In this document: one piece after another, positions 1 through 64,000 of the stretch
How the letters are laid out: each line of letters begins with the position of its first letter
Position numbering within the stretch: position 1 is the first letter of the stretch
Origin: Candidatus Omnitrophota bacterium
GTDB lineage: Bacteria; Omnitrophota; Gorgyraeia; Zapsychrales; Fredricksoniimonadaceae
Reading direction: 5' to 3'
DNA length: 64,000 nucleotides
Assembly (NCBI GenBank): GCA_903944345.1
Contig: CAJARJ010000016.1
Span: 25,852-89,851, forward strand
The notes under the pieces: model-generated
What the model was told of the DNA's origin: nothing
What the model saw: only the letters and a program-made list of their open reading frames with translations
Databases searched by the model: none
Position numbers and translations under genes: made by a program

Positions 1-29
1 CCGGGGTTTTAGAGGCGAAAAGAGACGAT

Positions 30-515
30 TTGGAGTTTTTGTTCCAGTTTCAGTCGGGGCCGACGACTCCCGCAGCGGTCTTTCGATGGAGGAGAGCGGT
101 TCAACATGTTTTTGAAGAAGTGTGGACTCAGTACTTAGATGGTTCCCAAAATATTTATGAACGTGAAGAAAACGTTTTTTATCTTTTGTACAATGCATGG
201 TCTGGGCAGAATAATAAGAACGAGATAGAGTTAATTCGTAACGCCGTTAAAAGAGAATTGTCAAAAAACGGCGGGGCGATAAAGAAACTTTTGGATTACT
301 TCTTGGAAGATTCTCTTGTTTTTAGTCAGGCAAATCGCGCCGTGTTGCTGATCATACGCGAGGATTTGCTCAGATTCGCAGGGGAGCTGAAGAATGACGG
401 GGAAATAACAAAGATGATAAATGAAATTCCTGCTCAATTCCCGGAACTCAAGGATCAGCGAGATACGTTAAGAGTCCTTTATTCGCAAGTTCTTGAACGA
501 AATCAAAAGCCATGA
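30..515 (+). CDS. hypothetical protein (possibly 5'-truncated by window edge; TTG start in track)
   Basis: ORF with no in-frame stop upstream to position 1. No recognisable motifs. Its stop overlaps the next start (ATGA), so it is probably co-translated with the ABC permease. Confidence 0.4.
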   Translation: MEFLFQFQSGPTTPAAVFRWRRAVQHVFEEVWTQYLDGSQNIYEREENVFYLLYNAWSGQNNKNEIELIRNAVKRELSKNGGAIKKLLDYFLEDSLVFSQANRAVLLIIREDLLRFAGELKNDGEITKMINEIPAQFPELKDQRDTLRVLYSQVLERNQKP

Positions 516-1624
516 ACCAGGCATCTGCAAATTCTGATTGTGTTGCGGCAGTAACTTCTCGCGCGTCGGAATTATTTTTTCTGCGCCGTCCCGGAGTTCT
601 GGCGAGTTTATGGGCTCTCGGCTTTTTGTACGCCGCGGCTCTTTTGGCCGAGTTTGTTGCGCCGTATTCTTTTGTCACCGAAGCCCGGGCGTACTCTTAC
701 GCGCCTCCTTCAAAGATTCATGTAGTGCATGAAGGGCGCTTGCACCGGCCTTTTGTCTATGACGTGCAGGCCGCTTTCGATGCCAATCACCGCCGTTATT
801 ATGTTGAAGATCGCACCCGTCCGTTTGCCCTGGAGATCTTTGGCCGTGGAGAGCCGTACCGACTGCTGGGACTGTTTTCCGGTGACCGGCATCTGTTGAC
901 AGTCCGGGAACCGGCCCGTCTCTTTCTTCTGGGGGCGGATGCCCGGGGACGCGATATTTTTTCGCGTCTTGTACATGGAGGGCGCATATCGCTGACCATC
1001 GGACTGGCCGGTGTGGCGCTTTCTTTTTTTATCGGATTGCTCGTGGGCGGGGCGGCGGGTTATTTCGGCGGCTGGATCGACAGTGCCCTTATGCGTTTAT
1101 GCGAGATGGTCATGATGGTGCCGGGATTCTATTTGCTTTTGGCCCTGCGCGCCGCGGTTCCGGACAATTTCACTTCGGTCCAGGTGTATGGAGCTATTGT
1201 CATTATTCTGTCGTTTATCAGCTGGGCGGGGCTGGCGCGGGTTATCCGCGGCATGTCTTTGTCCTTGCGGGAACGTGATTATGTGCTGGCCGCCCGCAGC
1301 ATGGGGGTTTCTGATTTGCGGATCATTGTGACGCATATTCTGCCGCACACATTGTCTTATTCGCTGGCGGCGGTGATGCTTTCGATTCCCGGTTATATCC
1401 TGGGAGAATCCGCGTTAAGTCTTATTGGGCTTGGCATTCAGGATCCGTATGCCAGCTGGGGCAATATGCTTTCGGAAGCCATGAGCCTGGTCAAGGTGAC
1501 CTTCGCTCCCTGGCTCTTGTGGCCGGCGGTTTTTATCTGTGTGACGGTGGCTTGTTTTAATATTATCGGCGACGCTTTGCGGGATGTGCTTGATCCGGAC
1601 AAAGCAGCGGGAGAACGCTCATGA
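512..1624 (+). CDS. ABC transporter permease, OppC/DppC family (binding-protein-dependent peptide/nickel importer), with an N-terminal extension
   Basis: Multi-TM protein with the characteristic permease core (…LTIGLAGVALSFFIGLLVGGAAGYFGGWIDSALMRLCEMVMMVPGFYLLLAL…). 4-nt overlaps with both neighbours. Confidence 0.85.
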   Translation: MNQASANSDCVAAVTSRASELFFLRRPGVLASLWALGFLYAAALLAEFVAPYSFVTEARAYSYAPPSKIHVVHEGRLHRPFVYDVQAAFDANHRRYYVEDRTRPFALEIFGRGEPYRLLGLFSGDRHLLTVREPARLFLLGADARGRDIFSRLVHGGRISLTIGLAGVALSFFIGLLVGGAAGYFGGWIDSALMRLCEMVMMVPGFYLLLALRAAVPDNFTSVQVYGAIVIILSFISWAGLARVIRGMSLSLRERDYVLAARSMGVSDLRIIVTHILPHTLSYSLAAVMLSIPGYILGESALSLIGLGIQDPYASWGNMLSEAMSLVKVTFAPWLLWPAVFICVTVACFNIIGDALRDVLDPDKAAGERS

Positions 1625-2391
1625 GCCAGGATTTGCTGACAGTCAGAAATTTGTCAGTTCATTTGCGTTGTGGCGGAGGCATGATTTTGCAGGATATCAG
1701 CCTCTCCTTGCGCCCCCGTCAGGTTCTTGGTGTTGTGGGAGGTTCCGGCAGCGGCAAGACAACCCTGGGCCTGGCACTTTTGCGGCTCCTGCCGCCAGCC
1801 ATGGAGCAGACTTCGGGGAGTATTTTGTATCGCGCGGAAGATCTGGCCGCATGCTCCGAGGTGCGCTTGCGCGCGTTGCGCGGAGGGGCTTTGTCGATGG
1901 TTTATCAGGAGCCGGCCAGTGCGTTCGATCCGCTTTATACTGTTGGCCGGCAGATCGCCGAAGCACTGGAGGCTCATGGCGACTCTGCCGGGCAGAAGCG
2001 GATTGTCGAGCTTCTGGTGATGGCCGGAGTCAAGGATCCACAGCGTGTGGCGGACAGTTATCCGCACGAGCTTTCCGGAGGGTTGTTACAACGGGCCATG
2101 ATTGCCCAGGCCGTGTCGTGTTCTCCGGGCATTCTGATTGCCGACGAACCGACCAGCAGCCTGGACGTGCGGGTTCAGGCCCGGGTTATGGAATTGTTTA
2201 TGCGGCTTAAAGATCAGCTGGGACTGGGGATTATCCTGATTACGCATGATCTGGGGCTGATCCGGCATTTTGCCGATGATGTTCTGGTGCTGGATCACGG
2301 GGTCATGGTCGATCATTGTCCTGTCGGCAGCTTGCTCTTTTCTGAACGGGCTGATTATACACGCCGACTGCTGGAGGCGGAGAGTTTATGA
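1621..2391 (+). CDS. ABC transporter ATP-binding protein (OppD/DppD-like)
   Basis: Walker A GGSGSGKTT, ABC signature LSGGLLQRA, Walker B ILIADEPTSSLD. Confidence 0.85.
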   Translation: MSQDLLTVRNLSVHLRCGGGMILQDISLSLRPRQVLGVVGGSGSGKTTLGLALLRLLPPAMEQTSGSILYRAEDLAACSEVRLRALRGGALSMVYQEPASAFDPLYTVGRQIAEALEAHGDSAGQKRIVELLVMAGVKDPQRVADSYPHELSGGLLQRAMIAQAVSCSPGILIADEPTSSLDVRVQARVMELFMRLKDQLGLGIILITHDLGLIRHFADDVLVLDHGVMVDHCPVGSLLFSERADYTRRLLEAESL

Positions 2392-3203
2392 GTGCGCTTC
2401 TGGAAGTCAAAGACCTTGTAAAAAAGTTTCCCGGCCGGCGCGGCAGCGCGCAAACGGTTCTTGCACTCGACGGTGCTAATCTGGTTCTGGAGTCTTCACA
2501 GCATCTGGCTTTGGTCGGAGAGTCCGGTTGCGGCAAGACCACTTTGGCCCGGATTATACTGGGGGTTGAGCGCGCTGATAGTGGAACGGTGCTTTTTGAA
2601 GGTCAGCCGCTGCGTTATGATGGCAGCTCCGGGCGGGTGGCCAGGCGAAAAATTCGCATGGTTTTCCAGGATCCTTTTTCCAGCCTGGATCCCCGTTTTA
2701 CCGTCAGGGATATTTTGGCGGAAGCGCTTTGCCTCGAAGCCCCGGCGGCTCTTGCAACGCTACGGGAGCGGATGCGGGAGGTGCTGCGTTCGGTCGGACT
2801 GGTCGGGGACATTCTTGGGCGGTATCCCCGGGCTTTTTCCGGAGGGGAGCGTCAGCGCATTGCCATTGCCAGGGCGCTGATGACGGATCCCCGCCTGCTC
2901 ATTCTTGATGAGCCGATTTCCGCGCTGGATATGCTGGTGCATAAACAGATTTTGGATTTATTTCTGGAGCTGGCGCGGACGAGGCCAATAACGTATCTTT
3001 TTATTACGCACAGCATGTCGGCCGCGCGTAAAATCAGTCAAAGAATTGCGGTCATGTCGCAAGGCCGTATAGTAGAATATGGCCCGACAAAACAGGTGAT
3101 GGGTCAGCCGGAGCATCCCTACACGCGGGCGCTTCTGGCTGCGGCGTTGGACTACCGGGTCAGGGAAGACGCCGAGTTCCTAAATGGGAAGGACGAATTA
3201 TGA
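2388..3203 (+). CDS. ABC transporter ATP-binding protein (OppF/DppF-like)
   Basis: Walker A GESGCGKTT, signature FSGGERQRIAIARAL, Walker B LILDEPISALD. Confidence 0.85.
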   Translation: MSALLEVKDLVKKFPGRRGSAQTVLALDGANLVLESSQHLALVGESGCGKTTLARIILGVERADSGTVLFEGQPLRYDGSSGRVARRKIRMVFQDPFSSLDPRFTVRDILAEALCLEAPAALATLRERMREVLRSVGLVGDILGRYPRAFSGGERQRIAIARALMTDPRLLILDEPISALDMLVHKQILDLFLELARTRPITYLFITHSMSAARKISQRIAVMSQGRIVEYGPTKQVMGQPEHPYTRALLAAALDYRVREDAEFLNGKDEL

Positions 3204-5515
3204 GTGCTACATTTTACCGGGCGCTGAGTACTACCTTCGGACTGATGCTTATTGGCGTTGTTTTTGGTTCGGCATTTTTCGCCGCAACGATTGGAATCAA
3301 GGATCTTGATTTGTGGCTCCATATGCGCATGGGGCAGTACATAGTCGAGCACATGACGGTTCCCGCGACGGACGTGCTCTCGGCTTCTGCCTGGGGGTTG
3401 CCCTGGAATAACCATGAATGGCTTTTCCAGGTGGTGGTTCATCTGGTGCGGGATTCTTTCGGGATGGACGGTCTGTTATATATGCAGGCGATCCTGGTTG
3501 TTATCACCGGGCTCATTTTTTTGGTTCTAACCTATCATCGCGACCGCCAGCTGGCAGTGGCGGGGTTACTCTATCTGGTTTTCGAGATCTTTCAGTCGCG
3601 CTTTACTGTCCGCCCGGACATGTTCAGTTTTCTTTTTTATGCTGCTTTTATTTATGTGCTCGCCGTTCACTTGCAGTCCCGCTGGTCATTGCTTGTTCTG
3701 TTTATTATCCAGGCCTTGTGGGTTAATATGCACGGCTTCTTCTTTATGGGTTTGCTCTTTATTATTATTGCTCTGGCGTCTGAAGGGATTAAGCGCAGCG
3801 TGCCTCTGCCCTGGGAATGGAACAAGGAAGGCCGGCTGACGGATGAAGAGTTCCGGCGACTTGGCCTGGCCCTGCTGGTGGTGTGTGTCGCCTCTTTGCT
3901 TAATCCCCAGGGGCTCAAGGGCGCGCTGTATCCTTTCGATATTTTGCGGCAGATCTTCGGCGAATCCAGGATTTTTCTTGCGCATATTACCGAGCTGGCC
4001 CGTCCGATCACCGCGGATAATGTTTTTGATTATGAGCATTTGTGGCCGCTCAAAAGCCTGATCCTGGTAACAGTAATCAGCTTTATCCTGAACCGTAAGA
4101 AGATAGATCTTAGCGCTCTTTTTCTATGGTTGTTTTTTCTGGCTTTCGGTCTTTCGGCTTTGCGCAACATGGTCTATCTGGCTTTTGCTTCTTATCTGGC
4201 CGTTATGATGAATATCTCCAACCTGAGTCTGACCGCGCTGGTTCCTTTCAAGGCTGCAGATCAGCGGTTTGTTTTTATGACCGGAATTCTGGTTCGGATT
4301 CTGCTGGCTGCCTGGTTTCTTAACAGGGCTATGGACATGTCGGCGATGTCTTATTATGACTTTACGTATTACGAACGTAAAAGCAGCTTTCTTGGTGTTG
4401 ACGAGCGGTCTTATCCCAAACAGGCTGCGGATTTCCTCCAGCGTAACAATATCAGGGGCAACTTTTTTAATGATTTCAATTCCGGGGCGTATTTGATCGG
4501 GCGGCTTTATCCTGATGTTATGGTCTATATGGACGGACGGACCGAATTGCGGGGCCCTGCTTTTTTCAAGAAGTACAGAAGAATATGGGATGATGGCAAT
4601 GCCAGCTTGTTTGATGAGGCTGTTGCTGCCTACGGGTTGAGCGGAGTTTTTGTTAACACGACATCTTCTGCTGCTCCGGAGAACTTTTTAAAAATGATCG
4701 CGGCACGCCCGGAATGGAAGCCGGTTTATTTTGATCATGATGCGGTTATTTTTCTTAAGGATATTCCCCGCAATGCCGAGCTGATTGCCAAATTTGGCAT
4801 CGATTTTTCCTCAATTGAGCCGGGGAAGATTGACATTCGCCGCCTGGGCCCCACGCGAGCGCTTCCTTATCAGTTTGTCGGACGGGGGATGTCTTTGCTC
4901 GCTATGGGGTATCCGGACCAGGCTTTGGCCGAGGCTGATGCGCTTCTGAAAGTTCTTCCGGATGCCGCCGGCGGGCACAAGATCAGAAGCCTGGTGTTTG
5001 ATCGGAGTAAGAATTATGAACAGTTGTTTGAGTCGGCGCGACTGGCTGTGGTGTATTCGCCAGGAGACCTGCGTCAGCGCAGCCGTCTTTCCTATGCTTA
5101 TCTCATGTTGGGTGACGAAAAACGTGCGCTTAAAGAGGCCGACAAACTCATCGAGCGGGCTCCAAAAAGCGGCTGGGGAGAGATTGCCAAGGCAAAAGTC
5201 TTTGTGAAAAAAAAGCAGTTCTCCAAAGGATATGATATATTGTTGGCTGCTCTGGGCAAAACTTTTCGCCTCAGCCGTGAGGCCCTGATAGCTGGTGACA
5301 TTGCTTATAATGATGGAGAGTTTTTCCAGGCACAAAAAATTTATCGGCTGATCGCCCGCAAGGACAAAAGAAATGCGGAAGCCCTGGATAAGCTGGGGGA
5401 TTCCCTGGCAGCTTTGGGCCGCAAATCCCAGGCCGTTATTCAGTGGAAGAAGGCGATTCTGCTTAAATCGGGAGATGAAGATATCCGAAAGAAGATATCC
5501 GAGGCGGAGAAATAA
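3200..5515 (+). CDS. large polytopic membrane protein (~11 TM, GT-C-like topology) with C-terminal TPR repeat domain
   Basis: 771 aa. The N-terminal ~370 aa is strongly hydrophobic with many helices. The C-terminal ~150 aa has TPR-like repeats (…AEADALLKVLPDAAG…, …AEALDKLGDSLAALGRKSQAVIQWKKAILL…). The start overlaps the oppF-like stop. Confidence 0.6.
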   Translation: MSATFYRALSTTFGLMLIGVVFGSAFFAATIGIKDLDLWLHMRMGQYIVEHMTVPATDVLSASAWGLPWNNHEWLFQVVVHLVRDSFGMDGLLYMQAILVVITGLIFLVLTYHRDRQLAVAGLLYLVFEIFQSRFTVRPDMFSFLFYAAFIYVLAVHLQSRWSLLVLFIIQALWVNMHGFFFMGLLFIIIALASEGIKRSVPLPWEWNKEGRLTDEEFRRLGLALLVVCVASLLNPQGLKGALYPFDILRQIFGESRIFLAHITELARPITADNVFDYEHLWPLKSLILVTVISFILNRKKIDLSALFLWLFFLAFGLSALRNMVYLAFASYLAVMMNISNLSLTALVPFKAADQRFVFMTGILVRILLAAWFLNRAMDMSAMSYYDFTYYERKSSFLGVDERSYPKQAADFLQRNNIRGNFFNDFNSGAYLIGRLYPDVMVYMDGRTELRGPAFFKKYRRIWDDGNASLFDEAVAAYGLSGVFVNTTSSAAPENFLKMIAARPEWKPVYFDHDAVIFLKDIPRNAELIAKFGIDFSSIEPGKIDIRRLGPTRALPYQFVGRGMSLLAMGYPDQALAEADALLKVLPDAAGGHKIRSLVFDRSKNYEQLFESARLAVVYSPGDLRQRSRLSYAYLMLGDEKRALKEADKLIERAPKSGWGEIAKAKVFVKKKQFSKGYDILLAALGKTFRLSREALIAGDIAYNDGEFFQAQKIYRLIARKDKRNAEALDKLGDSLAALGRKSQAVIQWKKAILLKSGDEDIRKKISEAEK

Positions 5516-5518
5516 TCT

Positions 5519-6751
5519 ATGAAACAGCAGTCCATGCGCAATATGATTACGTTCATTCTCGCCGGGGGAAAGGGTGAACGCCTTAATCCTTTGACCCGCG
5601 ACCGCGCCAAGCCGGCGGTTCCGTTTGGCGGCATTTATCGTATTATTGATTTTACCTTGTCTAATTGTATCAATTCCGGCCTGCGGCGTATTTTTGTTCT
5701 TATTCAATATAAGTCTTTCTCGTTGCAAAAGCATATTCTGGCGGGTTGGGATGTTGTTTCCACCCAGCTAGGCGAATTTATTGACGTTGTTCCGGCGCAA
5801 CAGCGCCTGGGGGATGACTGGTATAAAGGAACTGCGGATGCGATTTATCAGAACATTTATGCGATTAATGATCATGCCCCGGAGTGGGTGCTGATTCTGG
5901 CCGGAGATCATCTTTATAAAATGGATTATCAGAAGATGCTAGAAGCACATCTGAATTCCGGAGTGGATGTTTCCGTCGGCTGTATCAAGATGCCCAAGGA
6001 AGATTCTCCTCATTTTGGGGTTATTGAGGTTGATTCTAACAATTTCATTTGTGGATTCCAGGAAAAGCCTCAGGTACCACAGACGATTCCTTCCGAGCCG
6101 GACAAGATTTTTGCTTCGATGGGGATTTATTTGTTTAGTAGATCTGCTCTGGTCAAGGAATTGACCCGCGATGCGGAAGACATTCGTTCGGATCACGATT
6201 TTGGCAAGAATATAATCCCCCGGATGGTGGCGGACAAAAAGAAACTGTTGGCTTACGATTTTGGACAGCAGTCGGGCTATTGGCGGGATATTGGAACTCG
6301 TGACGCCTATTATCAGTCGAACATGGATTTGATCAAGTCCGATCCTCCTTTTAATCTTTATGACAAGACCTGGCCGTTGCGCACGCATTATTCGCATTAT
6401 CCTCCGGTACTTATGAAAACAGGAGTCGAGCAGAAGGCCGGGTTTGTTGGTGGTGTTTTTGATTCTATTGTTTCTCCGGGTTGTCTGATTGACGGCGGTC
6501 GGGTGGAGCGTTCAGTGCTTTCTCCTATGGTGATTGTCGGCTCCCATGCGCTGGTGCAGGATTCTGTCATTATGGAGAATGTCACGATCGGTGCGCGAGC
6601 ACAGATAAAGAATGCGATTATCGACAAGCAGGTTACGGTGCCCGAAGGAGAAAAGATCGGGTATGACCTTGAGCTTGATCGCAAGCGCTTTTCGGTGACA
6701 GCTTCGGGAATTGTTATTGTTGCCAAACGGACGCCGATTGAGAATGGATAA
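5519..6751 (+). CDS. glgC: glucose-1-phosphate adenylyltransferase
   Basis: N-terminal ILAGGKGERLNPLTRDRAKPAVPFGGIYRIIDFTLSNCINSG motif and overall length are typical of GlgC. Confidence 0.9.
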   Translation: MKQQSMRNMITFILAGGKGERLNPLTRDRAKPAVPFGGIYRIIDFTLSNCINSGLRRIFVLIQYKSFSLQKHILAGWDVVSTQLGEFIDVVPAQQRLGDDWYKGTADAIYQNIYAINDHAPEWVLILAGDHLYKMDYQKMLEAHLNSGVDVSVGCIKMPKEDSPHFGVIEVDSNNFICGFQEKPQVPQTIPSEPDKIFASMGIYLFSRSALVKELTRDAEDIRSDHDFGKNIIPRMVADKKKLLAYDFGQQSGYWRDIGTRDAYYQSNMDLIKSDPPFNLYDKTWPLRTHYSHYPPVLMKTGVEQKAGFVGGVFDSIVSPGCLIDGGRVERSVLSPMVIVGSHALVQDSVIMENVTIGARAQIKNAIIDKQVTVPEGEKIGYDLELDRKRFSVTASGIVIVAKRTPIENG

Positions 6752-6822
6752 ATAACCGGCGGGGGCTGGAGCGGCGGTCTGGATTTTTGGATAAAAAGTC
6801 AGTATGAAGGGAGTCGGTCGAA

Positions 6823-8022
6823 ATGGTTGTTCAGCCCAGAATTCGCGGGTTTATTTGTACGACAGCTCATCCGGTCGGGTGCGCGCAACATGTGCAACAG
6901 CAGATTGACTGCGTGCTTCAGAAGGGGCCGGTCAAGGGCGGTCCCGGAAAAGTTCTGGTGATCGGGGCTTCCACCGGGTATGGTCTTTCTTCCCGGATCA
7001 CGGCGGCTTTTGGCTCCGGAGCAGCAACTCTTGGGGTTTTCTTCGAAAAGTCTTCCGACGGCAAAAGAACGGCTACGGCCGGCTGGTATAATTCCGCGGC
7101 CTTCGAGACTGCGGCGCGTGCGCGTGGTCTTTATGCCCGCAGCGTGAACGGCGATGCGTTTTCCGATGACATCAAGCGTCAGGTGGTTGATATTATCAAG
7201 AAAGACCTGGGGCAGGTGGATATGGTGGTTTACAGCCTGGCTTCTCCCCGTCGGGTTCATCCTGTGACCGGAGAAACCTTTCGTTCCACGCTCAAGCCTA
7301 TCGAGGGGCGCTACACTAACAAATCTTTTGATTTTGAGAAAAATGAAGTTACTGAGGTCTCCCTTGAGCAATCGTCCGAGGATGAGGTTCGTCAGACTGT
7401 TGCGGTCATGGGGGGTGAGGACTGGGGTATGTGGATTGATCTTCTGTCCGCCGAAGGACTGCTGGCGCCGGGTTGTCTGACGGTCGCTTATTCTTATATC
7501 GGCCCCCGGGTAACGCAGCCTATTTATCGTCAGGGAACCATTGGTGCGGCCAAAGATCATCTGGAGGCAACGGCCTGCCAGCTGGACAAAAAAATGTCTG
7601 CCATCGGGGGACGGGCTTTTGTTTCGGTCAACAAGGCTTTGGTGACCCAGGCCAGTTCTGCAATTCCGTTTATTTCCCTTTATATTGTTCTGCTGATGAA
7701 AGTCATGAAGGAAAAACAATTGCATGAGGGGTGTATCGAGCAGGTTGTCCGACTTTTTCATGAGCGGCTGTACGGCCGTAAACGCGACGAGATTCCGGTG
7801 GATGAGCAGGGTCGGGTCCGGGTTGATGACTGGGAGTTGCGCGAAGATGTGCAGAAAGAAGTCGAGGCTATGTGGAACGCGGTGACGACCCTGAATGCCA
7901 ATCAGTTTGGTGGGGTTGACAGTTATAATCGTGAATTTCTTAAACTTTTTGGTTTTGGTCTTTCAGCAGTGGACTATAACGCGGATGTCAATATTGAAGT
8001 CGGGATAGAGGGAGTGGCTTGA
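6823..8022 (+). CDS. fabV: trans-2-enoyl-CoA / enoyl-[ACP] reductase (NADH), FabV family
   Basis: N-terminus RIRGFICTTAHPVGC…KVLVIGASTGYGLSSRI is the FabV/TER hallmark. ~400 aa. Confidence 0.9.
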   Translation: MVVQPRIRGFICTTAHPVGCAQHVQQQIDCVLQKGPVKGGPGKVLVIGASTGYGLSSRITAAFGSGAATLGVFFEKSSDGKRTATAGWYNSAAFETAARARGLYARSVNGDAFSDDIKRQVVDIIKKDLGQVDMVVYSLASPRRVHPVTGETFRSTLKPIEGRYTNKSFDFEKNEVTEVSLEQSSEDEVRQTVAVMGGEDWGMWIDLLSAEGLLAPGCLTVAYSYIGPRVTQPIYRQGTIGAAKDHLEATACQLDKKMSAIGGRAFVSVNKALVTQASSAIPFISLYIVLLMKVMKEKQLHEGCIEQVVRLFHERLYGRKRDEIPVDEQGRVRVDDWELREDVQKEVEAMWNAVTTLNANQFGGVDSYNREFLKLFGFGLSAVDYNADVNIEVGIEGVA

Positions 8023-8134
8023 TTTCGGAGCACAATTAAGGTAATGTTTGCGGCCGGGTAGCGATTGCCGACTTTGTTGTTTGTTAACATTATTTCCGTT
8101 ATCTTGCTGTTTTACAAAAAAAATTAAACAGTCG

Positions 8135-8163
8135 TTGACACTTTTAGTGGACTTGGATAAAGT
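8135..8163 (+). promoter_or_regulatory. candidate sigma70 promoter (TTGACA-17-TAAAGT) in the AT-rich 282-nt intergenic region upstream of the HTH gene/smc
   Basis: Seen directly: TTGACA at ~8135-8140, a 17-nt spacer, then TAAAGT. Confidence 0.4.
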
Positions 8164-8304
8164 GCTTCTAAGAGCTTCGTGTGTGCAGGGCAGGCTCTAA
8201 CCCTCCTTTTGTTTTATCAACAGAGTAGTGTTTTACAAAAGATGTGAACAGACAGGCGTCTGGAATAGTTCGGGTTTAACCCAATTCTTTACCTGGAGTA
8301 TTGT

Positions 8305-8502
8305 ATGGAACAGCATGGCAATCTTATGACCATCGATGAAGTTGCGGATTATTTACGTGTCAAGAAGCGTACTGTTTACGACTGGGTTAAGAAGGGTAAA
8401 ATCCCCGCGATCAAGGCTGTTGGTTTGTGGCGTTTTCGTAAAGATCGCATTGATACCTGGTTAAACCAGGAAGAGGATGCGGAAGTCAGGGTTGAAGCCT
8501 GA
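8305..8502 (+). CDS. excisionase-family / MerR-type helix-turn-helix DNA-binding protein (HTH_17-like)
   Basis: 65 aa. MTIDEVADYLRVKKRTVYDWVKKGKIPAIKAVGLWRFRKDRIDTWL matches the excisionase/Xis-type HTH. Confidence 0.8.
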   Translation: MEQHGNLMTIDEVADYLRVKKRTVYDWVKKGKIPAIKAVGLWRFRKDRIDTWLNQEEDAEVRVEA

Positions 8503-8527
8503 ACGCTTTTATTCGGGGAATTTGTCC

Positions 8528-11500
8528 ATGTATTTCAAGAAGTTGGAAATTTTTGGTTTCAAATCTTTTGCCGAAAAAACGGTTCTGAACTTTGAGGCCG
8601 GGATCACGGCCGTTGTCGGACCTAATGGCTGTGGCAAGAGTAATGTTTTTGATGCTATCCGCTGGGTGCTGGGAGAACAGAGCGCCAAACAGTTGCGCGG
8701 TGGCGCAATGGAAGATGTTATTTTTAACGGCACTGACTCCAAACTGGCTTTGGGTTTTGCCGAAGTCAGCGTTACCTTCGATAATCATTCCCGTACCCTT
8801 CCTGCAAACGCAGATGAAGTCCAGGTGACCCGTCGGCTTTTCCGTTCCGGGGAGAGCGAATATTTAATCAATAAAGAAGCTGTGCGCTTGAAGGATGTGG
8901 CCGAACTTTTTATGGGCACCGGTGTGGGGGCTGAAGCCTATTCTTTGGTGCAGCAAGGGCGGGTGGATCTGGTTGTCAGCGCCAGACCGGAAGACCGGCG
9001 TCTTATTTTTGATGAGGCCTCCGGAATCACGAAGTACAAAACCAGGAAAAAAGAAGCCCAGGGTAAGCTCAAGGATACAGATCAGAACCTTTTGCGGATC
9101 AACGATATTGTCGTCGAGGTCAAGCGTCAGATATCTTCGATCGAGCGTCAGGCCCAGAAAGCTCAGCGGTATAAAGAGGAATTTGAGCGTCTCAAGGTGC
9201 TGGAGGCTGATCTGGCGCGCTGGCAGCTTGCGCTTTCGAGTAAAGAGCGGGAAACTGTTTTGGCGAGCATTGCCCGGGTGCGAGCTCGGGATGACGAATC
9301 TGCCGCTCAGCTTGAGGAATATCGGCAGATTCTGCTCAGAGAAGAATCATTTGTCGAAGAGCTTGAGTCCCGTTTGCAGGATGTACGCGAGCAAGCGATC
9401 AAGCTGGAGAGTCAGATCGAGCTGGCTTCCCGGCAGGTCGCTTTTAACGAGGAGCGTCTGGAGAATCTCTCTGACAATGAGCGGCGGGTAGAGGTATCCA
9501 AGGCACAGGTGTCCGAGCAGTGTCGTCAGGGAGAGCTTAGAGTGGCGGAGATTTCCGTGGCGCTGGACGCACTGATCAAGGGTGCCAGTGATGCGCGGGT
9601 TGCTCTTAATGAGCGCAAGAATGTGTTAATGCTGACTTCCGCCTCAATTGACGACTTGCAAGGCCGCATCCGTCAGGATGAGGAATATTCTCTGCAGTTT
9701 GTGTCCCGTCGTTCCGGACTTCAGGCAAGCTTGACCGATAACATGAAAGAAACCCAGGGGGTTCTGGCTCGCCGGAATCGTTTGGAGACCGAGCGGGACA
9801 AGATCCGGCTTGAAAAAGGTGCTGTTGATCAGCGAGCTCAGGGGCTCTCCCAGGGGCTGGTCGATATTATGGCCCGGCGCTCGGCCTTGTCTTTGGATCT
9901 TGCACGTGAGGAGCAGCAGCAGGAAGCCAATAATTCTGGTTTTGCTACTTTGTCGGCCAGGATTGAGGATCTGGAACGGCGAAAGCTTTTTCTTATTTCC
10001 CAGAAAGATTTCATCGAAAAAATGCATGTGCAGTATCAGGATATTCCTGATCCGGTTATTTCCGGACGTTTTCTGACACCGGTTCCACCTTCACGCCAGC
10101 ATACGGGATTGATAGGCAAGGTCAAGACAGTCAATGCTTTTGCGGCTGATCGACTGGAAGGGCTCAAGAGTCATGTGGCAGGAATCGAAGGCACGGAGCT
10201 TTATGAGGTTGTTTGCGAAACGAAATTTATTGAATTGGATCCGCAGCAGATTGCCGGACGGATCATTGATATTGGCAAGGAGATTGAGGTTCTGACTGCC
10301 GAAAAACAGCAGTTGGCGCTTCTAATTTCCGAGCAGTCCCGTTTGCTGGAACGGATTCGTGCGGATATTTTTGTTGAAGACAAGCGGCTTTCTGTTTGTG
10401 AGGCACAGCAGCAGGATGTGGCTTTGCAATCGGCCAAGCTTCAGACAGAGTTGGAAGTTCTTGTCGTGGAGGCAGAGGAGGCTGATCAGGTCTTGATCCG
10501 TTTACAGGGGGCAGAGACGCTTTTAAAAGAAGAACTGGCCGGAATAGAGGCGGAGACCGCCCGTGTTCGGGAAGAAATTGCCTGCCGTCAGGCAGAAATT
10601 CTGGTTCGTCGCCGCGAGCGTGAAGAGGCTGCAGTATCAGTGGCCCAGATGGAGGCCGAGGTCGCGGGTGTCGCGGATAAAGAAAAAGCCTGGCGCGCCA
10701 ATATTGATATGTATCGCGCTGATTTGCAGCGCGGGCAGCGGGAACTGGAGACTCTGGATAAGGAAGCGTCCGGTTTTGGCGAGCGCCGTGAAAAGTATCG
10801 CCTTGAGATTGAAACTTTGCAGGCTTCGATGGCTGCGTTGCGCGCGGACAGGCAGGAGCTGGCGGTTGCGCTTGGACGACATGAGGCCGAACGCGATGAT
10901 GTTTCTCAGCGCCTGGGCAGCGTGCGTGCGCAGATGCTGGCAATCGAGAAAGATGTTGCTGACAGTCGTGATCAGATTCACGGGCAGGAGTTGCGGATTC
11001 AGCAGATATCCTTTCAGGAACAGTCTGTTCGTGAACGGATTTTACAGAAATACCAGCTTGAAATTGCCTCTTCCGGGGAACAGGATGAAGCACCGTTGCC
11101 GGCTGATTTCGATCCCGACAAGACCACCCAGGATATCCAGGGATTGACCAAGCGCTGTGAGTCGTATGGTACGGTCAATATGGTGGCGATCGAGGAATTC
11201 GAGGAGCTGCGTAACCGCTTCCAGTTCCTGACAAAACAGCAGGCTGACCTGTTGACCGCAAAAGACATGCTGGAACAGACGATTCGCAAGATTAACAAAA
11301 CGACCCGGCAGATGTTTGTCGATACGTTTACCAAAGTTAATGAGCAGTTTCGGCATTATTTCCGGGTGCTTTTTAATGGAGGTGAGGCGCAATTGGTTCT
11401 GGTTGACCCCGAGAATGCGCTGGAGTCCGGTATCGAGATTGTCGCTCGTCCTCCAGGAAAGAAGTTGCAAGTTATCAGCCTGCTTTCCGGCGGCGAAAAA

Positions 11501-11881
11501 ACCATGACGGCCATTGCGCTTATTTTTTCGGTTTTCAAGGTTAATCCCAGTCCTTTTTGTGTGCTGGATGAAATCGACGCAGCTCTGGATGAAGCCAATG
11601 TGGATCGCTTCGCCCATGTCCTTAAGGATTTCGCCCGGATTGCACAGTTTATTGTTATTACACATAACAAAAAAACCATTGCGCATGCTGATGTTATGTA
11701 CGGTGTCACCATGCAGCAAACCGGCGTGTCCCGGGTTGTTTCGGTTAAATTGTCTGACAAAAGTCAACAAAAGTCAGAGCCTGTGTCAGACAGTGTTGTG
11801 GACTCAGAGGAAGCTCCCTCTGTCGCGGCGGTTGTTCCGGACGGACAGGCAGATTTGCAGGAGGAGCTGGCTGGGGTATGA
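8528..11881 (+). CDS. smc: chromosome segregation protein SMC
   Basis: Canonical start MYFKKLEIFGFKSFAEKTVLNFEAGITAVVGPNGCGKSN (Walker A). Long coiled coils and a hinge. C-terminal LSGGEKTMTAIALIFSVF…DEIDAALD signature and Walker B. The track ORF start at 8477 is upstream of the conserved N-terminus, so 8528 is preferred. Confidence 0.9.
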   Translation: MYFKKLEIFGFKSFAEKTVLNFEAGITAVVGPNGCGKSNVFDAIRWVLGEQSAKQLRGGAMEDVIFNGTDSKLALGFAEVSVTFDNHSRTLPANADEVQVTRRLFRSGESEYLINKEAVRLKDVAELFMGTGVGAEAYSLVQQGRVDLVVSARPEDRRLIFDEASGITKYKTRKKEAQGKLKDTDQNLLRINDIVVEVKRQISSIERQAQKAQRYKEEFERLKVLEADLARWQLALSSKERETVLASIARVRARDDESAAQLEEYRQILLREESFVEELESRLQDVREQAIKLESQIELASRQVAFNEERLENLSDNERRVEVSKAQVSEQCRQGELRVAEISVALDALIKGASDARVALNERKNVLMLTSASIDDLQGRIRQDEEYSLQFVSRRSGLQASLTDNMKETQGVLARRNRLETERDKIRLEKGAVDQRAQGLSQGLVDIMARRSALSLDLAREEQQQEANNSGFATLSARIEDLERRKLFLISQKDFIEKMHVQYQDIPDPVISGRFLTPVPPSRQHTGLIGKVKTVNAFAADRLEGLKSHVAGIEGTELYEVVCETKFIELDPQQIAGRIIDIGKEIEVLTAEKQQLALLISEQSRLLERIRADIFVEDKRLSVCEAQQQDVALQSAKLQTELEVLVVEAEEADQVLIRLQGAETLLKEELAGIEAETARVREEIACRQAEILVRRREREEAAVSVAQMEAEVAGVADKEKAWRANIDMYRADLQRGQRELETLDKEASGFGERREKYRLEIETLQASMAALRADRQELAVALGRHEAERDDVSQRLGSVRAQMLAIEKDVADSRDQIHGQELRIQQISFQEQSVRERILQKYQLEIASSGEQDEAPLPADFDPDKTTQDIQGLTKRCESYGTVNMVAIEEFEELRNRFQFLTKQQADLLTAKDMLEQTIRKINKTTRQMFVDTFTKVNEQFRHYFRVLFNGGEAQLVLVDPENALESGIEIVARPPGKKLQVISLLSGGEKTMTAIALIFSVFKVNPSPFCVLDEIDAALDEANVDRFAHVLKDFARIAQFIVITHNKKTIAHADVMYGVTMQQTGVSRVVSVKLSDKSQQKSEPVSDSVVDSEEAPSVAAVVPDGQADLQEELAGV

Positions 11882-11926
11882 CTTTTCTCTGGTGAGTTTG
11901 CTCAGGTTTAAAAGCCAAGATTATGT

Positions 11927-11962
11927 AAGCCATGGAGTTATATTCCATGGCTTTTCTTTTTT
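11927..11962 (+). terminator. rho-independent terminator after smc
   Basis: AAGCCATGGA-gttatat-TCCATGGCTT hairpin followed by TTCTTTTTT. Confidence 0.6.
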
Positions 11963-11978
11963 AGTGCGGACGCTTTTC

Positions 11979-12008
11979 TTGACAGTCTTTAAAAACATAT
12001 GTTATACT
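11979..12008 (+). promoter_or_regulatory. candidate sigma70 promoter for cvpA (TTGACA-18-TATACT)
   Basis: Seen directly, downstream of the smc terminator and ~130 nt upstream of the cvpA start. Confidence 0.45.
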
Positions 12009-12140
12009 TCAAAATCTTTACAAGCACATGACTTAGAGTTTAAGTCAAAACGGATATTCAGATTTCTGCTGTTTTCTTTGAATTGACCGCCGGGGTTCCC
12101 TAAGGCTTTTGTCAGGGCAAGATCGGAATCAAAAAAGAGG

Positions 12141-12719
12141 ATGCGTATGACCATGGCATGGTTGGGCAGGTTGAATTGGATCGATCTGGTTGTCGGCTTG
12201 ATTTTTGTCCGGGTTATTTTCGTAGGCATTAATACGGGTTTTGTGATTGAGTTTTTTAAATTTCTGGGAACGGTGTTTACTGTTTTTGTTTGTCTGCATT
12301 ATTATTCGACTTTATCCGGCCTGTTGACCAGTTTCACCTCGAGTCCATTGGTTATTGCGGTTTGTGTGACATTTGTGCTTTTCTGGCTCTTTCTTTTTTT
12401 GTTATGTAAGATTATACGGGATGGTCTTTTGATGGTTTTTTCTATTGAAGCCCAGGCTTTTGTCGATAAATGGGGAGGGGCTTTGGTTGGCCTTGCCCGG
12501 GCCTGTCTTGTGGCCAGCATGGTATTGTTTTTCTTTTTGCTTACGGAGAATTCTTATCTGGAGAGTATGACGGCCCGCAGTCTTTCCGGGCGTTATCTGG
12601 CACCGGTATCCCCCGGAGTTTATCGAACCATTCAGGAGTCTCTGGTGGCCAAATTGTTTTCAGGTGACCGTTTAAATTCCGAGGTTTTGCGGCAGCTTGG
12701 AAAGATAGAGCGCCGCTGA
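12141..12719 (+). CDS. cvpA: CvpA family membrane protein (colicin V production protein-like)
   Basis: N-terminus (NWIDLVVGLIFVRVIFVGINTGFVIEFFKFLG…) and the 4-TM pattern are typical of CvpA. AAGAGG RBS. Confidence 0.7.
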   Translation: MRMTMAWLGRLNWIDLVVGLIFVRVIFVGINTGFVIEFFKFLGTVFTVFVCLHYYSTLSGLLTSFTSSPLVIAVCVTFVLFWLFLFLLCKIIRDGLLMVFSIEAQAFVDKWGGALVGLARACLVASMVLFFFLLTENSYLESMTARSLSGRYLAPVSPGVYRTIQESLVAKLFSGDRLNSEVLRQLGKIERR

Positions 12720-12752
12720 CCGCTAGAATCAGGAGCTGACGGTTCAGCAGAG

Positions 12753-14534
12753 GTGTATGTGGGGCTTATTCCTGAGGATGTGATAGCGCAGATTATTGAC
12801 CGCACCGATATTGTGGCAATGGTCGCAGGGTATATCCCTCTGAAGAAGACGGGAAGAAATTTTAAAGGGGCGTGCCCTTTTCATAATGAAAAGACCCCTT
12901 CGTTCATTGTCAATCCGGACAAGCAGATTTTTCATTGTTTTGGCTGTGGAGCCGGTGGGAATGTAATCCGGTTTGTTATGATGCAGGAGCATCTGGACTT
13001 CCCTCAGGCATTAAGAATGCTGGCGGACAAAGCCGGGATTTCGCTGCCCGAAAGTCGCGTTGACCCCGGGCAGGACACCCTGGCCCGGCAGGTGATTGCA
13101 CTTAATGAGGTTGCGGTCGAATATTTCAGGACCAATCTCATGTCGGGTGCCGGCGACGAAATTCGCCTGGCTCGGGAGTATCTTCGTGCACGGTCGATTA
13201 ATGCCGAGACTGCAAAACGTTTTAATATCGGCTACGCCTATGATCGTTGGGATGGACTGCTGATATTGTTGCGTCAGAAAGGTTTTTCTTCTGATGTGAT
13301 CGAGCGGTCGGGCTTGGTTGTGATGCGCGACCAGGGCAAAGGCTGTTACGATCGTTTCAGGGGAAGAATTGTTTTTTCGATCTTTGATCACAGAGGCCGG
13401 CCGGTAGCATTTGGAGCGCGTTCTTTAAAAAAAGACGATCAGGCGAAATATATCAATTCACCCGAGACTCCGGTCTATACCAAAGGCAGGCATCTTTACG
13501 GTTTTAATTTGTCCAAAGAGGCGGCGGGTCAGGCAGACAAGTTGGTGATTGTGGAAGGGTACCTGGATTTTATTCGCCCTTACGCGGGGGGAGTCGAGAA
13601 TGTGGCGGCTTCGCTGGGGACGGCTCTGACGGTTGATCAGATCAGGCTGATTCGCAGATACACCCGGAATGTTGTTATGCTTTACGATATGGATACCGCC
13701 GGGCAAATGGCGTCTTTGCGTAGTCTGGATGTTTTGCTTGACGAGGACATGGACGTTCGTATAGCCACTCTGAGCGAGGGAGATGATCCGGACTCTTTCA
13801 TCCTGAAGTATGGTATTGACGAATTTCGTACCCGGCTGCTCTTGGCAAAAAGCCTTTTTGAGTTTAAACTTGAATCTCTGACAGCGCAGTACCCGGTTGC
13901 AACGATCGAAGGCCGGGGGAGGATTTGCCAGGAAATGATTCCGACGATTGAGCGGGTCAGAAGCGAAGTTGTCAAAAGCGGATATTTTCAGGAGTTGGCC
14001 CAACGGCTTAAAGTTTCGGAAACGGCTCTGCACAAAGAGCGAAATCTGGTTTCGCGCTCGCCAGCTCCGGTTACGGCTGCTGTCGGTGGAGTTCCGGCGG
14101 GGTCAATCAAGCCGGCCGGATTGCCCGCCGATGAGGCTGAAATCCTGCGGCTGGTTCTTAAAGATATGCGCTGGGCTCAGTTGTTACGAACTGTGGCGGA
14201 TACGGATGACTTTTCCCATCCGGTTGTCAGAAGGATCATAACAGTTCTTTTTGAAGACATTGATCTGGGTCGCAAGACAAGTGCGGCATTTCTATGGGAA
14301 CGGATTGACGACCAGGAGGCACGGCGTATCCTGGCTTCCGGAGCGGTCGATAACGGCCAGCCGTCAGCCGGTGAGGAACGGGTTTTAAATGATTGTCTGG
14401 CGCGCTTGCGCAAGACAAGAATCAGGCATCGAAGGGAAGAAGTTCGCCGCGCGATCAGGCTGGCAGAGAAGAACAAGGATCCGCAGCGGGTGCTGGAATT
14501 GCAGAAGGAATTTAATCAGCTGGTCAAGGAATGA
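12753..14534 (+). CDS. dnaG: DNA primase
   Basis: CHC2 zinc finger [35 protein letters not shown], followed by a TOPRIM region (VIVEGYLD…DTAG). GTG start per the track. Confidence 0.9.
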
Positions 14535-14545
14535 GGGATTGCAAC

Positions 14546-16135
14546 ATGAAAGAGCAGGAAAAAGAGAAGGATTTTCAGCACGACCTCGACAAGCTTGTTG
14601 AGTCAGGGAAAAAGAAAGGGTTTCTGACCTATGATGAGGTCAATGCAACGCTTTCGGATTCTATTGACTCTTCCGAGGATATCGACCAGGTGTTCGAGAT
14701 CCTGGACGGTAAGGGGATCAGGGTTGTAGATTCTGACGAGGAAGTTGATCCCCAGGCTGAAGACGCGGAAGAAACCCGGGAACAGCAGGTGCGTCGCGTG
14801 CGTGAGGAGAATCGTGAAGAAGATGTCTACGCAGACAAATTTATTCCTCTCGATGATCCGGTCAAGATGTATCTCAAGCAGATGGGGTCGATTCCTCTGT
14901 TGACCAGAGACGAAGAAATTTCCCTGGCCAAGCGTATTGAGGAAGCAGAAGGAAAGTTTGCCGAGGCTCTTTTTGTGACGGCGTTTGCACGCCGGGAGGC
15001 AATCCATACTATTGAAAATGCGCTTAACGAGCAGATTAATGTCGAGGACGTGGTTAAGGACGAATTGGAACGTCGCCCGAAGCTGTTGCAGGATCTCAAG
15101 CGTTTGCTGGAAAAGGTCAAGCGCACCAAAGCCGGGACTGCCGAGTCTGCCAAGGTGATATCCGAGTTCAAGTTGACCAGTTCGGTCAATGAGGCGATTA
15201 TTGTCAAGATCAATGAACTTGTGGACGAGCTGGCCTTTGTCGAGCGTCAGTTGGCTATCAAGAAACCGATCCTTTCCAAGAAGGATCTGGAAGAGAAGCG
15301 CAAGCGGATCACCCGTGATCTCGGCGAACCGATCGTTCATCTTAAAGAGCAGTTGCGGGTTATCAAGATTCGTCAGCGGGAGTTTAACAAGGCCAAAAAG
15401 CTTCTGGTGGAGGCCAACCTTCGGTTGGTTGTTTCGATTGCCAAGAAATATATCAATCGCGGACTTTCGTTCCTGGATTTGATCCAGGAAGGAAATATGG
15501 GCCTTATCCGCGCGGTCGAGAAGTTTGAGTATCAGAGGGGATACAAGTTTTCAACTTATGCAACATGGTGGATTCGTCAGGCCATTACGCGTTCGATCGC
15601 GGATCAGGCCCGGACAATTCGTATTCCTGTCCACATGACCGAAACGATCAACAAGATTATTCGTATTTCCCGTATGTTTGTACAGGAATATGGCAGGGAG
15701 CCGGCTCCTCAGGAGATCGCCGCCCAGATGCGTATTCCTGTATCCAAGGTTAAAGAGATCATGAAGATATCCCAGGTTCCGATTTCTTTGCAGACACCAA
15801 TCGGAGATGAAGGGGATACTCATTTCGGCGATTTTATCGAGGACAAGAAGGCAGTTTCTCCGGCTAATGCCACACTGCATTCGATGTTAAAAGACGAGAT
15901 TGGTTCTGTTCTTGATACACTTGATGATCGTGAACGTAAGATTCTGGAGTTGCGTTTCGGCATAATGGATGGCACCAGCCGGACACTGGAAGAGGTCGGT
16001 GCTGAATTTAACGTAACGAGGGAGCGTGTGCGGCAGATTGAATCCAAGGCATTGCGGAAGCTGCGTCACCCTACGCGTTCTCGTCGCATAAAAATGTTTC
16101 TGGATATGTCCACCCGGGAAGATTATGCGATTTGA
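14546..16135 (+). CDS. rpoD: RNA polymerase sigma factor RpoD (sigma-70)
   Basis: Acidic region 1, then regions 2-4. Region 2.4 (…[27 protein letters not shown]) is diagnostic. It follows dnaG as in the conserved dnaG-rpoD operon. Confidence 0.9.
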
Positions 16136-16171
16136 CCGTGTAGATTTGGCGGGTTGTGACTGAATTGATGA

Positions 16172-16208
16172 AACATCCGGAGGGTTTTTGCCTCCGGATG
16201 TTTTTTTT
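16172..16208 (+). terminator. rho-independent terminator after rpoD
   Basis: AACATCCGGAGG-gtttttg-CCTCCGGATGTT, a 12-bp stem, followed by a T run. Confidence 0.65.
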
Positions 16209-16213
16209 GGAGG

Positions 16214-17005
16214 ATGATAATGAATGCCCCGTTTTTAACTTCCTTGATTGCGCTTGCGCTTTTCTTTTTTGCTCCGGATGCCGTTGCCGGGCGTATTTCT
16301 CCGGCGGTTATGACTGCTCTTTCTGCAACTATGGACGGGGTGTACAAAAGAATAGAAGCTATCCGTGATCGTAATGATGTTTTGCGCGGCTTTGACCGGA
16401 CGGCGTTGCGGCAGGATTCAAATGGGTGGACATTCATTGAGTATGTGCATTCTTTCTCCGAAGATCTTAATTTTGTGATCAGCGTCAAGGCGTATCCTGT
16501 AGATGTGGTTGATGTGGATCAGGAGGAGCCCGGTTACCAGGTTCTGACGTATCCCCAGGCCGGGATCAAGATCGGGCTTTTTGTCAGAGGCAGGGCCGGA
16601 ATGGGTGGTTTCAATCTGCTGGATGCTGTCCGGATCGAAGGAATAAGGATTGAAGAACTTCAGCAGGCGGGGCTGCCGTTACGGCTTTCTATCCGGACGC
16701 CGCGGGAGCCTGTGGCTCTGGGACAGAAACTGGAATTTGATGTTGTGCTGGGTAATGTCAGTTCCATGGGGCATCGCTTGAAGCGCCTGGATGAAGACTC
16801 CCTTTCCTGTCTTTTCAACGGGCAGACATGGGGGAAAGGCCGTATTTCGGGGGTAGGGAATCATCTGCTTTCTCCCGGGGAGTCGTTAACCAAGAAATTC
16901 TCACTCATGCCCTCACGCCGTGGTGATTTCGAAATCTTTTGTTCTTACGGGCTGGGTTTTTCCGGTCTCCGGCCAAGCGCGCGTACAGTGGTTCGGGTGG
17001 AATAG
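16214..17005 (+). CDS. hypothetical exported protein
   Basis: N-terminal signal-peptide-like segment MIMNAPFLTSLIALALFFFAPDAVAG. No recognisable catalytic motifs. Confidence 0.5.
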   Translation: MIMNAPFLTSLIALALFFFAPDAVAGRISPAVMTALSATMDGVYKRIEAIRDRNDVLRGFDRTALRQDSNGWTFIEYVHSFSEDLNFVISVKAYPVDVVDVDQEEPGYQVLTYPQAGIKIGLFVRGRAGMGGFNLLDAVRIEGIRIEELQQAGLPLRLSIRTPREPVALGQKLEFDVVLGNVSSMGHRLKRLDEDSLSCLFNGQTWGKGRISGVGNHLLSPGESLTKKFSLMPSRRGDFEIFCSYGLGFSGLRPSARTVVRVE

Positions 17006-17115
17006 TTTGCATTTGATTATTGAATATTGAAAAGAATCGGCATGTGTGATATTCTTCTTCGTCAGTTTAGCTGTATAACTGGCGTGGCACAGGCAGTTCT
17101 GATCAAGAGAATTCA

Positions 17116-17189
17116 GGGCCTATAGCTCAGTCGGTTAGAGCAGGAGACTCATAATCTCTTGGTCCCTGGTTCGAGTCCAGGTGGGCCCA
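17116..17189 (+). tRNA. tRNA-Met (anticodon CAT; elongator-type, could alternatively be tRNA-Ile2/lysidine)
   Basis: Cloverleaf folded by hand. Acceptor GGGCCTA/TGGGCCC, D arm GCTC/GAGC, anticodon loop CTCATAA, T arm CCTGG-TTCGAGT-CCAGG. No encoded CCA. It lacks the initiator-specific features. Confidence 0.85.
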
Positions 17190-17222
17190 TTCTGATTTGT
17201 AAGTTCTTTCGGCGGTCATACT

Positions 17223-17299
17223 GGACGCATAGCTCAGTTGGTTAGAGCGCTGCCCTCACATGGCAGAGGTCGCAGGTTCGATTCCTGCTGCGTCCACCA
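17223..17299 (+). tRNA. tRNA-Val (anticodon CAC)
   Basis: Cloverleaf folded by hand. Acceptor GGACGCA/TGCGTCC, anticodon loop CTCACAT, T arm GCAGG-TTCGATT-CCTGC. Encoded CCA. Confidence 0.85.
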
Positions 17300-17341
17300 T
17301 TTTTATCAGCCTGCGGTATTGCAAGCAAGGAAGAGGACAAT

Positions 17342-18067
17342 GTGGCGCAAGGAACTGTAAAGATTACCCTCGGGAAGCTGGTTATTCTTCAGGAGATTGA
17401 TCTGGAGCTTTATGAATACAAAAGAGAGCTCGCGGAGAAGCCGGCGCAGGCGTTGACGCTCAAGGCGGCCTACGAGAAGAAACGCGAACATTTTACTGAA
17501 CTTGAAGCGAAGTCGAAGGAGATAGATCTTGCGCGTAAAACCAAAGAGCTGGATCTTAAAAGCAAGGAGCAAAGTATCGCTCATGCCAGTACCCAGTTGA
17601 TGACGCTCAAGACCAACAAGGAGTATCAGACCAAGCTTTTTGAGATCGAGAACCTTAAGGCGGATAAATCTCTTCTGGAAGAAGATGTGCTTCGCTTGAT
17701 GGAATCATCCGAGAGAATTCTGGCTGAAATCAGTAAGGAAAAAGAATTTTTACTGGAAGAAGAAAAGCAGTATCTTGCCGAGAAGGAAAAAGTTGACCTA
17801 GAGCTTGCGTCAGTCCAGGAAAAAATTACGTCAGTTGAAGCCCGTCGGCGCGAAGCCGTTGTCGGTATTGACCCGGCGACGCTTTCTACTTACGAGCAGG
17901 TTGTCCGCAATCGAGGCGGGCTTGCACTGGTTCCGTTGGTGGGCGGGGCATGCGGCGGTTGTTTTATGCATTTGCCGCAGCAGTTTGTTAACCGTATAAA
18001 AATGTTCGATCAGATTGTACGTTGCGAGATGTGCGCGCGGTTGCTTTATATCAAGGAAGATCTTTGA
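17342..18067 (+). CDS. coiled-coil zinc-ribbon protein (COG1579/DUF164-like)
   Basis: Long coiled coil followed by a C-terminal CGGC…x18…CEMC zinc ribbon. GTG start. The stop overlaps the rnhA start (TGATG). Confidence 0.7.
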   Translation: MAQGTVKITLGKLVILQEIDLELYEYKRELAEKPAQALTLKAAYEKKREHFTELEAKSKEIDLARKTKELDLKSKEQSIAHASTQLMTLKTNKEYQTKLFEIENLKADKSLLEEDVLRLMESSERILAEISKEKEFLLEEEKQYLAEKEKVDLELASVQEKITSVEARRREAVVGIDPATLSTYEQVVRNRGGLALVPLVGGACGGCFMHLPQQFVNRIKMFDQIVRCEMCARLLYIKEDL

Positions 18068-18531
18068 TGCGGGTTTTTGAAATATTTTCTGATGGTGCCT
18101 CAAGCGGCAATCCCGGGCCGTCCGCGATCGGTGTGGTGATTCTGGAAGATGGTGTTACGTTACGCGAGATTGCCGAACCGATTGGTCTTGCCACCAATAA
18201 TGTGGCTGAGTACCGGGCCTTGATCAGAGGTTTAACTGAGGCTCGGCAGCTAGGAGCAGAGCATGTGCGGCTGCGCACGGACAGTGAGCTTGTTTTTTAT
18301 CAGATCAAGGGTGAATACAAGGTCAAGCATGAAAACATGAAGCTTTTGCATGCTCAAGCGGTCGAGATATTGAAAAGTTTCAAGAAAGTCGAGTTCAAGG
18401 TGGTGCCGCGGGAACAGAATAGTGCGGCGGATCGACTGGCCACCTCTGTTCTTAAAAAGAAAAAAACAGGCCATGACGGCCGCTCCGATGAATTCACAAT
18501 CGGGGAGGAAAGTCCGGGCTCCACAGGATAG
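18067..18531 (+). CDS. rnhA: ribonuclease HI
   Basis: MRVFEIFSDGASSGNPGPSAIGVVI… (DG.S.GNPG catalytic motif), TNNVAEYRAL, …AADRLA. The track start at 18022 is replaced by the ATG at 18067. The last ~20 codons run into the rnpB 5' end. Confidence 0.85.
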   Translation: MRVFEIFSDGASSGNPGPSAIGVVILEDGVTLREIAEPIGLATNNVAEYRALIRGLTEARQLGAEHVRLRTDSELVFYQIKGEYKVKHENMKLLHAQAVEILKSFKKVEFKVVPREQNSAADRLATSVLKKKKTGHDGRSDEFTIGEESPGSTG

Positions 18532-18872
18532 TGCGCCCAGGTAATTCTGGGACGTTTTGCTGACTGTCTTTCGGGATTGTTTGCAGGATGTTGAACAGAG
18601 CCACAGTGACGAACAACCGCGGTTGAATGCGGGGAAGTGAAACGCGGCGATCTCCGCATGGAGCAAGGCCAAATATGAGGAGAGTTCTTCGGGGAGCAAG
18701 TTAACTTTTTCTCTGGATGTAACACGAAATGATCCGTTTCGTTTATCCTCGGGTGGGCTGCAAGAGTCTTTCGGGCGACCGAAAGAGTAAGGCGGATGGT
18801 CGTCAACGTTCTTTGGGACCGGCCTAGTGTCTGTCCGGGGAGCGGTACAGAACCCGGCTTATGGCCTGTTTT
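18463..18872 (+). ncRNA. rnpB: RNase P RNA (rnpB), bacterial type A
   Basis: Not in the ORF track. It contains the universal P4 strand GGAGGAAAGTCCGGGCTCC, plus GCCCAGGTAA…CTGGG, GGAGCAAGGCCAAATA and ACAGAACCCGGCTTA. The 3' segment ATGGCCTGTTTT pairs with the 5' AAAACAGGCCAT to form P1. The ends are approximate. Confidence 0.88.
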
Positions 18873-19010
18873 ATCTGATAGAGCATACTTTATCCGGATT
18901 TTTTTAGTCAAAATCCGGGTTGAGTCTTAAGCCTCTTGCTAATATAGTTTTTTTGTTGTCAGGCAGCTATTTCACAATTCGGGTTTAACGCAGGAAAGAA
19001 AGGTCACAAA

Positions 19011-19760
19011 ATGTCAGGTCACTCAAAGTGGGCAACAATCAAGCATAAGAAAGCGGCCCTGGATGCCAAGCGCGGAGCTGCTTTTACAAGAATCACCCGT
19101 GAAATTGTCACGGCAGCCAAAGAAGGTGGCGGCGATCCGAACAAAAATCCCCGTTTGCGTACGGCGATGCTGCGTGCTCGCGGGATCAACATGCCTTCCA
19201 GTAACGTGGAGAATGCTATCAAAAAGGGTACCGGTGAGCTGCCCGGCGTGACCTATGAATCTTTTACTTTTGATGCTTATGCTCCGGGTGGGATTGCTGT
19301 TTTTATAGAAGGCTTGACTGATAACAAGAATCGGACCACAGCCGAAGTACGTAACATCCTGACCCGCAAGAATGGAAGTCTGGCATCGCCGGGCTCAGTC
19401 GCTTTTCTTTTTAACAAGAAGGGCTTGATTGTGGTTGAGGTCAAGATTATCAATGAAACAGATTTGATGGATCTGGTTCTTGAAGCCGGTGCGGAAGATA
19501 TGACAATTCAGGACGATGTTTACGAGATTACTACCGATCCTTCTGCTTTTGAAGCTGTTCGTAGCGCAATTGAAGCCAAGCAGCTTCCCATGAAGTCAGC
19601 GGAAGTTACCATGATTCCGACGACGACAGTAAAGGTTACCGGCAGTGAAGCCAAGAATGTCCTGGCACTGGTTGATGCGCTGGAAGATTATGAAGATGTA
19701 CAGAATGTGTATGCCAATTTTGACATCTCTGACGAGGATATGGCCGCTCTGGAGGGGTAG
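19011..19760 (+). CDS. YebC/PmpR family DNA-binding transcriptional regulator
   Basis: MSGHSKWATIKHKKAALDAKRG… is the family's hallmark N-terminus. Confidence 0.9.
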   Translation: MSGHSKWATIKHKKAALDAKRGAAFTRITREIVTAAKEGGGDPNKNPRLRTAMLRARGINMPSSNVENAIKKGTGELPGVTYESFTFDAYAPGGIAVFIEGLTDNKNRTTAEVRNILTRKNGSLASPGSVAFLFNKKGLIVVEVKIINETDLMDLVLEAGAEDMTIQDDVYEITTDPSAFEAVRSAIEAKQLPMKSAEVTMIPTTTVKVTGSEAKNVLALVDALEDYEDVQNVYANFDISDEDMAALEG

Positions 19761-19774
19761 AAACTGGGGGCGGA

Positions 19775-20260
19775 ATGATAGTTATTGGTGTTGACCCCGG
19801 TCTTAAAGCTACTGGTTACGGTGTGATCCGTATTGATGACCGGACCCGGATTGCCGCCCTTGAGCTTGGGTCGATTGAGCCTGCGCGCAAGGACTCCTTT
19901 GCAGTCAAGTTATCCAAGATTCGCAAGCATCTCGACGATGTTGTTGTGCGGTACCAGCCTTCGGTTATGGTTCTGGAAAAGCTTTATAGTCATTACGCTC
20001 ATCCGGTGACCGCAGTTGTTATGGGACACGCCCGGGGCGTTATATGTCTGGTGTGTGCCGAACGGAATCTTTTGCTGGTCGAGGAAAGTCCCAAGCGTGT
20101 TCGTAAATCGGTTGTTGGCAATGGCAATGCTTCGAAGGAACAGACGCGCCTGGTTGTTGCGTCTTTTCTCAAGATTGCCCCCGAGAAACTTACGCTGGAT
20201 ATCTCCGATGCCTTGGCACTTGGGTTGGCTTATGCGAATATGAAACGTTACTCCGGATAG
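19775..20260 (+). CDS. ruvC: crossover junction endodeoxyribonuclease RuvC
   Basis: MIVIGVDPGLKATGYGVI… RNase H-like fold with the catalytic D near the N-terminus. Confidence 0.9.
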   Translation: MIVIGVDPGLKATGYGVIRIDDRTRIAALELGSIEPARKDSFAVKLSKIRKHLDDVVVRYQPSVMVLEKLYSHYAHPVTAVVMGHARGVICLVCAERNLLLVEESPKRVRKSVVGNGNASKEQTRLVVASFLKIAPEKLTLDISDALALGLAYANMKRYSG

Positions 20261-20289
20261 TTGGGGTTGTTTCTTCTGATGGAGCCGAG

Positions 20290-20916
20290 ATGATTGTTCG
20301 GATCAAGGGCGTCATAGCCGAAAAGAAAGATAACGCCGTTGTTTTGGCAGTTGGCGGTATTTTTTACGAAATTCTGGTTCCCTCCTCGGTTGCCCAGAGG
20401 ATTGACTCGGCTTGTGATAACGAAGGTGTTGTTGTTTTGGTCATTCATCATTATCTGCAGATTGGGCCTTCCACCGCCGCTCCGGTCATGATCGGATTCC
20501 TGAACGAGCTTGAAAAAGAGTTCTTTTTGCAGTTCATTTCGGTTTCCGGTATCGGACCTAAAGCCGCCGTCAAGGCGCTCAATTGTTCGATTGCCGATAT
20601 TTCTGCGGCCATAGATGCTTCTGATTCGGCTTTTCTCAAGGGGCTTCCTGGTATTGGACAGCAGAAAGCAAAAGATATTATTGCGAAGCTGCAGGGGAAG
20701 GTCAGTCGTTTTGGACTTATTCCAGATACCAGAATAAAGATAACGGCTGCTCCCGCATCTTCTGTTTGCGAGGAAGCGCTCGCAGTGCTTCAGCAGTTGC
20801 AGTACAAAAAGCCGGAGGCCGAAGACATGGTTCGCAAGGCCTGGGACCGGACCGGTGGAGCCGCGACTGTAGAAGAATTGCTTAATGCAATTTATTCCGT
20901 ATCCCGAAAATCTTAA
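20290..20916 (+). CDS. ruvA: Holliday junction branch migration protein RuvA
   Basis: MIVRIKGVI…VVLAVGGIFYEILVP OB domain. Tandem HhH (…FISVSGIGPKAAVKAL…, …LKGLPGIGQQKAKDII). Confidence 0.9.
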   Translation: MIVRIKGVIAEKKDNAVVLAVGGIFYEILVPSSVAQRIDSACDNEGVVVLVIHHYLQIGPSTAAPVMIGFLNELEKEFFLQFISVSGIGPKAAVKALNCSIADISAAIDASDSAFLKGLPGIGQQKAKDIIAKLQGKVSRFGLIPDTRIKITAAPASSVCEEALAVLQQLQYKKPEAEDMVRKAWDRTGGAATVEELLNAIYSVSRKS

Positions 20917-20929
20917 TGACAGGGTTGTT

Positions 20930-21745
20930 ATGGATAATAATCAGATAGAACATTTGAAAGGGGCAGTCGAGGCTCTTTTGTTCGTTAGTGAGAAGCCGGT
21001 GACTGCAGAGCAGTTTAAGGATGCGATCATTGGTGTTTCGGCAGATGAGATCAAGGTGGCGCTGGATCTGCTTGAGCAGGAATATGCTTCTGCCCGCAGG
21101 GGAATGGTTGTTATTCAGATCGCCGGTGGCTGGCAGATGCTCTCAAGCGGAGATTACGCCTCTTATATACGTGAATTCTTCAAGACCCGGCATAAGGAGA
21201 AATTGTCTCGTCCGGCGCTGGAGGTCTTGGCGATTATTGCCTACAAACAGCCTGTTTCGCGTACTGATCTTGAGCTTCTTCGCGGGGTGAACTCTGACGG
21301 GGTTGTCATACATTTGCTCAACAAGGGGCTGATAAAGATCGTCGGGAGAAAAGAAGTGCCTGGCCGTCCGTATGTTTACGGAACCACCGGGTTGTTTCTG
21401 GAATATTTTGGTTTGAGAGCTTTGTCGGATCTGCCTAAACTGGAAGAGTTTCCTGGCTTGGCTGCTGCAGAGGGGACCTCCGGGACGTCTGACTCCGCCG
21501 GATTGCAGCAGGAGTTGGCTCAGGCTGTTTCCGGGGAATATGCTCCGACAGCGGAAGATCTGGCAAAAGCCAGAACCCGAATGGATATTGATGAGTTGGA
21601 GAAAGATATGGTCTCCCCGGCAGAGATTGCAGACGGAGATATTGTCGGGTCAGTCGGGGGACAGGCCAGGATGATGAGCGCGGAGAATGCTCCGCAGGAG
21701 GAAGCTGACCGTGGAACTGAAGAATCTGCGTCGGAAGATCGATGA
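20930..21745 (+). CDS. scpB: segregation and condensation protein B (ScpB) with acidic C-terminal tail
   Basis: …LKGAVEALLFVSEKPVTAEQF… and …QPVSRTDLELLRGVNSDGVVIHLLNKGLIKIVGRKEVPGRPYVYGTT… winged helices. The start is chosen at the ATG at 20930 rather than the track start at 20885. Confidence 0.85.
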   Translation: MDNNQIEHLKGAVEALLFVSEKPVTAEQFKDAIIGVSADEIKVALDLLEQEYASARRGMVVIQIAGGWQMLSSGDYASYIREFFKTRHKEKLSRPALEVLAIIAYKQPVSRTDLELLRGVNSDGVVIHLLNKGLIKIVGRKEVPGRPYVYGTTGLFLEYFGLRALSDLPKLEEFPGLAAAEGTSGTSDSAGLQQELAQAVSGEYAPTAEDLAKARTRMDIDELEKDMVSPAEIADGDIVGSVGGQARMMSAENAPQEEADRGTEESASEDR

Positions 21746-22772
21746 TATTGATGCCCAATTGCTGGCGCTTCTAAATGCCCGAGCTCAGGTTTCCCTGAAA
21801 GTCGGACAGGCAAAGCATAAGGACGGTCGTAATGTGTACGTGCCGGAGCGTGAGCAGCAGCTTTTGGCGCGTTTAAAAACACTTAATGCCGGCCCCATGA
21901 ACAATGAGGCGCTTGAGGCGATCTGGCGTGAGATTATGTCCAGTTCCTTATCGCTTGAAAAGCCTTTGCGCATTGCCTACCTGGGAGGGCGAGGCTCCAA
22001 TTCATGGCTGGCCGCGGTGCGCAAATTCGGATCACAGTTGGAATATCTCGGTTGTCAGAGTATTCCTGAGGTTTTTCAGAGTGTGCAGCGGAAAGAAGCT
22101 GATTATGGTATGGTGCCTATCGAGAATTCAGTCGAAGGAGCGGTAACGCCCACGATTGACATGCTGGTGGACTCGGATTTACAGGTGTGTGCTCATATTC
22201 TGGTTCGGATTTCGCATGCTTTTCTTTGCAAGGGGCCGGTTAGTGCGGTCAAAAAAGTCTATTCCAATCCGCAGGTCTTGGCGCAGTGCCGGAATTGGTT
22301 GCTTGCCAATTGTCCGCCGCAACGGGTCAAGCATATCAGTGTTGCGGCCACTACTGACGCTGTCAAGCTGGCGCTGACGGAACGCGGGGCGGCCGCGCTT
22401 GCTTCGCCGGAATGCGCCCGTATTTACGGAATTCCGATTATCAAGGCTGATATTCAGGATTTCGCTCACAATGCTACCCGTTTTTTTGTGATTGCGCATC
22501 ATGATGCAGCGGCAACCGGGAAGGACCGGACTTCGATTGTTTTTTCGATCAAAGATCGGGTAGGGGCTTTGTCGTCCATTCTGACGCCTTTTGCCCGCAG
22601 CAGGATCAACTTGACCAAAATTGAATCGCGTCCGATCAAAAAGAAAGCCTGGGATTATTATTTCTTTCTTGATATCGAAGGGCATCGGGAAGATCCCAAG
22701 ATTCGTAAAGCTCTTTTACGTCTTGAGGGAATGTGCAAGTTTATGAAAATCCTTGGGTCATATCCGGTATAA
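21687..22772 (+). CDS. pheA: bifunctional chorismate mutase / prephenate dehydratase (P-protein)
   Basis: N-terminal chorismate mutase helix (LRRKIDDIDAQLLALLNARAQVSLKVGQAK), a prephenate dehydratase core (RIAYLGGRGSNSW…), and a C-terminal ACT domain (…SIVFSIKDRVGALSSIL…). Confidence 0.85.
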   Translation: MLRRRKLTVELKNLRRKIDDIDAQLLALLNARAQVSLKVGQAKHKDGRNVYVPEREQQLLARLKTLNAGPMNNEALEAIWREIMSSSLSLEKPLRIAYLGGRGSNSWLAAVRKFGSQLEYLGCQSIPEVFQSVQRKEADYGMVPIENSVEGAVTPTIDMLVDSDLQVCAHILVRISHAFLCKGPVSAVKKVYSNPQVLAQCRNWLLANCPPQRVKHISVAATTDAVKLALTERGAAALASPECARIYGIPIIKADIQDFAHNATRFFVIAHHDAAATGKDRTSIVFSIKDRVGALSSILTPFARSRINLTKIESRPIKKKAWDYYFFLDIEGHREDPKIRKALLRLEGMCKFMKILGSYPV

Positions 22773-22776
22773 CAAT

Positions 22777-23874
22777 ATGAACAATCGAGCCAATAAGAAT
22801 GTTTTGAAGATCAAGCCGTATGTCCCCGGCAAACCGATTGATGAAGTCAAGCGTGAACTTGGACTCAAGCGGGTTGTCAAGCTGGCCTCGAACGAGAATC
22901 CGTACCCGCCTTCGCCTGCAGTTCTCAAGGCTGTCCGGGAGGCGGGCAGGAATCTCAATCGTTATCCTGACGGAAGTTGTTTCGAATTGCGCCAGGAGCT
23001 TTCCCGTCGGCTGAAAGTTGATCCCCGGCAGCTTGTTTTTGGCTGTGGATCTGATGAGGTTATTGTTTTGGCTTTGCGCGCTTTTATTAATCCTGGTGAT
23101 GAAGTGGTCATGGCTGTGCCCTCGTTTCTGGTTTATTCTCTGGCCTCGACTTTGGCTGGAGCCAGGTGCATCCAGATTCCTCTCAAAGGGTTGCGCTACG
23201 ATATGTCAGCCATGAAAAAGGCGGTTACCGCCCGGACCAAGATTGTTTTTATCGGTAATCCCGACAATCCATCCGGTCAGTTTCCCGACAAGGCCGAAGT
23301 GGACAGTTTTTTGCGTGGACTCGCGCAGGACGTGCTTGTATTCTTTGATGAAGCATATTACGAGTTTGCGGCTGCAGAAAAGAATTATGTCCAGACGCTT
23401 GATCTGCTGCGCTCTCGCGGTAATGTGATCGTTGCCCGGACGTTTTCCAAGCTTTTTGGGTTGGCGGGACTGCGTATCGGTTATGGAGTGGCTTCTCTGG
23501 AGGTCGCGGCGTTAATGGATCGTGTACGCGAACCGTTTAATGTGACGTCTGTGGCCCAGGCTGCGGCCCTGGCCGCACTGAAAGACCGTGTTTATTATGA
23601 CCGGATTCTTAAAGAACTTAACACCGAACGCAGTCGTTTGTGCGCACAGCTGCGTAGTTTCTCAGCTCAGGGGGTCGAAGTCAGCAAAGGGTGTACGAAT
23701 TTTATCCAGATTCGTACTTCCAAAGACAGCCGGGAGCTTTCCGCTGCATTGCTTAAGAAGGGGATTATTGTCCGGGATATGAGTGCCTGGGGGCTGTCAA
23801 ACTATATTCGTGTAACCATTGGCAAACCGTCGGAGAACAGACTCTTTTTAAAAGCGTTTGCGGCGGCAATCTAG
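22777..23874 (+). CDS. hisC: histidinol-phosphate / aromatic aminotransferase (class II PLP-dependent)
   Basis: …IKPYVPGKPIDEV…VKLASNENPYPPSPAVLKAV… The lysine sits in …RTFSKLFGLAGLRIGY. It lies between pheA and tyrA. Confidence 0.85.
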   Translation: MNNRANKNVLKIKPYVPGKPIDEVKRELGLKRVVKLASNENPYPPSPAVLKAVREAGRNLNRYPDGSCFELRQELSRRLKVDPRQLVFGCGSDEVIVLALRAFINPGDEVVMAVPSFLVYSLASTLAGARCIQIPLKGLRYDMSAMKKAVTARTKIVFIGNPDNPSGQFPDKAEVDSFLRGLAQDVLVFFDEAYYEFAAAEKNYVQTLDLLRSRGNVIVARTFSKLFGLAGLRIGYGVASLEVAALMDRVREPFNVTSVAQAAALAALKDRVYYDRILKELNTERSRLCAQLRSFSAQGVEVSKGCTNFIQIRTSKDSRELSAALLKKGIIVRDMSAWGLSNYIRVTIGKPSENRLFLKAFAAAI

Positions 23875-23999
23875 GCCGTTTTTCTTTGGAAAGCGGTTTT
23901 GTTCCGAATTATTTTTCATACAAAAAGGTTGATTATCCCGTGTTCGTAAGGCTTGGCCGCGCGGAATACCTGGAAAGGGTGGCAGTGTTCAGAAGACAT

Positions 24000-24845
24000 A
24001 TGTTCAGAAAAGCTGCGGTGCTTGGTACCGGTTTGCTTGGCGGATCGGTTGCTCTTGCCCTTAGGCAGAAAGGTCTGGCAGAGCGAATTGTAGGAACATC
24101 GCGACAGGAAACATCGCGTCGTCTCGCTGTTGAGCGCGGTGTGCTAGATGAGGTCTTTATTGAAACTCAGAAAGCTATCCAGGGCGCGGATTTGGTTATT
24201 CTGGCTTCGCCGGTCAAGACGATTCTTGCGGATATCCTGAATATTTCCAAGCATCTGCGTCGTGGCTGTGTGGTAACAGATGTGGGCAGTACAAAGATGG
24301 CGATTGTTGATGCTGCGGAGAAATGTTTTCCTGCGCATGTTCTTTTTGCCGGGGCCCATCCGATAGCGGGTTCGGAAAAGAGCGGAGTGCTGCATGCTTC
24401 GGCAGATTTGTTAAAGGGGGCGGTGTGTGTTCTGACTCCGACCGACAAGACCAACAAGGTGGCACGGGACAAGGTGCGACAACTCTGGACAACTTTGGGC
24501 TGTGATGTCCGGATTATGGAACCGGCCAAGCATGATGAAGCTTTGACTTATGTCAGTCATTTGCCGCATATGGCTGCCTTTGCCTTGATGCGGGCGGTTC
24601 CTGAACAATATTTGCCTTTGGCTTCAGCCGGTTTGCGTGATACCACGCGAATCGCCGGTTCATCGCCAAAGATGTGGAGTGATATCTGTTTCTCTAATTA
24701 TCGTAATGTTTTACGTTCGATTGATGAAGTGGTTGGGTCGTTGTCCGAGATTCGTAAGGCCGTTGTGGATCGGGACGAACAGGCGCTTACGGCTTTTCTT
24801 GAACAGGCCAAAGCCCGCCATCTTTTACTGGAGAAAAAAGAATGA
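24000..24845 (+). CDS. tyrA: prephenate dehydrogenase
   Basis: Rossmann motif AAVLGTGLLGGSVALAL, …FAGAHPIAGSE… The start is taken at the internal ATG just before the Rossmann motif; the track ORF begins at an upstream TTG (23886). Confidence 0.8.
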   Translation: MFRKAAVLGTGLLGGSVALALRQKGLAERIVGTSRQETSRRLAVERGVLDEVFIETQKAIQGADLVILASPVKTILADILNISKHLRRGCVVTDVGSTKMAIVDAAEKCFPAHVLFAGAHPIAGSEKSGVLHASADLLKGAVCVLTPTDKTNKVARDKVRQLWTTLGCDVRIMEPAKHDEALTYVSHLPHMAAFALMRAVPEQYLPLASAGLRDTTRIAGSSPKMWSDICFSNYRNVLRSIDEVVGSLSEIRKAVVDRDEQALTAFLEQAKARHLLLEKKE

Positions 24846-25513
24846 GTATGCCGTTTGTTGTTACTATTGACGGGCCTGCGGGAGCCGGCAAGAGTACGGT
24901 GGCGAAGTTACTGGCGCAAAAACTTGGTGTGGCTTTTCTGGATACCGGAGCCATGTATCGTGCTCTGACTCTCAAGGCTTTACGTTTGGGCACAGATCTG
25001 GAGGATCCGGCGGCGCTGGAATCTTTGGCCCGGGCGACTGTGATTGATGTGCTTTTTGAGCCGGGTGGGTCTCTGCGAGTTCTGCTGGACGAGCAGGATG
25101 TTTCTGTCGATATTCGTTCGCAGGAAGTTACTAACAAAACGTTTTATATAGCCCGTACTCCCGGTGTCAGGGAGGTTCTGGTTGATTGGCAGAAAAGAAT
25201 GGGCCGAAAAGTGTCTTTGGTCGGAGACGGCAGGGATCTGGGGACAGTAGTTTTCCCTGACGCCGCTTTTAAGTTCTTTCTGGATGCGGATTTCAAAGTG
25301 CGTTGCCGTAGAAGGGCTGATGAACTGCGGCTTAAAGGTCTTCCGGTCGACGAGGCCGGTCTGGAGAAGGATTTGATGGAACGGGATCAGCATGATTTGA
25401 CCCGTAAAGTTGGTCCTTTGAAAAAAGCAGATGACGCATTATATATTGACTCGACCGGAATGAGCATTGACGAAGTTGTCAATTTCATAGCCGCACGAAT
25501 TGACAGGCAATAA
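24842..25513 (+). CDS. cmk: cytidylate kinase
   Basis: VTIDGPAGAGKSTVAKLLA…LDTGAMYRA. Confidence 0.9.
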   Translation: MSMPFVVTIDGPAGAGKSTVAKLLAQKLGVAFLDTGAMYRALTLKALRLGTDLEDPAALESLARATVIDVLFEPGGSLRVLLDEQDVSVDIRSQEVTNKTFYIARTPGVREVLVDWQKRMGRKVSLVGDGRDLGTVVFPDAAFKFFLDADFKVRCRRRADELRLKGLPVDEAGLEKDLMERDQHDLTRKVGPLKKADDALYIDSTGMSIDEVVNFIAARIDRQ

Positions 25514-25518
25514 AATTT

Positions 25519-27309
25519 ATGGATCAGACGCTTATACGTAATTTTTCGATTATCGCGCATATTGATCACGGGAAGTCCACTCTTGCGGATCGTTTGATGC
25601 TTTTTTGCGGAGCGATTGACGAGCGTAGTTTCAAGAATCAGATGCTCGACGATATGGATCTCGAGCGCGAGCGCGGGATAACGATCAAGGCTTCGGCTGT
25701 CCGTTTGAATTACAAGGCTCAGGATGGTCGTGAGTATCTGTTTAATCTGATCGATACTCCTGGTCATGTGGATTTTACGTACGAGGTTGAGAAGTCGCTC
25801 AAGGCCTGTGAGGGGGCGCTTCTTATTATTGATGCTTCACAGGGAGTTGAATCGCAGACGGTGGCCAATTATTACCTGGCAATAAATAATAATCTTGAAA
25901 TCCTGCCGGTGATCAACAAGATCGATATTGCCAATATTGATCTTAATGAAGCAGTTCGTCAGCTCAAGGAGATCCTCAAGTTCAAGGAGCAGGACATCCA
26001 GAAGGTGTCCGCAAAAGAAGGACTGAATATTGACTTGCTGTTCGAGAAGATTGTCAGCTTTATTCCGGCCCCTTATGGTGAAGAAAATAAACCGCTCAAG
26101 GCTCTGATTTTTGATATGAAATATGACGTTTATAAGGGTGTGGTTATCTTTATCCGCATTATAGACGGCAGCCTTGCGATAGGTGACCGTATCCGGTTGA
26201 TGCATTTACAGAAAGAATTTACTGTTGACGGGATGGGGTGTTTCTCGCCGTTTGACACCAAGCTCAAGGAGCTGGGATCCGGTGAGGTCGGTTATTTTAC
26301 CTGTAATGTGCGCGATCCCAAAGAAATTCGTGTCGGTGACACGGTGACCAGGGCGGATAATCCCTGTATGGAACCTATGGAAGGATATCGGCAGTTACAG
26401 CCCCTGGTCTTTTGCGGGGTTTATCCGGTGACTGCCGACGAATACATGGAGTTGCGTGAAGCTATCGACAAATTACGACTGAGCGATCCGAGTTTTACGT
26501 ACGAACCCGAAACTTCACAGTCTTTCGGGCACGGTTTTCGCTGCGGTTTTCTTGGCTTGTTACACATGGAGGTTGTTCAGGAGAGACTGGAACGGGAATA
26601 TAATCTGAGCCTGGTCTTGACGACGCCGAATGTTGGCTATCGTTACGAGACCAAGGACGGTCAAATGATGGATATCGAGAATCCTTCTGCTCTGCCTTCC
26701 ATGAATGATGTCCGCTCGGTGGAAGAGCCGTATTTGAAAGTTTCTGTTCTGACTCCGGTGGTCAGTATGGATGCCGTTATGGAATTGACCAAACGCAAGC
26801 GCGGCACCTATATCAAGAGTGAGTTTATTTCGGATCGCATGCGGATTGTTTACGAGATTCCGCTGGCAGAAGTGATTGTGGATTTCAATGATATGGTCAA
26901 ATCGGCGACCAAAGGATATGGTTCTATTGATTATGAGTTCGCTGGTTACCGCCAGGCGCCGATTGTCAAGATGGACATTTTGATTAATGATGAGGCCTGT
27001 GATGCTTTTTCCTGCCTGGTGCATAAGGAGCATGCTTATGCCAAGGGGGCGGCTTTGTGCGAGAAACTTAAAGAGCTTATTCCAGCCCAGTTGTTTGATA
27101 TCCGCATCCAGGCATCCTGTGACGGGCGCATTATAGCGTCTTCGCGGATCAAGTCGATGGGCAAGAATGTGACGGCTAAGTGTTACGGAGGGGACATCTC
27201 CCGTAAACGCAAGTTGTGGGAAAAGCAAAAAGAAGGAAAGAAGAAGCTCAAATCCGTTGGACGGGTTGAGGTTCCGCAGGAAGCTTTCTTGGCGGCTTTG
27301 AAAATATAG
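25519..27309 (+). CDS. lepA: translation elongation factor 4 (LepA)
   Basis: GTPase G1 IIAHIDHGKSTL, G3 DTPGHVDF, G4 NKID, and the LepA-specific C-terminal domain. Confidence 0.9.
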   Translation: MDQTLIRNFSIIAHIDHGKSTLADRLMLFCGAIDERSFKNQMLDDMDLERERGITIKASAVRLNYKAQDGREYLFNLIDTPGHVDFTYEVEKSLKACEGALLIIDASQGVESQTVANYYLAINNNLEILPVINKIDIANIDLNEAVRQLKEILKFKEQDIQKVSAKEGLNIDLLFEKIVSFIPAPYGEENKPLKALIFDMKYDVYKGVVIFIRIIDGSLAIGDRIRLMHLQKEFTVDGMGCFSPFDTKLKELGSGEVGYFTCNVRDPKEIRVGDTVTRADNPCMEPMEGYRQLQPLVFCGVYPVTADEYMELREAIDKLRLSDPSFTYEPETSQSFGHGFRCGFLGLLHMEVVQERLEREYNLSLVLTTPNVGYRYETKDGQMMDIENPSALPSMNDVRSVEEPYLKVSVLTPVVSMDAVMELTKRKRGTYIKSEFISDRMRIVYEIPLAEVIVDFNDMVKSATKGYGSIDYEFAGYRQAPIVKMDILINDEACDAFSCLVHKEHAYAKGAALCEKLKELIPAQLFDIRIQASCDGRIIASSRIKSMGKNVTAKCYGGDISRKRKLWEKQKEGKKKLKSVGRVEVPQEAFLAALKI

Positions 27310-27323
27310 ACTGATAGCAGATT

Positions 27324-28088
27324 TTGCAACGGAAGGATGTTATGGAACAGGAAAAAGAACTGGTTCAAAAATGCGGTATTTGTGCTGTTGTGCGGGCCGC
27401 GAAACTGGATCGTTTTTGGGTCTTATTAACTCTGCTGACGGGCTATCCGGTTGCGGCCCTCACCTTGTTGTTTTCTTGCGGATTTTCCTGGAGTGCTTTT
27501 CGTGCTGCGCTTTTGGGGGATTCTGGCAAAAGTATCGCCAAGGAATGGGGCGAATCAATCCTGGTGGCTTTTATCCTGGCTATGGTCATTCGTACATTCT
27601 TTTTCCAGCCTTTCAAGATACCTTCAGGCTCCATGCGCATGACTCTTATCGAGGGGGACAGGCTTTTTGTGAACAAGCTGGCGTATGGTCCGCTGGTTCC
27701 ATTTACCGCGCGGCGTTTTCCCGGGTTTACCGCTCCCAAGCGGGGAGATGTTATTGTTTTTCGTTTCCCGCCAACCCGGGACAAGGATTATATCAAACGT
27801 CTGATCGCTTTCCCCGGGGAGAAAGTCGAGATCCTTCGGGGTCGTGTTTATATTGACGGCAAGGTTATTGATCAGGGGACAATAGCCGGAATTTATTACT
27901 ATAATAACGGTGATTATGGTGCCCAGCACAAGCCCATTGTGGTTCCCGAGGGGCAGTATTTTGTTATGGGAGATAACAGCGCGTCCAGTTATGACGGGCG
28001 TTACTGGGGCTTTGTTCCCCAGGAGATCGTTGTCGGCCGGGCGGATGTTATTTTCTGGCCGCTTAATCGTATCGGGAGAATCAAGTGA
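27324..28088 (+). CDS. lepB: signal peptidase I
   Basis: Catalytic Ser box IPSGSM and Lys box …YIKRLIAFPGE…, plus GDNSASSYDGRYWGFV. It follows lepA as in the conserved operon. Confidence 0.9.
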   Translation: MQRKDVMEQEKELVQKCGICAVVRAAKLDRFWVLLTLLTGYPVAALTLLFSCGFSWSAFRAALLGDSGKSIAKEWGESILVAFILAMVIRTFFFQPFKIPSGSMRMTLIEGDRLFVNKLAYGPLVPFTARRFPGFTAPKRGDVIVFRFPPTRDKDYIKRLIAFPGEKVEILRGRVYIDGKVIDQGTIAGIYYYNNGDYGAQHKPIVVPEGQYFVMGDNSASSYDGRYWGFVPQEIVVGRADVIFWPLNRIGRIK

Positions 28089-28459
28089 GAACGATGTTTT
28101 CTTCACCCGGGGGCTTTTCCGGTCTTTTAATTCTTTGTTTTTGTTTTATTTCGGGCGGGTGCGCTTCCCGCCCAGCCCGACTTTCTCCGGAGGGGGGCTC
28201 TGCAGAAACCGCTGCCCAGCAGATTGATGCTGTGCAGAAAGTAGTCAGTGGAATGACCGGAAGACAGGTCTCTTCCGAGGATATGCGGCGAGTGGCCCGT
28301 GAAGTTGAGAAAGATCCCGAATCCCGCGCGGTTATGCAAAAGATTTTGTCTTCGGGAAGTGTCCCGCGCGAGAAGTATTCTCCGGCCACCGGGAAGCATT
28401 ATAGTGCTGAATTGGAATTTGACCCGGAGACCGGAGTCAGGCTCGAGTTTGTCGATTAA
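28085..28459 (+). CDS. hypothetical lipoprotein
   Basis: Lipobox …LLILCFCFISGGCAS. 124 aa with no other motifs. Confidence 0.5.
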   Translation: MRTMFSSPGGFSGLLILCFCFISGGCASRPARLSPEGGSAETAAQQIDAVQKVVSGMTGRQVSSEDMRRVAREVEKDPESRAVMQKILSSGSVPREKYSPATGKHYSAELEFDPETGVRLEFVD

Positions 28460-28485
28460 CAGGCTCCCGAAGAGGAGATTCTAGT

Positions 28486-29043
28486 TTGACGCTGGCCAAC
28501 AAGATTACGATCGGTCGCATCTTTCTAGTACCCGTTTTTATTGCGGTGATGATGTATTATTCTCCGCAGCGGGAATATATGCGCTGGATTGCTTTGAGTC
28601 TTTATCTGCTGGCTCAGGCCGCAGATGTTGTGGACGGCATTGTGGCCAGATATTTTCATGAGAAGACTAGGGCTGGGGCCATTCTGGATCCTTTGGCCGA
28701 TAAATTTCTCTTTATCAGTGCGTTGCTGTGTCTTTACAGGGTGGGAGTTGATCATGACTGGACTCTCAGAATGCCTCTCTGGTTGGTTGTTGCCTTTCTC
28801 AGTCGGGATGTAATTCTTATTCTGGGTGGCGTTTTGCTTGGACTCAAGTCAGGCCTTCCTGAAATCCGGCCCAATGCTTGGGGAAAGTGCACCGCTTTTT
28901 TGCAAATGATTTGTATCCTGGCAATTTTTTTTCAGTGCCAGCCTGCGTTTTTTGTCTGGTGGATTGCGTTATTGGCAACAATTATTTCTGGGACTGTTTA
29001 TATAAAAGAAGGGATCAGGGTGTTGAACGATGGGCGTTATTGA
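28486..29043 (+). CDS. pgsA: CDP-alcohol phosphatidyltransferase (PgsA-like, CDP-diacylglycerol--glycerol-3-phosphate 3-phosphatidyltransferase)
   Basis: Family motif …ADVVDGIVARYFHEKTRAGAILDPLADK… (D-G-x2-AR-x8-G-x3-D-x3-D). TTG start preceded by a GAGGAG RBS. Confidence 0.8.
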   Translation: MTLANKITIGRIFLVPVFIAVMMYYSPQREYMRWIALSLYLLAQAADVVDGIVARYFHEKTRAGAILDPLADKFLFISALLCLYRVGVDHDWTLRMPLWLVVAFLSRDVILILGGVLLGLKSGLPEIRPNAWGKCTAFLQMICILAIFFQCQPAFFVWWIALLATIISGTVYIKEGIRVLNDGRY

Positions 29044-29668
29044 TCTGTTGTTGACAGTGGTTGCCAGTTACTTGATCGGGTCGATTCCGACGGCTTATCT
29101 TTTTGGCAAGTGGCTTAAAGGTATCGATATCCGGGAGCATGGTTCCGGCAATGTTGGAGCAACTAATGCTTTTCGGGTTCTGGGCAAAGGCCCGGGCACT
29201 ATTGTTTTAATTATTGATATTGTTAAAGGAGTTGTGCCTGTTCTTCTTGCGGGAGTATTTCATGCGCAGGTGCCAGGCCGGATCCTTGCCGCTATAATGG
29301 CTGTTTGCGGACATAATTGGACATGTTTTCTGAATTTCAGGGGGGGCAAGGGGATTGCCACTACTCTAGGGGCTTTGATTGGCCTGACTGTTGTTCTTCC
29401 GGGCATTCGTTTAGCCGTTCTGTTTTGCGTTCTCGGGTGGGTCTTGTGTTTTCTGGTTACGGCATATGTTTCTGTATCTTCTATTTTTGCAGCCATTTTA
29501 CTTCCTGTTCTAATGATCATTTTTGCGGCGGATATCAGTATTGTTATCTTGAGTATTGTGTTGTGTCTGTTTGTTGTTTTTCGTCATCGTCCCAATATTC
29601 AGCGTCTTTTCAAGGGGCAGGAACACAAGGTTCCGTTGCCTTTCCATCCGCGTCCCCGCAGGGGATAA
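29030..29668 (+). CDS. plsY: glycerol-3-phosphate acyltransferase PlsY
   Basis: …SYLIGSIPTAYLFGK…IREHGSGNVGATNAFRVLGK…. Confidence 0.9.
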   Translation: MGVIDLLLTVVASYLIGSIPTAYLFGKWLKGIDIREHGSGNVGATNAFRVLGKGPGTIVLIIDIVKGVVPVLLAGVFHAQVPGRILAAIMAVCGHNWTCFLNFRGGKGIATTLGALIGLTVVLPGIRLAVLFCVLGWVLCFLVTAYVSVSSIFAAILLPVLMIIFAADISIVILSIVLCLFVVFRHRPNIQRLFKGQEHKVPLPFHPRPRRG

Positions 29669-29806
29669 TTCTGCAAATTTTCTGATTGCGCCTGCATTCC
29701 CGTCTCCGGGAAAGAGGGTTTTTTTTAAAGAAACCCTCCGGCCGTACCTTGTTTCTTGGATATTCAGATGCTATCCTTCAATTGTTTGAGGATCCAAGGG
29801 GGCGCA

Positions 29807-30154
29807 ATGAAACATGTCACGTATAGTAAAAGAGATATAGCTGGTAAAGGCCGGGTCGTTTCGATTCGTGAATCGCAAGAGGACAAGGAATCGGTCACGC
29901 GGGTCGTAAAGAATTTTGTTTATTTTATCAATCGTGCTGATTGCTTTCCCGAGCAAGAGGCGGCTCCGCAAATTCGCTTGACTAAAAAGATCGCAACAGA
30001 CGAGCATTCGGAAGTTTTTATCTTCAAAGTGAAAGGAATCATGCATGTTAAGGAAAGGAGGCTCGTGTTTGCAGTGCAGTACTGTCACAGTCTGGTGGTA
30101 AAACTTTTCTGGAAATCTCCGGCGGTTGCTTCGAAGCCGGCGGCACTGGCATAA
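29807..30154 (+). CDS. hypothetical protein
   Basis: 115-aa ORF from the ATG at 29807, with AAGGGGG 6 nt upstream. Followed by an intrinsic terminator. No recognisable domain. Confidence 0.4.
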   Translation: MKHVTYSKRDIAGKGRVVSIRESQEDKESVTRVVKNFVYFINRADCFPEQEAAPQIRLTKKIATDEHSEVFIFKVKGIMHVKERRLVFAVQYCHSLVVKLFWKSPAVASKPAALA

Positions 30155-30178
30155 GCGCCAAGAGCACCAGTGTCATGG

Positions 30179-30221
30179 CAGATGGCCGATCTGACAAGAA
30201 GTTGCGGCCATCTGTTTTTTT
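30179..30221 (+). terminator. rho-independent terminator
   Basis: CAGATGGCCG-(16-nt loop)-CGGCCATCTG followed by TTTTTTT. Confidence 0.55.
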
Positions 30222-30442
30222 ATCTTCATTAATTCCTGATGCGCTTTTTTTCAATTTCCTGCTGTTCTTTTTGAAATCTTTTTGCTAAACTAAGAATATA
30301 TATTTTAAAAAGCCCGATTGTGCTCAAGGCGTTAAATAATAACGCGATTGATCGCATAAAAATGCGAACGTGCTCAGCAATTGCGACGGGATTTTATCTC
30401 CCGGAAGTATTTTCAGATATATTTTTAGACCGCAAGACTTCC

Positions 30443-31180
30443 GACATGTTACATAAAATTTTGTTTACAGGTGTGCTCTTATGTTTGGCAGGATGTGCCG
30501 CTAGCGTAAAGACCGTTTCGTCCTTGCCAATGCAGCCCCAGCCCTCTGTGGTTCTGCTGGGTGTTACGGCCCAAGAGCAAGGACAAGTTGCGAATCTTCT
30601 TCCGTCAATAGAGCCGCCCGCGGATCAGAAAGAAGCAGACATTGTTTCTGGAATTATTTTTGGCAAGACGGAGTTTAAAGGGCTGTTAAAAACGTCTTAT
30701 GTTCGTTTGCTGATTGTAAATCGCGAGGATCCGGCGAAACAGTATGTTTTCGCTGTTGGAGACAGAATCTCTTCCGGTTTGCTGCCTTGGGTTCAGGACA
30801 GCAAGGTTATAGAGCCGGGTCATTTTGTTCTGGAACTTCCGCCAGGGAACTATAAGATGACCCAGGTGGCCATTCCCGCAGGTTCAACCCTGGCTGAGGA
30901 AGGTATGGAGCTTGATTTTTCTGTACAGACAAAAGGTGCGGTTTATCTGGGCACTCTTATGATTGACGGAACAAAAGAGAAGGTCAAGTTCGGAGGAATA
31001 CCGCTTATCCGTCCCGGGTTTGAGTATGTTCTCGAAGTCAGGGATGAATTTGATGAGGCGGTCAAATTTATCGGGCAGTTTATACCGGAGGATTATTTCA
31101 TAAAAAAAGATCTTTTTACTGTTGTATCTCTTGAGATGGATGGCATTCCGACGGCAGGTTCATTAAAGACGCAAGACTGA
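30443..31180 (+). CDS. hypothetical lipoprotein
   Basis: MLHKILFTGVLLCLAGCAAS lipobox. The start is chosen at the internal ATG; the track ORF begins at 30320. Confidence 0.5.
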   Translation, partial: DMLHKILFTGVLLCLAGCAASVKTVSSLPMQPQPSVVLLGVTAQEQGQVANLLPSIEPPADQKEADIVSGIIFGKTEFKGLLKTSYVRLLIVNREDPAKQYVFAVGDRISSGLLPWVQDSKVIEPGHFVLELPPGNYKMTQVAIPAGSTLAEEGMELDFSVQTKGAVYLGTLMIDGTKEKVKFGGIPLIRPGFEYVLEVRDEFDEAVKFIGQFIPEDYFIKKDLFTVVSLEMDGIPTAGSLKTQD

Positions 31181-31226
31181 TGGGTAGCCCTGAAAGAATC
31201 GGGGTCGATAGAGAAATAAAATTCAA

Positions 31227-31736
31227 ATGAGCGTGATTTTAATAAAGGAGGACAATGTGGGTGTTCGTTTATTCGGGCTTGTATTTGTTGTGGTAACTTT
31301 GGCGGGCTGTGCGTCGGTAAGGCCGCAGGCTCAACCATTGAGTCAGATTCAGAATCAGGTTAGCGATATTCAGCAGCGTGTTGATGAGCAGGAAAAAGAG
31401 ATTGTTGATCTTAAATATGAGGTTAAAGAGCTTTCCAGTAAATCTGATATGGCAAGGACTGTAACCTTGGAAGAAAGTGAACTTGATCCGGTCAAGAAAA
31501 CTTCTATATCAAAATCAGCTTCTGGTGCAGACAAAGTGATCAAGGTTGCGGCTTCTGCAGCGGATGTCCAGAAAGCATTGAAAGGGGCCGGGCTGTATGA
31601 TGGCAATATAGACGGAAAAATCGGCAGCAAAACTAGGTCGGCTATCATGGAATTTCAGAAGCAGCATAATCTCAAGGCTGACGGGGTTATTGGCCAGAAA
31701 ACCTGGAATGAACTCAAGCAGTATATCGCGGAGTAA
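31227..31736 (+). CDS. lipoprotein with coiled coil and C-terminal peptidoglycan-binding (PG_binding_1-like) domain
   Basis: Lipobox …VVVTLAGCAS. C-terminus …VQKALKGAGLYDGNIDGKIGSKTRSAIMEFQKQHNLKADGVIGQKTWNEL matches the PGBD repeat pattern. Confidence 0.65.
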   Translation: MSVILIKEDNVGVRLFGLVFVVVTLAGCASVRPQAQPLSQIQNQVSDIQQRVDEQEKEIVDLKYEVKELSSKSDMARTVTLEESELDPVKKTSISKSASGADKVIKVAASAADVQKALKGAGLYDGNIDGKIGSKTRSAIMEFQKQHNLKADGVIGQKTWNELKQYIAE

Positions 31737-31757
31737 TACAGATTATAGTTCTATCTG

Positions 31758-31788
31758 ACAACAGCCACGGCAGGTCCGTGGCTGTTGT
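31758..31788 (+). other. perfect 13-bp stem / 5-nt loop hairpin without U-tract
   Basis: ACAACAGCCACGG-caggt-CCGTGGCTGTTGT, sitting between the PG-binding lipoprotein gene and the pfkB-like gene. Confidence 0.5.
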
Positions 31789-31803
31789 GTCTATAAGGAA
31801 GAG

Positions 31804-32742
31804 TTGATGTCCAAAGTTCTCGCGGTGGCCCTGCATCCTTCATTTGACAGTGAACTTGTGGTCAGGCATTTTAATCTCGAGAGTGAAATGCGGGTGGAGA
31901 CGGTTCGTGTTTCCCCTGGAGGCAAGGCTGTTAATTGCGCGCGGGCATTGAAAGCGCTAGGAGTAAAAGTTGAGCTTTGCGGGATATGGGGACGTCAGGA
32001 CGGGGCGCGTGCGCAAGCTTTGCTGGTTGAAGAAGGGCTTACGGTGCATTCTTTCTTTGTCCCGGGAGAAACGCGAACCTGCTGGAGTGTGCGGGATATT
32101 GCTCTTAACAAACATTTCAGACTGATCGGTCGTGGGCCCCAAACAAGTTTGTCGGTGCTGGGGAGGCTGTTGAATTATATCTCTCGAAGTGCGAAGACGG
32201 CAAATGTCATGATCTTTTCGGGCAGTCTTCCGCCCGGAGTTCCGGACGACTACTATGCTGGGCTTGTTTCGCGTGCCAGAGACAAGAATGTTTTAAGCGT
32301 TCTTGATACCAGCGGGCAGGCATTAGCCGAGGGATTAAAAGCCCGGCCATTTTTGGTCAAGCCTAACCGACAGGAAGCGGAAGCTTTGTTGGGCTACCGG
32401 TTGTCCTCAGCACGCAGAATCCGCAGGGCTTTGACGGATATATCGGGGTATGGAGCAAGTGTTGTTTTACTTTCCCTGGGGGAAGATGGCATTGTGGTTT
32501 TTGATGGAGTCAGGGCGTTTACAGCCCGTAGTCCGCGTTTGCGGGGCGTTCGTAGCGCGGGATGCGGGGATGCTGCTTTGGCGGGATTTTTGGCGGGATT
32601 TCTGGCCGGAGAGGCTTTGCCGGATTGTCTTGGACTGGCTTGTGCGTGTGGCGCCGCGAATACTGCTGTTCCGGTAGCCGGGGCTATTTCTTGTGAAGCG
32701 GTAAATCGTTGTCGTCACCGGGTCAAAGTCGAGCGCTTTTGA
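31804..32742 (+). CDS. PfkB-family carbohydrate kinase (1-phosphofructokinase/tagatose-6-P kinase-like)
   Basis: C-terminal …GDAALAGFLAGFLAG… (anion-hole GAGD-type motif), ~310 aa. The start is probably the ATG at 31807. Confidence 0.75.
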   Translation: MMSKVLAVALHPSFDSELVVRHFNLESEMRVETVRVSPGGKAVNCARALKALGVKVELCGIWGRQDGARAQALLVEEGLTVHSFFVPGETRTCWSVRDIALNKHFRLIGRGPQTSLSVLGRLLNYISRSAKTANVMIFSGSLPPGVPDDYYAGLVSRARDKNVLSVLDTSGQALAEGLKARPFLVKPNRQEAEALLGYRLSSARRIRRALTDISGYGASVVLLSLGEDGIVVFDGVRAFTARSPRLRGVRSAGCGDAALAGFLAGFLAGEALPDCLGLACACGAANTAVPVAGAISCEAVNRCRHRVKVERF

Positions 32743-32762
32743 ATGGATGAACAGGAGGTCGT

Positions 32763-33416
32763 ATGTCAGTTCTTGATCATGAAGAACGGTTAAGTAAGCT
32801 TAAGCAGTTAAATAATCCTACGAGTCAGGAACTACGCAAGGCCGCCGAGGCTGCCGCGAGGGATTTCAAGACAGCTTGGCTTAGCCTGGCCCAGACGCTC
32901 TACGCTATCTGGCGTGACAAGCTGTATGAATATTGGGGCTATGAGAAATTTGAACATTATGTTGAACGTGAAGTGGGTATCAAGAAATCCATGGCGCTCA
33001 AGCTGATTAAAACATACGCTTTTATCGAGGATCAGGAACCGCAGTTTCTTAAAGAGGAATATTTGCAGGCCAAAGAGCCTGCAGTCTTGCCCGAGGTGGA
33101 TGCTTTGCATGTTTTGCGATTGGCGCGAGGCAAGAAAGAGCTTACTAAACAGGATTATCAGGATTTGCGCAGGCAGGTGGTTGATCAGGGTTGTGCCGCC
33201 GGTGTGGTTAGAAAAGATTTGACGTCTTTGATGAAGGAAAGAAAGCAGATTGACCCCCAGGAAGAACGGGAACAGCGTCATGCTGCAGCGGTGCGTCGTT
33301 TTCTTAATGCGATCCGTTCTTTCAAGAAAGATGCCGAGGCGCTTAAGCTGGTGAAAGTTGATCTGGTGCGTAAAGCGGAAGAGCTTTTCAAGGAACTGGA
33401 AGCGGAGATTGATTAG
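32763..33416 (+). CDS. hypothetical protein with predicted HTH-like segment
   Basis: 217 aa. …YEKFEHYVEREVGIKKSMALKLIKT… resembles a helix-turn-helix. No other motif. Confidence 0.45.
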   Translation: MSVLDHEERLSKLKQLNNPTSQELRKAAEAAARDFKTAWLSLAQTLYAIWRDKLYEYWGYEKFEHYVEREVGIKKSMALKLIKTYAFIEDQEPQFLKEEYLQAKEPAVLPEVDALHVLRLARGKKELTKQDYQDLRRQVVDQGCAAGVVRKDLTSLMKERKQIDPQEEREQRHAAAVRRFLNAIRSFKKDAEALKLVKVDLVRKAEELFKELEAEID

Positions 33417-33427
33417 AAAGGCAGTTT

Positions 33428-34225
33428 ATGCATTTGCAAAGAGCGTTGGTTGTTCTGGATCTGGAAACAACCGGGACATGGGTTGAGAAAGACCGGATTA
33501 TTGAGATCGCCATGATTCGTTTGTCCCCGGGAGGCGGTAAGGAGTTTTTTCACAAACGGGTGAATCCCCAGATCCCGATTCCAGGGGTCGTTTCCCGCCT
33601 GACCGGGATAACGGATGAAGATGTCAGAAATGCTCCGGTTTTTAAAGATATTGTTAAAGAGGCTGTTGAGTTTCTTCAGGATGCGGATATTGGTGGGTTC
33701 AATGTCGAAAAGTTTGATATGCCCCTTTTTGAGCGGGAGTGTCTGGATGCCGGAGTTCCGTTCTCTTTTATGGGGCGGTCAGTTTTTGACGCGCAAAAGA
33801 TTTTCCATGTTAACGAAAAGCGTGATTTGTCCGCAGCTTATTCGTTCTATTGCGGCAAGCCCTTGGTCGGGGCTCATGCCGCTATGGCAGACACCGAGGC
33901 GACGCTGGAGGTTTTACAGGCTCAGATTGACCGTTATTGCTCCGAAGAAGGTACAGTTGTTTCGCTTGGGAAGTTTAATTATCGTGAACAGACGGAGTTT
34001 TTTGATGCGGAAAGAAAATTTCGTTGGTGGAATGGCGAACTTTACATGATGTTTGGAAAGTATGCAAGGAAAGAGAGTTTACGGGATATTGTCAGAAAAG
34101 ATTCTGGTTATCTGGAATGGATGTTGACAAAAGATTTCGGGGAAGAGGTTAAGGAGCTGGTGGCCGGAGCGTTGCGAGGACATTTTCCGAAACCTCCGGA
34201 AGATGCCGGGATTGTTCAGCCCTAA
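33428..34225 (+). CDS. 3'-5' exonuclease, DEDDh (DnaQ/epsilon-like) with ~90-aa C-terminal extension
   Basis: Exo I …LVVLDLETTG…, Exo II …GFNVEKFDMPLF…, Exo III …HAAMADTEAT… (H-x4-D). Confidence 0.8.
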   Translation: MHLQRALVVLDLETTGTWVEKDRIIEIAMIRLSPGGGKEFFHKRVNPQIPIPGVVSRLTGITDEDVRNAPVFKDIVKEAVEFLQDADIGGFNVEKFDMPLFERECLDAGVPFSFMGRSVFDAQKIFHVNEKRDLSAAYSFYCGKPLVGAHAAMADTEATLEVLQAQIDRYCSEEGTVVSLGKFNYREQTEFFDAERKFRWWNGELYMMFGKYARKESLRDIVRKDSGYLEWMLTKDFGEEVKELVAGALRGHFPKPPEDAGIVQP

Positions 34226-34339
34226 ATCCGGCAAAGAGGGACGGCTGTGAATTGGCTGTTTTTCTATTGCGGGTGGAGTCCGAAAGCGTTAAGATCAACA
34301 GAGTGGTTATGGCGGATTGTTAACAGAGGGGTACTGGCT

Positions 34340-34789
34340 ATGTCTAAAAGTAAGGATTTTTGGTTTGTCGGAATTCTTGTTGGCATCGCGGTTGTTCTTG
34401 CGTTCTTTGCTTTTTCCAGGCAACCCGAGCGCGTTCTTTCCGGGCCTGCAGGTGAGCAGGCTTTGGTCAAGCCTGGGCAGGCCCCCGAACAGACGGCCAC
34501 CCAGGACACCAAGACTTTTCCTACTATGCTGACGCCTTTACATGAAGTGGAGTCCAGGAAAACTTTTTCGATACAGGTGTATTCTTTCAAGGAAAAAGAG
34601 CGTGCCGAGACTGCTTTGAAAGCGCTGAAGGATAAGAATTATCCCGCTTTTATCATGGTCAGCGATATTGGTGACCGCGGTATTTGGTATCGGGTTCGTG
34701 TTGGCAGTTTCACTGATGAGAATGAAGCCAAAAGAATTCTGGATTTATTGGTTCAGGATTTCAAAAACGGGATTATTGTTTCTGAATAG
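34340..34789 (+). CDS. SPOR domain-containing protein (septal peptidoglycan binding)
   Basis: N-terminal TM segment. C-terminal SPOR …FSIQVYSFKEKERAETALKALKDKNYPAFIMVSDIGDRGIWYRVRVGSFTDENEAKRI… The start is at the internal ATG. Confidence 0.75.
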   Translation: MSKSKDFWFVGILVGIAVVLAFFAFSRQPERVLSGPAGEQALVKPGQAPEQTATQDTKTFPTMLTPLHEVESRKTFSIQVYSFKEKERAETALKALKDKNYPAFIMVSDIGDRGIWYRVRVGSFTDENEAKRILDLLVQDFKNGIIVSE

Positions 34790-34828
34790 TTAAGCAAAAC
34801 ATTCACGATTGCTTTGCGGAGCAGGATT

Positions 34829-35425
34829 ATGAAAAGAAATTTAGCAGGTCTTTGTTTGTGTGTGATTGCAAGTCTGGCGGGATGTGCTACGCAGGTTGTC
34901 CGTAAGGATCCCGCGGAGATTATTGATCTTTCCGGAAGGTGGAATGATTCGGATGCACAGATGACCGCCGAGGAAATGATTCGTGAATGTTTGCAGGCCG
35001 CCTGGCTCGGCAAATTTAATAAAGCAGAAGGCCGCGATCCTGTGGTGATTACGGGAACAATTGTTAATCGCAGCCATGAACACATTGATGCCGGTATTTT
35101 TGTAGAAGATATTTCCAGGGTTTTGATCAATTCGGGGAAGGTTCGTTTTGTCGCTTCTGATCTGGATCGCCAGGAAGTGCGTCAGGAACGTCTTGATCAG
35201 CAAGAGAATTCTGCGGAAGCCACGCGAGCTCTGTTGCGACAGGAGACCGGAGCGGATTTCATGTTGAAGGGGGATATTTCCTCGATTAAAGATGAGGTCA
35301 AAGGCCGTTATGCTATTCTTTATCAGGTTGATCTGGTGCTGATTGACCTGACGACCAACGAAAAGGTCTGGATTGGTCAGAAAAAGATCAAGAAATTGGT
35401 CAAGAATCCGAAATATTCTTTCTGA
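34829..35425 (+). CDS. LpoB-like lipoprotein (penicillin-binding protein activator LpoB family-like)
   Basis: Lipobox MKRNLAGLCLCVIASLAGCA. …DLSGRWNDSDAQMTAEEMIRECL…PVVITGTIVNRSHEHID… follows the LpoB globular-domain pattern. Confidence 0.5.
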   Translation: MKRNLAGLCLCVIASLAGCATQVVRKDPAEIIDLSGRWNDSDAQMTAEEMIRECLQAAWLGKFNKAEGRDPVVITGTIVNRSHEHIDAGIFVEDISRVLINSGKVRFVASDLDRQEVRQERLDQQENSAEATRALLRQETGADFMLKGDISSIKDEVKGRYAILYQVDLVLIDLTTNEKVWIGQKKIKKLVKNPKYSF

Positions 35426-35442
35426 AATCCATCCAGTATGCC

Positions 35443-36801
35443 ATGCTTCTTTTGTTCCGTGATTTACGGATATCCTCTTTATTTTTGTTGACCGGAGCCC
35501 TTTGTTTTTCCTCTTGTGCTTCAGTTCCCCGGCTACAGTCACAGGTCATGGCTCTTTCGTCAGTCGGAAAATTTGACGAGGCGGCAGACCGCCTTCGCTC
35601 CTCAGGTGCGAGTTACGGGTCTGGCAATGATTTGCTTTTCTGGCTTGACCGGGGGTTGACAGAACAGTCCGCAGGACGCTATCAGGATAGCATTGAAAGT
35701 TTTGAAAAAGCCAAAGGCCTGTTTCGGGAACTTTATACCACATCATTGACTCAGGAGGGAGCCAGCTGGCTTTTTAATGACCGTGCGCAGGCTTATCGGG
35801 GGGCAGATTATGAATATGTCTTGCTTAATGTTTTTCAGGCTATCAATTTTGTCATGATGGGGAACGTCGTGGAGGCTTTAGTTGAGGCCCGGGATCTGGA
35901 TGCCAGGGTTCAGGTCTTTGACAGTGAAGCCTATCGCAAGCAGAGGGGGGATCATTTTGAAGATAATGGGTTTGCCAGGTTGTGGTTCGGGCTTTTGTAT
36001 GAGGCTTTGGGAGGGACAGCAGCGTTAAATGATGCCTGGATTTCCTACCGGCAGTCTTTGCTTGTTTATGATAATTATTATGAGAAAAAATATGTGCCCT
36101 TGCTCTTGCAGGAGGAGCTTATTTCTTCGGCAATGTATTTTCAGGATGACGAGCTTGCTGTTTTGCAGACCAGATTTCCGACTGCCAGGCCGATGGCTTT
36201 GGCGCAGAAACAGCAAAAAGCCAGGATTTACGTGATCTGTTTTCTTGGGCAGGCTCCGGCGAAAGTTTCAGACAGTATTTTGATCCCCGTTGGAGACGGG
36301 ATGGTGACCAGCTTTTCTTTGCCAAGACTTGTTCGTCGTCCCAGTGAAGTGGTCGGAGCCAGGATTCAGGTGGTTGGCGATGGCCCGCAACAGACAGTCG
36401 AAACAGAGCTTGGAGTTGATATTGCTGATTTGGCTGAACGGGCAATTATATCTGGTCGAGCATGGCTTGTTGCCAAAGCGGCCCTCCGTCCGGCATTGAA
36501 ACAGCTTGTTTTACGTCAGCAAAAAAAGAATCTTGAGAAGCGTTTCGGGGGGGAGGCTGGCTTTGTGTTTGGCTTGCTGGCCAGTGCGTATAATCTTTAC
36601 TCCGAGCAGGCTGACTTGCGTTCCTGGGAAATCTTGCCGGAGCAAATCAGGGTGGCCAGAATTTTTGTCGATCCCGGGCAATATCGAATGTTCCTTGAGG
36701 GAGTTGATGTTCGTGGAGACGGGGTTAAGAACACGGAACTGGGTAGTTACGAGTTGAAGGCGGGTGAAACAATTTATATTCTCAGAAGAATATTGCCTTA
36801 A
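35443..36801 (+). CDS. hypothetical lipoprotein (452 aa), possibly helical-repeat
   Basis: …LFLLTGALCFSSCAS lipobox. No catalytic motifs. Confidence 0.5.
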   Translation: MLLLFRDLRISSLFLLTGALCFSSCASVPRLQSQVMALSSVGKFDEAADRLRSSGASYGSGNDLLFWLDRGLTEQSAGRYQDSIESFEKAKGLFRELYTTSLTQEGASWLFNDRAQAYRGADYEYVLLNVFQAINFVMMGNVVEALVEARDLDARVQVFDSEAYRKQRGDHFEDNGFARLWFGLLYEALGGTAALNDAWISYRQSLLVYDNYYEKKYVPLLLQEELISSAMYFQDDELAVLQTRFPTARPMALAQKQQKARIYVICFLGQAPAKVSDSILIPVGDGMVTSFSLPRLVRRPSEVVGARIQVVGDGPQQTVETELGVDIADLAERAIISGRAWLVAKAALRPALKQLVLRQQKKNLEKRFGGEAGFVFGLLASAYNLYSEQADLRSWEILPEQIRVARIFVDPGQYRMFLEGVDVRGDGVKNTELGSYELKAGETIYILRRILP

Positions 36802-36897
36802 CATCGTAGACAGGTTGGTGAGGTTGCAAGATAGCGGAAAGAGGGAAAACCCTTTACGAATCTGGTCAGGATGTTTTATAATAAGATAATAATCTGT

Positions 36898-36927
36898 CCG
36901 GGATCGTTTATCCCGGTTTTTATTTGA
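36898..36927 (+). terminator. rho-independent terminator
   Basis: CCGGGAT-cgttt-ATCCCGG followed by TTTTTATTT. Confidence 0.5.
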
Positions 36928-36992
36928 CGTGGATGCAGTATCGTTTTGGGAACCTTATTGCATAATCAGGGTTTATTGACAAGGAGCAGAGC

Positions 36993-37214
36993 ATGCGCAG
37001 AATAATGGCGGTCACTTTCTTTTCTATTCTTCTTGCAGGGTGTACCGGGACTCAGAAGGGTGCCGGAATTGGTGCTATCGCGGGGGCAGGATTGGGAGCT
37101 ATTATTGGTCATCAGAGTGGCCACACGACGGAAGGAGCTCTGATTGGAGGAGCTCTGGGGGCTGCCGGAGGAGCGCTTGCGGGTGATGCCATGGAAGAAT
37201 CCGCAGACAAGTAA
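36993..37214 (+). CDS. glycine-zipper lipoprotein (YMGG/Gly-zipper_2TM-like)
   Basis: Lipobox ILLAGCTG, then GAGIGAIAGAGLGAIIG…GALIGGALGAAGGALAG repeats. AAGGAG RBS. Confidence 0.6.
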   Translation: MRRIMAVTFFSILLAGCTGTQKGAGIGAIAGAGLGAIIGHQSGHTTEGALIGGALGAAGGALAGDAMEESADK

Positions 37215-37225
37215 AGCAGGAGCCG

Positions 37226-37606
37226 ATGAAAATTATAATTGTTGATGATTCCTTGCTTGATCGCAAGTTGTTGTCTCGTACGCTGGTCAACAGCGGAGTC
37301 AAAAATGAAATTCTGCAGGCCGAGAACGGCGAGGCAGGAATGAAGTTGATCGCCGAGAATCTGGGGCATATTGCAGTTTTATTGCTGGATTATCAGATGC
37401 CCGAGATGTCCGGAGTCGAACTTATGGAAGCCTTGGTCAAAGTTCCGCAAACGGCCAGTATTCCGATGGTTATGGTTACAGCATCGACTTCAGATGATAG
37501 CCGGGCAGCCGCCTATAAGGTCAATCCCAATCTGGCGGGTTACGTGTACAAGCCGTATAAACCGGACCAATTGCTGGAACCGATTCGTTCCTATCTGCAA
37601 TTCTGA
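37226..37606 (+). CDS. single-domain response regulator (CheY-like receiver)
   Basis: MKIIIVDDS…LLLDYQMPEMSGVELMEAL…VMVTAS… (DD pocket, phospho-acceptor D, conserved T/K positions). Confidence 0.85.
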   Translation: MKIIIVDDSLLDRKLLSRTLVNSGVKNEILQAENGEAGMKLIAENLGHIAVLLLDYQMPEMSGVELMEALVKVPQTASIPMVMVTASTSDDSRAAAYKVNPNLAGYVYKPYKPDQLLEPIRSYLQF

Positions 37607-37614
37607 AAGGTTTT

Positions 37615-38202
37615 ATGCCCCAAGAAATTCCAGGCATCCAGAATCGCGAACTTTATGAGTATTCCCAAATTCTGATTGCGGCAGTTAAAAAAATGTTGCA
37701 CCTCAAGGGTGGACTTGTTCTGTCTACCGAGCCGGATATTACTGAAGAGAAGATTGTTGAATTCGGACGCCGGATGCGGGTGGATGGGTTGTCCAAGTTT
37801 TCCGAGAAGACAGTTTTCTCTAATATTGTTTTTTATTTGAGTAAAACGGAAATGGACAATAAACAGGCAATAGGCAGTCTGGTCTTTTATATTCCGATCA
37901 GTTATATTGCAAAATTGTTGTGGATCTTTGATTATCCCCGGATTGATGAAGACGATGAAACGGCTGTTCTTGATGGTTGCGGGACGGTTGCAAACCTTTT
38001 GGCTGGCTGGTTTGTCAAGGGATTGTGTGGCTTTGGCTATATTCATCTGGAAATGTCACATTTCGAAAGTTTTATTAATACGGCAGTTAATGGTGTTGAA
38101 TTTTCGTCCGATCAAACAGTAAAACATCGGATAGATTTTTGTATCAAGGGTCAGAAAAAACTGGTTGCAGAGTTAACCATGGGGTATATTCCGCGTTATT
38201 AG
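37615..38202 (+). CDS. hypothetical protein, possibly CheX/CheC-like phosphatase
   Basis: …DETAVLDGCGTVANLLAGWF… resembles the E-x2-N…ANMIAG helix of CheX. It is immediately downstream of the receiver gene. Confidence 0.35.
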   Translation: MPQEIPGIQNRELYEYSQILIAAVKKMLHLKGGLVLSTEPDITEEKIVEFGRRMRVDGLSKFSEKTVFSNIVFYLSKTEMDNKQAIGSLVFYIPISYIAKLLWIFDYPRIDEDDETAVLDGCGTVANLLAGWFVKGLCGFGYIHLEMSHFESFINTAVNGVEFSSDQTVKHRIDFCIKGQKKLVAELTMGYIPRY

Positions 38203-38293
38203 CTGTCGCCAGGGAATCCTTCCTTTTACGTTAATCCGGATTGTTTCAGAGAGTGAATCTGGGTTCAAAGACCCGATTCCAAGTGAGGTTTAA

Positions 38294-38914
38294 ATGATCT
38301 CCAGGAAACTGTTAACGGTTTTTGTTGTGGCCGGGGGGATTGCGGCTGTATTGATGGTGCAAACAGTTTTCTCTGGCAGATGGAATTCTGTCCAGGTCAA
38401 GCCCCAGCGTCTCAAGGGAGATCTTGCGGCGGAAGTCATTGTGCTGGAGTTTACGGATTTTCAGTGTCCGGCTTGTGCTCAGGCCGCGCTTATGGTTGAG
38501 AAAATCGTCAGGCAGAATCCCGGCAAGCTGGCGGTCGAGCATAAATATTTTCCTCTTTCCTCTCATAAGAATTCGCTTCCGGCGGCCTTGTTTGCTGAGT
38601 GTGCCTTGAGGCAGGGGTATTTCTGGCCGGCACATGATCTCATATTCAGAACACAGAGTCAGTGGCAGGGTCTGGCAGATCCGTGGCCTTTTTTTATGTC
38701 GAGGGCGCAAAGTCTGGGGTTGGATGTGCAGCAGATAGAAGAGTGCTCCAGGGATCCTGAGTCGTTGCGGGTTATCGAGGCGGATATGAATGAGGGCAAG
38801 CGGCGTGGGGTGCGAGCGACGCCGACTTTTATTGTGCATGATGAGTTGGCTGTAGGGCTTGATGATCTCAGGCAGAAGATAAATCTGGAAGGTGATTTAA
38901 AATCCGGACGTTAA
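38294..38914 (+). CDS. DsbA-like thioredoxin-fold thiol:disulfide oxidoreductase (membrane-anchored/exported)
   Basis: N-terminal signal anchor. CPAC active site in …EFTDFQCPACAQAALMVEKIV…. Confidence 0.8.
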   Translation: MISRKLLTVFVVAGGIAAVLMVQTVFSGRWNSVQVKPQRLKGDLAAEVIVLEFTDFQCPACAQAALMVEKIVRQNPGKLAVEHKYFPLSSHKNSLPAALFAECALRQGYFWPAHDLIFRTQSQWQGLADPWPFFMSRAQSLGLDVQQIEECSRDPESLRVIEADMNEGKRRGVRATPTFIVHDELAVGLDDLRQKINLEGDLKSGR

Positions 38915-38916
38915 GA

Positions 38917-39360
38917 ATGTTTTTTGTGTTTCTACGATGGATTACAGGATTTGTTTTTCTGGTTTCGGGGATAGAAAAGCTTGTGTCTCCTCCGGAAAAT
39001 TTTCTTTATATTGTTCGTTCCTACCAGATTCTTCCTGGCTGGCTGGCCGGTCCGGTTTCGTTTCTTTTTCCTTGGGTGGAGTTCTTTGCGGCGGTTTTTC
39101 TAATACTCGGGTTCTGGCTCAGAACCGCTTTATGGGTTGCTTTATGTTTGGCGGCCGGTTTTGTGTTCTTTGTTTCCCAGGCCTTGTTCCGGGGATTGTC
39201 GATTTCAGACTGCGGTTGTTTTGGAGAGTTGATTCACCTTCAGCCCCGGCAGGTTATTATTCTGGATCTATTGATTCTTGTGGGCGCTGGATTGTGTTTG
39301 CGTCGCCTCAACCAGAGCGCACGCTGGAGCTTGGATGCCTGTTACGCCCGGAATAAATAA
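38917..39360 (+). CDS. 4-TM membrane protein of the DoxX/MauE type with CGC motif
   Basis: Four hydrophobic helices. …LSISDCGCFGE… between TM3 and TM4. The stop overlaps the next start (TAATG). Confidence 0.55.
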   Translation: MFFVFLRWITGFVFLVSGIEKLVSPPENFLYIVRSYQILPGWLAGPVSFLFPWVEFFAAVFLILGFWLRTALWVALCLAAGFVFFVSQALFRGLSISDCGCFGELIHLQPRQVIILDLLILVGAGLCLRRLNQSARWSLDACYARNK

Positions 39361-40829
39361 TGAAGAGACTGTTTGTTTTTATTATGGTTAATCTTTTTCT
39401 GTGTGCCGGCGCTTTTGGCGCAGATGGTCTGAAAGACCCCAATGTTTCGGGGACATTCTATCCTTCGTCAGGGGAGGAGTTGTTGGCGATGGTGCGCGGT
39501 TACCTTGCCTCCGGAGAGGTTGACCCGCTTCATAGTGGTGTTATTATTGCGCCGCATGCGGGGTATGTTTATTCGGGGGAAGTTGCAGGCAAGACTTTCA
39601 AAGCAGTTTCCGGGCGGAAAGTTGCCACAGTTGTTATTCTTGCTCCCAGCCATTATTATGCTTTTGAGGGGGCCTCGGTCTGGGCTGAGGGAGTTTTTCG
39701 TACGCCTTTGGGAGATGTTGCTGTTGATTCCGTACTGGCAGGGAATGTTCTTTCCTCGGACAAGCGCTTTGTTTTTGAGCGTGCGGTATTTGAACGCGAA
39801 CATGCTGTTGAGACGCAGTTACCGTTTATCCAGGCCACCTTTCCTCAGGCTAGGATTGTTCCGATCATTTTGGGCCGTCCGGATTTTGATTTATCGAACA
39901 GTCTTGGACGGGTTTTGTCTGAGGTTGTCGGTGATCGGGACGATGTGTTGATTTGTGTCAGTTCGGATCAGTCACACTTTCATCGGGACGAGGAGGCAAG
40001 AAAAATTGACCAGCGTGGATTGGCGGCCATCGAGCAAATGGACGTCAGGGCCTTCTGGAACGGTCATGTTGATGGTAGTATGGAAGTTGATGCCTTTCAT
40101 GCGATTACGGCGGCCATGATTTATGCCGGGAACAAAGGGCACAATATCGTCAGAATTGTTGATTACAAGACTTCTTTTGACACGACCCGGGACAGTTCCC
40201 GTGTTGTAGGTTACGCAGGCGTTCTTATATCAAGTCCTCCTTTGGAGAAGGCTTCCAAACAGTTGGATTCCATTAGGGATGACGGGGGTCTTTCGGATCA
40301 GCAGCGGGCACGTCTGTTGGAAATTGCGAGGAGTACGCTGGACATGTTTGTCCGGACTGGAAAGATACCGGCTTTTGTTGAATCCGACGCTCGCCTTCGG
40401 GCTGAGGAGGGAGCGTTTGTGACGCTGCGCCATCAGGGTCAGTTGCGCGGCTGTATCGGCAACATTTTAGGCCGTGGACCGCTTTTTAATATGGTGCGGG
40501 ATATGGCGGTGGCTGCGGCTTCAGAAGACCCGCGTTTTCCTGGTGTAACACCTGGGGAACTTTCCGAGATCAAGATAGAGATTTCGGTTCTATCCAGACC
40601 GCGGCGGATTGCCACTCCAAACGAGGTTGTGCTGGGCAAACACGGAGTTATTGTCAGTCGGGGCGGAAGAAAGGGAGTCTTTTTGCCCCAGGTCGCAGTT
40701 GAGACCGGATGGGATCTTGAGCGTTTTTTGTCGGAGCTTTGTGTTCAGAAAACGGGTCTTTCTGCGGATGCCTGGAAAGATGCCGCGACAACCCTGGAAG
40801 TGTTTACAGCAGATGTTTTTGGTGAATAG
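39360..40829 (+). CDS. Memo-like (AmmeMemoRadiSam system protein B) / AMMECR1 fusion protein with N-terminal Sec signal peptide
   Basis: N-terminal MKRLFVFIMVNLFLCAGAFGA↓DG (n-h-c regions, AxA-like site). Memo motifs …SGTFYP…, …GVIIAPHAGYVYSGEVAG…, …VCVSSDQSHF… The C-terminal AMMECR1 domain carries the conserved …LRGCIGNI…. Confidence 0.8.
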   Translation: MKRLFVFIMVNLFLCAGAFGADGLKDPNVSGTFYPSSGEELLAMVRGYLASGEVDPLHSGVIIAPHAGYVYSGEVAGKTFKAVSGRKVATVVILAPSHYYAFEGASVWAEGVFRTPLGDVAVDSVLAGNVLSSDKRFVFERAVFEREHAVETQLPFIQATFPQARIVPIILGRPDFDLSNSLGRVLSEVVGDRDDVLICVSSDQSHFHRDEEARKIDQRGLAAIEQMDVRAFWNGHVDGSMEVDAFHAITAAMIYAGNKGHNIVRIVDYKTSFDTTRDSSRVVGYAGVLISSPPLEKASKQLDSIRDDGGLSDQQRARLLEIARSTLDMFVRTGKIPAFVESDARLRAEEGAFVTLRHQGQLRGCIGNILGRGPLFNMVRDMAVAAASEDPRFPGVTPGELSEIKIEISVLSRPRRIATPNEVVLGKHGVIVSRGGRKGVFLPQVAVETGWDLERFLSELCVQKTGLSADAWKDAATTLEVFTADVFGE

Positions 40830-40859
40830 ATCTTTTGTTAGTCAGGAAAGGATTATGAT

Positions 40860-41120
40860 ATGGCAGCTAATGATGTGAAGTCTGAGGGCGGAAAATCGAA
40901 GAAAAAGGGCAAACGACGTGAGGTAGCCGAAGAGCGTAAGCCGCTTTTCTCGGATCGGCAGCGGAAGATATTTCTGATATTGATTGCAGCCATGCTGATT
41001 CTTGTTCCGGTAGCTGATAATTTCCGCTGCAAGGCAGCTTGCCTCAAGAAGGTCAAGACTCCTTATCCGGAGATCGCTTGCAGTTATGAATGTCCGTGGC
41101 CGTGGCAGCGTTCGCGTTAG
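40860..41120 (+). CDS. small single-pass membrane protein with twin CxxxC motifs
   Basis: 86 aa. Basic N-terminus, one TM (IFLILIAAMLILVPV), then CKAAC…CSYEC. AGGAAAGG RBS. Confidence 0.35.
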   Translation: MAANDVKSEGGKSKKKGKRREVAEERKPLFSDRQRKIFLILIAAMLILVPVADNFRCKAACLKKVKTPYPEIACSYECPWPWQRSR

Positions 41121-41126
41121 GATTCT

Positions 41127-42224
41127 ATGGGGCGCAATGATGTCCGTAATTTATGGATTTTTACTGCGCTGGTTATTGTTATCGGCTTGGTCGCTCTTTT
41201 CAGTGCTTCGCATGAGAACCTCCGGGTTGAGCGCAAGATTTTTTATGACCAGCTCTTTGGCGCCGTGCTTGGAATGGGGATTATGCATTCTCTTGGGCGC
41301 GTTCCGTTGCGTTTTTACTACGACATTGCCTATCCGTTCTATGCTTTGAGCGTGGTTTTGCTGCTGCTGGTTCTTGTTGCAGGGCATTCGGCGCTGGGTG
41401 CTACGCGTTGGTTTAATGTGTTTGGTGTCCGTTTTCAGCCCTCGGAACTTTCCAAAGTCGCTGTTATTCTCATGCTTGCCCGTTATTTTAGTCAGCGTCC
41501 GCCCAAGCTCTCTTTTAGTCTGAGAAGTTCTTTTGATTTTCTCAGACGGGATTTGCTGGTGCCGTTGCTTCTGACGCTCTTGTCTTTCGGACTTATTTTT
41601 AAACAACCGGATCTTGGGAGTGCGCTTCTGGTGTTCGGGATTTTTATTGTCATGCTTTATGCCAGCGGGGTGGCGGTCGGTATTTTTAACGCTTTTCTAT
41701 GCTGCTGTGCTGTTATGGTTCCTGTGGGGTGGCATTTTCTCAAGGAATATCAACGTAACCGTTTGCTGGTTTTTCTTAACCCCAATATCGATCCTCTGGG
41801 AACCGGGTATAATATCATTCAGTCCAGGATTGCGGTGGGGTCAGGGCAATTGTTTGGCAAAGGATGGTTTTCAGGAACGCAGAATCAGTTGAATTTTCTT
41901 CCGGAGAGACACACGGATTTTATTTTCTCAGTGATTGGAGAAGAGTGGGGGTATATAGGGGGAGTTGCTTTGCTGGGTTGTTATTTTATGCTTGCGCATA
42001 CGGGCCTGCATATTGCCCAGGGGCTCAAGGATCGTTTTGCCCGTCAGGTTGCACTGGGGATTACGGCTATTCTGGTTCTGCAGGTGGTAATCAATATTTC
42101 TATGACCATCGGGTTGGCGCCGGTTGTCGGGATCACTCTTCCTTTGGTCAGTTATGGACGGACATCTTTTCTTGTGTTTATGGTGATGATGGGAATCCTT
42201 CTTAGTCTCTCTCGTCGACGCTGA
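41127..42224 (+). CDS. SEDS-family peptidoglycan glycosyltransferase (FtsW/RodA)
   Basis: 10-TM SEDS architecture. …LGSALLVFGIFIVMLYASG…, …GTGYNIIQSRIAVGSGQLFGKGW…. Confidence 0.85.
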   Translation: MGRNDVRNLWIFTALVIVIGLVALFSASHENLRVERKIFYDQLFGAVLGMGIMHSLGRVPLRFYYDIAYPFYALSVVLLLLVLVAGHSALGATRWFNVFGVRFQPSELSKVAVILMLARYFSQRPPKLSFSLRSSFDFLRRDLLVPLLLTLLSFGLIFKQPDLGSALLVFGIFIVMLYASGVAVGIFNAFLCCCAVMVPVGWHFLKEYQRNRLLVFLNPNIDPLGTGYNIIQSRIAVGSGQLFGKGWFSGTQNQLNFLPERHTDFIFSVIGEEWGYIGGVALLGCYFMLAHTGLHIAQGLKDRFARQVALGITAILVLQVVINISMTIGLAPVVGITLPLVSYGRTSFLVFMVMMGILLSLSRRR

Positions 42225-42252
42225 AGTATGGTCTTTTTTTCTCCGGAGCGCG

Positions 42253-42281
42253 TTGACAAAGGTAATCTCGCTCGTTATAGT
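42253..42281 (+). promoter_or_regulatory. near-consensus sigma70 promoter (TTGACA-17-TATAGT)
   Basis: Seen directly. It lies ~90 nt upstream of the ATG at 42369 and inside the 5' part of track ORF 42228..42818. Confidence 0.5.
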
Positions 42282-42368
42282 GATAAAGATGCTGATCCGG
42301 CTTTCTGGTTAGCCATTCTTCAATCTGAGTTCCTTCGCAGGAGGGGGCTCTTTCACGGACTGATCAAT

Positions 42369-42818
42369 ATGCGTTTTGAACGGGTATCTGGCAAGCAGTT
42401 GGGCGAGTTGCTGATCGAACGTGGAGTGCTCGATCGCGACGCTTTAGCTTCTGCTCTGGAGCACAAGAAAAATCATCCGGATCTTTTGTTGGGAGAAATT
42501 CTTGTCAATTCGGGCAAGGTCACCGAGGAAGACATTGTCCAGGCCTTGACCTCCCAGTACGGTTTCCCGTATTTGCCATTGGGCAATTATGAAATTGATA
42601 AAGAAACGCTGGCGGTTATTCCACGAAATCTTTGCTGGCAGTACTGTTTAATTCCTATCGACAGAATTGGCAAGAGCCTTACTCTGGCAATTTCCAACCC
42701 CCTGAATCTGGAAGCTCTTGAGGATGTTGAATTGCTGACGGGATGTGCCACCCAGGTTTTCGTCAGTACATCCCGGGATATTCGTGATGCCATCCAACGT
42801 TATTATGGTTCGGCATAA
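42369..42818 (+). CDS. stand-alone T2SSE_N / MshEN-like domain protein
   Basis: Two 24-residue motifs separated by exactly 5 residues: QLGELLIERGVLDRDALASALEHK-KNHPD-LLLGEILVNSGKVTEEDIVQALTSQ. The start is taken at the ATG at 42369, downstream of the promoter. Confidence 0.75.
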   Translation: MRFERVSGKQLGELLIERGVLDRDALASALEHKKNHPDLLLGEILVNSGKVTEEDIVQALTSQYGFPYLPLGNYEIDKETLAVIPRNLCWQYCLIPIDRIGKSLTLAISNPLNLEALEDVELLTGCATQVFVSTSRDIRDAIQRYYGSA

Positions 42819-44545
42819 TGGCTACTTTCAAGGATCGTATCAAGGCCGTTCTTATCAGGGATCAGATCCTAAAGGCGGAAGATCTTGAGCTTGCCCTGGA
42901 GGAACAAAAGAAGACCGGAGGGGAGCTCTCCGGTATTCTCATCCGTCTTGGAATGATTAATGAAGAGCAGCTTGCGTATCTTCTAAGTGAAGGGCTCAGC
43001 CTTCCGGTTCTTGATATTGCCCGGATGCGTCTTGATCCTGATGTTGTCAGCATTATCCCTCCTGAAGTCTTGCGAAAGTATCATATTCTCCCTGTATCCC
43101 GTCTTGGCAATAATATTTCTTTGGCTATGGTTGACCCGTTGAATATTTTTGTGATTGATAATGTCAAAGCCTTGACAGGGCTGACCATATCGCCGGTTAT
43201 TGGGCGCAGCCGTGATATCCAGGAGGCGATTGAGCGATACTGTGCGCCCCGGAAGGAGGCGGACTCTTTTGCAAAAATTATGCAGGATATAAAAGGAGCC
43301 GATGATCTTGAATTGATCAGTGACGGTGTCGACAAATCTGACAGCAAAGAGACTGAGCATCTTGTCCAGGAGGCGCCGATAATTCGTTTGACCAATACGA
43401 TTATCCGTCAGGCGGTTGTCGCCAAGGCCAGCGATGTTTTTATTGAGCCGGTCGATAATGCACTGAGAATCCGCTATCGGGTCGATGGCGTGTTGCGCGA
43501 AATTGACCGTATGTCGAAGGCCTTGCATTTTCCGATAGTTTCGCGCCTGAAAGTTGTTTCCAATCTTGATATTTCGGAACACAGATTGCCTCAGGATGGC
43601 CGGTTCCGGTTAATGCTTGAGGGCGGACGGGAAGTGGACTTCAGGGTCAATGTTCTTCCGACCGCCCATGGAGAGAAGATTGTTTTGCGTGTTTTGGATA
43701 AAGGCCAGGAGCACGTGAATATTGACAATCTCGGCATTGAGCCTGAGCCTTTGCGTCAGATTAAGGAATGCGCGGTTCGTCCGCATGGGATGGTTCTGGC
43801 CTGCGGGCCGACCGGTAGCGGCAAAACGACAACACTTTATTCCATTCTCAAATTTATTGATTCTTCCGAAAAGAATATTGTGACGGTTGAAGATCCTGTG
43901 GAATATCAGATGAAGGGGCTCAATCAGGTCAATATTCGTTTTGAAGTTGGATTGACTTTTACCTCGACCTTGCGTTCGGTTCTGCGTCAGGATCCGGATG
44001 TGATTATGATTGGTGAAATTCGTGATTCGGAGACGCTGGACATTGCGGTTAAAGCAGCGTTGACCGGGCATATGGTTCTGAGTTCTTTGCATACGACTAC
44101 CGCGGCGGGTTCTGTGGTTAGAATGATTAATATGGGGATTCAGCCGTTTCTGGTTTGTGCATCGGTCAACTGTTTTATGGCCCAGCGACTGTTGCGCAAG
44201 ATATGCCCCAAGTGCAAGGAGGAAATTCGTATTTCGGAAACCTTGTATAACAAGTTGATGATTGCCAGGGTTCTGCCCGGCAAGGATATGGTCTTCTGGA
44301 AGGGCCGGGGGTGTAACCATTGCCAGGGGTCAGGTTACAGCAGCCGCCTCGTTGTCAGCGAAGTTCTGGTTCTTTCGCCAGCGGTCAAGAAGCGGATACT
44401 TTCCGGTTCGGGGGAGATGGAGATCAAATCTGTGGCGCGTGCTGAAGGTATGAAGACCATGCGCGAGGATGCGCTGCTCAAAGCTTCCCGGGGACAGACA
44501 ACTCTCGAGGAAGTGGTCAGGGTTACGGCACAGGATGAGAGTTAG
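42818..44545 (+). CDS. pilB: type IV pilus assembly ATPase PilB / GspE-family secretion ATPase (paralog 1)
   Basis: N-terminal T2SSE_N/MshEN-like motifs. Walker A GPTGSGKTTTLYS, Asp/His boxes, and a C-terminal tetracysteine CPKC…CNHC. Confidence 0.85.
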   Translation: MATFKDRIKAVLIRDQILKAEDLELALEEQKKTGGELSGILIRLGMINEEQLAYLLSEGLSLPVLDIARMRLDPDVVSIIPPEVLRKYHILPVSRLGNNISLAMVDPLNIFVIDNVKALTGLTISPVIGRSRDIQEAIERYCAPRKEADSFAKIMQDIKGADDLELISDGVDKSDSKETEHLVQEAPIIRLTNTIIRQAVVAKASDVFIEPVDNALRIRYRVDGVLREIDRMSKALHFPIVSRLKVVSNLDISEHRLPQDGRFRLMLEGGREVDFRVNVLPTAHGEKIVLRVLDKGQEHVNIDNLGIEPEPLRQIKECAVRPHGMVLACGPTGSGKTTTLYSILKFIDSSEKNIVTVEDPVEYQMKGLNQVNIRFEVGLTFTSTLRSVLRQDPDVIMIGEIRDSETLDIAVKAALTGHMVLSSLHTTTAAGSVVRMINMGIQPFLVCASVNCFMAQRLLRKICPKCKEEIRISETLYNKLMIARVLPGKDMVFWKGRGCNHCQGSGYSSRLVVSEVLVLSPAVKKRILSGSGEMEIKSVARAEGMKTMREDALLKASRGQTTLEEVVRVTAQDES

Positions 44546-44548
44546 ACT

Positions 44549-46252
44549 ATGTTGAGCATTCGTCAGAAAATCATGGATGCGTTACTGGCTATGCCAGGCG
44601 TTTCTGCTTCGCAGCTTGAGACTGCCCAGGAGGCCCAGCGGATCCAGAAAGTCTCTTTTGGTGAAGTGTTGGTCGCACAGGGGATTATTAGCGAAAAGGA
44701 TTTGTTTCTGCTTTTGGTAAGGGAGTTGCACATTCCTTCCATTAACCTGGCCAAGTTTCGTATGGATCCTCAGTTGCGGGAGCTGGTTCCGGAGCGGCTT
44801 GCGCGGCAGTATAATATGGTGCCCATTTCCTTGATGGGTGATCATATGACTGTAGCAATATCAGACCCGTTGAATGTTTTTGCTGTGGATGATTTAAGGG
44901 ATCTTACGGGTAAAGGCATAGATATTGTTATGGGAACGCCGTTGCAGATTCGTGAGGCTTTGGATAAGTTTTATGGCGCACCTGGCGAGGATACTGTGGC
45001 AGATGTTGCCAAGGGGATTGATATAGGGGATTTGGAGATTATGTCTGCTTCTGCAGATCGTACGGAATTCGCCGAGACCGGGGCGGCGGACCAGGCTCCG
45101 ATTATACGTATGGTCAATCTGGTGATCAAGGAGGCCATTCAGCAGCGGGCATCTGATATCCACATGGAACCTACGGAAACCAATATGAGGGTGCGTTACC
45201 GCGTGGATGGCGTTCTGCTGGATGTTCTTGAGATTCCTCGTGAAAGCCGGAATTCTGTTGTGGTTCGCATCAAGATCATCTCCAGAATTGATATTACGGT
45301 TAACCAGGTCCCTCAGGACGGACGTTTTAGAATGCGGGTGTCCGGTAAAGAAGTGGATTTCAGGGTTTCCATTCTTCCCACATCGCACGGATCGAAGATT
45401 GTGATGCGGATTCTTGATAAGGCCAAGCTTTCGGTTGGTTTGGGGCATTTGGGCTTTTCTCAACAGGCGGTGACCCTGATCGATGAGGCGATTGTCAAGC
45501 CGTTTGGAATGATTCTTGTCACCGGGCCTACCGGAAGCGGCAAGTCGACAACGCTTTATTCTATTATCAGCAAGCTTAATACAATTGACAAAAATATTAT
45601 TACTATTGAGGATCCTGTCGAATATCTGGTGGATGGATTGACCCAGATCGAGGCGCGAAGCGAGATCGGCTTGACTTTTGCCGCAGGACTGCGAGCAGTT
45701 CTTCGGCAGAGCCCGGACATCGTTATGGTTGGAGAAATTCGTGACAATGAGACAGCAGACATTGCGATCAAGGCAGCCTTGACCGGGCAGTTGGTTCTTT
45801 CAACCCTGCATACCAATGATGCCGCAGGAGCTATGACCCGTCTGGTGGATATGGGGGTGGAGCCGTTTCTGGTGGCGTCTTGCCTGGTGCTTATTTGTTC
45901 ACAGCGTCTGGCTCGGAAAATATGTCCGCATTGCAAGAAAGAAGTGGAGATTCCGGAGGAAACCTTGCAGTCTTTGCATTTGCCTGCGGATAAAAAGATT
46001 GTTTTTTTTGAGGGGCAAGGTTGTGAACGTTGCCGGCATACAGGTTATCTCGGGCGTTTTGGTTTGACTGAAATCCTGGTGGTGGATGATGCTATTCGGG
46101 AAATGTTGCTGCAGGGGAAGTCTTCGGACGAGATTCGGGATTATGCCCGGAGCGTAAAAGGAATGAAGCTGCTGTGGGATGACGCGCTGGACAGTCTTGC
46201 CCAGGGCAAAACGACGCTTGCTGAAGTGTGCCGTGTCGCGTCTTTTGAATAA
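44549..46252 (+). CDS. type IV pilus assembly ATPase PilB / GspE-family secretion ATPase (paralog 2)
   Basis: Same architecture as paralog 1. Walker A GPTGSGKSTTLYS, tetracysteine CPHC…CERC. Confidence 0.85.
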   Translation: MLSIRQKIMDALLAMPGVSASQLETAQEAQRIQKVSFGEVLVAQGIISEKDLFLLLVRELHIPSINLAKFRMDPQLRELVPERLARQYNMVPISLMGDHMTVAISDPLNVFAVDDLRDLTGKGIDIVMGTPLQIREALDKFYGAPGEDTVADVAKGIDIGDLEIMSASADRTEFAETGAADQAPIIRMVNLVIKEAIQQRASDIHMEPTETNMRVRYRVDGVLLDVLEIPRESRNSVVVRIKIISRIDITVNQVPQDGRFRMRVSGKEVDFRVSILPTSHGSKIVMRILDKAKLSVGLGHLGFSQQAVTLIDEAIVKPFGMILVTGPTGSGKSTTLYSIISKLNTIDKNIITIEDPVEYLVDGLTQIEARSEIGLTFAAGLRAVLRQSPDIVMVGEIRDNETADIAIKAALTGQLVLSTLHTNDAAGAMTRLVDMGVEPFLVASCLVLICSQRLARKICPHCKKEVEIPEETLQSLHLPADKKIVFFEGQGCERCRHTGYLGRFGLTEILVVDDAIREMLLQGKSSDEIRDYARSVKGMKLLWDDALDSLAQGKTTLAEVCRVASFE

Positions 46253-46324
46253 TTCAAATTTTCGCTGTTTAATCCGGAGTGCCCTAATATAATAATTTCG
46301 GAATCAATATGGGAGTAAACAATT

Positions 46325-46780
46325 ATGCCCGTATGTTGTCGGCGGAAACAACTTATCGGACGCATTCTGCTTGATCGGGGCGTGATCACCGAACCTGAAT
46401 TGCAGCAGGCGCTTTTGGCCCAGAAGAAGGTTGAGAACCGGTTTTGTCTCGGCGAGATTCTTGTGACGATGGGACGGCTTCGTGAGATAGATGTAGCGAT
46501 AGCACTGGTTATTCAGCATGGGCTTTCTTATATTGCTCTTGCCAGTCAGGACATTCATCGGGAAGTTCTTGATTTGATTCCTGCGGGGGTAGCGCGCAGT
46601 CAAAGGCTGGTGCCGCTTGATCGCATCGGTAGGGTTCTGAGCGTGGTTACGCAGAATCCCCTTAACGATGAGGCGCGAGCGGATGTGGAACACGCGACCG
46701 GCTGCCGGATTGCAACCTTTCTTTCCACGCGCTCGGAGATTGATGCGGCGCTTTCCCGTTTTTATCCGGAGACATTTTGA
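46325..46780 (+). CDS. stand-alone T2SSE_N / MshEN-like domain protein (second copy)
   Basis: …QLIGRILLDRGVITEPELQQALLAQ… and …FCLGEILVTMGRLREIDVAIALVIQ… GGGA RBS. Overlaps the pilC start. Confidence 0.75.
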   Translation: MPVCCRRKQLIGRILLDRGVITEPELQQALLAQKKVENRFCLGEILVTMGRLREIDVAIALVIQHGLSYIALASQDIHREVLDLIPAGVARSQRLVPLDRIGRVLSVVTQNPLNDEARADVEHATGCRIATFLSTRSEIDAALSRFYPETF

Positions 46781-48000
46781 TGCCGACTTTTAGTTATACC
46801 TGCAAGGATCAGAATGCTCAGACCGTTACCGGTAAGATCGATGCCAGCGAATTGGGTCTGGTAGTTGACGAACTGCGAAGGCGGCAGTTGGTTATTATCA
46901 GTATTGACGAAGCGAAGGCGGCAGTTTCTTTCTTGACGGCAAAAGGCCCTGGGCCCAGTGGGCATGCCGTGAAAACAGAGGATGTTATTCTGTTTACGCG
47001 TCAGATGGCGACCATGGTTGATGCAGGTATCCCTATTCTTCAGACCATGGAAGCACTGGAAGAGCAGGCCTCCAATCTTTCTTTCAAGAAAATCCTGGCA
47101 GGGATTCACGAAGATATCCGTCTGGGTTCCAGTCTTTCGGGAGCCTTCACAAAGTATCCACGCGTTTTTAACAATCTTTTTGTCAATATGATCAAGGTCG
47201 GGGAAACGGCAGGAGTTCTTACGACCGTTCTGGATCGAGTTGCTTCCTATATGGAAAAATCCGAGCGTCTCAGACGCAAAGTCACGGGGGCCATGATTTA
47301 TCCGGCAGTTATTTCCTCGATGGCCATAATTATTGTGATTGTCCTGATGGTCTTTGTGGTGCCGACCTTCAAGACAATCTATAGTTCGATGGGTCAGGCG
47401 CTTCCGCCCATGACCAGAGTTCTTATGTCTTTCAGCGAGGGGTTTCAGAAATTGTTTCTCTATGGTCTGGTTGGTGGTGTGGCTTGTTTTATTTTGTTTG
47501 TTAATTATGCCAAAACTGCGGCCGGTTCAATGCAAATCGATTATCTGAAGCTGCGCTTTCCGCTTTTTGGAGATCTTGTTTGCAAGGTTGCTGTCAGTCG
47601 CTTCTGTCGCACGCTTGCAGTTCTTGTCCAGAGCGGTGTTCCGATTCTGGAGGGACTTGATATTGTACGCAAGACAATTGGGAATCGGGTTCTTGAGAAA
47701 GTAGTTGAAGATGTCATCAAGTGTGTCCGGGAGGGCGAAAGCATTGCCGAGCCCTTGCAGCGCAGCCGGGTTTTCCCGGTTATGGTGACGCGGATGATTG
47801 CTATTGGAGAGCAGTCCGGCCAGCTGGACAAGATGATGTTAAAGGTTGCGGATTTCTATGATGAACAGGTGGATGCTGTTCTGGAGAACATGACCAGGCT
47901 TATTGAGCCTTTGATTATCGGTTTCCTTGGCATTGTAATCGGGTTTATTGTGATCGCGCTGTTTATGCCAATTATGAATATGGCACAAATGGTCAAGTAA
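46777..48000 (+). CDS. pilC: type IV pilus assembly platform protein PilC (GspF family)
   Basis: Two T2SSF repeats. MMPTFSYTCKDQNAQTVTGKIDA…, three TM segments. Confidence 0.9.
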   Translation: MMPTFSYTCKDQNAQTVTGKIDASELGLVVDELRRRQLVIISIDEAKAAVSFLTAKGPGPSGHAVKTEDVILFTRQMATMVDAGIPILQTMEALEEQASNLSFKKILAGIHEDIRLGSSLSGAFTKYPRVFNNLFVNMIKVGETAGVLTTVLDRVASYMEKSERLRRKVTGAMIYPAVISSMAIIIVIVLMVFVVPTFKTIYSSMGQALPPMTRVLMSFSEGFQKLFLYGLVGGVACFILFVNYAKTAAGSMQIDYLKLRFPLFGDLVCKVAVSRFCRTLAVLVQSGVPILEGLDIVRKTIGNRVLEKVVEDVIKCVREGESIAEPLQRSRVFPVMVTRMIAIGEQSGQLDKMMLKVADFYDEQVDAVLENMTRLIEPLIIGFLGIVIGFIVIALFMPIMNMAQMVK

Positions 48001-48013
48001 ACGGGGACGTCAA

Positions 48014-49054
48014 ATGACAAGTATCAGATTATTGGTTCTTTGCAGTTTTATACTGGCGTTGTTTGCAGGAGCTTCATGTCTGGCGCAGCAGGAAGATTTA
48101 TTGCAGGAGAATATTCTTGATAGCAGCCTGACAGCTTTGCGCGATAGTGTGGCGCGTTTGACTCTGGAAAACAGGGAACTGACGGCGCTTAATGAACAAA
48201 TGAAACCTCAGCTGACGGAGTTGAACAAATCTTTTGCCGCTGGGCAGGCTGCGGAAGATCAGTTGATGAAAGATCTTGCTGTGACCGAGGCTGCTTTACG
48301 TCAGAGGCAGGAGGCCGAAAGTTCTATCCATAGCAAAGTTTTGCAGGTTCAGGGCGAGGTGGATCTTGTTGCCAAGAACTGTAACTTGTTAATGAGCGAT
48401 CTTTTGGCCAGATCTGCTGCTGATGAAACTTTACGTAAGGAAATAGTTTTACTGGAACAGCAGAATTTCCAGTTGCGTTTTGGCGAGCCGGAGGCAACTG
48501 TTGAGCCAGATGACACTTTGCGCGATCTTTTGGCCGAGCGCGAACGCTTGAACAAAGAACTTTCCGGAGCCAAGCAGTCCATGCAGGAGTTAAGAGAGCG
48601 CTGGGCTGCTATGGGAAAGTCGGCTGTCGCAACAGATCCGGTCCGGGTGAATGTTCTTCGAGGCGAGATCCAGCAGATTTCCATGCAGATTCGTAATAAA
48701 GAGGCGGAGTGTAAACGGCTTGAAGCCAAGGTAGTTGCGGCCAAGAATGCGTCACCTTCCGGACGCTCCGAAGAATTTGTTCGTCAGGATATCAAACAGC
48801 GTCTTGAGCAGGAAGTTGGGCGTCTGGAGGCTCGTTTGGAAGAGCTTGAAGCCGAATCCAGAGGGGTGAGAAAGGGTGAGCCAGAGGTTCCATCCACAAT
48901 GGAGCATCCAGTTAACAGCAGATTGTGGGCCCGTTTCAAGGCTCTTTCGCAGCAGAATACGCAGTTAAAGGCCGAAATGGATCGCTTGCGTCGGGCGATG
49001 GTCGAAGCAGATAAGAACAAGGCGCGGGCAGAGGCAGGGCGGGTCCAGAAGTAG
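48014..49054 (+). CDS. exported coiled-coil protein of unknown function (within pilus locus)
   Basis: Signal peptide MTSIRLLVLCSFILALFAGASCLAQQ, then ~320 aa of heptad-rich sequence. Confidence 0.5.
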   Translation: MTSIRLLVLCSFILALFAGASCLAQQEDLLQENILDSSLTALRDSVARLTLENRELTALNEQMKPQLTELNKSFAAGQAAEDQLMKDLAVTEAALRQRQEAESSIHSKVLQVQGEVDLVAKNCNLLMSDLLARSAADETLRKEIVLLEQQNFQLRFGEPEATVEPDDTLRDLLAERERLNKELSGAKQSMQELRERWAAMGKSAVATDPVRVNVLRGEIQQISMQIRNKEAECKRLEAKVVAAKNASPSGRSEEFVRQDIKQRLEQEVGRLEARLEELEAESRGVRKGEPEVPSTMEHPVNSRLWARFKALSQQNTQLKAEMDRLRRAMVEADKNKARAEAGRVQK

Positions 49055-49330
49055 TTTTTTTGTTTCTATCGTTAGAGCATGATATATTTGTTATCAGAGA
49101 ATCCGGCGTGGTTGCGCGGTTTCCCGACTCCTGCATACCTAAAATACTATGGAGCAGGGATTACTGCAAAGGCTTCGTCAGGAAATGCAAAAAGGAAGGA
49201 GGAAGGCGGAAGAGTTAAAATAAAAATGGGGTGCTTGGTTGAGAAAAAGCAGGTCAATCAACGGTCTTATAACTAGCTACCGTGTTTCTTCTCAAGGCAT
49301 CCTTCGGTTTCATCAACAAGAAGGAGTTTT

Positions 49331-49738
49331 ATGTCTAATAAAAAAGGTTTTACTTTGGTTGAGATCATGATTGTTATTGCAATTATTGCTTTGTTGGCTG
49401 CAATTGCCATCCCAAACTTGCTGCGTGCCAAGATTTCGGCAAATGATTCATTGGCTAAAAGCACCTTGCGGTCGCTTTCTACGGCTGCTGAAACTTTTGC
49501 TACTGCCAGAAGCGGTCAGTATCCTGCCGCGGTCGCAGATCTGACTGGAGCAACTCCGCCTTATATCAACAAGAACTATTGTGACGGTCAGGCTTATGGC
49601 GGATTTACTTATGCCTGTACGTTTGGTGTTGGCGGTTACACGTTGACTGCGACTCCTGTTACGGTGGGAACTTCCGGGACAGAGGCTATGACTATGACGA
49701 CCGGAGGTGTTTTGGCCTGTGCAACTTTGTGTAACTAA
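49331..49738 (+). CDS. pilA: type IV pilin (prepilin with class III signal peptide), probable major pilin
   Basis: MSNKKG↓FTLVEIMIVIAIIALLAAIAIPNL (G-1, F+1, E+5). Four Cys. Strong AAGGAG RBS, a long leader and its own terminator. Confidence 0.8.
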   Translation: MSNKKGFTLVEIMIVIAIIALLAAIAIPNLLRAKISANDSLAKSTLRSLSTAAETFATARSGQYPAAVADLTGATPPYINKNYCDGQAYGGFTYACTFGVGGYTLTATPVTVGTSGTEAMTMTTGGVLACATLCN

Positions 49739-49760
49739 TACACAGTTTATGGGATAACAA

Positions 49761-49790
49761 AAAAGGGCGTCCAGACGGGCGCCCTTTTTT
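49761..49790 (+). terminator. rho-independent terminator after the first pilin gene
   Basis: AAAAGGGCG-(10-nt loop)-CGCCCTTTT plus a T run. Confidence 0.6.
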
Positions 49791-49838
49791 GACGTTGATA
49801 CCCGGGAAGTCTCGGTTCTTCAGACAGGAACAGCAAAT

Positions 49839-50249
49839 ATGATTCGTGTCCGATCAGGTCTTACGTTGGTTGAGGTTATGGTGGTGGCCACTATTATAGC
49901 CTTGTTAGCTGCGATCGCTCTTCCTAATCTGCGCAGGGCCAAAATTCTGGCCAACGATGCTTTTGCCAAGACCACTTTGGGGGCGATAGCCAAGGCTTGC
50001 GAGAATTATGCCATTGCGAATAATAGTCGTTATCCTCTGGATATTACTGCCTTGACCGGGGCTAGTCCGGTTTATCTTTTTAGAAATGATTGTGATGGAG
50101 CGGTTCATAATGGGTATATCTTCAGTTGCAATATGGGGATTGGCGGATACACGATTGTTGCCGCCCCCTTGCAGCCCGGAGTCTCCGGAACGGAGGAGTT
50201 TACCATGACAACAGGGGGTGTTCTGAACTGCGATACTTTGTGTCAATAG
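49839..50249 (+). CDS. type IV pilin paralog
   Basis: MIRVRSG↓LTLVEVMVVATIIALLAAIALPNL. Same four-Cys pattern and the same C-terminal TMTTGGVL-C-TLC box as the first pilin. Confidence 0.75.
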   Translation: MIRVRSGLTLVEVMVVATIIALLAAIALPNLRRAKILANDAFAKTTLGAIAKACENYAIANNSRYPLDITALTGASPVYLFRNDCDGAVHNGYIFSCNMGIGGYTIVAAPLQPGVSGTEEFTMTTGGVLNCDTLCQ

Positions 50250-50295
50250 TTCAGATTATTTCATTTTTTTTATCCGCTGATTTATAATTGCGGCG

Positions 50296-51447
50296 TTGAC
50301 TGATTTATTTTGCAGAAATCCCAGAAATATGTTCTCTGCAGCGCCGATCTTTGTTATATTCAAGTCAATGCAATCAATACAAACTTATCTTTCCCAATAT
50401 TTTAAGTTTATCAGATCAGTAATCTCTGCACATAACGATGCGGGTGTGGTGGGGCTTGATCTGGGCTCCAGTACATGTCGTGCCGTCAAGATCGTTCCGC
50501 AGCAGAATACTTTCGAGCTGACCGGTTTTATTTGCATTCCCTTTAAAGATAATGAGGCTAAGAATGCTCTGCTAAGTGTTGTAAAAGCTTTTTCTCAGGG
50601 GAAGACTGTTCCGGCTTTTGTCGGGGCGGTTTGCGGGCGAGGGACATTGGTTCGATATATCGATATGCCACGGATGTCGTTGTCTGATTTGAGAAAGGCT
50701 TTCAGCATTGAGGTGGAGCGATATTTTCCGTTTCCCAAGGATACGATTTATACGGATTGTCATATCCTTGATCCTGACAGCCAGGATCGGCGCATGTCGG
50801 TTTTGATAGCCGCTGTCAAGAGGGAGATGGTGGATGCCAGATTGAAGCTTCTTAAAGAATGCGGGATTGATCCGGCGGTTTTAACCATTAATTCTGTTGC
50901 TCTTGCCAATGCGGCGACTTTTCTTGCTTCAGGATTGAATGCCCCCGGGACTATGAATTCTGCGTCTGCTCTGCTGGAAATCAACGAGGCACACGCTCAT
51001 TTGATGATATTTGTTAACGGTATCCCGAAATTCTCCCGGGATATTTTTATTGGTATCGCTGAGATGATCAAGAGGATTTCGAATGCCTGTAGTCTTTCGC
51101 CGGAGGCTGCGCGCGCAGCTCTTTTTTCGGCCGATCAAGATGAGCGAGTCGTCCGGATTGCCGAAACAGTCGTTGCCAATCTTGTAGCAGAGGTGCGCCT
51201 TTCTTTTGATTATTTCGGGAATGAAAAGAATATACCGATTGCGAAGCTTTTTTTGGTGGGCGAAGGTGTTATGGTGCCAGGATTGGAATCAGGCTTCACC
51301 CGTGCTTTTGATGTCCCTGTGGCGGCATGGGATCCTTTTTCTGGTATCAGTATCGGTCCGGGCGTAGACAAAGGCAGACTTGCTGCAGAGGGCAGATCCG
51401 CGATAATCGCTTTGGGGTTAGCGTTAAATGAATATTATTCGGCTTAA
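50296..51447 (+). CDS. pilM: type IV pilus assembly protein PilM (actin-like ATPase fold)
   Basis: …VVGLDLGSSTCRAVKI… The start may be an internal ATG. It overlaps the pilN start. Confidence 0.8.
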   Translation: MTDLFCRNPRNMFSAAPIFVIFKSMQSIQTYLSQYFKFIRSVISAHNDAGVVGLDLGSSTCRAVKIVPQQNTFELTGFICIPFKDNEAKNALLSVVKAFSQGKTVPAFVGAVCGRGTLVRYIDMPRMSLSDLRKAFSIEVERYFPFPKDTIYTDCHILDPDSQDRRMSVLIAAVKREMVDARLKLLKECGIDPAVLTINSVALANAATFLASGLNAPGTMNSASALLEINEAHAHLMIFVNGIPKFSRDIFIGIAEMIKRISNACSLSPEAARAALFSADQDERVVRIAETVVANLVAEVRLSFDYFGNEKNIPIAKLFLVGEGVMVPGLESGFTRAFDVPVAAWDPFSGISIGPGVDKGRLAAEGRSAIIALGLALNEYYSA

Positions 51448-52018
51448 TTTTATTCCCGCTGAAATGCGTCGGGAAAAGAATCGTTGGTTCTCTGCCGGAA
51501 TCGCGGGGATTCCCCCGGAACGTATTGTGGGTATTCTTCTTGCGGCTGCAGTTCTTCTTATTTTGTTTCATATTGTGTTACTTGCTGTTATGGCCGTTAA
51601 ATATACTGAAAATCGTATTTTGGAAGCCAGGTGGTCAGCTTCCAGCCCCGAGAAGCAATCGGTTGATCTTTTGTCCAATGAAACGCGCGAGTTGAGGTCT
51701 GCTTTGGACGCTTTCAAGCCTGTTCTATCGCAAGGCAATATCCACTGGCCGCGTTTGCTTGCGGATATTTCCGCAAGCATGCCCAAGGGCATATGGTTGA
51801 CCAGTATGACTTATGCTGATGGACAATTGGTTATTATGGGCAGTTCTGTTTCCAAAACACGTAACGAAATGGTTTCTCCAGGCATGTTGGTTTCTGCACT
51901 GAAGCAGAAGGATTCTGTTCAACGGTTTCTTGCGGCAATCGATGTGGATTCGATTCAGCGCAGGGAGGCGACAGCTTTGTCTATAGTTGATTTCACCTTA
52001 AAGGCCAGACAGAAATGA
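51428..52018 (+). CDS. pilN: type IV pilus assembly protein PilN
   Basis: MNIIRLNFIPAEMRREK…, single TM. Position in the pilMNOPQ order. Confidence 0.75.
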   Translation: MNIIRLNFIPAEMRREKNRWFSAGIAGIPPERIVGILLAAAVLLILFHIVLLAVMAVKYTENRILEARWSASSPEKQSVDLLSNETRELRSALDAFKPVLSQGNIHWPRLLADISASMPKGIWLTSMTYADGQLVIMGSSVSKTRNEMVSPGMLVSALKQKDSVQRFLAAIDVDSIQRREATALSIVDFTLKARQK

Positions 52019-52602
52019 CCCGACTACAGTCTTTGATCAGAATGTTTGATTCGTCGGATCCCCGCCTGGTGTATGGTGTTATTGCTCTGCTGGTTGTTTT
52101 GTTTGCCGGCCTGGACTATTTTCTTGCGGCCCGGTTTCAGCTGAGCCGTCTGGGGGCTGTTGTTGCAAGATCCGCTCAGCTGAAGAAAGACATTCTGGAG
52201 TTGAAGGACAGCCAGAATCGCATTCAGCAATTATCGTCCCAGAGAGACACTTTGCGGCTGGATCACGCGGATTTGCAACGGATGATTGTCAGTAAAGACG
52301 GGATCCCTGTTGTTCTGGACAGGATTTCTTCTGTTGCAGGACGCTGTGGCGTTCAGGTGAATCAGATTCTTCCCCGGCCGATGGAAGATAAACCTTTGCT
52401 CAAGCGCAAAGAAGGTGCTTATTTCAGTCAACCGGTACAGGTTCAGTTGCGGGCCGGGTATCATGATTTTGCCCGGATGTTGGACGAATTGATGCGCCAG
52501 GGAGTTTTTTGGAAGATTGATGAGTTGCGGATAACAGCTGGAGAATCGGAACAACGGCATACCATTGAAATGATCCTGAGAGTTTTGATTCTGGAGAAGT
52601 AA
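52015..52602 (+). CDS. pilO: type IV pilus assembly protein PilO
   Basis: N-terminal TM, coiled coil. Position between pilN and pilP. Confidence 0.7.
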   Translation: MTRLQSLIRMFDSSDPRLVYGVIALLVVLFAGLDYFLAARFQLSRLGAVVARSAQLKKDILELKDSQNRIQQLSSQRDTLRLDHADLQRMIVSKDGIPVVLDRISSVAGRCGVQVNQILPRPMEDKPLLKRKEGAYFSQPVQVQLRAGYHDFARMLDELMRQGVFWKIDELRITAGESEQRHTIEMILRVLILEK

Positions 52603-52952
52603 TGCGCATACGGCCATGGTTATTGCTTGTGTTTTTGTCTGTAATGATGCCTTGGTTCCTGATGGCTGAGGAACCCTTCAGGTATGATGGGGGTGGACTG
52701 CGGGATCCTTTTCTTCCTTTGGTAACAGAAGGTGGTGCGCTGGTGAATTATGACCGGGATCCTGCCGTTTCCGAACTTGTGCTGGAGGGTATTGTTTTTG
52801 ATGGTAGTCGTTCGCTGGCCGTTATTAACGGTGATATTTTTCAGGAAGGGCAGAAAGTTGGGCTTTATTTGCTTGATCGCATTGCATCAGACAGAGTGCT
52901 GTTGTCCAGAGATGGCGAAACATTCATGCTCCAGTTAAATAAGGAGGACTAA
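52602..52952 (+). CDS. pilP: PilP-like pilus assembly protein
   Basis: Signal sequence, then a beta-rich segment (…LVLEGIVFDGSRSLAVINGDIFQEGQKVG…). Position upstream of pilQ. Confidence 0.55.
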   Translation: MRIRPWLLLVFLSVMMPWFLMAEEPFRYDGGGLRDPFLPLVTEGGALVNYDRDPAVSELVLEGIVFDGSRSLAVINGDIFQEGQKVGLYLLDRIASDRVLLSRDGETFMLQLNKED

Positions 52953-54338
52953 GTGAAAGAATATGTCCAGGGGCCGGTTTTAACGGTTTTGTTCCTGATG
53001 CTTGCCGGGATATCTTCTTCTGTCCTCGGGCAGCAAACGGTTGCTGGCACGCAGTCAGCAGCGCTGGACGTCGAGATGTCCCAGTCGGGCAACGTTTCCG
53101 TTGATTTCAAGGACGCGGATATCCGCAATGTTCTTAAAGTTCTCGCTTACAAGAGCGGGGTTAATATTATTGCGGCACCCGAGGTAGTCGGGCAGGTTTC
53201 GATACAGCTCAAGGATGTTCCCTGGCAGAAGGCGCTGGATGTGATTCTGTCGACATATGGTTACAGTTATGAACAGGATGGCAAGATCCTGATGGTGACC
53301 ACGATTGATAATCTCAAGAAGCGCAGGGAGAATATGAAGGCATTGGCGGAGCAGGAGCTGGTGATCTCCGAAACTTTTGTCCTTAATTACGGCAAGGCCG
53401 AGGAGGTCAGAGCCTCAATTGACAAGATGAAGAGTCCCCGGGGAAGTATTCATTGGGACAAACGGATGAATGCAATTATTGTCAGCGATGTTGAAACCAG
53501 TCTGAGAATGATCCGTGCGGTCATTAAAGAGCTGGATACCGTGACACCCCAGGTGTACATCGAAGCCAAAATGATCGAGACTACCCTGAACAAATCGGAG
53601 AATCTTGGAATTGACTGGAATGTTGTTGCTTCTGTGACGGGGCCGATGCGGGCTACGACTTATCCTTTCACGGGGAATTCTCAGAACAAGTACACCAACA
53701 GCCCGGACTTTCCGGTATCAACCGATGAGGTGGAGCCCTTCTTTCAGTACGGCACGCTGGATTTGACCAAGGCCACCGCGATGTTGAACATGCTCAAGTC
53801 CCGGGCGGATACCAATATCGTCTCCAATCCCAAAATTGTTACTTTGAATAATCAGACCGCAAAGATTGTGGTAGGCAGTCAGTACCCTGTCCCTCAGTAT
53901 ACCTACAATAGCGATCAGGGGAAAATGCAGGTTTCCGGATGGAATTATATTGACATCGGTGTTGTTTTTGTGGTAACACCTCACGTCAACAATGCCGGGA
54001 TGGTCACGCTGGATTTGGAGCCGACAGTTACCGATATTCTGGATTATGTTCAGGTTGAGGGGACGCAAATGCCGCGGCTCAGTACCGAGTCGGCTAGAAC
54101 GACAGTCATGATTGCTGACGGAGACACGCTGGTTATTGCCGGTCTTATTAAAACGAAAAAAGGGGATACACGCAAGAAGTTCCCTATACTCGGGGATATT
54201 CCAATACTGGGGCTTCCGTTTCAGTCAAAGATTGCTCAGGATCAGAAAACGGATCTTGTTATTTTTATGACGCCAAAGATCGTTACCCCTGTTGCAGCGG
54301 GCCGCAAGCAAGAGCGGGTTGAAAGCGATGAAATTTGA
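52953..54338 (+). CDS. pilQ: type IV pilus secretin PilQ
   Basis: Signal peptide, N0/N1-like domains, and the C-terminal secretin motif …VIAGLIKTKKGDTRKKFPILGDIPILGLPFQ…DLVIFMTPKIV. Confidence 0.85.
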   Translation: MKEYVQGPVLTVLFLMLAGISSSVLGQQTVAGTQSAALDVEMSQSGNVSVDFKDADIRNVLKVLAYKSGVNIIAAPEVVGQVSIQLKDVPWQKALDVILSTYGYSYEQDGKILMVTTIDNLKKRRENMKALAEQELVISETFVLNYGKAEEVRASIDKMKSPRGSIHWDKRMNAIIVSDVETSLRMIRAVIKELDTVTPQVYIEAKMIETTLNKSENLGIDWNVVASVTGPMRATTYPFTGNSQNKYTNSPDFPVSTDEVEPFFQYGTLDLTKATAMLNMLKSRADTNIVSNPKIVTLNNQTAKIVVGSQYPVPQYTYNSDQGKMQVSGWNYIDIGVVFVVTPHVNNAGMVTLDLEPTVTDILDYVQVEGTQMPRLSTESARTTVMIADGDTLVIAGLIKTKKGDTRKKFPILGDIPILGLPFQSKIAQDQKTDLVIFMTPKIVTPVAAGRKQERVESDEI

Positions 54339-54362
54339 TTTTCAATATTTAAAGGAGAGCCT

Positions 54363-55823
54363 GTGTCTCGAGAGATTCTGATTCATATTGCCGATGGCGA
54401 ACGTCGCGTCGCTATTGTTGACAACAAGAAGTTGGATGATTTTTATATAGAGCTTGATCGTTATCAATCGATACTGGGCAACATTTACAAGGGAAAAATT
54501 GAATCCATTCTCCCCTCAATCAATGGAGCCTTTGTCAATATCGGTCAGGAACGAAACGGTTTCCTGTATCTGACGGATGCAGATCATCCGCATGTCGAGG
54601 ACTTTGTTTCGGGGCAGGCGCGTCAGGCTATTCCGGAGCAGAGTTTTCTTGACCGACTGCTTAATCGCAAGGCAAAACCTGCCAATCCCGATGAAGTCAA
54701 GGATGTTGGGGAGCTTCAGCCACTTTTACCCGAGGGTGAGCCCGGCCCAGCTGCTTTGCCTGCAGAGGACGCTGCGCTTACAGGTAAAGACAGCCCTCGC
54801 AAGGGGCCGCGAGGGTATTTTGGTCGTCAGCGCCGCAACAAACCGATTCCTCTTAAGGTTGGTCAGGAGATTCTGGTTCAGGTGGAAAAAGATCCGTTTG
54901 GTACCAAAGGCGCCAGATTGACCACGCATCTTTCTATCCCTGGCCGTTTCATTGTTTATATGCCCTACGACAATCATCTGGGCGTTTCCCAGAAGATCGA
55001 GTCTCCTGATGAACGTGCCCGTTTGCGGGATATTCTCAAGGAAGCTGATTTTGTCAAGGAAGGCGGTTTTATTATCAGAACTGTTTCTGCCGGCCAGGAT
55101 AAGAGTGAATTGCTTAACGATGCCCGGTATGTGTACGAAAAATGGCAGAAAGTGCGCAAACTGGCCCAGGAAAAAAAGGGGCCGGTTATTCTTTATCAGG
55201 AAGGTGATATTATCTGGAAGGTGGTGCGCGATTATTTTCGTAACGATGTTAGCGCCATTCATGTTGATTCGAGGGTGGAGTACGAAAAAATTTGCAAATA
55301 TATCGAGGCATTAATTGATACAAAGCCCTTGAAGAAGGTGCATTACTACGGCGGAGCTACTCCGATTTTTGAGGCTCACAAGGTTCAGAACGAACTGGAA
55401 CATATTTATGACCAGAAAGTTTTTCTGAAGACCGGCGCGCATATCGTCATTGAGCCGACAGAAGGTGTCACGGTTATTGATGTTAACAGCGGTCGGTACA
55501 AGACCCAGGCCTCTCCTGAGGATGCGGCTTATAATGTCAATACTGAGGCGGCTCCCGAGATTGCGCGTCAACTGCGCTTGCGGGATTTGGGCGGAATCAT
55601 CGTTATCGATTTTATTGATATGTCTCGTGAAGAGCATAAGCGTAAGGTATTGGATACTTTGAGGCTGGAGCTGGCCAAAGACACGGCCAAGACCGAAGTT
55701 AACCGGATTTCTAATCTTGGACTTGTGGAGATGACCCGGGAAAGAACGGGCAAGACCCTTGAGTCTATCAAGTTTTCGGAGTGTCCGTATTGTCATGGTC
55801 GCGGCAAGGTTCGTATTGATTGA
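54363..55823 (+). CDS. rng: ribonuclease G/E-family endoribonuclease
   Basis: N-terminal S1 domain, catalytic DNase I-like region (…VIDVNSG…), Zn-link CPYCHGRG. Confidence 0.85.
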   Translation: MSREILIHIADGERRVAIVDNKKLDDFYIELDRYQSILGNIYKGKIESILPSINGAFVNIGQERNGFLYLTDADHPHVEDFVSGQARQAIPEQSFLDRLLNRKAKPANPDEVKDVGELQPLLPEGEPGPAALPAEDAALTGKDSPRKGPRGYFGRQRRNKPIPLKVGQEILVQVEKDPFGTKGARLTTHLSIPGRFIVYMPYDNHLGVSQKIESPDERARLRDILKEADFVKEGGFIIRTVSAGQDKSELLNDARYVYEKWQKVRKLAQEKKGPVILYQEGDIIWKVVRDYFRNDVSAIHVDSRVEYEKICKYIEALIDTKPLKKVHYYGGATPIFEAHKVQNELEHIYDQKVFLKTGAHIVIEPTEGVTVIDVNSGRYKTQASPEDAAYNVNTEAAPEIARQLRLRDLGGIIVIDFIDMSREEHKRKVLDTLRLELAKDTAKTEVNRISNLGLVEMTRERTGKTLESIKFSECPYCHGRGKVRID

Positions 55824-55869
55824 AATTTTTTTCGGGCAACTTTGTTTTGGGGCTCACTAAAATTATTTC

Positions 55870-55897
55870 TGGTCAAATTCTTACTTTTGCATATAAT
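55870..55897 (+). promoter_or_regulatory. candidate sigma70 promoter for rplU-obg (TGGTCA-16/17-TATAAT)
   Basis: Perfect TATAAT -10 seen ~120 nt upstream of rplU. Confidence 0.45.
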
Positions 55898-56015
55898 AAA
55901 CCTTTTGAACCGGACTTCTTTCCGTTCAGGCAGGATTCTCATTGTGTGTTGCGCCCGGAGTATAAGGACGGTTTTGATCAGGAAATTTAACAATTAACTC
56001 GCAGTGGAGGTCATA

Positions 56016-56327
56016 ATGTACGCAGTTATTGATGTCGGAGCCTATCAGTTCAAGGTTGCAGAAGGCGATCTTATTGATGCCCCCAAGCTTGAAAAAGAGA
56101 TCGGGCAGTCTTTTGATATTAACGAAGTTCTGCTTTTCGCCGACGGGGAAGATGTCCGTATCGGTGCGCCCTATGTTAAAGGGGCAAAAGTTACACTCGA
56201 AGTGGTCAGGCAGTTTCGTGATGAGAAGGTTATTAACTTTACTTACCGCAAGCGCAAGGATTCGCGCAAAAAGATTGGTCATCGGCAGGATCTCACGGCT
56301 CTCAAAGTTGCAAAGATTTCTGTCTAA
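56016..56327 (+). CDS. rplU: 50S ribosomal protein L21
   Basis: MYAVIDVGAYQFKVAEGDLI… The track ORF begins at a GTG at 56004; the conserved ATG at 56016 is preferred. Confidence 0.9.
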   Translation: MYAVIDVGAYQFKVAEGDLIDAPKLEKEIGQSFDINEVLLFADGEDVRIGAPYVKGAKVTLEVVRQFRDEKVINFTYRKRKDSRKKIGHRQDLTALKVAKISV

Positions 56328-56344
56328 AGACGTAAAGGGTTCGC

Positions 56345-57325
56345 ATGGCCTTTGTTGATAGCGCACGTATCAAGGTTAAGGCCGGGAACGGCGGCAAAGG
56401 CTGTGAAAGCCACTATCGCGATCTATGGATGCGTTATCCACGGGCTGATGGCGGTGATGGTGGCGATGGTGGCGATGTCATCTTCCTGGCAGATCCGCAC
56501 ATACAAACTCTTTTGGATTTTCGTTTCCAGCAGCATTATCAGGCTGGCCGCGGCGGTCATGGCTCCAGTAAAAATGCAACCGGGAAGCGCGGCGAAGATT
56601 CCCTTTTAAAGGTTCCGGTAGGAACCGTTCTTTGGGATGATGAGTCTGGCCTTCTGATCCGGGATATGAGTGCCCCGGACGAAAAAGTGGTTGTCGCTCG
56701 CGGAGGACGGGGCGGCATTGGCAATATGCGCCGGAAAGTGGCGGTTCCGCCCACCCTGGGAGAGGAACGCATTGTCCGTCTGGAACTTAAAATCATCGCT
56801 GATGTCGGGTTGGTCGGGTTTCCTAATGCCGGAAAATCTACCCTGATCAATGGTATTTCCAAAGTCAGATCCAAGATAGCCAATTATCCGTTTACAACAA
56901 AACAGCCGGTTTTGGGGATTGTGGAGACGGATAATTTTAGCTTTGTCGCAGCGGATCTTCCTGGTCTGATTGAAGGGGCGCATTTGGGCCGAGGTCTTGG
57001 TCATCAGTTTCTCAAGCACGCCGAACGAACTAAAATACTAGTTCAGGTTATTGATATGGCCGCAACCGAGGATAGAGACCCGGTTGAGGATTACGAAACT
57101 ATTAATCAGGAACTTGAGCAATACAGCGAGCTTTTGGCGAACAAGCACAAAATACTTGTAGCCAACAAGATGGATTTGAAAGATGCAAAAAAGAATTTGA
57201 AAAGATTTCGCAAGAAGCATGATGTCCGGATTATTGAAGTCTCCGCGCTGGAGCAATCAGGCTTGCAGGAGCTGGTGGATGAAATGATCCGGATTCTGAA
57301 GTTGAGTGCGGATTCAACAGCCTAA
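56345..57325 (+). CDS. obg: GTPase Obg (short form, no C-terminal OCT/TGS domain)
   Basis: Glycine-rich Obg fold (…GGDGGDGGDV…, …AGRGGHGSS…), GTPase G1 GFPNAGKST, G3 DLPGLIEGA, G4 NKMD. Confidence 0.9.
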   Translation: MAFVDSARIKVKAGNGGKGCESHYRDLWMRYPRADGGDGGDGGDVIFLADPHIQTLLDFRFQQHYQAGRGGHGSSKNATGKRGEDSLLKVPVGTVLWDDESGLLIRDMSAPDEKVVVARGGRGGIGNMRRKVAVPPTLGEERIVRLELKIIADVGLVGFPNAGKSTLINGISKVRSKIANYPFTTKQPVLGIVETDNFSFVAADLPGLIEGAHLGRGLGHQFLKHAERTKILVQVIDMAATEDRDPVEDYETINQELEQYSELLANKHKILVANKMDLKDAKKNLKRFRKKHDVRIIEVSALEQSGLQELVDEMIRILKLSADSTA

Positions 57326-58424
57326 TATGTTAAGAAAATTTCCCAGAAAAATACGCCGGGTTGTTGTCAAGGTCGGATCAAGTCTGGTGGCGGATCATGA
57401 GATGTTGCCCAGAGAGGCTGCCCTGCGTTCCTTGGTTGCCCAGATTGCAGATATGCGCCAACAGAAGATCGAAGTTGTTCTGGTCAGTTCCGGAGCGATC
57501 GTTCTGGGGCTGGGAGAACTTGGTGAAAAAAAGCGGCCAACAGACACCCCGTCCTTGCAGGCCGCCGCTTCGATCGGACAAGCAGCGCTGATGCGGCGTT
57601 ATTGCGATTATTTCAAGGAGAAAGGGCAGATTTGTTCCCAGATTTTGTTGACTTGGGATGATTTTGCCGATCGAACCCGTTTTAATAATGCACGCAATAC
57701 ACTGGATGTTCTTCTCGCACGAGGAGTTACAGCTGTGATCAATGAAAATGACACGATTTCAACGGATGAAATCAAATTTGGTGATAACGACAAACTTTCT
57801 GCTTTGGTGGCTTCATTGGTCAGGGCGGATCTTTTGATCATGCTTTCAGATGTCGACGGTCTTTACAAAAAGGAGAATGGCCGTTTGACCGAGAAATTTA
57901 ATGAAGTCAAAGTGATTACTAGGGATATTGAAGGCGCGGCTGGAGAGGCCAAGGACAAAAACATCTCCAAGGGCGGGATGATAGCCAAAGTTAATGCGGT
58001 CAAAATAGCTTCTTGCGCCAATATCCCATCTATAATTGCGGACGGGCGTATGCCAGAGGTGATCCGTCGCATTGTTATTGACCGGGAGCCGCTGGGAACT
58101 TATTTTTTCGAAAAAGAAGAAAAATTGTTGCTGCGTAAACATTGGATACTTTTTGTCGCCAAACCCAAAGGCCGGGTGAAAGTGGATGACGGAGCCAAAA
58201 AAGTTTTGCTGGAGAGGCGTTCCAGCTTGCTGCTGCCGGGTGTGCTGGGTTGTGAAGGTGTTTTCAGAGCGGGTGACGTGGTTATTCTTGAGGATATTCA
58301 CGGGGGAGAACTTGCTCGTGGCATAACAAACTATTCTGTTGCCGAACTTATGAGAATGTCTGTCGATAAAAAGAAACGGCGGGAGTTTATTCATGCCGAT
58401 GATCTGGTGGTTACGGCACAGTAA
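57306..58424 (+). CDS. proB: glutamate 5-kinase (with PUA domain)
   Basis: …RRVVVKVGSSLV…, …VLVSSGAI…, C-terminal PUA. Confidence 0.9.
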   Translation: MRIQQPNMLRKFPRKIRRVVVKVGSSLVADHEMLPREAALRSLVAQIADMRQQKIEVVLVSSGAIVLGLGELGEKKRPTDTPSLQAAASIGQAALMRRYCDYFKEKGQICSQILLTWDDFADRTRFNNARNTLDVLLARGVTAVINENDTISTDEIKFGDNDKLSALVASLVRADLLIMLSDVDGLYKKENGRLTEKFNEVKVITRDIEGAAGEAKDKNISKGGMIAKVNAVKIASCANIPSIIADGRMPEVIRRIVIDREPLGTYFFEKEEKLLLRKHWILFVAKPKGRVKVDDGAKKVLLERRSSLLLPGVLGCEGVFRAGDVVILEDIHGGELARGITNYSVAELMRMSVDKKKRREFIHADDLVVTAQ

Positions 58425-58454
58425 GTAACAGCTGTCTTATTGAAGGGTTTTAAG

Positions 58455-59711
58455 ATGTCCTTGAAATCGGTTATTATTGATCAGGCTCGCAAGGCTCGTG
58501 AGGCGGCCTTGAAGCTTGCATTATTGTCGAGTAAAGACAAAAATTCGGCTTTAAAAGCTATGGCTTCGGCTTTGATCAAATCACGGGCCGGGATCATCCG
58601 CGAGAATGCGCGGGATATTAAGGCTGCCAGTCAGGCGGGATTGCCGCAGGCGATGATTGATCGCTTGCTTCTTAATGAGGCCCGAATAGGCCAGATGGCA
58701 GATGGCATTCTGGATATTGCCGCGTTGCCTGATCCGGTGGGGCAGTTATTAGAGGTGCGTAAAAGGCCGAATGGCTTAAGAATAGAGAAAGTCTGTGTTC
58801 CTTTGGGGGTTGTGGCGATTATTTACGAGTCACGTCCCAATGTGACCAGTGATTGTGCCGCGTTGTGTCTTAAGTCCGGGAATGCCGCCGTACTCAAAGG
58901 CGGCAAAGAAGCGATTTATTCCAATCGGGAAATATATAAAGTTCTCAGGTCGGCTTTGACGGACACTCCTGTTCCGATTGAAGCGTTACAGTTTATCGGA
59001 TCAGTCGAACGGGCGGCAGTGTGTGAGCTGTTGAAGCTGGACCAGCAGGTGGATCTGGTTGTTCCTCGCGGTGGAGAAGGTCTAATTAGATTTGTAGCGG
59101 AAAATTCAACGATTCCAGTTGTTAAGCACTACAAGGGTGTTTGTCACATTTATGTCGCTGAAAAAGCTGATTTGTCGATGGCCGCTGACATATGCTTTAA
59201 TGCCAAGGTTCAGCGTCCCGGGGTTTGTAATGCTATGGAAAAGATGCTGGTTGACGAGAAAATTGCGGAGAAATTTCTGCCGGGGATGATTGCGCGCTTT
59301 CAATCCGCGGGAGTGGAAATCAGGGGCGATGAGCATGTCTGCCGAATGATCAAGGGACTTAAGAAGGCAGTTGCGCGGGATTGGCAGGAAGAATATCTGG
59401 ATCTTGTTCTTGCGGTCAAGGTGGTTCGGGGTGTTGAGGAGGCCATTGATCATATTAATACGTTTGGCTCCCGGCATTCGGATGCAATTGTAACCCGTGA
59501 TCGCAGGCAAGCGGAAGCTTTTCTTAAGGGAGTTGATTCAGCGTGTGTTTATGTGAATGCTTCTACTCGATTTACTGATGGGAATGAATTTGGTCTTGGC
59601 GCCGAAGTCGGGATATCCACCGACAAGCTGCATGTGCGCGGTCCCATGGGCCTCGCGGGCTTGACCACCTACAAATATCAGGTTTATGGCAGCGGGCAGA
59701 TAAGGGTTTGA
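58455..59711 (+). CDS. proA: gamma-glutamyl phosphate reductase
   Basis: Aldehyde dehydrogenase fold with catalytic Cys in …GVCNAMEKMLV… The start is at the ATG at 58455. Confidence 0.9.
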   Translation: MSLKSVIIDQARKAREAALKLALLSSKDKNSALKAMASALIKSRAGIIRENARDIKAASQAGLPQAMIDRLLLNEARIGQMADGILDIAALPDPVGQLLEVRKRPNGLRIEKVCVPLGVVAIIYESRPNVTSDCAALCLKSGNAAVLKGGKEAIYSNREIYKVLRSALTDTPVPIEALQFIGSVERAAVCELLKLDQQVDLVVPRGGEGLIRFVAENSTIPVVKHYKGVCHIYVAEKADLSMAADICFNAKVQRPGVCNAMEKMLVDEKIAEKFLPGMIARFQSAGVEIRGDEHVCRMIKGLKKAVARDWQEEYLDLVLAVKVVRGVEEAIDHINTFGSRHSDAIVTRDRRQAEAFLKGVDSACVYVNASTRFTDGNEFGLGAEVGISTDKLHVRGPMGLAGLTTYKYQVYGSGQIRV

Positions 59712-59734
59712 GGCTGTCGCTCCAGGTGTGAATT

Positions 59735-60310
59735 ATGAAAAAGACAGGCCTCTTTGGCGGAACTTTTGATCCGGTGCATATAGGACATTTGTTGATGGCT
59801 CGTGCAGCTCTGGAGCAGATGGGCCTGGATCGGGTGATTTTTATTCCTTCCTGTGTTCCGCCCCACAAAAAAATGCCTACTCTTTTTTCTGCTCAGGACC
59901 GGCTGCGCATGATTCGTTCGGCCATTGCCGGTATCCCCGAATTTGAAGTTTCTGATTTTGAAATCAGGAAGGGTGGGAAGTCCTATTCGATCGATACGGC
60001 CAGACATTTTCGTTCCATTGCTCCTGGGGACGAGAAGCTCTTTTTTATTGTTGGAGGAGATGCAATCAACCAGCTGGACAATTGGAGAGATATCGGGCAA
60101 CTGAAAGAGCTGTGCTCTTTTGTTTCGGTTAACCGGCCAGGCTATCCTCGTGGGGAAGCCAAATTGCAGTATCATGCGGTTACAATGAATGGCATCGAGA
60201 TGTCTTCAACCGAGATCAGAAAGCGCATTCTCGGTCGAAAGTCAATACGGTTTCTTGTCCCGGACAGTGTTTTACGCTATATTCTCAAGAATGATTTGAT
60301 TGAGATTTGA
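59735..60310 (+). CDS. nadD: nicotinate-nucleotide adenylyltransferase
   Basis: GLFGGTFDPVHIGHL (HxGH). Follows proBA, as is common (obg-proB-proA-nadD). Confidence 0.9.
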   Translation: MKKTGLFGGTFDPVHIGHLLMARAALEQMGLDRVIFIPSCVPPHKKMPTLFSAQDRLRMIRSAIAGIPEFEVSDFEIRKGGKSYSIDTARHFRSIAPGDEKLFFIVGGDAINQLDNWRDIGQLKELCSFVSVNRPGYPRGEAKLQYHAVTMNGIEMSSTEIRKRILGRKSIRFLVPDSVLRYILKNDLIEI

Positions 60311-60379
60311 TCTCCGGAATCGGTCCGGAGGGTTAACTTTTTAGATAAAAGAATAATTTAACACATATCAGGAGCGGTT

Positions 60380-61807
60380 ATGGTGCAAAATCCCAGGGAT
60401 GTTATCAAATTTGGTACAGATGGATGGCGTGCGATTATTGCTGACACGTTCACATTCGAGAATCTTGCAGTTTTGGCGCAGGCTTTTTCTCGTTGGGTCA
60501 AGCAGGATGCGGCCAGGATTCCAGGAGAGCCTTTGCGGGTGGCTGTTGGTTATGATAATCGTTTTCTTTCCCGGGATTTTTCCCGGATGGTTGCCTCAAT
60601 TCTGGCTGCAAATGGTATTGAGGTTGTTCTTTCGGATGCATCTTTGCCGACACCGGCGCTTAGTCTTGCGGTGTGCGAAACAAAAAGTGTGGCCGGAGTG
60701 GTCATTACAGCCAGTCATAACCCGCCGGAATACAATGGATTCAAGATTAAGACGGCACAGGGCGGCGGAGCCGGTCGTAATATTACGGATACAGTCGAGT
60801 CCTATATAGGAACCCAGGACGTCAGAAATACTGATTTCAAGAAGGCCACTGCGGATGGACAAATTAGAATTCTTGATCTGAAAAGCAGTTATTTGAAGTT
60901 CATCAAGCATTATGTCAATTTGAAAAAGATCAAGACTGCCAAATTCCGGGTTGTTCAGGATGTCATGCATGGTTCTGGCGGAACTCTTTTGGCCGAGGTT
61001 CTCAAGGGCAGTTCGATTAAGCTGGAATTATTGCGTTCGGATGTCAATCCGGGATTTGGCGATTCCCGTCCCGAGCCTTTGCCCCAATATTTAGGGGGGT
61101 TGATTGCCAAAATGAAAAAAGAAAAGATTGATCTGGGTCTTGTTCTTGATGGCGACGCGGATCGTGTGGCTGCGGTTTTGCCGGGAGGAGAATTTCTTTC
61201 TCCGCAGAAAATTCTTGCCTTGCTGGCACTGCATTTATGGAAGAATCGTGGTATCCGTGGGGGAGTCATCAAGACGATCTGCGGGACAACCATGATAGAT
61301 AACATGTGTAAGGACAACGGGATAAAGCTCTATGAAACACCGGTAGGGTTCAAGTATATTTCGGATCTGATGATTAAAGAGCAAATTATTGTGGGTGGCG
61401 AGGAGGCTGGCGGTATGGGGCTGCCTAATTACATCCCCGAACGTGACGGCATTCTGGCTGGTTTGCTTCTTTTGGAGATGATGGTTTACGAAAAGAAAAA
61501 TATTGGCAAGATTCTGGAAGAAGTCGAGAAGAAATACGGTCGCTATTATTACGATAAAACCAGTATTCATCTTAAAGGTGTGGTCAAGTCGCTTGATGCG
61601 GTCAAGAAGTTGCCTGAGGTTCTTGGCAAAAAAGTTATTGCGGTCAAGGATTATGACGGGGTTAAGCTTGAACTGGCTGATGACAGCTGGATTATGGTCA
61701 GGGCCTCGGGGACAGAGCCTATCCTGCGCGCCTATGCGGAGTCAAGAAGTCAGAAACGCACCAAAGATCTTCTGGCTTATGCTCTGGAGTTGGCAAAAAC
61801 CTTGTGA
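60380..61807 (+). CDS. phosphoglucomutase/phosphomannomutase family protein
   Basis: Active-site …VVITASHNPPEYNGFK… (catalytic Ser), metal loop …DGDADR…. Confidence 0.85.
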   Translation: MVQNPRDVIKFGTDGWRAIIADTFTFENLAVLAQAFSRWVKQDAARIPGEPLRVAVGYDNRFLSRDFSRMVASILAANGIEVVLSDASLPTPALSLAVCETKSVAGVVITASHNPPEYNGFKIKTAQGGGAGRNITDTVESYIGTQDVRNTDFKKATADGQIRILDLKSSYLKFIKHYVNLKKIKTAKFRVVQDVMHGSGGTLLAEVLKGSSIKLELLRSDVNPGFGDSRPEPLPQYLGGLIAKMKKEKIDLGLVLDGDADRVAAVLPGGEFLSPQKILALLALHLWKNRGIRGGVIKTICGTTMIDNMCKDNGIKLYETPVGFKYISDLMIKEQIIVGGEEAGGMGLPNYIPERDGILAGLLLLEMMVYEKKNIGKILEEVEKKYGRYYYDKTSIHLKGVVKSLDAVKKLPEVLGKKVIAVKDYDGVKLELADDSWIMVRASGTEPILRAYAESRSQKRTKDLLAYALELAKTL

Positions 61808-61820
61808 TGGTGTTGTGCGC

Positions 61821-62420
61821 ATGACAAGTTTTTTGCAGACGTTTTATTATTGGGGAGTGACTGCGCTGGCGGCGGCGGTCAGTTTTATTTTTTATCCCTG
61901 CGTTGTTGTCGGGCGTGAACATATTCCGGCCAAGGGCGGATTTATTCTTGCCTCCAACCATGAAAGTAATATTGATCCTGTTCTTTTACCGGTAGCTTGT
62001 CCGAGGCAGATGCGTTTTATGGCCAAGGAGGAGTTATTTCGTCACCCTCTGCTGGCATTTTTGATCAGGACAGGCGGGGGCTTTCCGGTCAGGCGAGGGA
62101 AAGTGGATCGTTCGGCTTTGAAAGAATTCTTGTATCAGCTGAAACAGGGTTATCCGGTGCTTATTTTTCCGCAGGGCACAAGGGGAGGGGTAAAGGTTCA
62201 GGCTGGAGCGGGTTTTCTGGCTCTTAATAGTGCAATGCCGGTAATTCCGGCGTATATTGAAGGCACGGATAAGGTGTTGGCCAAGGGGGCGGTGCTTCCC
62301 AGACGCACGCTGGTTAAGGTTGTTTTTGGCCGACCGTTTGTTTTGCCGGACGGGCTTTCTTCCCAGGAAGCGTCTCAGCAGATAATGGCCCGGATATCTG
62401 AGTTAAAGCCTTCGTTGTAA
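61821..62420 (+). CDS. plsC: 1-acyl-sn-glycerol-3-phosphate acyltransferase
   Basis: HxxxxD box …LASNHESNIDPVLL…, …FPQGTR… The start is at the ATG at 61821, after the phosphohexomutase stop; the track ORF 61503 overlaps that upstream gene. Confidence 0.85.
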   Translation: MTSFLQTFYYWGVTALAAAVSFIFYPCVVVGREHIPAKGGFILASNHESNIDPVLLPVACPRQMRFMAKEELFRHPLLAFLIRTGGGFPVRRGKVDRSALKEFLYQLKQGYPVLIFPQGTRGGVKVQAGAGFLALNSAMPVIPAYIEGTDKVLAKGAVLPRRTLVKVVFGRPFVLPDGLSSQEASQQIMARISELKPSL

Positions 62421-62601
62421 TCTTCGTTCAGAATGTTGTTTCCATCGATTTGTTCTGCCTTGATTCCGGCATTTCTTCAGGGGGTGTTTCTTTTTGTTTG
62501 ACAAACAGTGATATTTTGTAATAATGAGCAATTCTCCGGCTTTGGGAAAAATCCCAAAATAACAGGCCGGATCAAAGGAAAAGAAAGAAGGAAGTTAAAC
62601 C

Positions 62602-64000
62602 ATGGCAACAGAAGTAAAAAAATCATTAATGGAAGAGCTTTACGGCAGTACTCTTAAAAGTTTTGCGGAAGGACAGATTGTTCCCGGGACAGTAGTGGGC
62701 AAGACCCCGGATGAGGCAATTGTTGACATCGGATTCAAGTCCGAGGGGTTTGTTTCCCTGGAAGAATTCCGTAATCCGGAATTGATCGATGTCGGGCATA
62801 CTCTTGACGTTCTTATCGAAACAATCGAGGACGAAGAAGGAAAACTGGTTCTCTCGTTTGCGAAGGCCGAGAGACAGAAGGGCTGGCTGAAAATCGCCGA
62901 TGTTATCAATGAGGGCGATGTTCTTGAGGGTCGGGTGGTTCGTATTGTTAAGGGTGGATATATTGTTGATGTTCAGGGAGTCGAGGCGTTTCTTCCGATG
63001 TCCTTGTCTTCTTTCAAGAATATTCCCAGTGACGATATTACTGCAAGACCGTACCGTTTTGTCGTCGCAAAGATGAACAAACAGCGCCGGAATCTTATTC
63101 TTTCCCGCCGCGAAGTTGTTCAGAAAGAGCGTGAAGCCAACCGGGAAGTTCTTTGGGGGCAGTTACAGAAGGGGCAGCGCCGCAACGGAGTTGTCAAGGG
63201 GATCACAGATTTTGGTGCCTTTATCGATCTGGGCGGAGTTGACGGACTTTTGCATATTACGGACATGAGCTGGTCCAGAATCAGTCATCCGTCAGAAATC
63301 GTTTCCTTGGGACAGCGCCTGGAAGTGGTTATTCTTGATTTTGACCGTGACAACTCAAAAGTTTCACTGGGGCTCAAGCAGATTACAGCCAACCCCTGGG
63401 AGGCTGTTTACGACAAGTATCCGGCAGGAACAGTAGTTAAGGGCAAAGTGGTCAATATTATGCCTTACGGCGTATTTGTAGAAATTGACAAGGGGATCGA
63501 AGGCCTTTTGCATGCTTCCGAAATTACTTGGCAAAAAAAGATGGTCAATCCGCAGGAAATGTTTACTGTCGGCCAGGTTGTTGAGGTGCAGATTATAAAT
63601 GTTGATCGTGATCAGAAGCGCATTTCCCTTTCTATGAAGCAGCTGGAAGATAATCCCTGGCTTAAGGCGGAAGAGAAGTTTGCTGTCAGTTCACGCGTTC
63701 AGGGAACTATTCGCGGTTTTGCTGATTATGGCGCGTTTGTGGAACTTGAACATGGTCTCGAAGGGATGATACACGTTTCGGATATGTCCTGGACCAGAAA
63801 AGTTAATCATCCGCAGGAAGTCCTGCAAAAAGGCCAGAAGGTCGAGGTTGCCGTTCTTGCTGTCGATGGTAAAGGTCGCAAGATCACCCTCGGTCTTAAA
63901 CAGCTGGTTGCTAATCCCTGGCCGGAAATTGCCAGGAAGTATCCGGTTGAGACTGTTGTGGACGCGGTTGTTATTATGAATTCCAATTTTGGTGTATTTG
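62602..64000 (+). CDS. rpsA: 30S ribosomal protein S1 (3'-truncated by window edge)
   Basis: MATEVKKSLMEELYGSTLKSFAEGQIVPGTVVG…, with successive S1 repeats (…GVVKGITDFGAFIDLGGVDGLLHITDMSW…). No stop before the end of the window. Confidence 0.9.
   Translation, partial: MATEVKKSLMEELYGSTLKSFAEGQIVPGTVVGKTPDEAIVDIGFKSEGFVSLEEFRNPELIDVGHTLDVLIETIEDEEGKLVLSFAKAERQKGWLKIADVINEGDVLEGRVVRIVKGGYIVDVQGVEAFLPMSLSSFKNIPSDDITARPYRFVVAKMNKQRRNLILSRREVVQKEREANREVLWGQLQKGQRRNGVVKGITDFGAFIDLGGVDGLLHITDMSWSRISHPSEIVSLGQRLEVVILDFDRDNSKVSLGLKQITANPWEAVYDKYPAGTVVKGKVVNIMPYGVFVEIDKGIEGLLHASEITWQKKMVNPQEMFTVGQVVEVQIINVDRDQKRISLSMKQLEDNPWLKAEEKFAVSSRVQGTIRGFADYGAFVELEHGLEGMIHVSDMSWTRKVNHPQEVLQKGQKVEVAVLAVDGKGRKITLGLKQLVANPWPEIARKYPVETVVDAVVIMNSNFGVF

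What the first reader, a model, noticed from the sequence alone, without database searches (positions are those of the whole stretch)
38294..41120. Exported Memo-AMMECR1 fusion embedded in a thiol-disulfide module
Proteins of the AmmeMemoRadiSam system (AMMECR1 = A, Memo = B, plus a radical SAM activase) are normally separate cytoplasmic proteins. Here B and A are fused into one 489-aa polypeptide, with the order Memo then AMMECR1.

The fusion carries an apparent cleavable Sec signal peptide, MKRLFVFIMVNLFLCAGAFGA|DG. It sits directly upstream of the conserved Memo SGTFYP motif, so the extension is not part of the Memo domain. No radical SAM gene is adjacent.

The neighbours all point to the periplasm. 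Upstream is a membrane-anchored DsbA-like oxidoreductase (CPAC), then a 4-TM MauE/DoxX-like protein with a CGC motif whose stop overlaps the fusion's start (TAATG). Downstream is a small single-pass membrane protein with twin CxxxC motifs.

A periplasmic, disulfide-dependent Memo/AMMECR1 activity has not, to my knowledge, been described.
Basis: partly seen in the sequence, partly recalled or inferred. Interest (0 to 1): 0.8.

Follow-up and report, generated by a model that had tools for sequence, protein, structure and literature searches.

The report
Exported Memo-AMMECR1 fusion in thiol-redox operon
A two-domain enzyme of unknown chemistry (relatives of the human proteins MEMO1 and AMMECR1) carries a secretion signal and sits in a conserved operon with a disulfide-exchange protein pair, a tiny cysteine-rich membrane protein and the cell-wall polymerase RodA, so this enigmatic enzyme pair probably works outside the cytoplasm on the cell envelope.

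Summary
ORF 39360-40829 encodes a 489-aa Memo (AmmeMemoRadiSam B) then AMMECR1 (A) fusion. A textbook Sec signal precedes it, and the n/h/AxA architecture is conserved position by position in most close homologs. The genes are packed tightly: DsbA-like (CPAC), MauE (CGC), fusion, twin-CX3C microprotein, RodA. This five-gene block recurs in all eight genomes examined in this Omnitrophota clade. The DsbA-MauE-fusion core extends to more distant relatives.

Two framing points were wrong. In other clades the partner radical SAM enzyme is adjacent and has its own Tat- or Sec-like signal, which co-varies with the signal on the fusion.

The window therefore shows a local variant of a large and apparently undescribed extracytoplasmic branch of AmmeMemoRadiSam systems. 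In this variant a DsbA/MauE relay occupies the position that radical SAM plus DsbD_2 hold in the sister clade. No radical SAM gene lies in the 64 kb. The two conserved AMMECR1 cysteines are family-wide, not export-specific. Chemistry and substrate remain unknown. It is a new variant of a known kind, of moderate to high interest.

The parts
38294..38914 (+). Membrane-anchored DsbA-like thiol:disulfide oxidoreductase (206 aa). N-terminal hydrophobic anchor at about aa 6-26, CPAC active site, conserved TPTF cis-Pro loop, and a second conserved Cys pair.
   Evidence: PF13462 1.9e-25, PF01323 2.6e-14. CP[AS]C and ATPTF are invariant in 9 orthologs. GAGG lies 6 nt upstream of the ATG.
38917..39360 (+). 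MauE/DoxX-family 4-TM membrane protein (147 aa) with an invariant CGC[FY]G motif in the loop between TM3 and TM4. That loop is predicted periplasmic by the positive-inside rule (my reading of the sequence).
   Evidence: PF07291 5.1e-24, 85.4 bits against cutoff 27. CGC is invariant in 9 orthologs. The stop overlaps the fusion start.
39360..39419 (+). Sec-type signal peptide of the fusion (aa 1-20: MKRLFVFIMVNLFLCAGAFG). Predicted SPase I cleavage is A18-x-G20|A21.
   Evidence: Conserved n/h/c architecture and AxA|D/E site in homologs. AlphaFold gives a helix at 2-15, then pLDDT below 50 at residues 17-20.
39438..40223 (+). Memo domain (AmmeMemoRadiSam protein B), aa 27-288. H66, H98, D203 and H206 align with the residues I recall as the MEMO1 metal site.
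   Evidence: PF01875 4e-56. TIGR04336 244.9 bits. Alignment to MEMO1 chains 7m8h/7kq8/3bcz. Foldseek TMt 0.82-0.84 to iron- and copper-bound MEMO1.
40317..40820 (+). AMMECR1 domain (AmmeMemoRadiSam protein A), aa 320-487, with the LRGCIG motif (C365) and a second family-wide Cys (C461). A flexible linker at about aa 296-308 precedes it.
   Evidence: PF01871 8.7e-51. TIGR04335 167.3 bits. Alignments to 1zq7, 1vaj, 1wsc. TMt 0.75 to 1vaj. Linker pLDDT below 50.
40860..41120 (+). 86-aa single-pass membrane microprotein with a Lys-rich cytoplasmic N-terminus, a TM segment, and a periplasmic tail RCKAAC-X12-CxYECPWPW (twin CX3C). The family is clade-specific.
   Evidence: Conserved in L003, L083-L087. 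The family has only 103 members. Always found between the fusion and RodA (in L083 present but not called). Predicted helix 32-64, loop, helix 70-77. No Pfam or NCBIfam family.
41127..42224 (+). RodA (SEDS peptidoglycan polymerase), 7 nt downstream of the microprotein. Last gene of the conserved five-gene block.
   Evidence: TIGR02210 382.9 bits against cutoff 336.7. PF01098 4.7e-98. Block conserved in 8 genomes.

Best explanation
The 489-aa protein is a Sec-exported, periplasm-facing, two-domain Memo-AMMECR1 enzyme. It belongs to a large, multi-phylum extracytoplasmic branch of the AmmeMemoRadiSam family.

Proposed sequence of events:
1. The protein is translocated unfolded through Sec.
2. 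Signal peptidase I cuts it around G20/A21.
3. It folds into a metal-binding Memo domain (H66/H98/D203/H206) and an AMMECR1 domain (LRGCIG C365 plus C461), joined by a flexible linker.

In this Omnitrophota clade it is co-transcribed and translationally coupled with a membrane-anchored DsbA-like protein (CPAC) and a MauE-type membrane protein (periplasmic CGC). Together these form a MauD/MauE-like thiol-disulfide relay between the membrane and the periplasm.

I infer that this relay services the exported enzyme system. It could set the redox state of the two functional AMMECR1 cysteines, and/or form the two disulfides of the downstream twin-CX3C microprotein. The module takes the genomic place that a signal-bearing radical SAM enzyme plus a DsbD_2/CcdA-type reductant conduit hold in the sister clade. 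The substrate is most likely an envelope-located molecule rather than a nucleic acid or a cytoplasmic metabolite.

Shown here: domain identity, operon structure, conservation of the signal and of the gene block, and co-variation of export signals. Inferred: actual export and cleavage, the relay's client, and the direction of electron flow. Unknown: the reaction catalysed.
For: Domains and catalytic motifs are intact.

Signal peptide:
- K/R n-region, an uncharged h-region of 12-16 residues, a Pro/Ser helix breaker, then small-x-small|D/E. In 80 of 115 anchored homologs, small residues make up 79% at -3 and 88% at -1, and D/E/Q/N 79% at +1.
- Phylum-appropriate variants occur: lipoprotein-like ...C[NS]SQ in Bacteroidota.
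- No alternative start preserves the Memo domain.

Export signals co-vary between partners:
- Of 40 adjacent radical SAM ORFs carrying the AmmeMemoRadiSam-type Cys motif, 26 are signal-positive on both proteins, 8 are signal-negative on both, and 6 are discordant. Fisher p = 1.3e-4, not corrected for phylogeny.
- 21 of the extensions are Tat-like (S/N-[KR]R-x-F-[LI]-K).
- Three carry a CxxCH heme-c motif, which is matured only outside the cytoplasm.
- All five representatives scanned (four with an extension, one without) score 370-395 bits on TIGR04337 against a cutoff of 220.

Operon: 2-nt and -1-nt junctions, RBS-like motifs, and no intergenic terminator-like hairpin inside the block.

Conservation:
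- DsbA-MauE-fusion is found in the window, L003, L005, L006 and L083-L087 at 45-58% fusion identity.
- The full five-gene block is found in 8 genomes, including L085 whose flanks differ on both sides.
- The redox motifs CP[AS]C and CGC are invariant.

A recurrent thiol-redox theme surrounds exported fusions: DsbD_2 immediately downstream in L008-L014 except L010 (six loci), and HTTM-DCC1 in L006/L007. A close relative that lacks the h-region (Syntrophales, L088) has no DsbA/MauE nearby.

The NJ tree places the DsbA/MauE clade as sister to the radical SAM plus DsbD_2 clade.
Against: - No dedicated signal-peptide predictor (SignalP, DeepTMHMM) was available. Export rests on heuristics and comparative patterns, with no experiment.
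- Sec-type (not Tat) signals on the Fe-S radical SAM partners in the sister Omnitrophota clade are biochemically awkward. Fe-S assembly and SAM are cytoplasmic as far as is known. The hydrophobic N-termini in that clade could therefore have another meaning, such as membrane tethering.
- Most genomes carrying the five-gene block also share wider synteny (LpoB ... type IV pilus genes), so adjacency partly reflects common descent. Only L085, L005 and L006 break the flanks.
- The DsbA/MauE pair could be the organism's general oxidative-folding machinery.
- C365 and C461 are conserved in cytoplasmic archaeal AMMECR1, so nothing in the enzyme itself is demonstrably disulfide-adapted. I could not measure their distance in 3D.
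- Whether a TIGR04337 radical SAM exists elsewhere in this genome is unknown.
Confidence: 0.55

Rival explanations
1. The fusion is exported, but the DsbA-like/MauE pair is simply this lineage's housekeeping oxidative-folding system (an analogue of DsbA/DsbB). It lies in an envelope-biogenesis gene neighbourhood (SPOR, LpoB, RodA, pilus). Adjacency to the fusion is inherited synteny without a dedicated functional link.
For: - The wider neighbourhood (PG_binding_1, SPOR, LpoB, RodA, T2SS/T4P) is syntenic in most of the genomes that carry the block.
- Only one DsbA/MauE pair is visible in the 64 kb.
- Thioredoxin-like plus MauE/DoxX two-gene cassettes are widespread generic redox pairs (the NCBIfam hits NF041057 and NF045576, both well below their cutoffs, point to such families; the rest is my own knowledge).
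- The enzyme's conserved cysteines are not export-specific.
Against: - The trio survives where the flanks change (L085, L005, L006).
- The MauE stop overlaps the fusion start.
- Other exported-fusion clades have different thiol-redox membrane partners at the same place: DsbD_2 and HTTM-DCC1.
- None of the 24 loci whose fusion lacks a signal, nor L088, has such partners.
Confidence: 0.25
2. The block is a RodA-centred cell-wall module. The exported Memo-AMMECR1 enzyme, the twin-CX3C microprotein and the thiol relay act on or regulate the substrate or machinery of the SEDS polymerase RodA, for example by modifying lipid II or its undecaprenyl (isoprenoid) carrier, or peptidoglycan. No radical SAM partner is needed in this clade.
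For: - The microprotein is always found between the fusion and RodA, separated by 7 nt in the window, and RodA is a bona fide TIGR02210 equivalog.
- In L088 a class A PBP is the divergent neighbour of the fusion.
- Burroughs et al. 2019 (JBC 294:10211; not readable here, recalled from its abstract) linked Memo contexts to aliphatic isoprenoid modification.
- A periplasmic location excludes nucleic-acid substrates.
- No radical SAM lies within 6-10 kb in the nine distinct genomes with this arrangement for which DNA was held (window, L003, L005, L006, L083-L087), nor is one annotated within 6 kb in the tenth (no DNA held), nor in the 64-kb window.
Against: - L005, L006 and L007 keep the fusion (L005 and L006 also DsbA-MauE) without RodA or the microprotein.
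- Exported fusions in other phyla have no RodA linkage.
- No PBP2, MreBCD or lipid II genes are in the block.
- The evidence is purely contextual.
Confidence: 0.15
3. The N-terminal hydrophobic segment is not cleaved. It acts as a signal anchor that tethers the enzyme to the outer face of the cytoplasmic membrane, or, less likely, holds it on the cytoplasmic face.
For: - AlphaFold models residues 2-15 as a helix.
- The partner proteins are all membrane proteins.
- The Omnitrophota radical SAM partners have similar hydrophobic N-termini, which would be easier to reconcile with Fe-S and SAM chemistry if they stayed at the membrane.
Against: - The h-region has only about 16 uncharged residues and is followed by a conserved helix breaker and a small-x-small|acidic site. 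That pattern is typical of cleaved signals, not anchors.
- The positive n-region (K2, R3) predicts N-in, C-out.
- The Bacteroidota homologs have lipoprotein-type signals, and their radical SAM partners have Tat-type signals.
Confidence: 0.12
4. The signal peptide is an annotation artefact: a mis-called start on a cytoplasmic protein.
For: Some database homologs start inside the c-region (for example MGSAPFADDKVK...). This shows that gene callers disagree, or that the h-region can be lost.
Against: - The Memo HMM match begins at residue 27. The only downstream Met codons are M9 (inside the h-region) and M44 (inside the domain).
- The ATG overlaps the upstream stop, as in translational coupling.
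- The hydrophobic N-terminus is conserved in character but not in sequence in most homologs.
Confidence: 0.03

Closest known systems
AmmeMemoRadiSam system (TIGR04335 protein A / TIGR04336 protein B / TIGR04337 radical SAM; Memo-AMMECR1 systems of Burroughs et al. 2019)
   Same: Both the A and B domains score well above the curated cutoffs. The catalytic-site residues are conserved. Sister clades have the canonical radical SAM gene adjacent and overlapping.
   Different: - A and B are fused (this is common).
- The protein carries a Sec signal.
- No radical SAM gene lies in 64 kb.
- The radical SAM position is occupied by a DsbA-like/MauE pair.
- The system is usually discussed as cytoplasmic, and its function is unknown in any organism.
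MauD/MauE of methylamine dehydrogenase gene clusters, and generic thioredoxin-like + MauE/DoxX redox cassettes
   Same: A periplasmic CxxC thioredoxin-fold protein is paired with a 4-TM MauE-family membrane protein bearing conserved cysteines. Both are encoded next to an exported redox enzyme that depends on them (own knowledge for the mau system).
   Different: The client here would be a Memo-AMMECR1 enzyme and/or a twin-CX3C microprotein, not the disulfide-rich MADH small subunit. There are no mau genes. The partner is DsbA-like (PF13462/PF01323).
DsbA-DsbB / DsbA-VKOR oxidative folding and DsbD/CcdA reductive pathways
   Same: A membrane component with periplasm-facing cysteines exchanges electrons with a periplasmic CxxC protein. 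The sister clade uses a DsbD_2/CcdA-like protein in the same operon position.
   Different: MauE is unrelated to DsbB and VKOR. The direction of electron flow and any quinone coupling are untested. The pair is operon-dedicated rather than free-standing.
Eukaryotic MEMO1 (iron- or copper-binding redox protein) and AMMECR1; archaeal AMMECR1 structures PH0010, MM0484, ST0229
   Same: Same folds (TMt 0.82-0.84 and 0.75). The residues I recall as the MEMO1 metal site (His/His/Asp/His) are conserved, as are the LRGCIG motif and the second Cys.
   Different: The eukaryotic and archaeal proteins are separate and cytosolic or nuclear. Here they are fused, exported, and tied to thiol-disulfide partners.
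Small Tim proteins (twin CX3C) of the mitochondrial intermembrane space
   Same: A CX3C-X12-CX3C spacing on a predicted helix-loop-helix, in an oxidising extracytoplasmic compartment, next to a disulfide-generating relay.
   Different: There is no detectable homology. The protein is membrane-anchored, has 86 aa, and belongs to an Omnitrophota-specific family of about 100 members. The resemblance is by motif only (inference).

Membership tests
AmmeMemoRadiSam system | Protein B (Memo-type) matching TIGR04336 above cutoff | tested here: met
   244.9 bits against cutoff 26, aa 26-289. PF01875 190.6 bits.
AmmeMemoRadiSam system | Protein A (AMMECR1-type) matching TIGR04335 above cutoff | tested here: met
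   167.3 bits against cutoff 99, aa 318-487. PF01871 172.2 bits.
AmmeMemoRadiSam system | Dedicated radical SAM enzyme (TIGR04337) encoded with A and B | tested here: not met
   No CX3CX2C ORF of 120 aa or more in 64 kb. tblastn with three TIGR04337-type queries finds nothing in the window. None lies within 6-10 kb in the nine distinct genomes with this arrangement for which DNA was held (window, L003, L005, L006, L083-L087), and none is annotated within 6 kb in the tenth. Presence elsewhere in the genome could not be tested.
Memo / LigB-type (PCAD-Memo) superfamily | Conserved His/His/Asp/His metal-site residues and the fold | tested here: met
   H66, H98, D203 and H206 align with the PHAG, PSHH and SSDxxH motifs of MEMO1 in the HMMER alignment; the MEMO1 residue numbers (H49, H81, D189, H192) are recalled, not derived here. 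These residues are invariant in 30 homologs. Foldseek TMt 0.82-0.84 to 7kq8 and 7l5c.
AMMECR1 family | LRGCIG motif and AMMECR1 fold | tested here: met
   L362-R363-G364-C365-I366-G367 are invariant. They align to 1zq7, 1vaj and 1wsc. TMt 0.75.
Sec (SPase I) secretory proteins | Tripartite signal: positive n-region, hydrophobic h-region, c-region with small residues at -3 and -1 | tested here: met
   K2/R3; an uncharged run at residues 4-21; A18-x-G20. Clade-wide position-specific pattern. This used a heuristic, not SignalP.
Sec (SPase I) secretory proteins | Demonstrated translocation and cleavage | not testable with these tools
   Needs reporter fusions or N-terminal proteomics.
DsbA-like thioredoxin-fold oxidoreductases | Thioredoxin fold with a CxxC active site and a cis-Pro loop, located extracytoplasmically | tested here: met
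   PF13462 90.4 bits and PF01323 53.9 bits. CP[AS]C and TPTF are invariant in 9 orthologs. The N-terminal anchor was read from the sequence. Redox potential and direction were not tested.
MauE family (PF07291) | 4-TM protein matching the MauE profile, with conserved cysteines | tested here: met
   85.4 bits against cutoff 27. CGC[FY]G is invariant. Topology was inferred from the positive-inside rule only.
RodA (SEDS) | TIGR02210 equivalog score | tested here: met
   382.9 bits against cutoff 336.7.
Twin-CX3C (small Tim-like) proteins | Homology to Tim9/Tim10-type proteins | tested here: not met
   No Pfam or NCBIfam hit. Only 103 homologs, almost all named hits from Omnitrophota (one binned as Elusimicrobia). 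The resemblance is limited to the motif and the predicted hairpin.

The most novel reading that the evidence does not exclude
AmmeMemoRadiSam has a large, unrecognised extracytoplasmic branch. In it, Memo-AMMECR1, and in many phyla a Tat-exported radical SAM enzyme (sometimes with its own heme-c domain), modify an envelope substrate such as an isoprenoid lipid carrier or peptidoglycan precursor. In this Omnitrophota clade the radical SAM/DsbD_2 pair has been replaced by a DsbA/MauE thiol relay and a twin-CX3C microprotein coupled to RodA. That would make it a new redox-driven cell-envelope modification pathway, and the first radical-SAM-independent bacterial Memo-AMMECR1 system.
Probability: 0.15. 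Interest if true: 0.85.

Novelty: new variant of a known kind. Interest (0 to 1): 0.62.

Why it matters
MEMO1 and AMMECR1 are conserved from archaea to humans and are linked to human disease, yet neither has a defined reaction or substrate. The bacterial three-gene system has been the main hope for working out their chemistry.

If a major branch of the system is built for export, the substrate for that branch cannot be a nucleic acid or a cytoplasmic metabolite. It must be an envelope component, which narrows the search sharply. Export is supported by Sec, lipoprotein and Tat signals that co-vary between partners, and by thiol-relay, heme-c and polytopic-membrane partners.

It also raises a real biochemical puzzle: radical SAM enzymes that appear to be targeted outside the cytoplasm. 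The related 'type 1' arrangement occurs in Bacteroidota lineages such as Paludibacter, Mariniphaga and Prolixibacteraceae, some of which I recall include cultured species, so genetic tests may be feasible there.

The window's own variant suggests the Memo-AMMECR1 pair can work with a thiol-disulfide relay instead of a neighbouring radical SAM gene. That offers a simpler system for reconstitution.

Tried and rejected
- **Mis-called start.** Rejected. No alternative start preserves the Memo domain, and the feature is conserved.
- **Radical SAM hidden in the window.** Rejected by a motif scan and by tblastn.
- **Fusion itself as the rarity.** Rejected.
- **C365/C461 as an export-specific structural disulfide.** Rejected as a specific adaptation, because both are conserved in cytoplasmic archaeal AMMECR1. 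Their 3D distance could not be measured because the tools return no coordinates.
- **Small Cys protein as a universal partner of the fusion.** Rejected. It occurs only where RodA follows.
- **Intrinsic terminators splitting the block.** None lies in an intergenic position, and the count is not above the shuffled expectation.
- **Literature.** Nine searches found no exported Memo/AMMECR1 and no periplasmic radical SAM. The key comparative paper (Burroughs et al. 2019, PMC6664185) is not held, so prior mention of signal peptides there cannot be excluded.
- **Whether a TIGR04337 gene exists elsewhere in the same genome.** Not attempted.
- **Contig-length matching.** Used to link small-protein hits with fusion hits. 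It gave 28 of 51 matches and is only supportive.

Full report
**1. The observation**

All four ORFs exist at the stated coordinates on the + strand.

- 38294-38914 is a DsbA-like thioredoxin-fold protein (PF13462 1.9e-25, PF01323 2.6e-14).
- 38917-39360 is a MauE/DoxX-family membrane protein (PF07291 5.1e-24).
- 39360-40829 encodes 489 aa, with Memo (PF01875, aa 27-288, 4e-56) followed by AMMECR1 (PF01871, aa 320-487, 8.7e-51).
- 40860-41120 has no family hit. 41127-42224 is RodA.

NCBIfam assigns the fusion to AmmeMemoRadiSam protein B (TIGR04336, 244.9 bits, cutoff 26) and protein A (TIGR04335, 167.3 bits, cutoff 99). It assigns RodA to TIGR02210 (382.9 bits against 336.7).

The junctions are tight. 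There is GAGG before the DsbA start, a 2-nt gap between DsbA and MauE, and one shared base between the MauE stop and the fusion start (TAATG). A further 30 nt with an AGGAAAGGA motif precedes the small ORF, and 7 nt separate it from RodA. No terminator-like hairpin falls in an intergenic position inside the block, and the count is not above the shuffled expectation.

No ORF of 120 aa or more in the whole 64 kb has a CX3CX2C motif. tblastn with three AmmeMemoRadiSam-type radical SAM proteins, and with DsbD_2, SpdSyn-like, HTTM and DUF362 partners from other loci, finds nothing in the window.

**2. The N-terminus**

The sequence MKRLFVFIMVNLFLCAGAFGADGLKDPNVSG has two positive residues, then an uncharged hydrophobic run, then small residues, all before the Memo domain (the HMM match starts at residue 27). 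The only later Met codons are M9, inside the hydrophobic run, and M44, inside the domain. A mis-called start is therefore not tenable.

Most of the 120 best database homologs have the same kind of N-terminus, all fused and 455-522 aa long. I anchored them on the conserved mature N-terminus ([IVL]K.PNV[AS]G). Of 115 anchored proteins, 80 have at least 18 residues upstream of the anchor, and these show the following pattern:

- a hydrophobic block;
- Pro or Ser;
- small residues at 79% at position -3;
- a bulky residue at -2;
- small residues at 88% at -1;
- D/E/Q/N at 79% at +1.

This is the classic signal peptidase I pattern. By homology the window's site is A18-F19-G20|A21. AlphaFold (mean pLDDT 89.7) models a helix at residues 2-15, has pLDDT below 50 at 17-20, gives two confident domains, and shows a floppy linker at 296-308.

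**3. How unusual the fusion and its export are**

Neither is unusual. They come from Omnitrophota, Smithellaceae, Planctomycetia, Desulfarculaceae, Nitrospiraceae, Acidobacteriota, WOR-3, Zixibacteria, Bacteroidales, Ignavibacteria, Elusimicrobia, KSB1, Dehalococcoidia and others.

I considered all possible starts. About two thirds have a signal-like N-terminus: 55 of 82 and 57 of 82, both counts including two copies of the window. Bacteroidota versions look like lipoprotein signals (...C[NS]SQ). About 24 lack any signal.

**4. The radical SAM partners are signal-bearing too**

Forty radical SAM ORFs carrying the AmmeMemoRadiSam-type Cys motif (CNLxCxFCQNWxISQ) lie within 10 kb of fusions. All five representatives that I scanned score 370-395 bits on TIGR04337 against a cutoff of 220.

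Those next to signal-bearing fusions have a 30-90-residue N-terminal extension ahead of the TIGR04337 core:

- It is Tat-like (S/N-[KR]R-[DE]F[LI]K followed by a hydrophobic stretch) in Bacteroidota, KSB1, Acidobacteriota and Ignavibacteria.
- It is Sec-like or hydrophobic in Omnitrophota and Planctomycetia.

Those next to fusions without a signal start directly with the core. The cross-tabulation is 26 / 5 / 1 / 8 (Fisher p = 1.3e-4, uncorrected for phylogeny), and three of the six discordant loci look like threshold or start-call artefacts (L049, L076, and L055 whose fusion signal is dubious).

In L035, L056 and L068 a CxxCH heme-c motif sits between the Tat signal and the radical SAM core. 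Heme c is attached only outside the cytoplasm. Together these observations make real export of the whole system the simplest reading.

They also pose a problem. SAM and Fe-S assembly are not known outside the cytoplasm, and Sec-type signals on Fe-S enzymes (Omnitrophota) are hard to explain.

**5. Context types**

- **Type 1** (FCB group, Acidobacteriota): the fusion, a 700-830-aa polytopic membrane protein with a spermidine-synthase-like domain (PF01564) in 23 loci, and a Tat-signal radical SAM. A Tat-signal DUF362 protein is sometimes present.
- **Type 2** (Omnitrophota and Planctomycetia, L008-L014): a signal-bearing radical SAM overlapping the fusion (not detected in L010, where only 1.4 kb of upstream sequence is held), followed immediately by a DsbD_2/CcdA-like membrane protein (PF13386) in six of these loci.
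- **Type 3** (the window's clade): DsbA-like, MauE, then the fusion, with no radical SAM within 6-10 kb.

None of the 24 loci whose fusion lacks a signal has these membrane partners. An NJ tree of the mature regions puts type 3 as sister to type 2. The DsbA/MauE pair therefore occupies the place where the radical SAM (upstream) and DsbD_2 (downstream) sit in the nearest relatives.

**6. Conservation of the local block**

DsbA-MauE-fusion occurs in the following loci:

| Locus | Fusion identity to the window |
|---|---|
| L003 | 56% |
| L005 | 47% |
| L006 | 45% |
| L083, L084, L085, L086, L087 | 53-58% |
| one further contig | not determined (no DNA held) |

The full DsbA-MauE-fusion-microprotein-RodA block is present in eight genomes. 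One of them, L085, has unrelated flanks on both sides. L005 and L006 keep only the trio, preceded by PEP carboxykinase. In L006 and L007 a 210-aa membrane protein and an HTTM-DCC1 thiol oxidoreductase follow.

CP[AS]C and the TPTF loop in the DsbA-like protein, and CGC[FY]G in MauE, are invariant in nine orthologs. From the positive-inside rule (my reading) the CGC loop faces the periplasm.

A close relative lacking the h-region (Syntrophales, L088; its N-terminus M..SFADD keeps only the remnant of the c-region) has no DsbA, MauE or radical SAM within 8 kb.

**7. The microprotein**

It is real and strongly conserved...SDRQRK, a TM segment, then D.FRCKAAC-X12-CxYECPWPW, with four conserved Cys (three invariant, C78 in at least 90% of 30 sequences). 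Its family has only 103 members, almost all from this Omnitrophota clade. Of the 51 hits on contigs of 2.5 kb or more, 28 share an exact contig length with a listed fusion hit. In every locus inspected it lies between the fusion and RodA.

AlphaFold predicts the TM helix continuing to residue 64, a TPYPE loop and a second helix at 70-77. That places the two CX3C motifs on opposing helices (moderate confidence). The motif spacing resembles the twin-CX3C small Tim proteins, but there is no homology.

**8. The enzyme itself**

The Memo domain keeps H66, H98, D203 and H206, which align with the residues I recall as the MEMO1 metal site. It superposes on iron- and copper-bound MEMO1 at TMt 0.82-0.84. 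The AMMECR1 domain keeps LRGCIG (C365) and C461, and superposes on PH0010 at TMt 0.75.

Both cysteines are also present in the cytoplasmic archaeal structures 1zq7, 1vaj and 1wsc. They are family-wide functional residues, not an adaptation to an oxidising compartment. Once exported they would, however, be exposed to it. This gives a rationale for a dedicated thiol relay: DsbD_2 in type 2, and DsbA/MauE in type 3 (inference).

**9. Interpretation**

The best-supported reading is an exported Memo-AMMECR1 enzyme that is operonically coupled to a MauD/MauE-like thiol-disulfide relay, acts on an envelope-located substrate, and forms a local variant of a large extracytoplasmic branch of AmmeMemoRadiSam systems.

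The rivals are:

- a housekeeping DsbA/MauE pair with inherited synteny;
- a RodA-centred cell-wall module;
- an uncleaved anchor rather than a cleaved signal.

Only the mis-called start is close to excluded.

The reaction chemistry is unknown for the entire family. Burroughs et al. 2019 proposed nucleotide-base or isoprenoid modification (recalled from the abstract; the paper is not held). A periplasmic location would favour the isoprenoid option.

**10. Novelty and limits**

Searchable literature holds no description of exported Memo/AMMECR1 or of periplasmic radical SAM enzymes. The most relevant comparative paper could not be read, though. Databases already name these proteins 'AmmeMemoRadiSam system protein B/A'.

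Limits of this analysis:

- Export is inferred, not shown.
- No SignalP-class predictor was available.
- Genome-wide absence of the radical SAM could not be tested.
- The co-variation statistic ignores phylogeny.

I rate this a new variant of a known kind. Interest is 0.62, mainly because it constrains the unknown substrate of a conserved, disease-linked enzyme pair and exposes a puzzling class of apparently exported radical SAM enzymes.

Noticed in passing
L035:4106-5362, L056:8642-9904, L068:8661-9905: AmmeMemoRadiSam radical SAM enzymes with a Tat-like signal, followed by an insert of about 40 aa that contains a CxxCH heme-c attachment motif, ahead of the radical SAM core. This may be a built-in periplasmic electron donor.
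   Followed up: partly
L027, L029, L030, L041, L042, L046, L049, L053, L057, L064, L069, L070, L072, L076 (radical SAM ORFs listed): TIGR04337-type radical SAM enzymes with twin-arginine-type signals ([KR]R-[DE]F[LI]K). A cofactor-containing radical SAM enzyme apparently targeted to the periplasm is biochemically unexpected, because no SAM pool is known there.
   Followed up: partly
L053:1969-4446, L035:6936-9110, L027:4694-6826 and 20 further loci: A 700-830-aa polytopic membrane protein with a spermidine-synthase-like domain (PF01564; weak match to 'fused MFS/spermidine synthase') lies next to the signal-bearing fusion, usually between it and the radical SAM. It is a recurrent fourth component of the exported system in FCB-group bacteria and Acidobacteriota.
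   Followed up: partly
L008:11459-12118 and equivalents in L009, L011-L014: A DsbD_2/CcdA-like membrane protein (PF13386, motif GSGPCLxSCGP) lies immediately downstream of the exported fusion in the sister Omnitrophota/Planctomycetia clade.
   Followed up: partly
L006:11479-13403; L007: Downstream of the DsbA-MauE-fusion trio (L006) or of the fusion alone on the short L007 contig lie a 210-aa membrane protein and an HTTM (vitamin-K-carboxylase-like) domain fused to a DCC1-like thiol-disulfide oxidoreductase. This is another quinone/thiol-type partner.
   Followed up: no
L004:9989-11446; L088:8001-9449; P0035-P0038, P0043, P0046-P0050 and others: Smithellaceae/Syntrophales homologs (54-55% identical to the window protein, nested within the exported clade) start M..SFADDxVK. 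They keep the c-region remnant but lack the hydrophobic core, which is apparently a secondary loss of export, possibly after transfer from Omnitrophota. L088 sits next to a class A PBP and a DUF362-ferredoxin protein.
   Followed up: partly
L049:7877-8881; also L015, L021, L036, L066, L088: DUF362 proteins recur near fused Memo-AMMECR1 genes. In L049 the DUF362 protein has a Tat-like N-terminus (MRRRAFFKSLIG), and in L088 it carries ferredoxin-type Fe-S domains.
   Followed up: no
window 1-64000: Every substantial ORF in the 64 kb is on the + strand. GC skew is uniformly positive (0.11-0.22), giving an unbroken co-oriented gene array.
   Followed up: no
window 42228-48000: A type IV pilus / T2SS-like cluster with two MshEN-domain ATPases (575 and 567 aa) and at least two stand-alone MshEN-domain proteins (196 and 151 aa). 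This is an unusually high density of the MshEN domain, which I recall binds c-di-GMP.
   Followed up: no
window 37615-38202: A 195-aa protein with no Pfam or NCBIfam hit. It is conserved next to a response-regulator receiver gene in L003, L083, L084, L086 and L087 (and, further upstream of the trio, in L006), usually flanked by two single-domain receivers. The window has only one receiver.
   Followed up: no
window 34247-36801: A SPOR-domain protein, an LpoB-like lipoprotein and a conserved 452-aa protein with no family hit lie upstream, syntenic across the clade. This gives a peptidoglycan-related neighbourhood to the RodA-containing block.
   Followed up: no

Follow-up and report, generated by a model that had tools for sequence, protein, structure and literature searches.

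The type IV pilus operon described here, from a Candidatus Omnitrophota bacterium, appears to have had its c-di-GMP sensing moved off the motor, a reading to which we give a probability of roughly 0.55. The operon lies in a 64-kb stretch of DNA, referred to as the window, and encodes two free MshEN proteins (small1 and small2) beside two ATPases (PilB-a and PilB-b). The small proteins keep binding residues that are gone from both ATPases, and c-di-GMP sensing by the motor therefore probably runs through detachable sensor subunits. In the best reading of the data, c-di-GMP sensing would have been transferred from the ATPases to trans-acting MshEN proteins, which would bind the nucleotide and dock on the motor. 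MshEN belongs to the small number of widespread c-di-GMP receptor domains; to our knowledge, almost all work on it concerns the form in which it is the covalent N-terminus of a PilB/MshE/GspE-type ATPase or a glycosyltransferase. Omnitrophota are largely uncultured, possibly host-attached nanobacteria.

A promoter-like site (TTGACA-17-TATAGT; 42253..42281, + strand) between rodA and small1 probably marks where the pilus operon begins; it is a consensus match only (11/12) and was the best promoter-like match of the region. Since this site falls inside a 196-aa extension of the small1 ORF, it argues for the start at 42369 and a 149-aa stand-alone MshEN protein (42369..42818, + strand, as are all genes below). 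The small1 stop codon overlaps the ATG (TAATG) of PilB-a (42818..44545), a 575-aa ATPase whose N-terminal MshEN domain is degenerate and which is followed by PilB-b (44549..46252), a second ATPase of 567 aa, and by small2 (46325..46780), a second stand-alone MshEN protein of 151 aa. Both small ORFs had been placed at exactly these coordinates by the first-pass annotation. The small2 stop codon overlaps the ATG (TGATG) of the platform protein PilC (46780..48000; T2SSF, E = 2e-67). The remaining pilus operon (48014..54338) encodes a coiled-coil protein, two pilins (49331-49738 and 49839-50249), PilM, a PilN-like protein, PilO and a secretin (52953-54338), with Pfam matches to N_methyl, PilM_2, PilO and Secretin; the ORF at 51428-52018 had no Pfam match at E <= 1e-5. 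Related loci, where PilN is annotated, show this order as well. No GGDEF, EAL, HD-GYP, PilZ or PilT gene was found within the window, and we infer the c-di-GMP metabolism of the host genome from its relatives and phylum. No riboswitch or other regulatory RNA was detected near the operon, the only Rfam gathering matches being RNase P RNA and two tRNAs.

The four proteins were compared with Pfam MshEN (PF05157), which covers the alpha/beta C-subdomain and has a gathering cutoff of 23.1 bits, and with NCBIfam NF053729, a 53-residue 'c-di-GMP_motif' model with a cutoff of 38 bits. All four scored above the Pfam cutoff (small1, 73.8 bits; PilB-a, 79.6; PilB-b, 73.6; small2, 65.4), with E-values ranging from 5e-18 (small2) to 2e-22 (1e-20 for small1). 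With NF053729, small1 (51.1 bits), PilB-a (41.7) and small2 (40.6) exceeded the cutoff and PilB-b (28.6) fell below it. The model aligned in register with all four proteins, its position 1 falling on residue 10 of the small proteins and residue 7 of the PilBs, an agreement far beyond chance. In small1, motif I spans aa 10-33 (nt 42396-42467) and motif II aa 40-63 (nt 42486-42557), with KNHPDL as the spacer and the alpha/beta C-subdomain at aa 65-149; in small2, motif I (aa 10-33, nt 46352-46423) and motif II (aa 41-64, nt 46445-46516) are separated by KKVENRF.

A search of a 5.8-billion-protein collection returned 2643 homologues of small1 at E <= 1e-5, and the best 120 of these were 148-162 aa long, mostly 149-150 aa, lengths that agree with the 149-aa start at 42369. 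For small2, 14 homologues of 94-154 aa were found, 13 of them 141-154 aa. Many further single-domain MshEN proteins of 145-180 aa were present among the best 150 matches of a search of 50%-identity representatives, and PDB sequence matches included PilF, Geobacter PilB and MshE. The mean column identity in the small-protein alignments was 69-76%, with dozens of residues invariant. The small proteins share 27-33% identity with the PilB N-domains. For small2 the figure is 27-30%, as against 42% with small1, of which it is a paralog. An origin of small2 from a truncated PilB-b was rejected on the same figures. Both small1 and small2 are real, conserved genes. Each codes for a single, complete MshEN domain, predicted to consist of a four-helix bundle and an alpha/beta subdomain, and their products are genuine free-standing MshEN proteins associated with the pilus motor. 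In public records, their homologues are labelled 'hypothetical' or mislabelled 'PilB'.

The published MshEN c-di-GMP motif (Wang et al. 2016) consists of two 24-residue copies with a canonical 5-residue spacer. Such motifs had initially been assigned to all four proteins; PF05157 supports the domain in each, but none of the eight motif copies in the window (0/8) matched the published motif, whether in strict or in relaxed form, and motif positions were therefore scored individually. A metagenome scan was queried with an alignment, and residues were counted across 88 related loci. The small1 spacer has six residues, one more than the exactly canonical five first reported, and Gly12 to Gly42 spans 30 residues instead of the canonical 29; the string originally given as the second small1 motif had 25 residues rather than 24. 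The small2 spacer has seven residues. In both families a 5-residue spacer is the majority form (small1, 72/87; small2, 19/27). Position 1 of motifs I and II is Gln and Leu in small1 and Leu and Cys in small2; under the extended consensus R/K/L, Leu is allowed, and the small1 Gln and small2 Cys are outside it. Position 1 of small1 motif I is an unusual Gln/His, and position 1 of small2 motif II, Cys in the window, is F/Y in relatives.

Position 3 separated the free from the ATPase-attached domains. The glycines at this position are present in both motifs of small1 (G12, G42) and small2 (G12, G43), and across the related loci they are invariant in motifs I and II of small1 (87/87 and 87/87) and small2 (27/27 and 27/27), as against 0/69 and 2/69 in PilB-a orthologues and 0/50 and 7/50 in PilB-b orthologues. 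The terminal Gln24 was found in 83/87 (motif I) and 87/87 (motif II) of the small1 proteins and in 27/27 of the small2 proteins for both motifs; in motif II it occurred in none of 69 PilB-a and 5 of 50 PilB-b sequences. In the window, small2 has Gln at both copies of this position, and small1 has K33 and Q63. The small1 protein of the window deviates from its own family in this motif I Lys and in its 6-residue spacer.

The N-termini of both PilBs had been thought to carry tandem motifs as well, and both proved to be degenerate. In PilB-a (motif region aa 7-59, nt 42836-42994), the two position-3 glycines are replaced by Lys (K9) and Ser (S38), and the final Gln of motif II is Gly. In PilB-b (aa 7-59, nt 44567-44725), motif I is degenerate, with Gly3 replaced by Met (M9), Gly10 by Pro and Leu21 by Gln; motif II is intact in part and has Glu at position 24. 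Since both PilBs lack the diagnostic glycines, the four motif modules originally counted become two predicted to be sensor-competent and two degenerate ones. Both PilBs are predicted to keep an MshEN-fold N-domain. Of the residues that hold the two c-di-GMP guanines, this domain has lost the glycines and some of the glutamines. Because PilB-a scores above the NF053729 cutoff, a profile-level annotation would call it a binder. By Pfam T2SSE (PilB-a, E = 3e-132; PilB-b, E = 1e-129), operon context and intact catalytic motifs, the two are assigned to the PilB/GspE family of ATPases. The Walker A/B motifs, Asp box, His box and CxxC pairs of PilB-a are intact, and the PilB-b His box is a lineage-specific TGQ that is kept, with GKS, in orthologues. 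PilB-a and PilB-b scored below the cutoffs of both TIGR02538 (type IVa PilB equivalog, 675.65 bits; 604.7 and 593.7) and the GspE model TIGR02533 (630; 543 and 580).

The position-3 glycine contacts guanine through its backbone amide. In MshE, G11L and G40I mutations caused loss of binding (PMC5013675), and Ala at Gly3 in PilF GSPII-A caused a 10-30 fold loss (PMC12002112). Leu at position 1, which occurs in small1 motif II and small2 motif I, is also found in PilF GSPII-B, where affinity is nanomolar (PMC11731258), and Ser at this position abolished binding in a GSPII-A construct (PMC12002112). GSPII-A with a restored consensus still did not bind because of its subdomain packing and extended helix 1 (PMC12002112); a perfect motif is no guarantee of binding. 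ATPase-attached domains fold without Gly3 and Gln24, so that the invariance of these residues among the free proteins suggests ligand binding. An unlikely but credible alternative is that the small proteins are structural adaptors without nucleotide binding, acting as free N0/N1 docking modules between the ATPases and PilM/PilC. It is consistent with the GspE N1 domain, which binds GspL, the PF05157 C-subdomain being the GspL-binding part in 2BH1 and 4PHT, and with small-protein motifs whose position 1 and spacer length depart from the consensus and which would by themselves be no proof of binding. However, the invariance of Gly3 and Gln24 in the small families and their free replacement where, in the same genomes, the domain is attached to an ATPase are unexplained by a purely structural role, and the operons of relatives contain c-di-GMP enzymes.

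The AF2 model of small1 (pLDDT 87.9) consists of four helices and an alpha/beta subdomain, with helix 1 beginning at Leu11-Gly12. Its top Foldseek match was c-di-GMP-bound MshE (5HTL; TM 0.80-0.85, rmsd 2.1-2.2 A), and the bundle and subdomain are predicted to adopt an MshE-like closed arrangement; 7LKO was also among the top matches, and 2BH1 and 4PHT were weaker. The small2 model was of low confidence (pLDDT 75.3). Its secondary-structure elements follow the same order, but with a TM of 0.49 and an rmsd of 13 A; the first helix is long and the orientation of the subdomains uncertain, which puts its pocket geometry beyond judgement. The four-helix geometry that had been suggested for modelling is borne out by the small1 model.

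The order small1-PilBa-PilBb-(small2)-PilC is the norm in Candidatus Omnitrophota. The layout, described in the first-pass annotation as not standard, is unusual in comparison with model organisms but is the rule in this phylum, given the constant order and the number of small1 homologues. In every related locus with downstream sequence, small1 was followed by PilB-a, and the stop and start codons of the two overlapped in 39/78 loci. This translational coupling suggests roughly stoichiometric co-production. small2 was present in about 60% of related operons and overlapped PilC in only 2/26 loci, and a general translational coupling of small2 and PilC was rejected. One related locus (L009) encodes a single 765-aa protein composed of a small1-like part (aa 1-149, 39% identity) and a PilB-a-like part (aa 192-758), followed by PilB-b and then PilC.

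The fusion and the coupling bear on a second alternative, which we regard as improbable, that the small proteins are decoys or anti-activators that mimic the PilB N-domain and compete for its PilM/PilC site, possibly in a c-di-GMP-dependent manner, to inhibit extension. CpiA of Acinetobacter baylyi is a small inhibitor of the extension motor. Extension-motor inhibitors and two-motor systems (PilB/TfpB) are discussed in PMC11656802, and the small proteins share their fold, at 27-33% identity, with the PilB N-domains. However, the small1 module and PilB-a share one polypeptide in L009, which fits a cis/trans regulatory subunit better than a competitor, and the roughly stoichiometric co-production of the two also argues against a decoy.

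Genes for c-di-GMP enzymes were found in the operons of relatives. A REC-HD-GYP phosphodiesterase fills the small2 slot in 6 loci, one locus (L017) holds REC-GGEEF and REC-HD-GYP, and a degenerate HAMP-GAF-GGDEF protein is encoded directly upstream of small1 in 28/75 informative loci. The upstream protein was rejected as a canonical cyclase, having RFGDHEF-type motifs without an RxxD I-site. That the small proteins sense another nucleotide, such as 3'3'-cGAMP, rather than c-di-GMP is very improbable. Binding of cGAMP by MshEN is reported in PMC5013675, and motif I has an unusual position 1 (Q/H); against this, HD-GYP and GGDEF genes occur in the operon of relatives and the guanine-contact residues are kept in both half-sites. 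Split pseudogene fragments of a third PilB, which the first-pass annotation had named as the finding that would overturn its proposal, or chance motif matches would account for the small size and PilB-like N-termini and for nothing else, and they are refuted by the conserved length, sequence, position and coupling of the ORFs, by HMM E-values down to 1e-20 and by the absence of any ATPase remnant after either ORF.

The role of free c-di-GMP receptor or motor regulator, proposed in the first-pass annotation, is the best-supported reading because of the invariant ligand-contact residues, the MshE-like predicted fold, the fusion, the translational coupling and the c-di-GMP enzymes of relatives. 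We infer nucleotide binding, the docking partner and the direction of the effect from this pattern. In such a mechanism, small1 would be made together with PilB-a and would bind c-di-GMP in its four-helix bundle. It may then dock on PilB-a without a covalent link and serve as an additional regulatory module at the N-terminus, resembling the outer MshEN domain of (MshEN)2- or (MshEN)3-ATPases, and this docking would gate ATPase activity or engagement with the PilM/PilC platform. The docking partner is suggested by one fusion and by gene order. small2 may act likewise on PilB-b or PilC. More tentatively, and at somewhat less than even odds, both PilBs of Omnitrophota would have no c-di-GMP binding of their own, small1 would serve PilB-a and small2 PilB-b or PilC in trans, and the REC-HD-GYP protein and the membrane HAMP-GAF-GGDEF-like protein of relatives would form a local c-di-GMP circuit.

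The small proteins resemble Vibrio cholerae MshEN (5HTL) in the two-subdomain fold modelled for small1 and in their tandem 24-residue half-sites, with a hydrophobic residue and Gly at positions 2-3, hydrophobic residues at positions 17 and 21 and, except in small1 motif I, a terminal Gln. MshEN is covalently joined to its ATPase, both of its motifs begin with Arg and their spacer has 5 residues; the small proteins are free polypeptides in which position 1 is Q/L (small1) or L/C (small2) and the spacers have 6 and 7 residues. Thermus thermophilus PilF, (MshEN)3-T2SSE, likewise has several MshEN modules per motor, both competent and degenerate; GSPII-B (8PDK), with Lys/Leu instead of Arg at position 1, binds at 6 nM (PMC11731258), and GSPII-C binds despite a spacer longer than the canonical one. 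In PilF the modules are fused in one chain, whereas in the window the module predicted to be competent is encoded by a gene of its own, beside two ATPase paralogs. The (MshEN)2-T2SSE ATPases, such as Cthe_1107 and the 765-aa L009 protein, are also fused, unlike the split genes of the window; the module order of L009 corresponds to small1 plus PilB-a, then PilB-b and PilC. In some of these ATPases (P0152, P0153), both MshEN copies look intact.

Signal input in trans is known from Xanthomonas citri, whose PilB has a degenerate MshEN_N that receives c-di-GMP input from PilZ-FimX docked on it (PMC8389850). As in the window, the PilB N-domain of the X. citri PilB-PilZ-FimX complex (7LKO) lacks the motif and the signal arrives via docked small proteins. 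In contrast, the X. citri receptor is FimX, a degenerate EAL protein for which a non-binding PilZ acts as the bridge, and the putative receptor of the window is an MshEN domain. Pseudomonas aeruginosa PA3740 is, like the small proteins, an MshEN protein without an ATPase domain; it consists of MshEN_N and a diverged N1 domain and is listed as a c-di-GMP binder with a role in swarming. It differs in not being reported in a pil operon beside PilB, and the literature found names no PilB partner.

A large family of free MshEN proteins has a clear genomic partner, and the same genomes hold a natural experiment in which ligand-contact residues are retained by the free copies and lost from those attached to an ATPase. 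Should binding and docking be confirmed, a sensor domain can leave its motor and be shared or exchanged, Omnitrophota pilus control gains a handle, and position-3 glycines would be a better annotation rule than a profile match. If the wider scheme with separate sensor subunits holds, the small proteins would be the first free MshEN receptors with a defined target and a phylum-wide control point for Omnitrophota pili. A genome-contig search queried with the single small1 protein listed at least two distant loci, one a Desulfobacteraceae PilB (L001) and the other a Deferribacteraceae stop-to-stop frame of 347 codons (L002), in which an MshEN domain is joined to a further C-terminal part.

The genes of this block lie on the plus strand in the order rodA (41127-42224), small1 (42369-42818, starting at 42369), PilB-a (42818-44545, 575 aa), PilB-b (44549-46252, 567 aa), small2 (46325-46780, 151 aa) and PilC (46780-48000, with its ATG at 46780). 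They are followed, also on the plus strand, by genes for a coiled-coil protein, two pilins, PilM, a PilN-like protein, PilO and a secretin. Public gene calls for the source organism (loci L091 and L092) use an alternative start of small1 at 42228, which gives 196 aa. The best 120 small1 homologues are 148-162 aa long, mostly 149-150 aa, and share its initial N-terminal residues, and the best promoter-like match in the region (TTGACA-17-TATAGT, 42253-42281) falls inside the extension, indicating that the 149-aa form of the first-pass annotation is correct. Many members of the small1 family are named "type IV pilus assembly protein PilB" by JGI, which is a misleading label. The coiled-coil protein directly 3' of PilC (48014-49054, 346 aa) combines a hydrophobic N-terminal segment with a long coiled coil, and Pfam gave no convincing family for it; related operons carry a protein of similar size in the same slot (342-349 aa; 565 aa in one of them, L006).

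The Pfam MshEN model (PF05157), which currently spans the alpha/beta C-subdomain, matched small1, small2, PilB-a and PilB-b. NF053729, the 53-residue NCBIfam "c-di-GMP_motif" model (cutoff 38 bits), scored small1 at 51.1, PilB-a at 41.7, small2 at 40.6 and PilB-b at 28.6 bits, and its alignment, proposed earlier as a check, was in register with all four proteins. PDB sequence matches of small1 were the N-domains of T. thermophilus PilF, Geobacter PilB and V. cholerae MshE (E 1e-11 to 1e-40). The AlphaFold2 model of small1, made with 51 family sequences (mean pLDDT 87.9), bore out the expected four-helix geometry, with helices at 11-17, 23-35, 41-47 and 53-64 and then an alpha/beta subdomain. 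Its top structural match was c-di-GMP-bound MshE (5HTL; TM 0.80-0.85, rmsd 2.1-2.2 A), followed by the X. citri PilB N-domain with PilZ and PilF GSPII-B with c-di-GMP. The small2 model (pLDDT 75.3) had the same order of elements, with an unreliable subdomain orientation (TM ~0.49, rmsd ~13 A).

The published motif comprises two copies of RLGxx(L/V/I)(L/V/I)xxG(L/V/I)(L/V/I)xxxxLxxxLxxQ joined by a 5-residue spacer (PMC5013675). All eight window copies deviated from this motif, and also from its authors' relaxed search pattern. In small1, motif I (QLGELLIERGVLDRDALASALEHK) matched 9/11 specified positions and motif II (LLGEILVNSGKVTEEDIVQALTSQ) matched 8/11. The first-pass annotation had given small1 the canonical 5-residue spacer; the spacer is in fact KNHPDL, of 6 residues, the error being off by one because the distance from Gly12 to Gly42 is 30 residues instead of 29, and the second motif had been given as a string of 25 residues. 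In small2, motif I (LIGRILLDRGVITEPELQQALLAQ; 9/11) and motif II (CLGEILVTMGRLREIDVAIALVIQ; 8/11) are separated by the 7-residue KKVENRF. The motif had also been read in both PilB N-termini, where the spacers are 5 residues long and the match fails at the residues that matter. In PilB-a motif I (RIKAVLIRDQ...) Gly3 is replaced by Lys and Gly10 by Gln, and in its motif II (ELSGIL...) Gly3 is replaced by Ser and Gln24 by Gly; PilB-b motif I (KIMDALLAMP...) has Met for Gly3, Pro for Gly10 and Gln for Leu21. PilB-b motif II matched 8/11 specified positions and ends in Glu.

In MshE, the guanines are held by the backbone amides of Gly11-Asp12 and Gly40-Asp41, the G11L and G40I mutations abolish binding, and the non-binder XpsE carries G11V and G40L (PMC5013675). 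In PilF GSPII-A, affinity falls 10-30 fold with Ala at this same glycine and binding is lost with Ser at motif II position 1, and Gln at position 24 had to be restored (PMC12002112). Arg at position 1 is dispensable: PilF GSPII-B with Lys and Leu binds at 6 nM and its K167L variant at 2 nM, and the consensus has been widened to (R/K/L)LG... (PMC11731258). Even a perfect motif is insufficient when helix 1 is extended and the subdomains are tightly packed (PMC12002112), and therefore sequence can only make c-di-GMP binding likely.

To survey these positions, 88 related loci were collected, 8 by exact-protein look-ups and 80 by a metagenome scan with the small1 family alignment; ORFs were classed by comparison with the window proteins and the motifs were then scored, the ATPase-attached MshEN domains serving as internal control. 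Since the 80 metagenome loci were picked for their similarity to small1, with close relatives among them, the counts lack phylogenetic independence; with that limit, Gly3 was found in all small1 (87/87) and all small2 (27/27) proteins in both motifs, and Gln24 in 83/87 and 87/87 small1 and 27/27 and 27/27 small2 proteins (motifs I and II). Among the attached domains, PilB-a had Gly3 in 0/69 and 2/69 (Ser in 64) and Gln24 in 67/69 and 0/69, and PilB-b had Gly3 in 0/50 and 7/50 and Gln24 in 34/50 and 5/50. Position 1 was Q/H in motif I and L in motif II of small1, and L and F/Y, respectively, in small2. Selection for a putative ligand contact best explains why Gly3 and Gln24 are invariant in the free proteins, because the ATPase-attached domains, of the same fold and in the same genomes, tolerate many residues there. 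Most spacers had 5 residues (72/87 in small1, 19/27 in small2), the 6 and 7 residues of the window being minority variants. Because of this 6-residue spacer and a minority Lys at position 24 of motif I, small1 of the window may bind c-di-GMP more weakly than typical family members.

Both ATPases keep Walker A, Walker B, the Asp box and the tetracysteine motif. PilB-a has GKT in Walker A and TGH in the His box; the PilB-b lineage (the window and its orthologues in loci L003-L010) consistently has GKS and TGQ. Neither protein reached the equivalog cutoffs for PilB and GspE, and both are PilB/GspE-family motors of the pilus operon, not confirmed orthologues of model PilB. Such tandem, long-diverged paralogs point to a motor that is a hetero-oligomer, or to tasks divided between the two. 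The window showed no PilT.

Descent of small1 and small2 from recent truncation of the ATPases was rejected on the identities: they are each other's closest relatives (42% identity, versus 27-33% to the PilB N-domains), indicating that they form their own lineage. In locus L009 (8001-10298), a single 765-aa protein joins a small1-like part (aa 1-149; 39% identity, E 2e-31) through a low-complexity, Gly/Asn/Lys-rich linker to a PilB-a-like part (aa 192-758; 42% identity, 486 bits versus 443 for PilB-b), and is followed by a PilB-b orthologue (514 versus 459 bits) and PilC. This fusion functionally links small1 to PilB-a. As in the split version, its outer MshEN copy keeps the glycines and its inner copy is degenerate.

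Nearly all named small1 homologues were from Candidatus Omnitrophota, and the order small1, PilB-a, PilB-b was found in every locus with sequence 3' of small1. The small1 stop overlapped the PilB-a start in 39/78 loci, 29 of these 39 with the 1-nt TAATG of the window; a TGATG overlap of small2 and PilC was rejected as a general feature (2/26 loci only). Among 42 loci reaching PilC, the slot between PilB-b and PilC held small2 in 26, was empty in 10 (gaps of 1-142 nt) and held a REC-HD-GYP protein in 6 (L056, L066, L069, L074, L085 and L087; 357-369 aa, HHExxDGxGYP signature). Pfam scans of two of these proteins gave HD_5 at E 3e-33 and 1e-35, and the other four were assigned by the signature and by BLAST to the protein of another locus, L017, which carries a REC-GGEEF cyclase (GGDEF E 4e-46) and a REC-HD-GYP protein immediately after PilB-b (11896-13900). 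These proteins of relatives are c-di-GMP turnover enzymes encoded inside the pilus operon. Directly 5' of small1 was rodA in 41/75 informative loci, as in the window, and in 28/75 a HAMP-GAF-GGDEF protein of ~470-490 aa lay between them (L017 6552-7988, L018 6546-7979 and 26 further loci), with a degenerate active site (RFGDHEF or RxGDNEF) and without the RxxD I-site. This protein, which may be a scaffold, a sensor or a partner of small1, is absent from the window, and no c-di-GMP signalling genes were found within its 64 kb. GGDEF domains and PilZ homologues have been reported in Omnitrophota (bioRxiv 10.1101/2023.11.21.568195); c-di-GMP signalling is present in the phylum, and also inside the pilus operon of relatives.

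The most parsimonious reading is that the motors and the free MshEN proteins divide the labour. The motor ATPases would retain their MshEN-fold domain in degenerate form, probably to dock on the platform or a partner, and the free proteins, carrying the putative c-di-GMP site, would act on the motor in trans. What we infer for the free proteins is that they bind c-di-GMP, on which partner they dock and in which direction they regulate; the reading is directly testable. The nearest functional precedent is in X. citri and Pseudomonas, whose PilB has no binding motif and receives its c-di-GMP input in trans, from PilZ-FimX docked on its N-domain (PMC8389850); the nearest structural precedents are ATPases with several MshEN domains, such as PilF. 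Stand-alone MshEN is an already-known domain architecture in databases: a representative search gave 17,697 clusters at E<=1e-3, with many single-domain proteins of 145-180 aa among the best 150 matches, and many MshEN architectures were catalogued by Wang et al. (PMC5013675). Our literature search turned up no work on free MshEN proteins encoded in a pil operon, no description of the pattern of competent free and degenerate attached domains, and none of this Omnitrophota pilus operon.

Two loci showed other arrangements. In L018, from one relative, a 744-aa HEAT-repeat protein (11881-14115) lies between PilB-b and small2; a fused MshEN-UNK-HEAT architecture is known from M. xanthus FrgA (Wang et al. 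2016, Supplementary Table 4). In L002 (Deferribacteraceae, 7956-10050), a 347-codon stop-to-stop frame with an N-terminal MshEN and a C-terminal part of unknown type lies directly 5' of a 353-codon frame matching the PilB ATPase core only. L002 is a further ATPase-associated, non-fused MshEN arrangement, outside Omnitrophota.

Several other features of the window were recorded. A fused MEMO-AMMECR1 protein (39360-40829, 489 aa) is conserved 5' of rodA in related loci, and an adjacent radical-SAM partner gene was not noted. At 37226-38202, the gene for a 126-aa single-domain response regulator precedes one for a 195-aa protein without a Pfam match; loci L005, L007 and L008 carry the same type of pair with a second receiver a few kb 5' of the pilus operon, and in L010 a receiver gene lies directly 5' of the small MshEN gene. 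The 5'-terminal ~70 nt of the RNase P RNA gene (18463-18876, 146.5 bits) are shared with an RNase H-like ORF (18022-18531), and either the end of the ORF or the boundary of the RNA may be misplaced. Over the whole window (1-64000), practically all credible genes lie on the plus strand, and each 2-kb bin has a positive GC skew (0.11-0.22); for 64 kb of DNA, so strong a strand bias is unusual.
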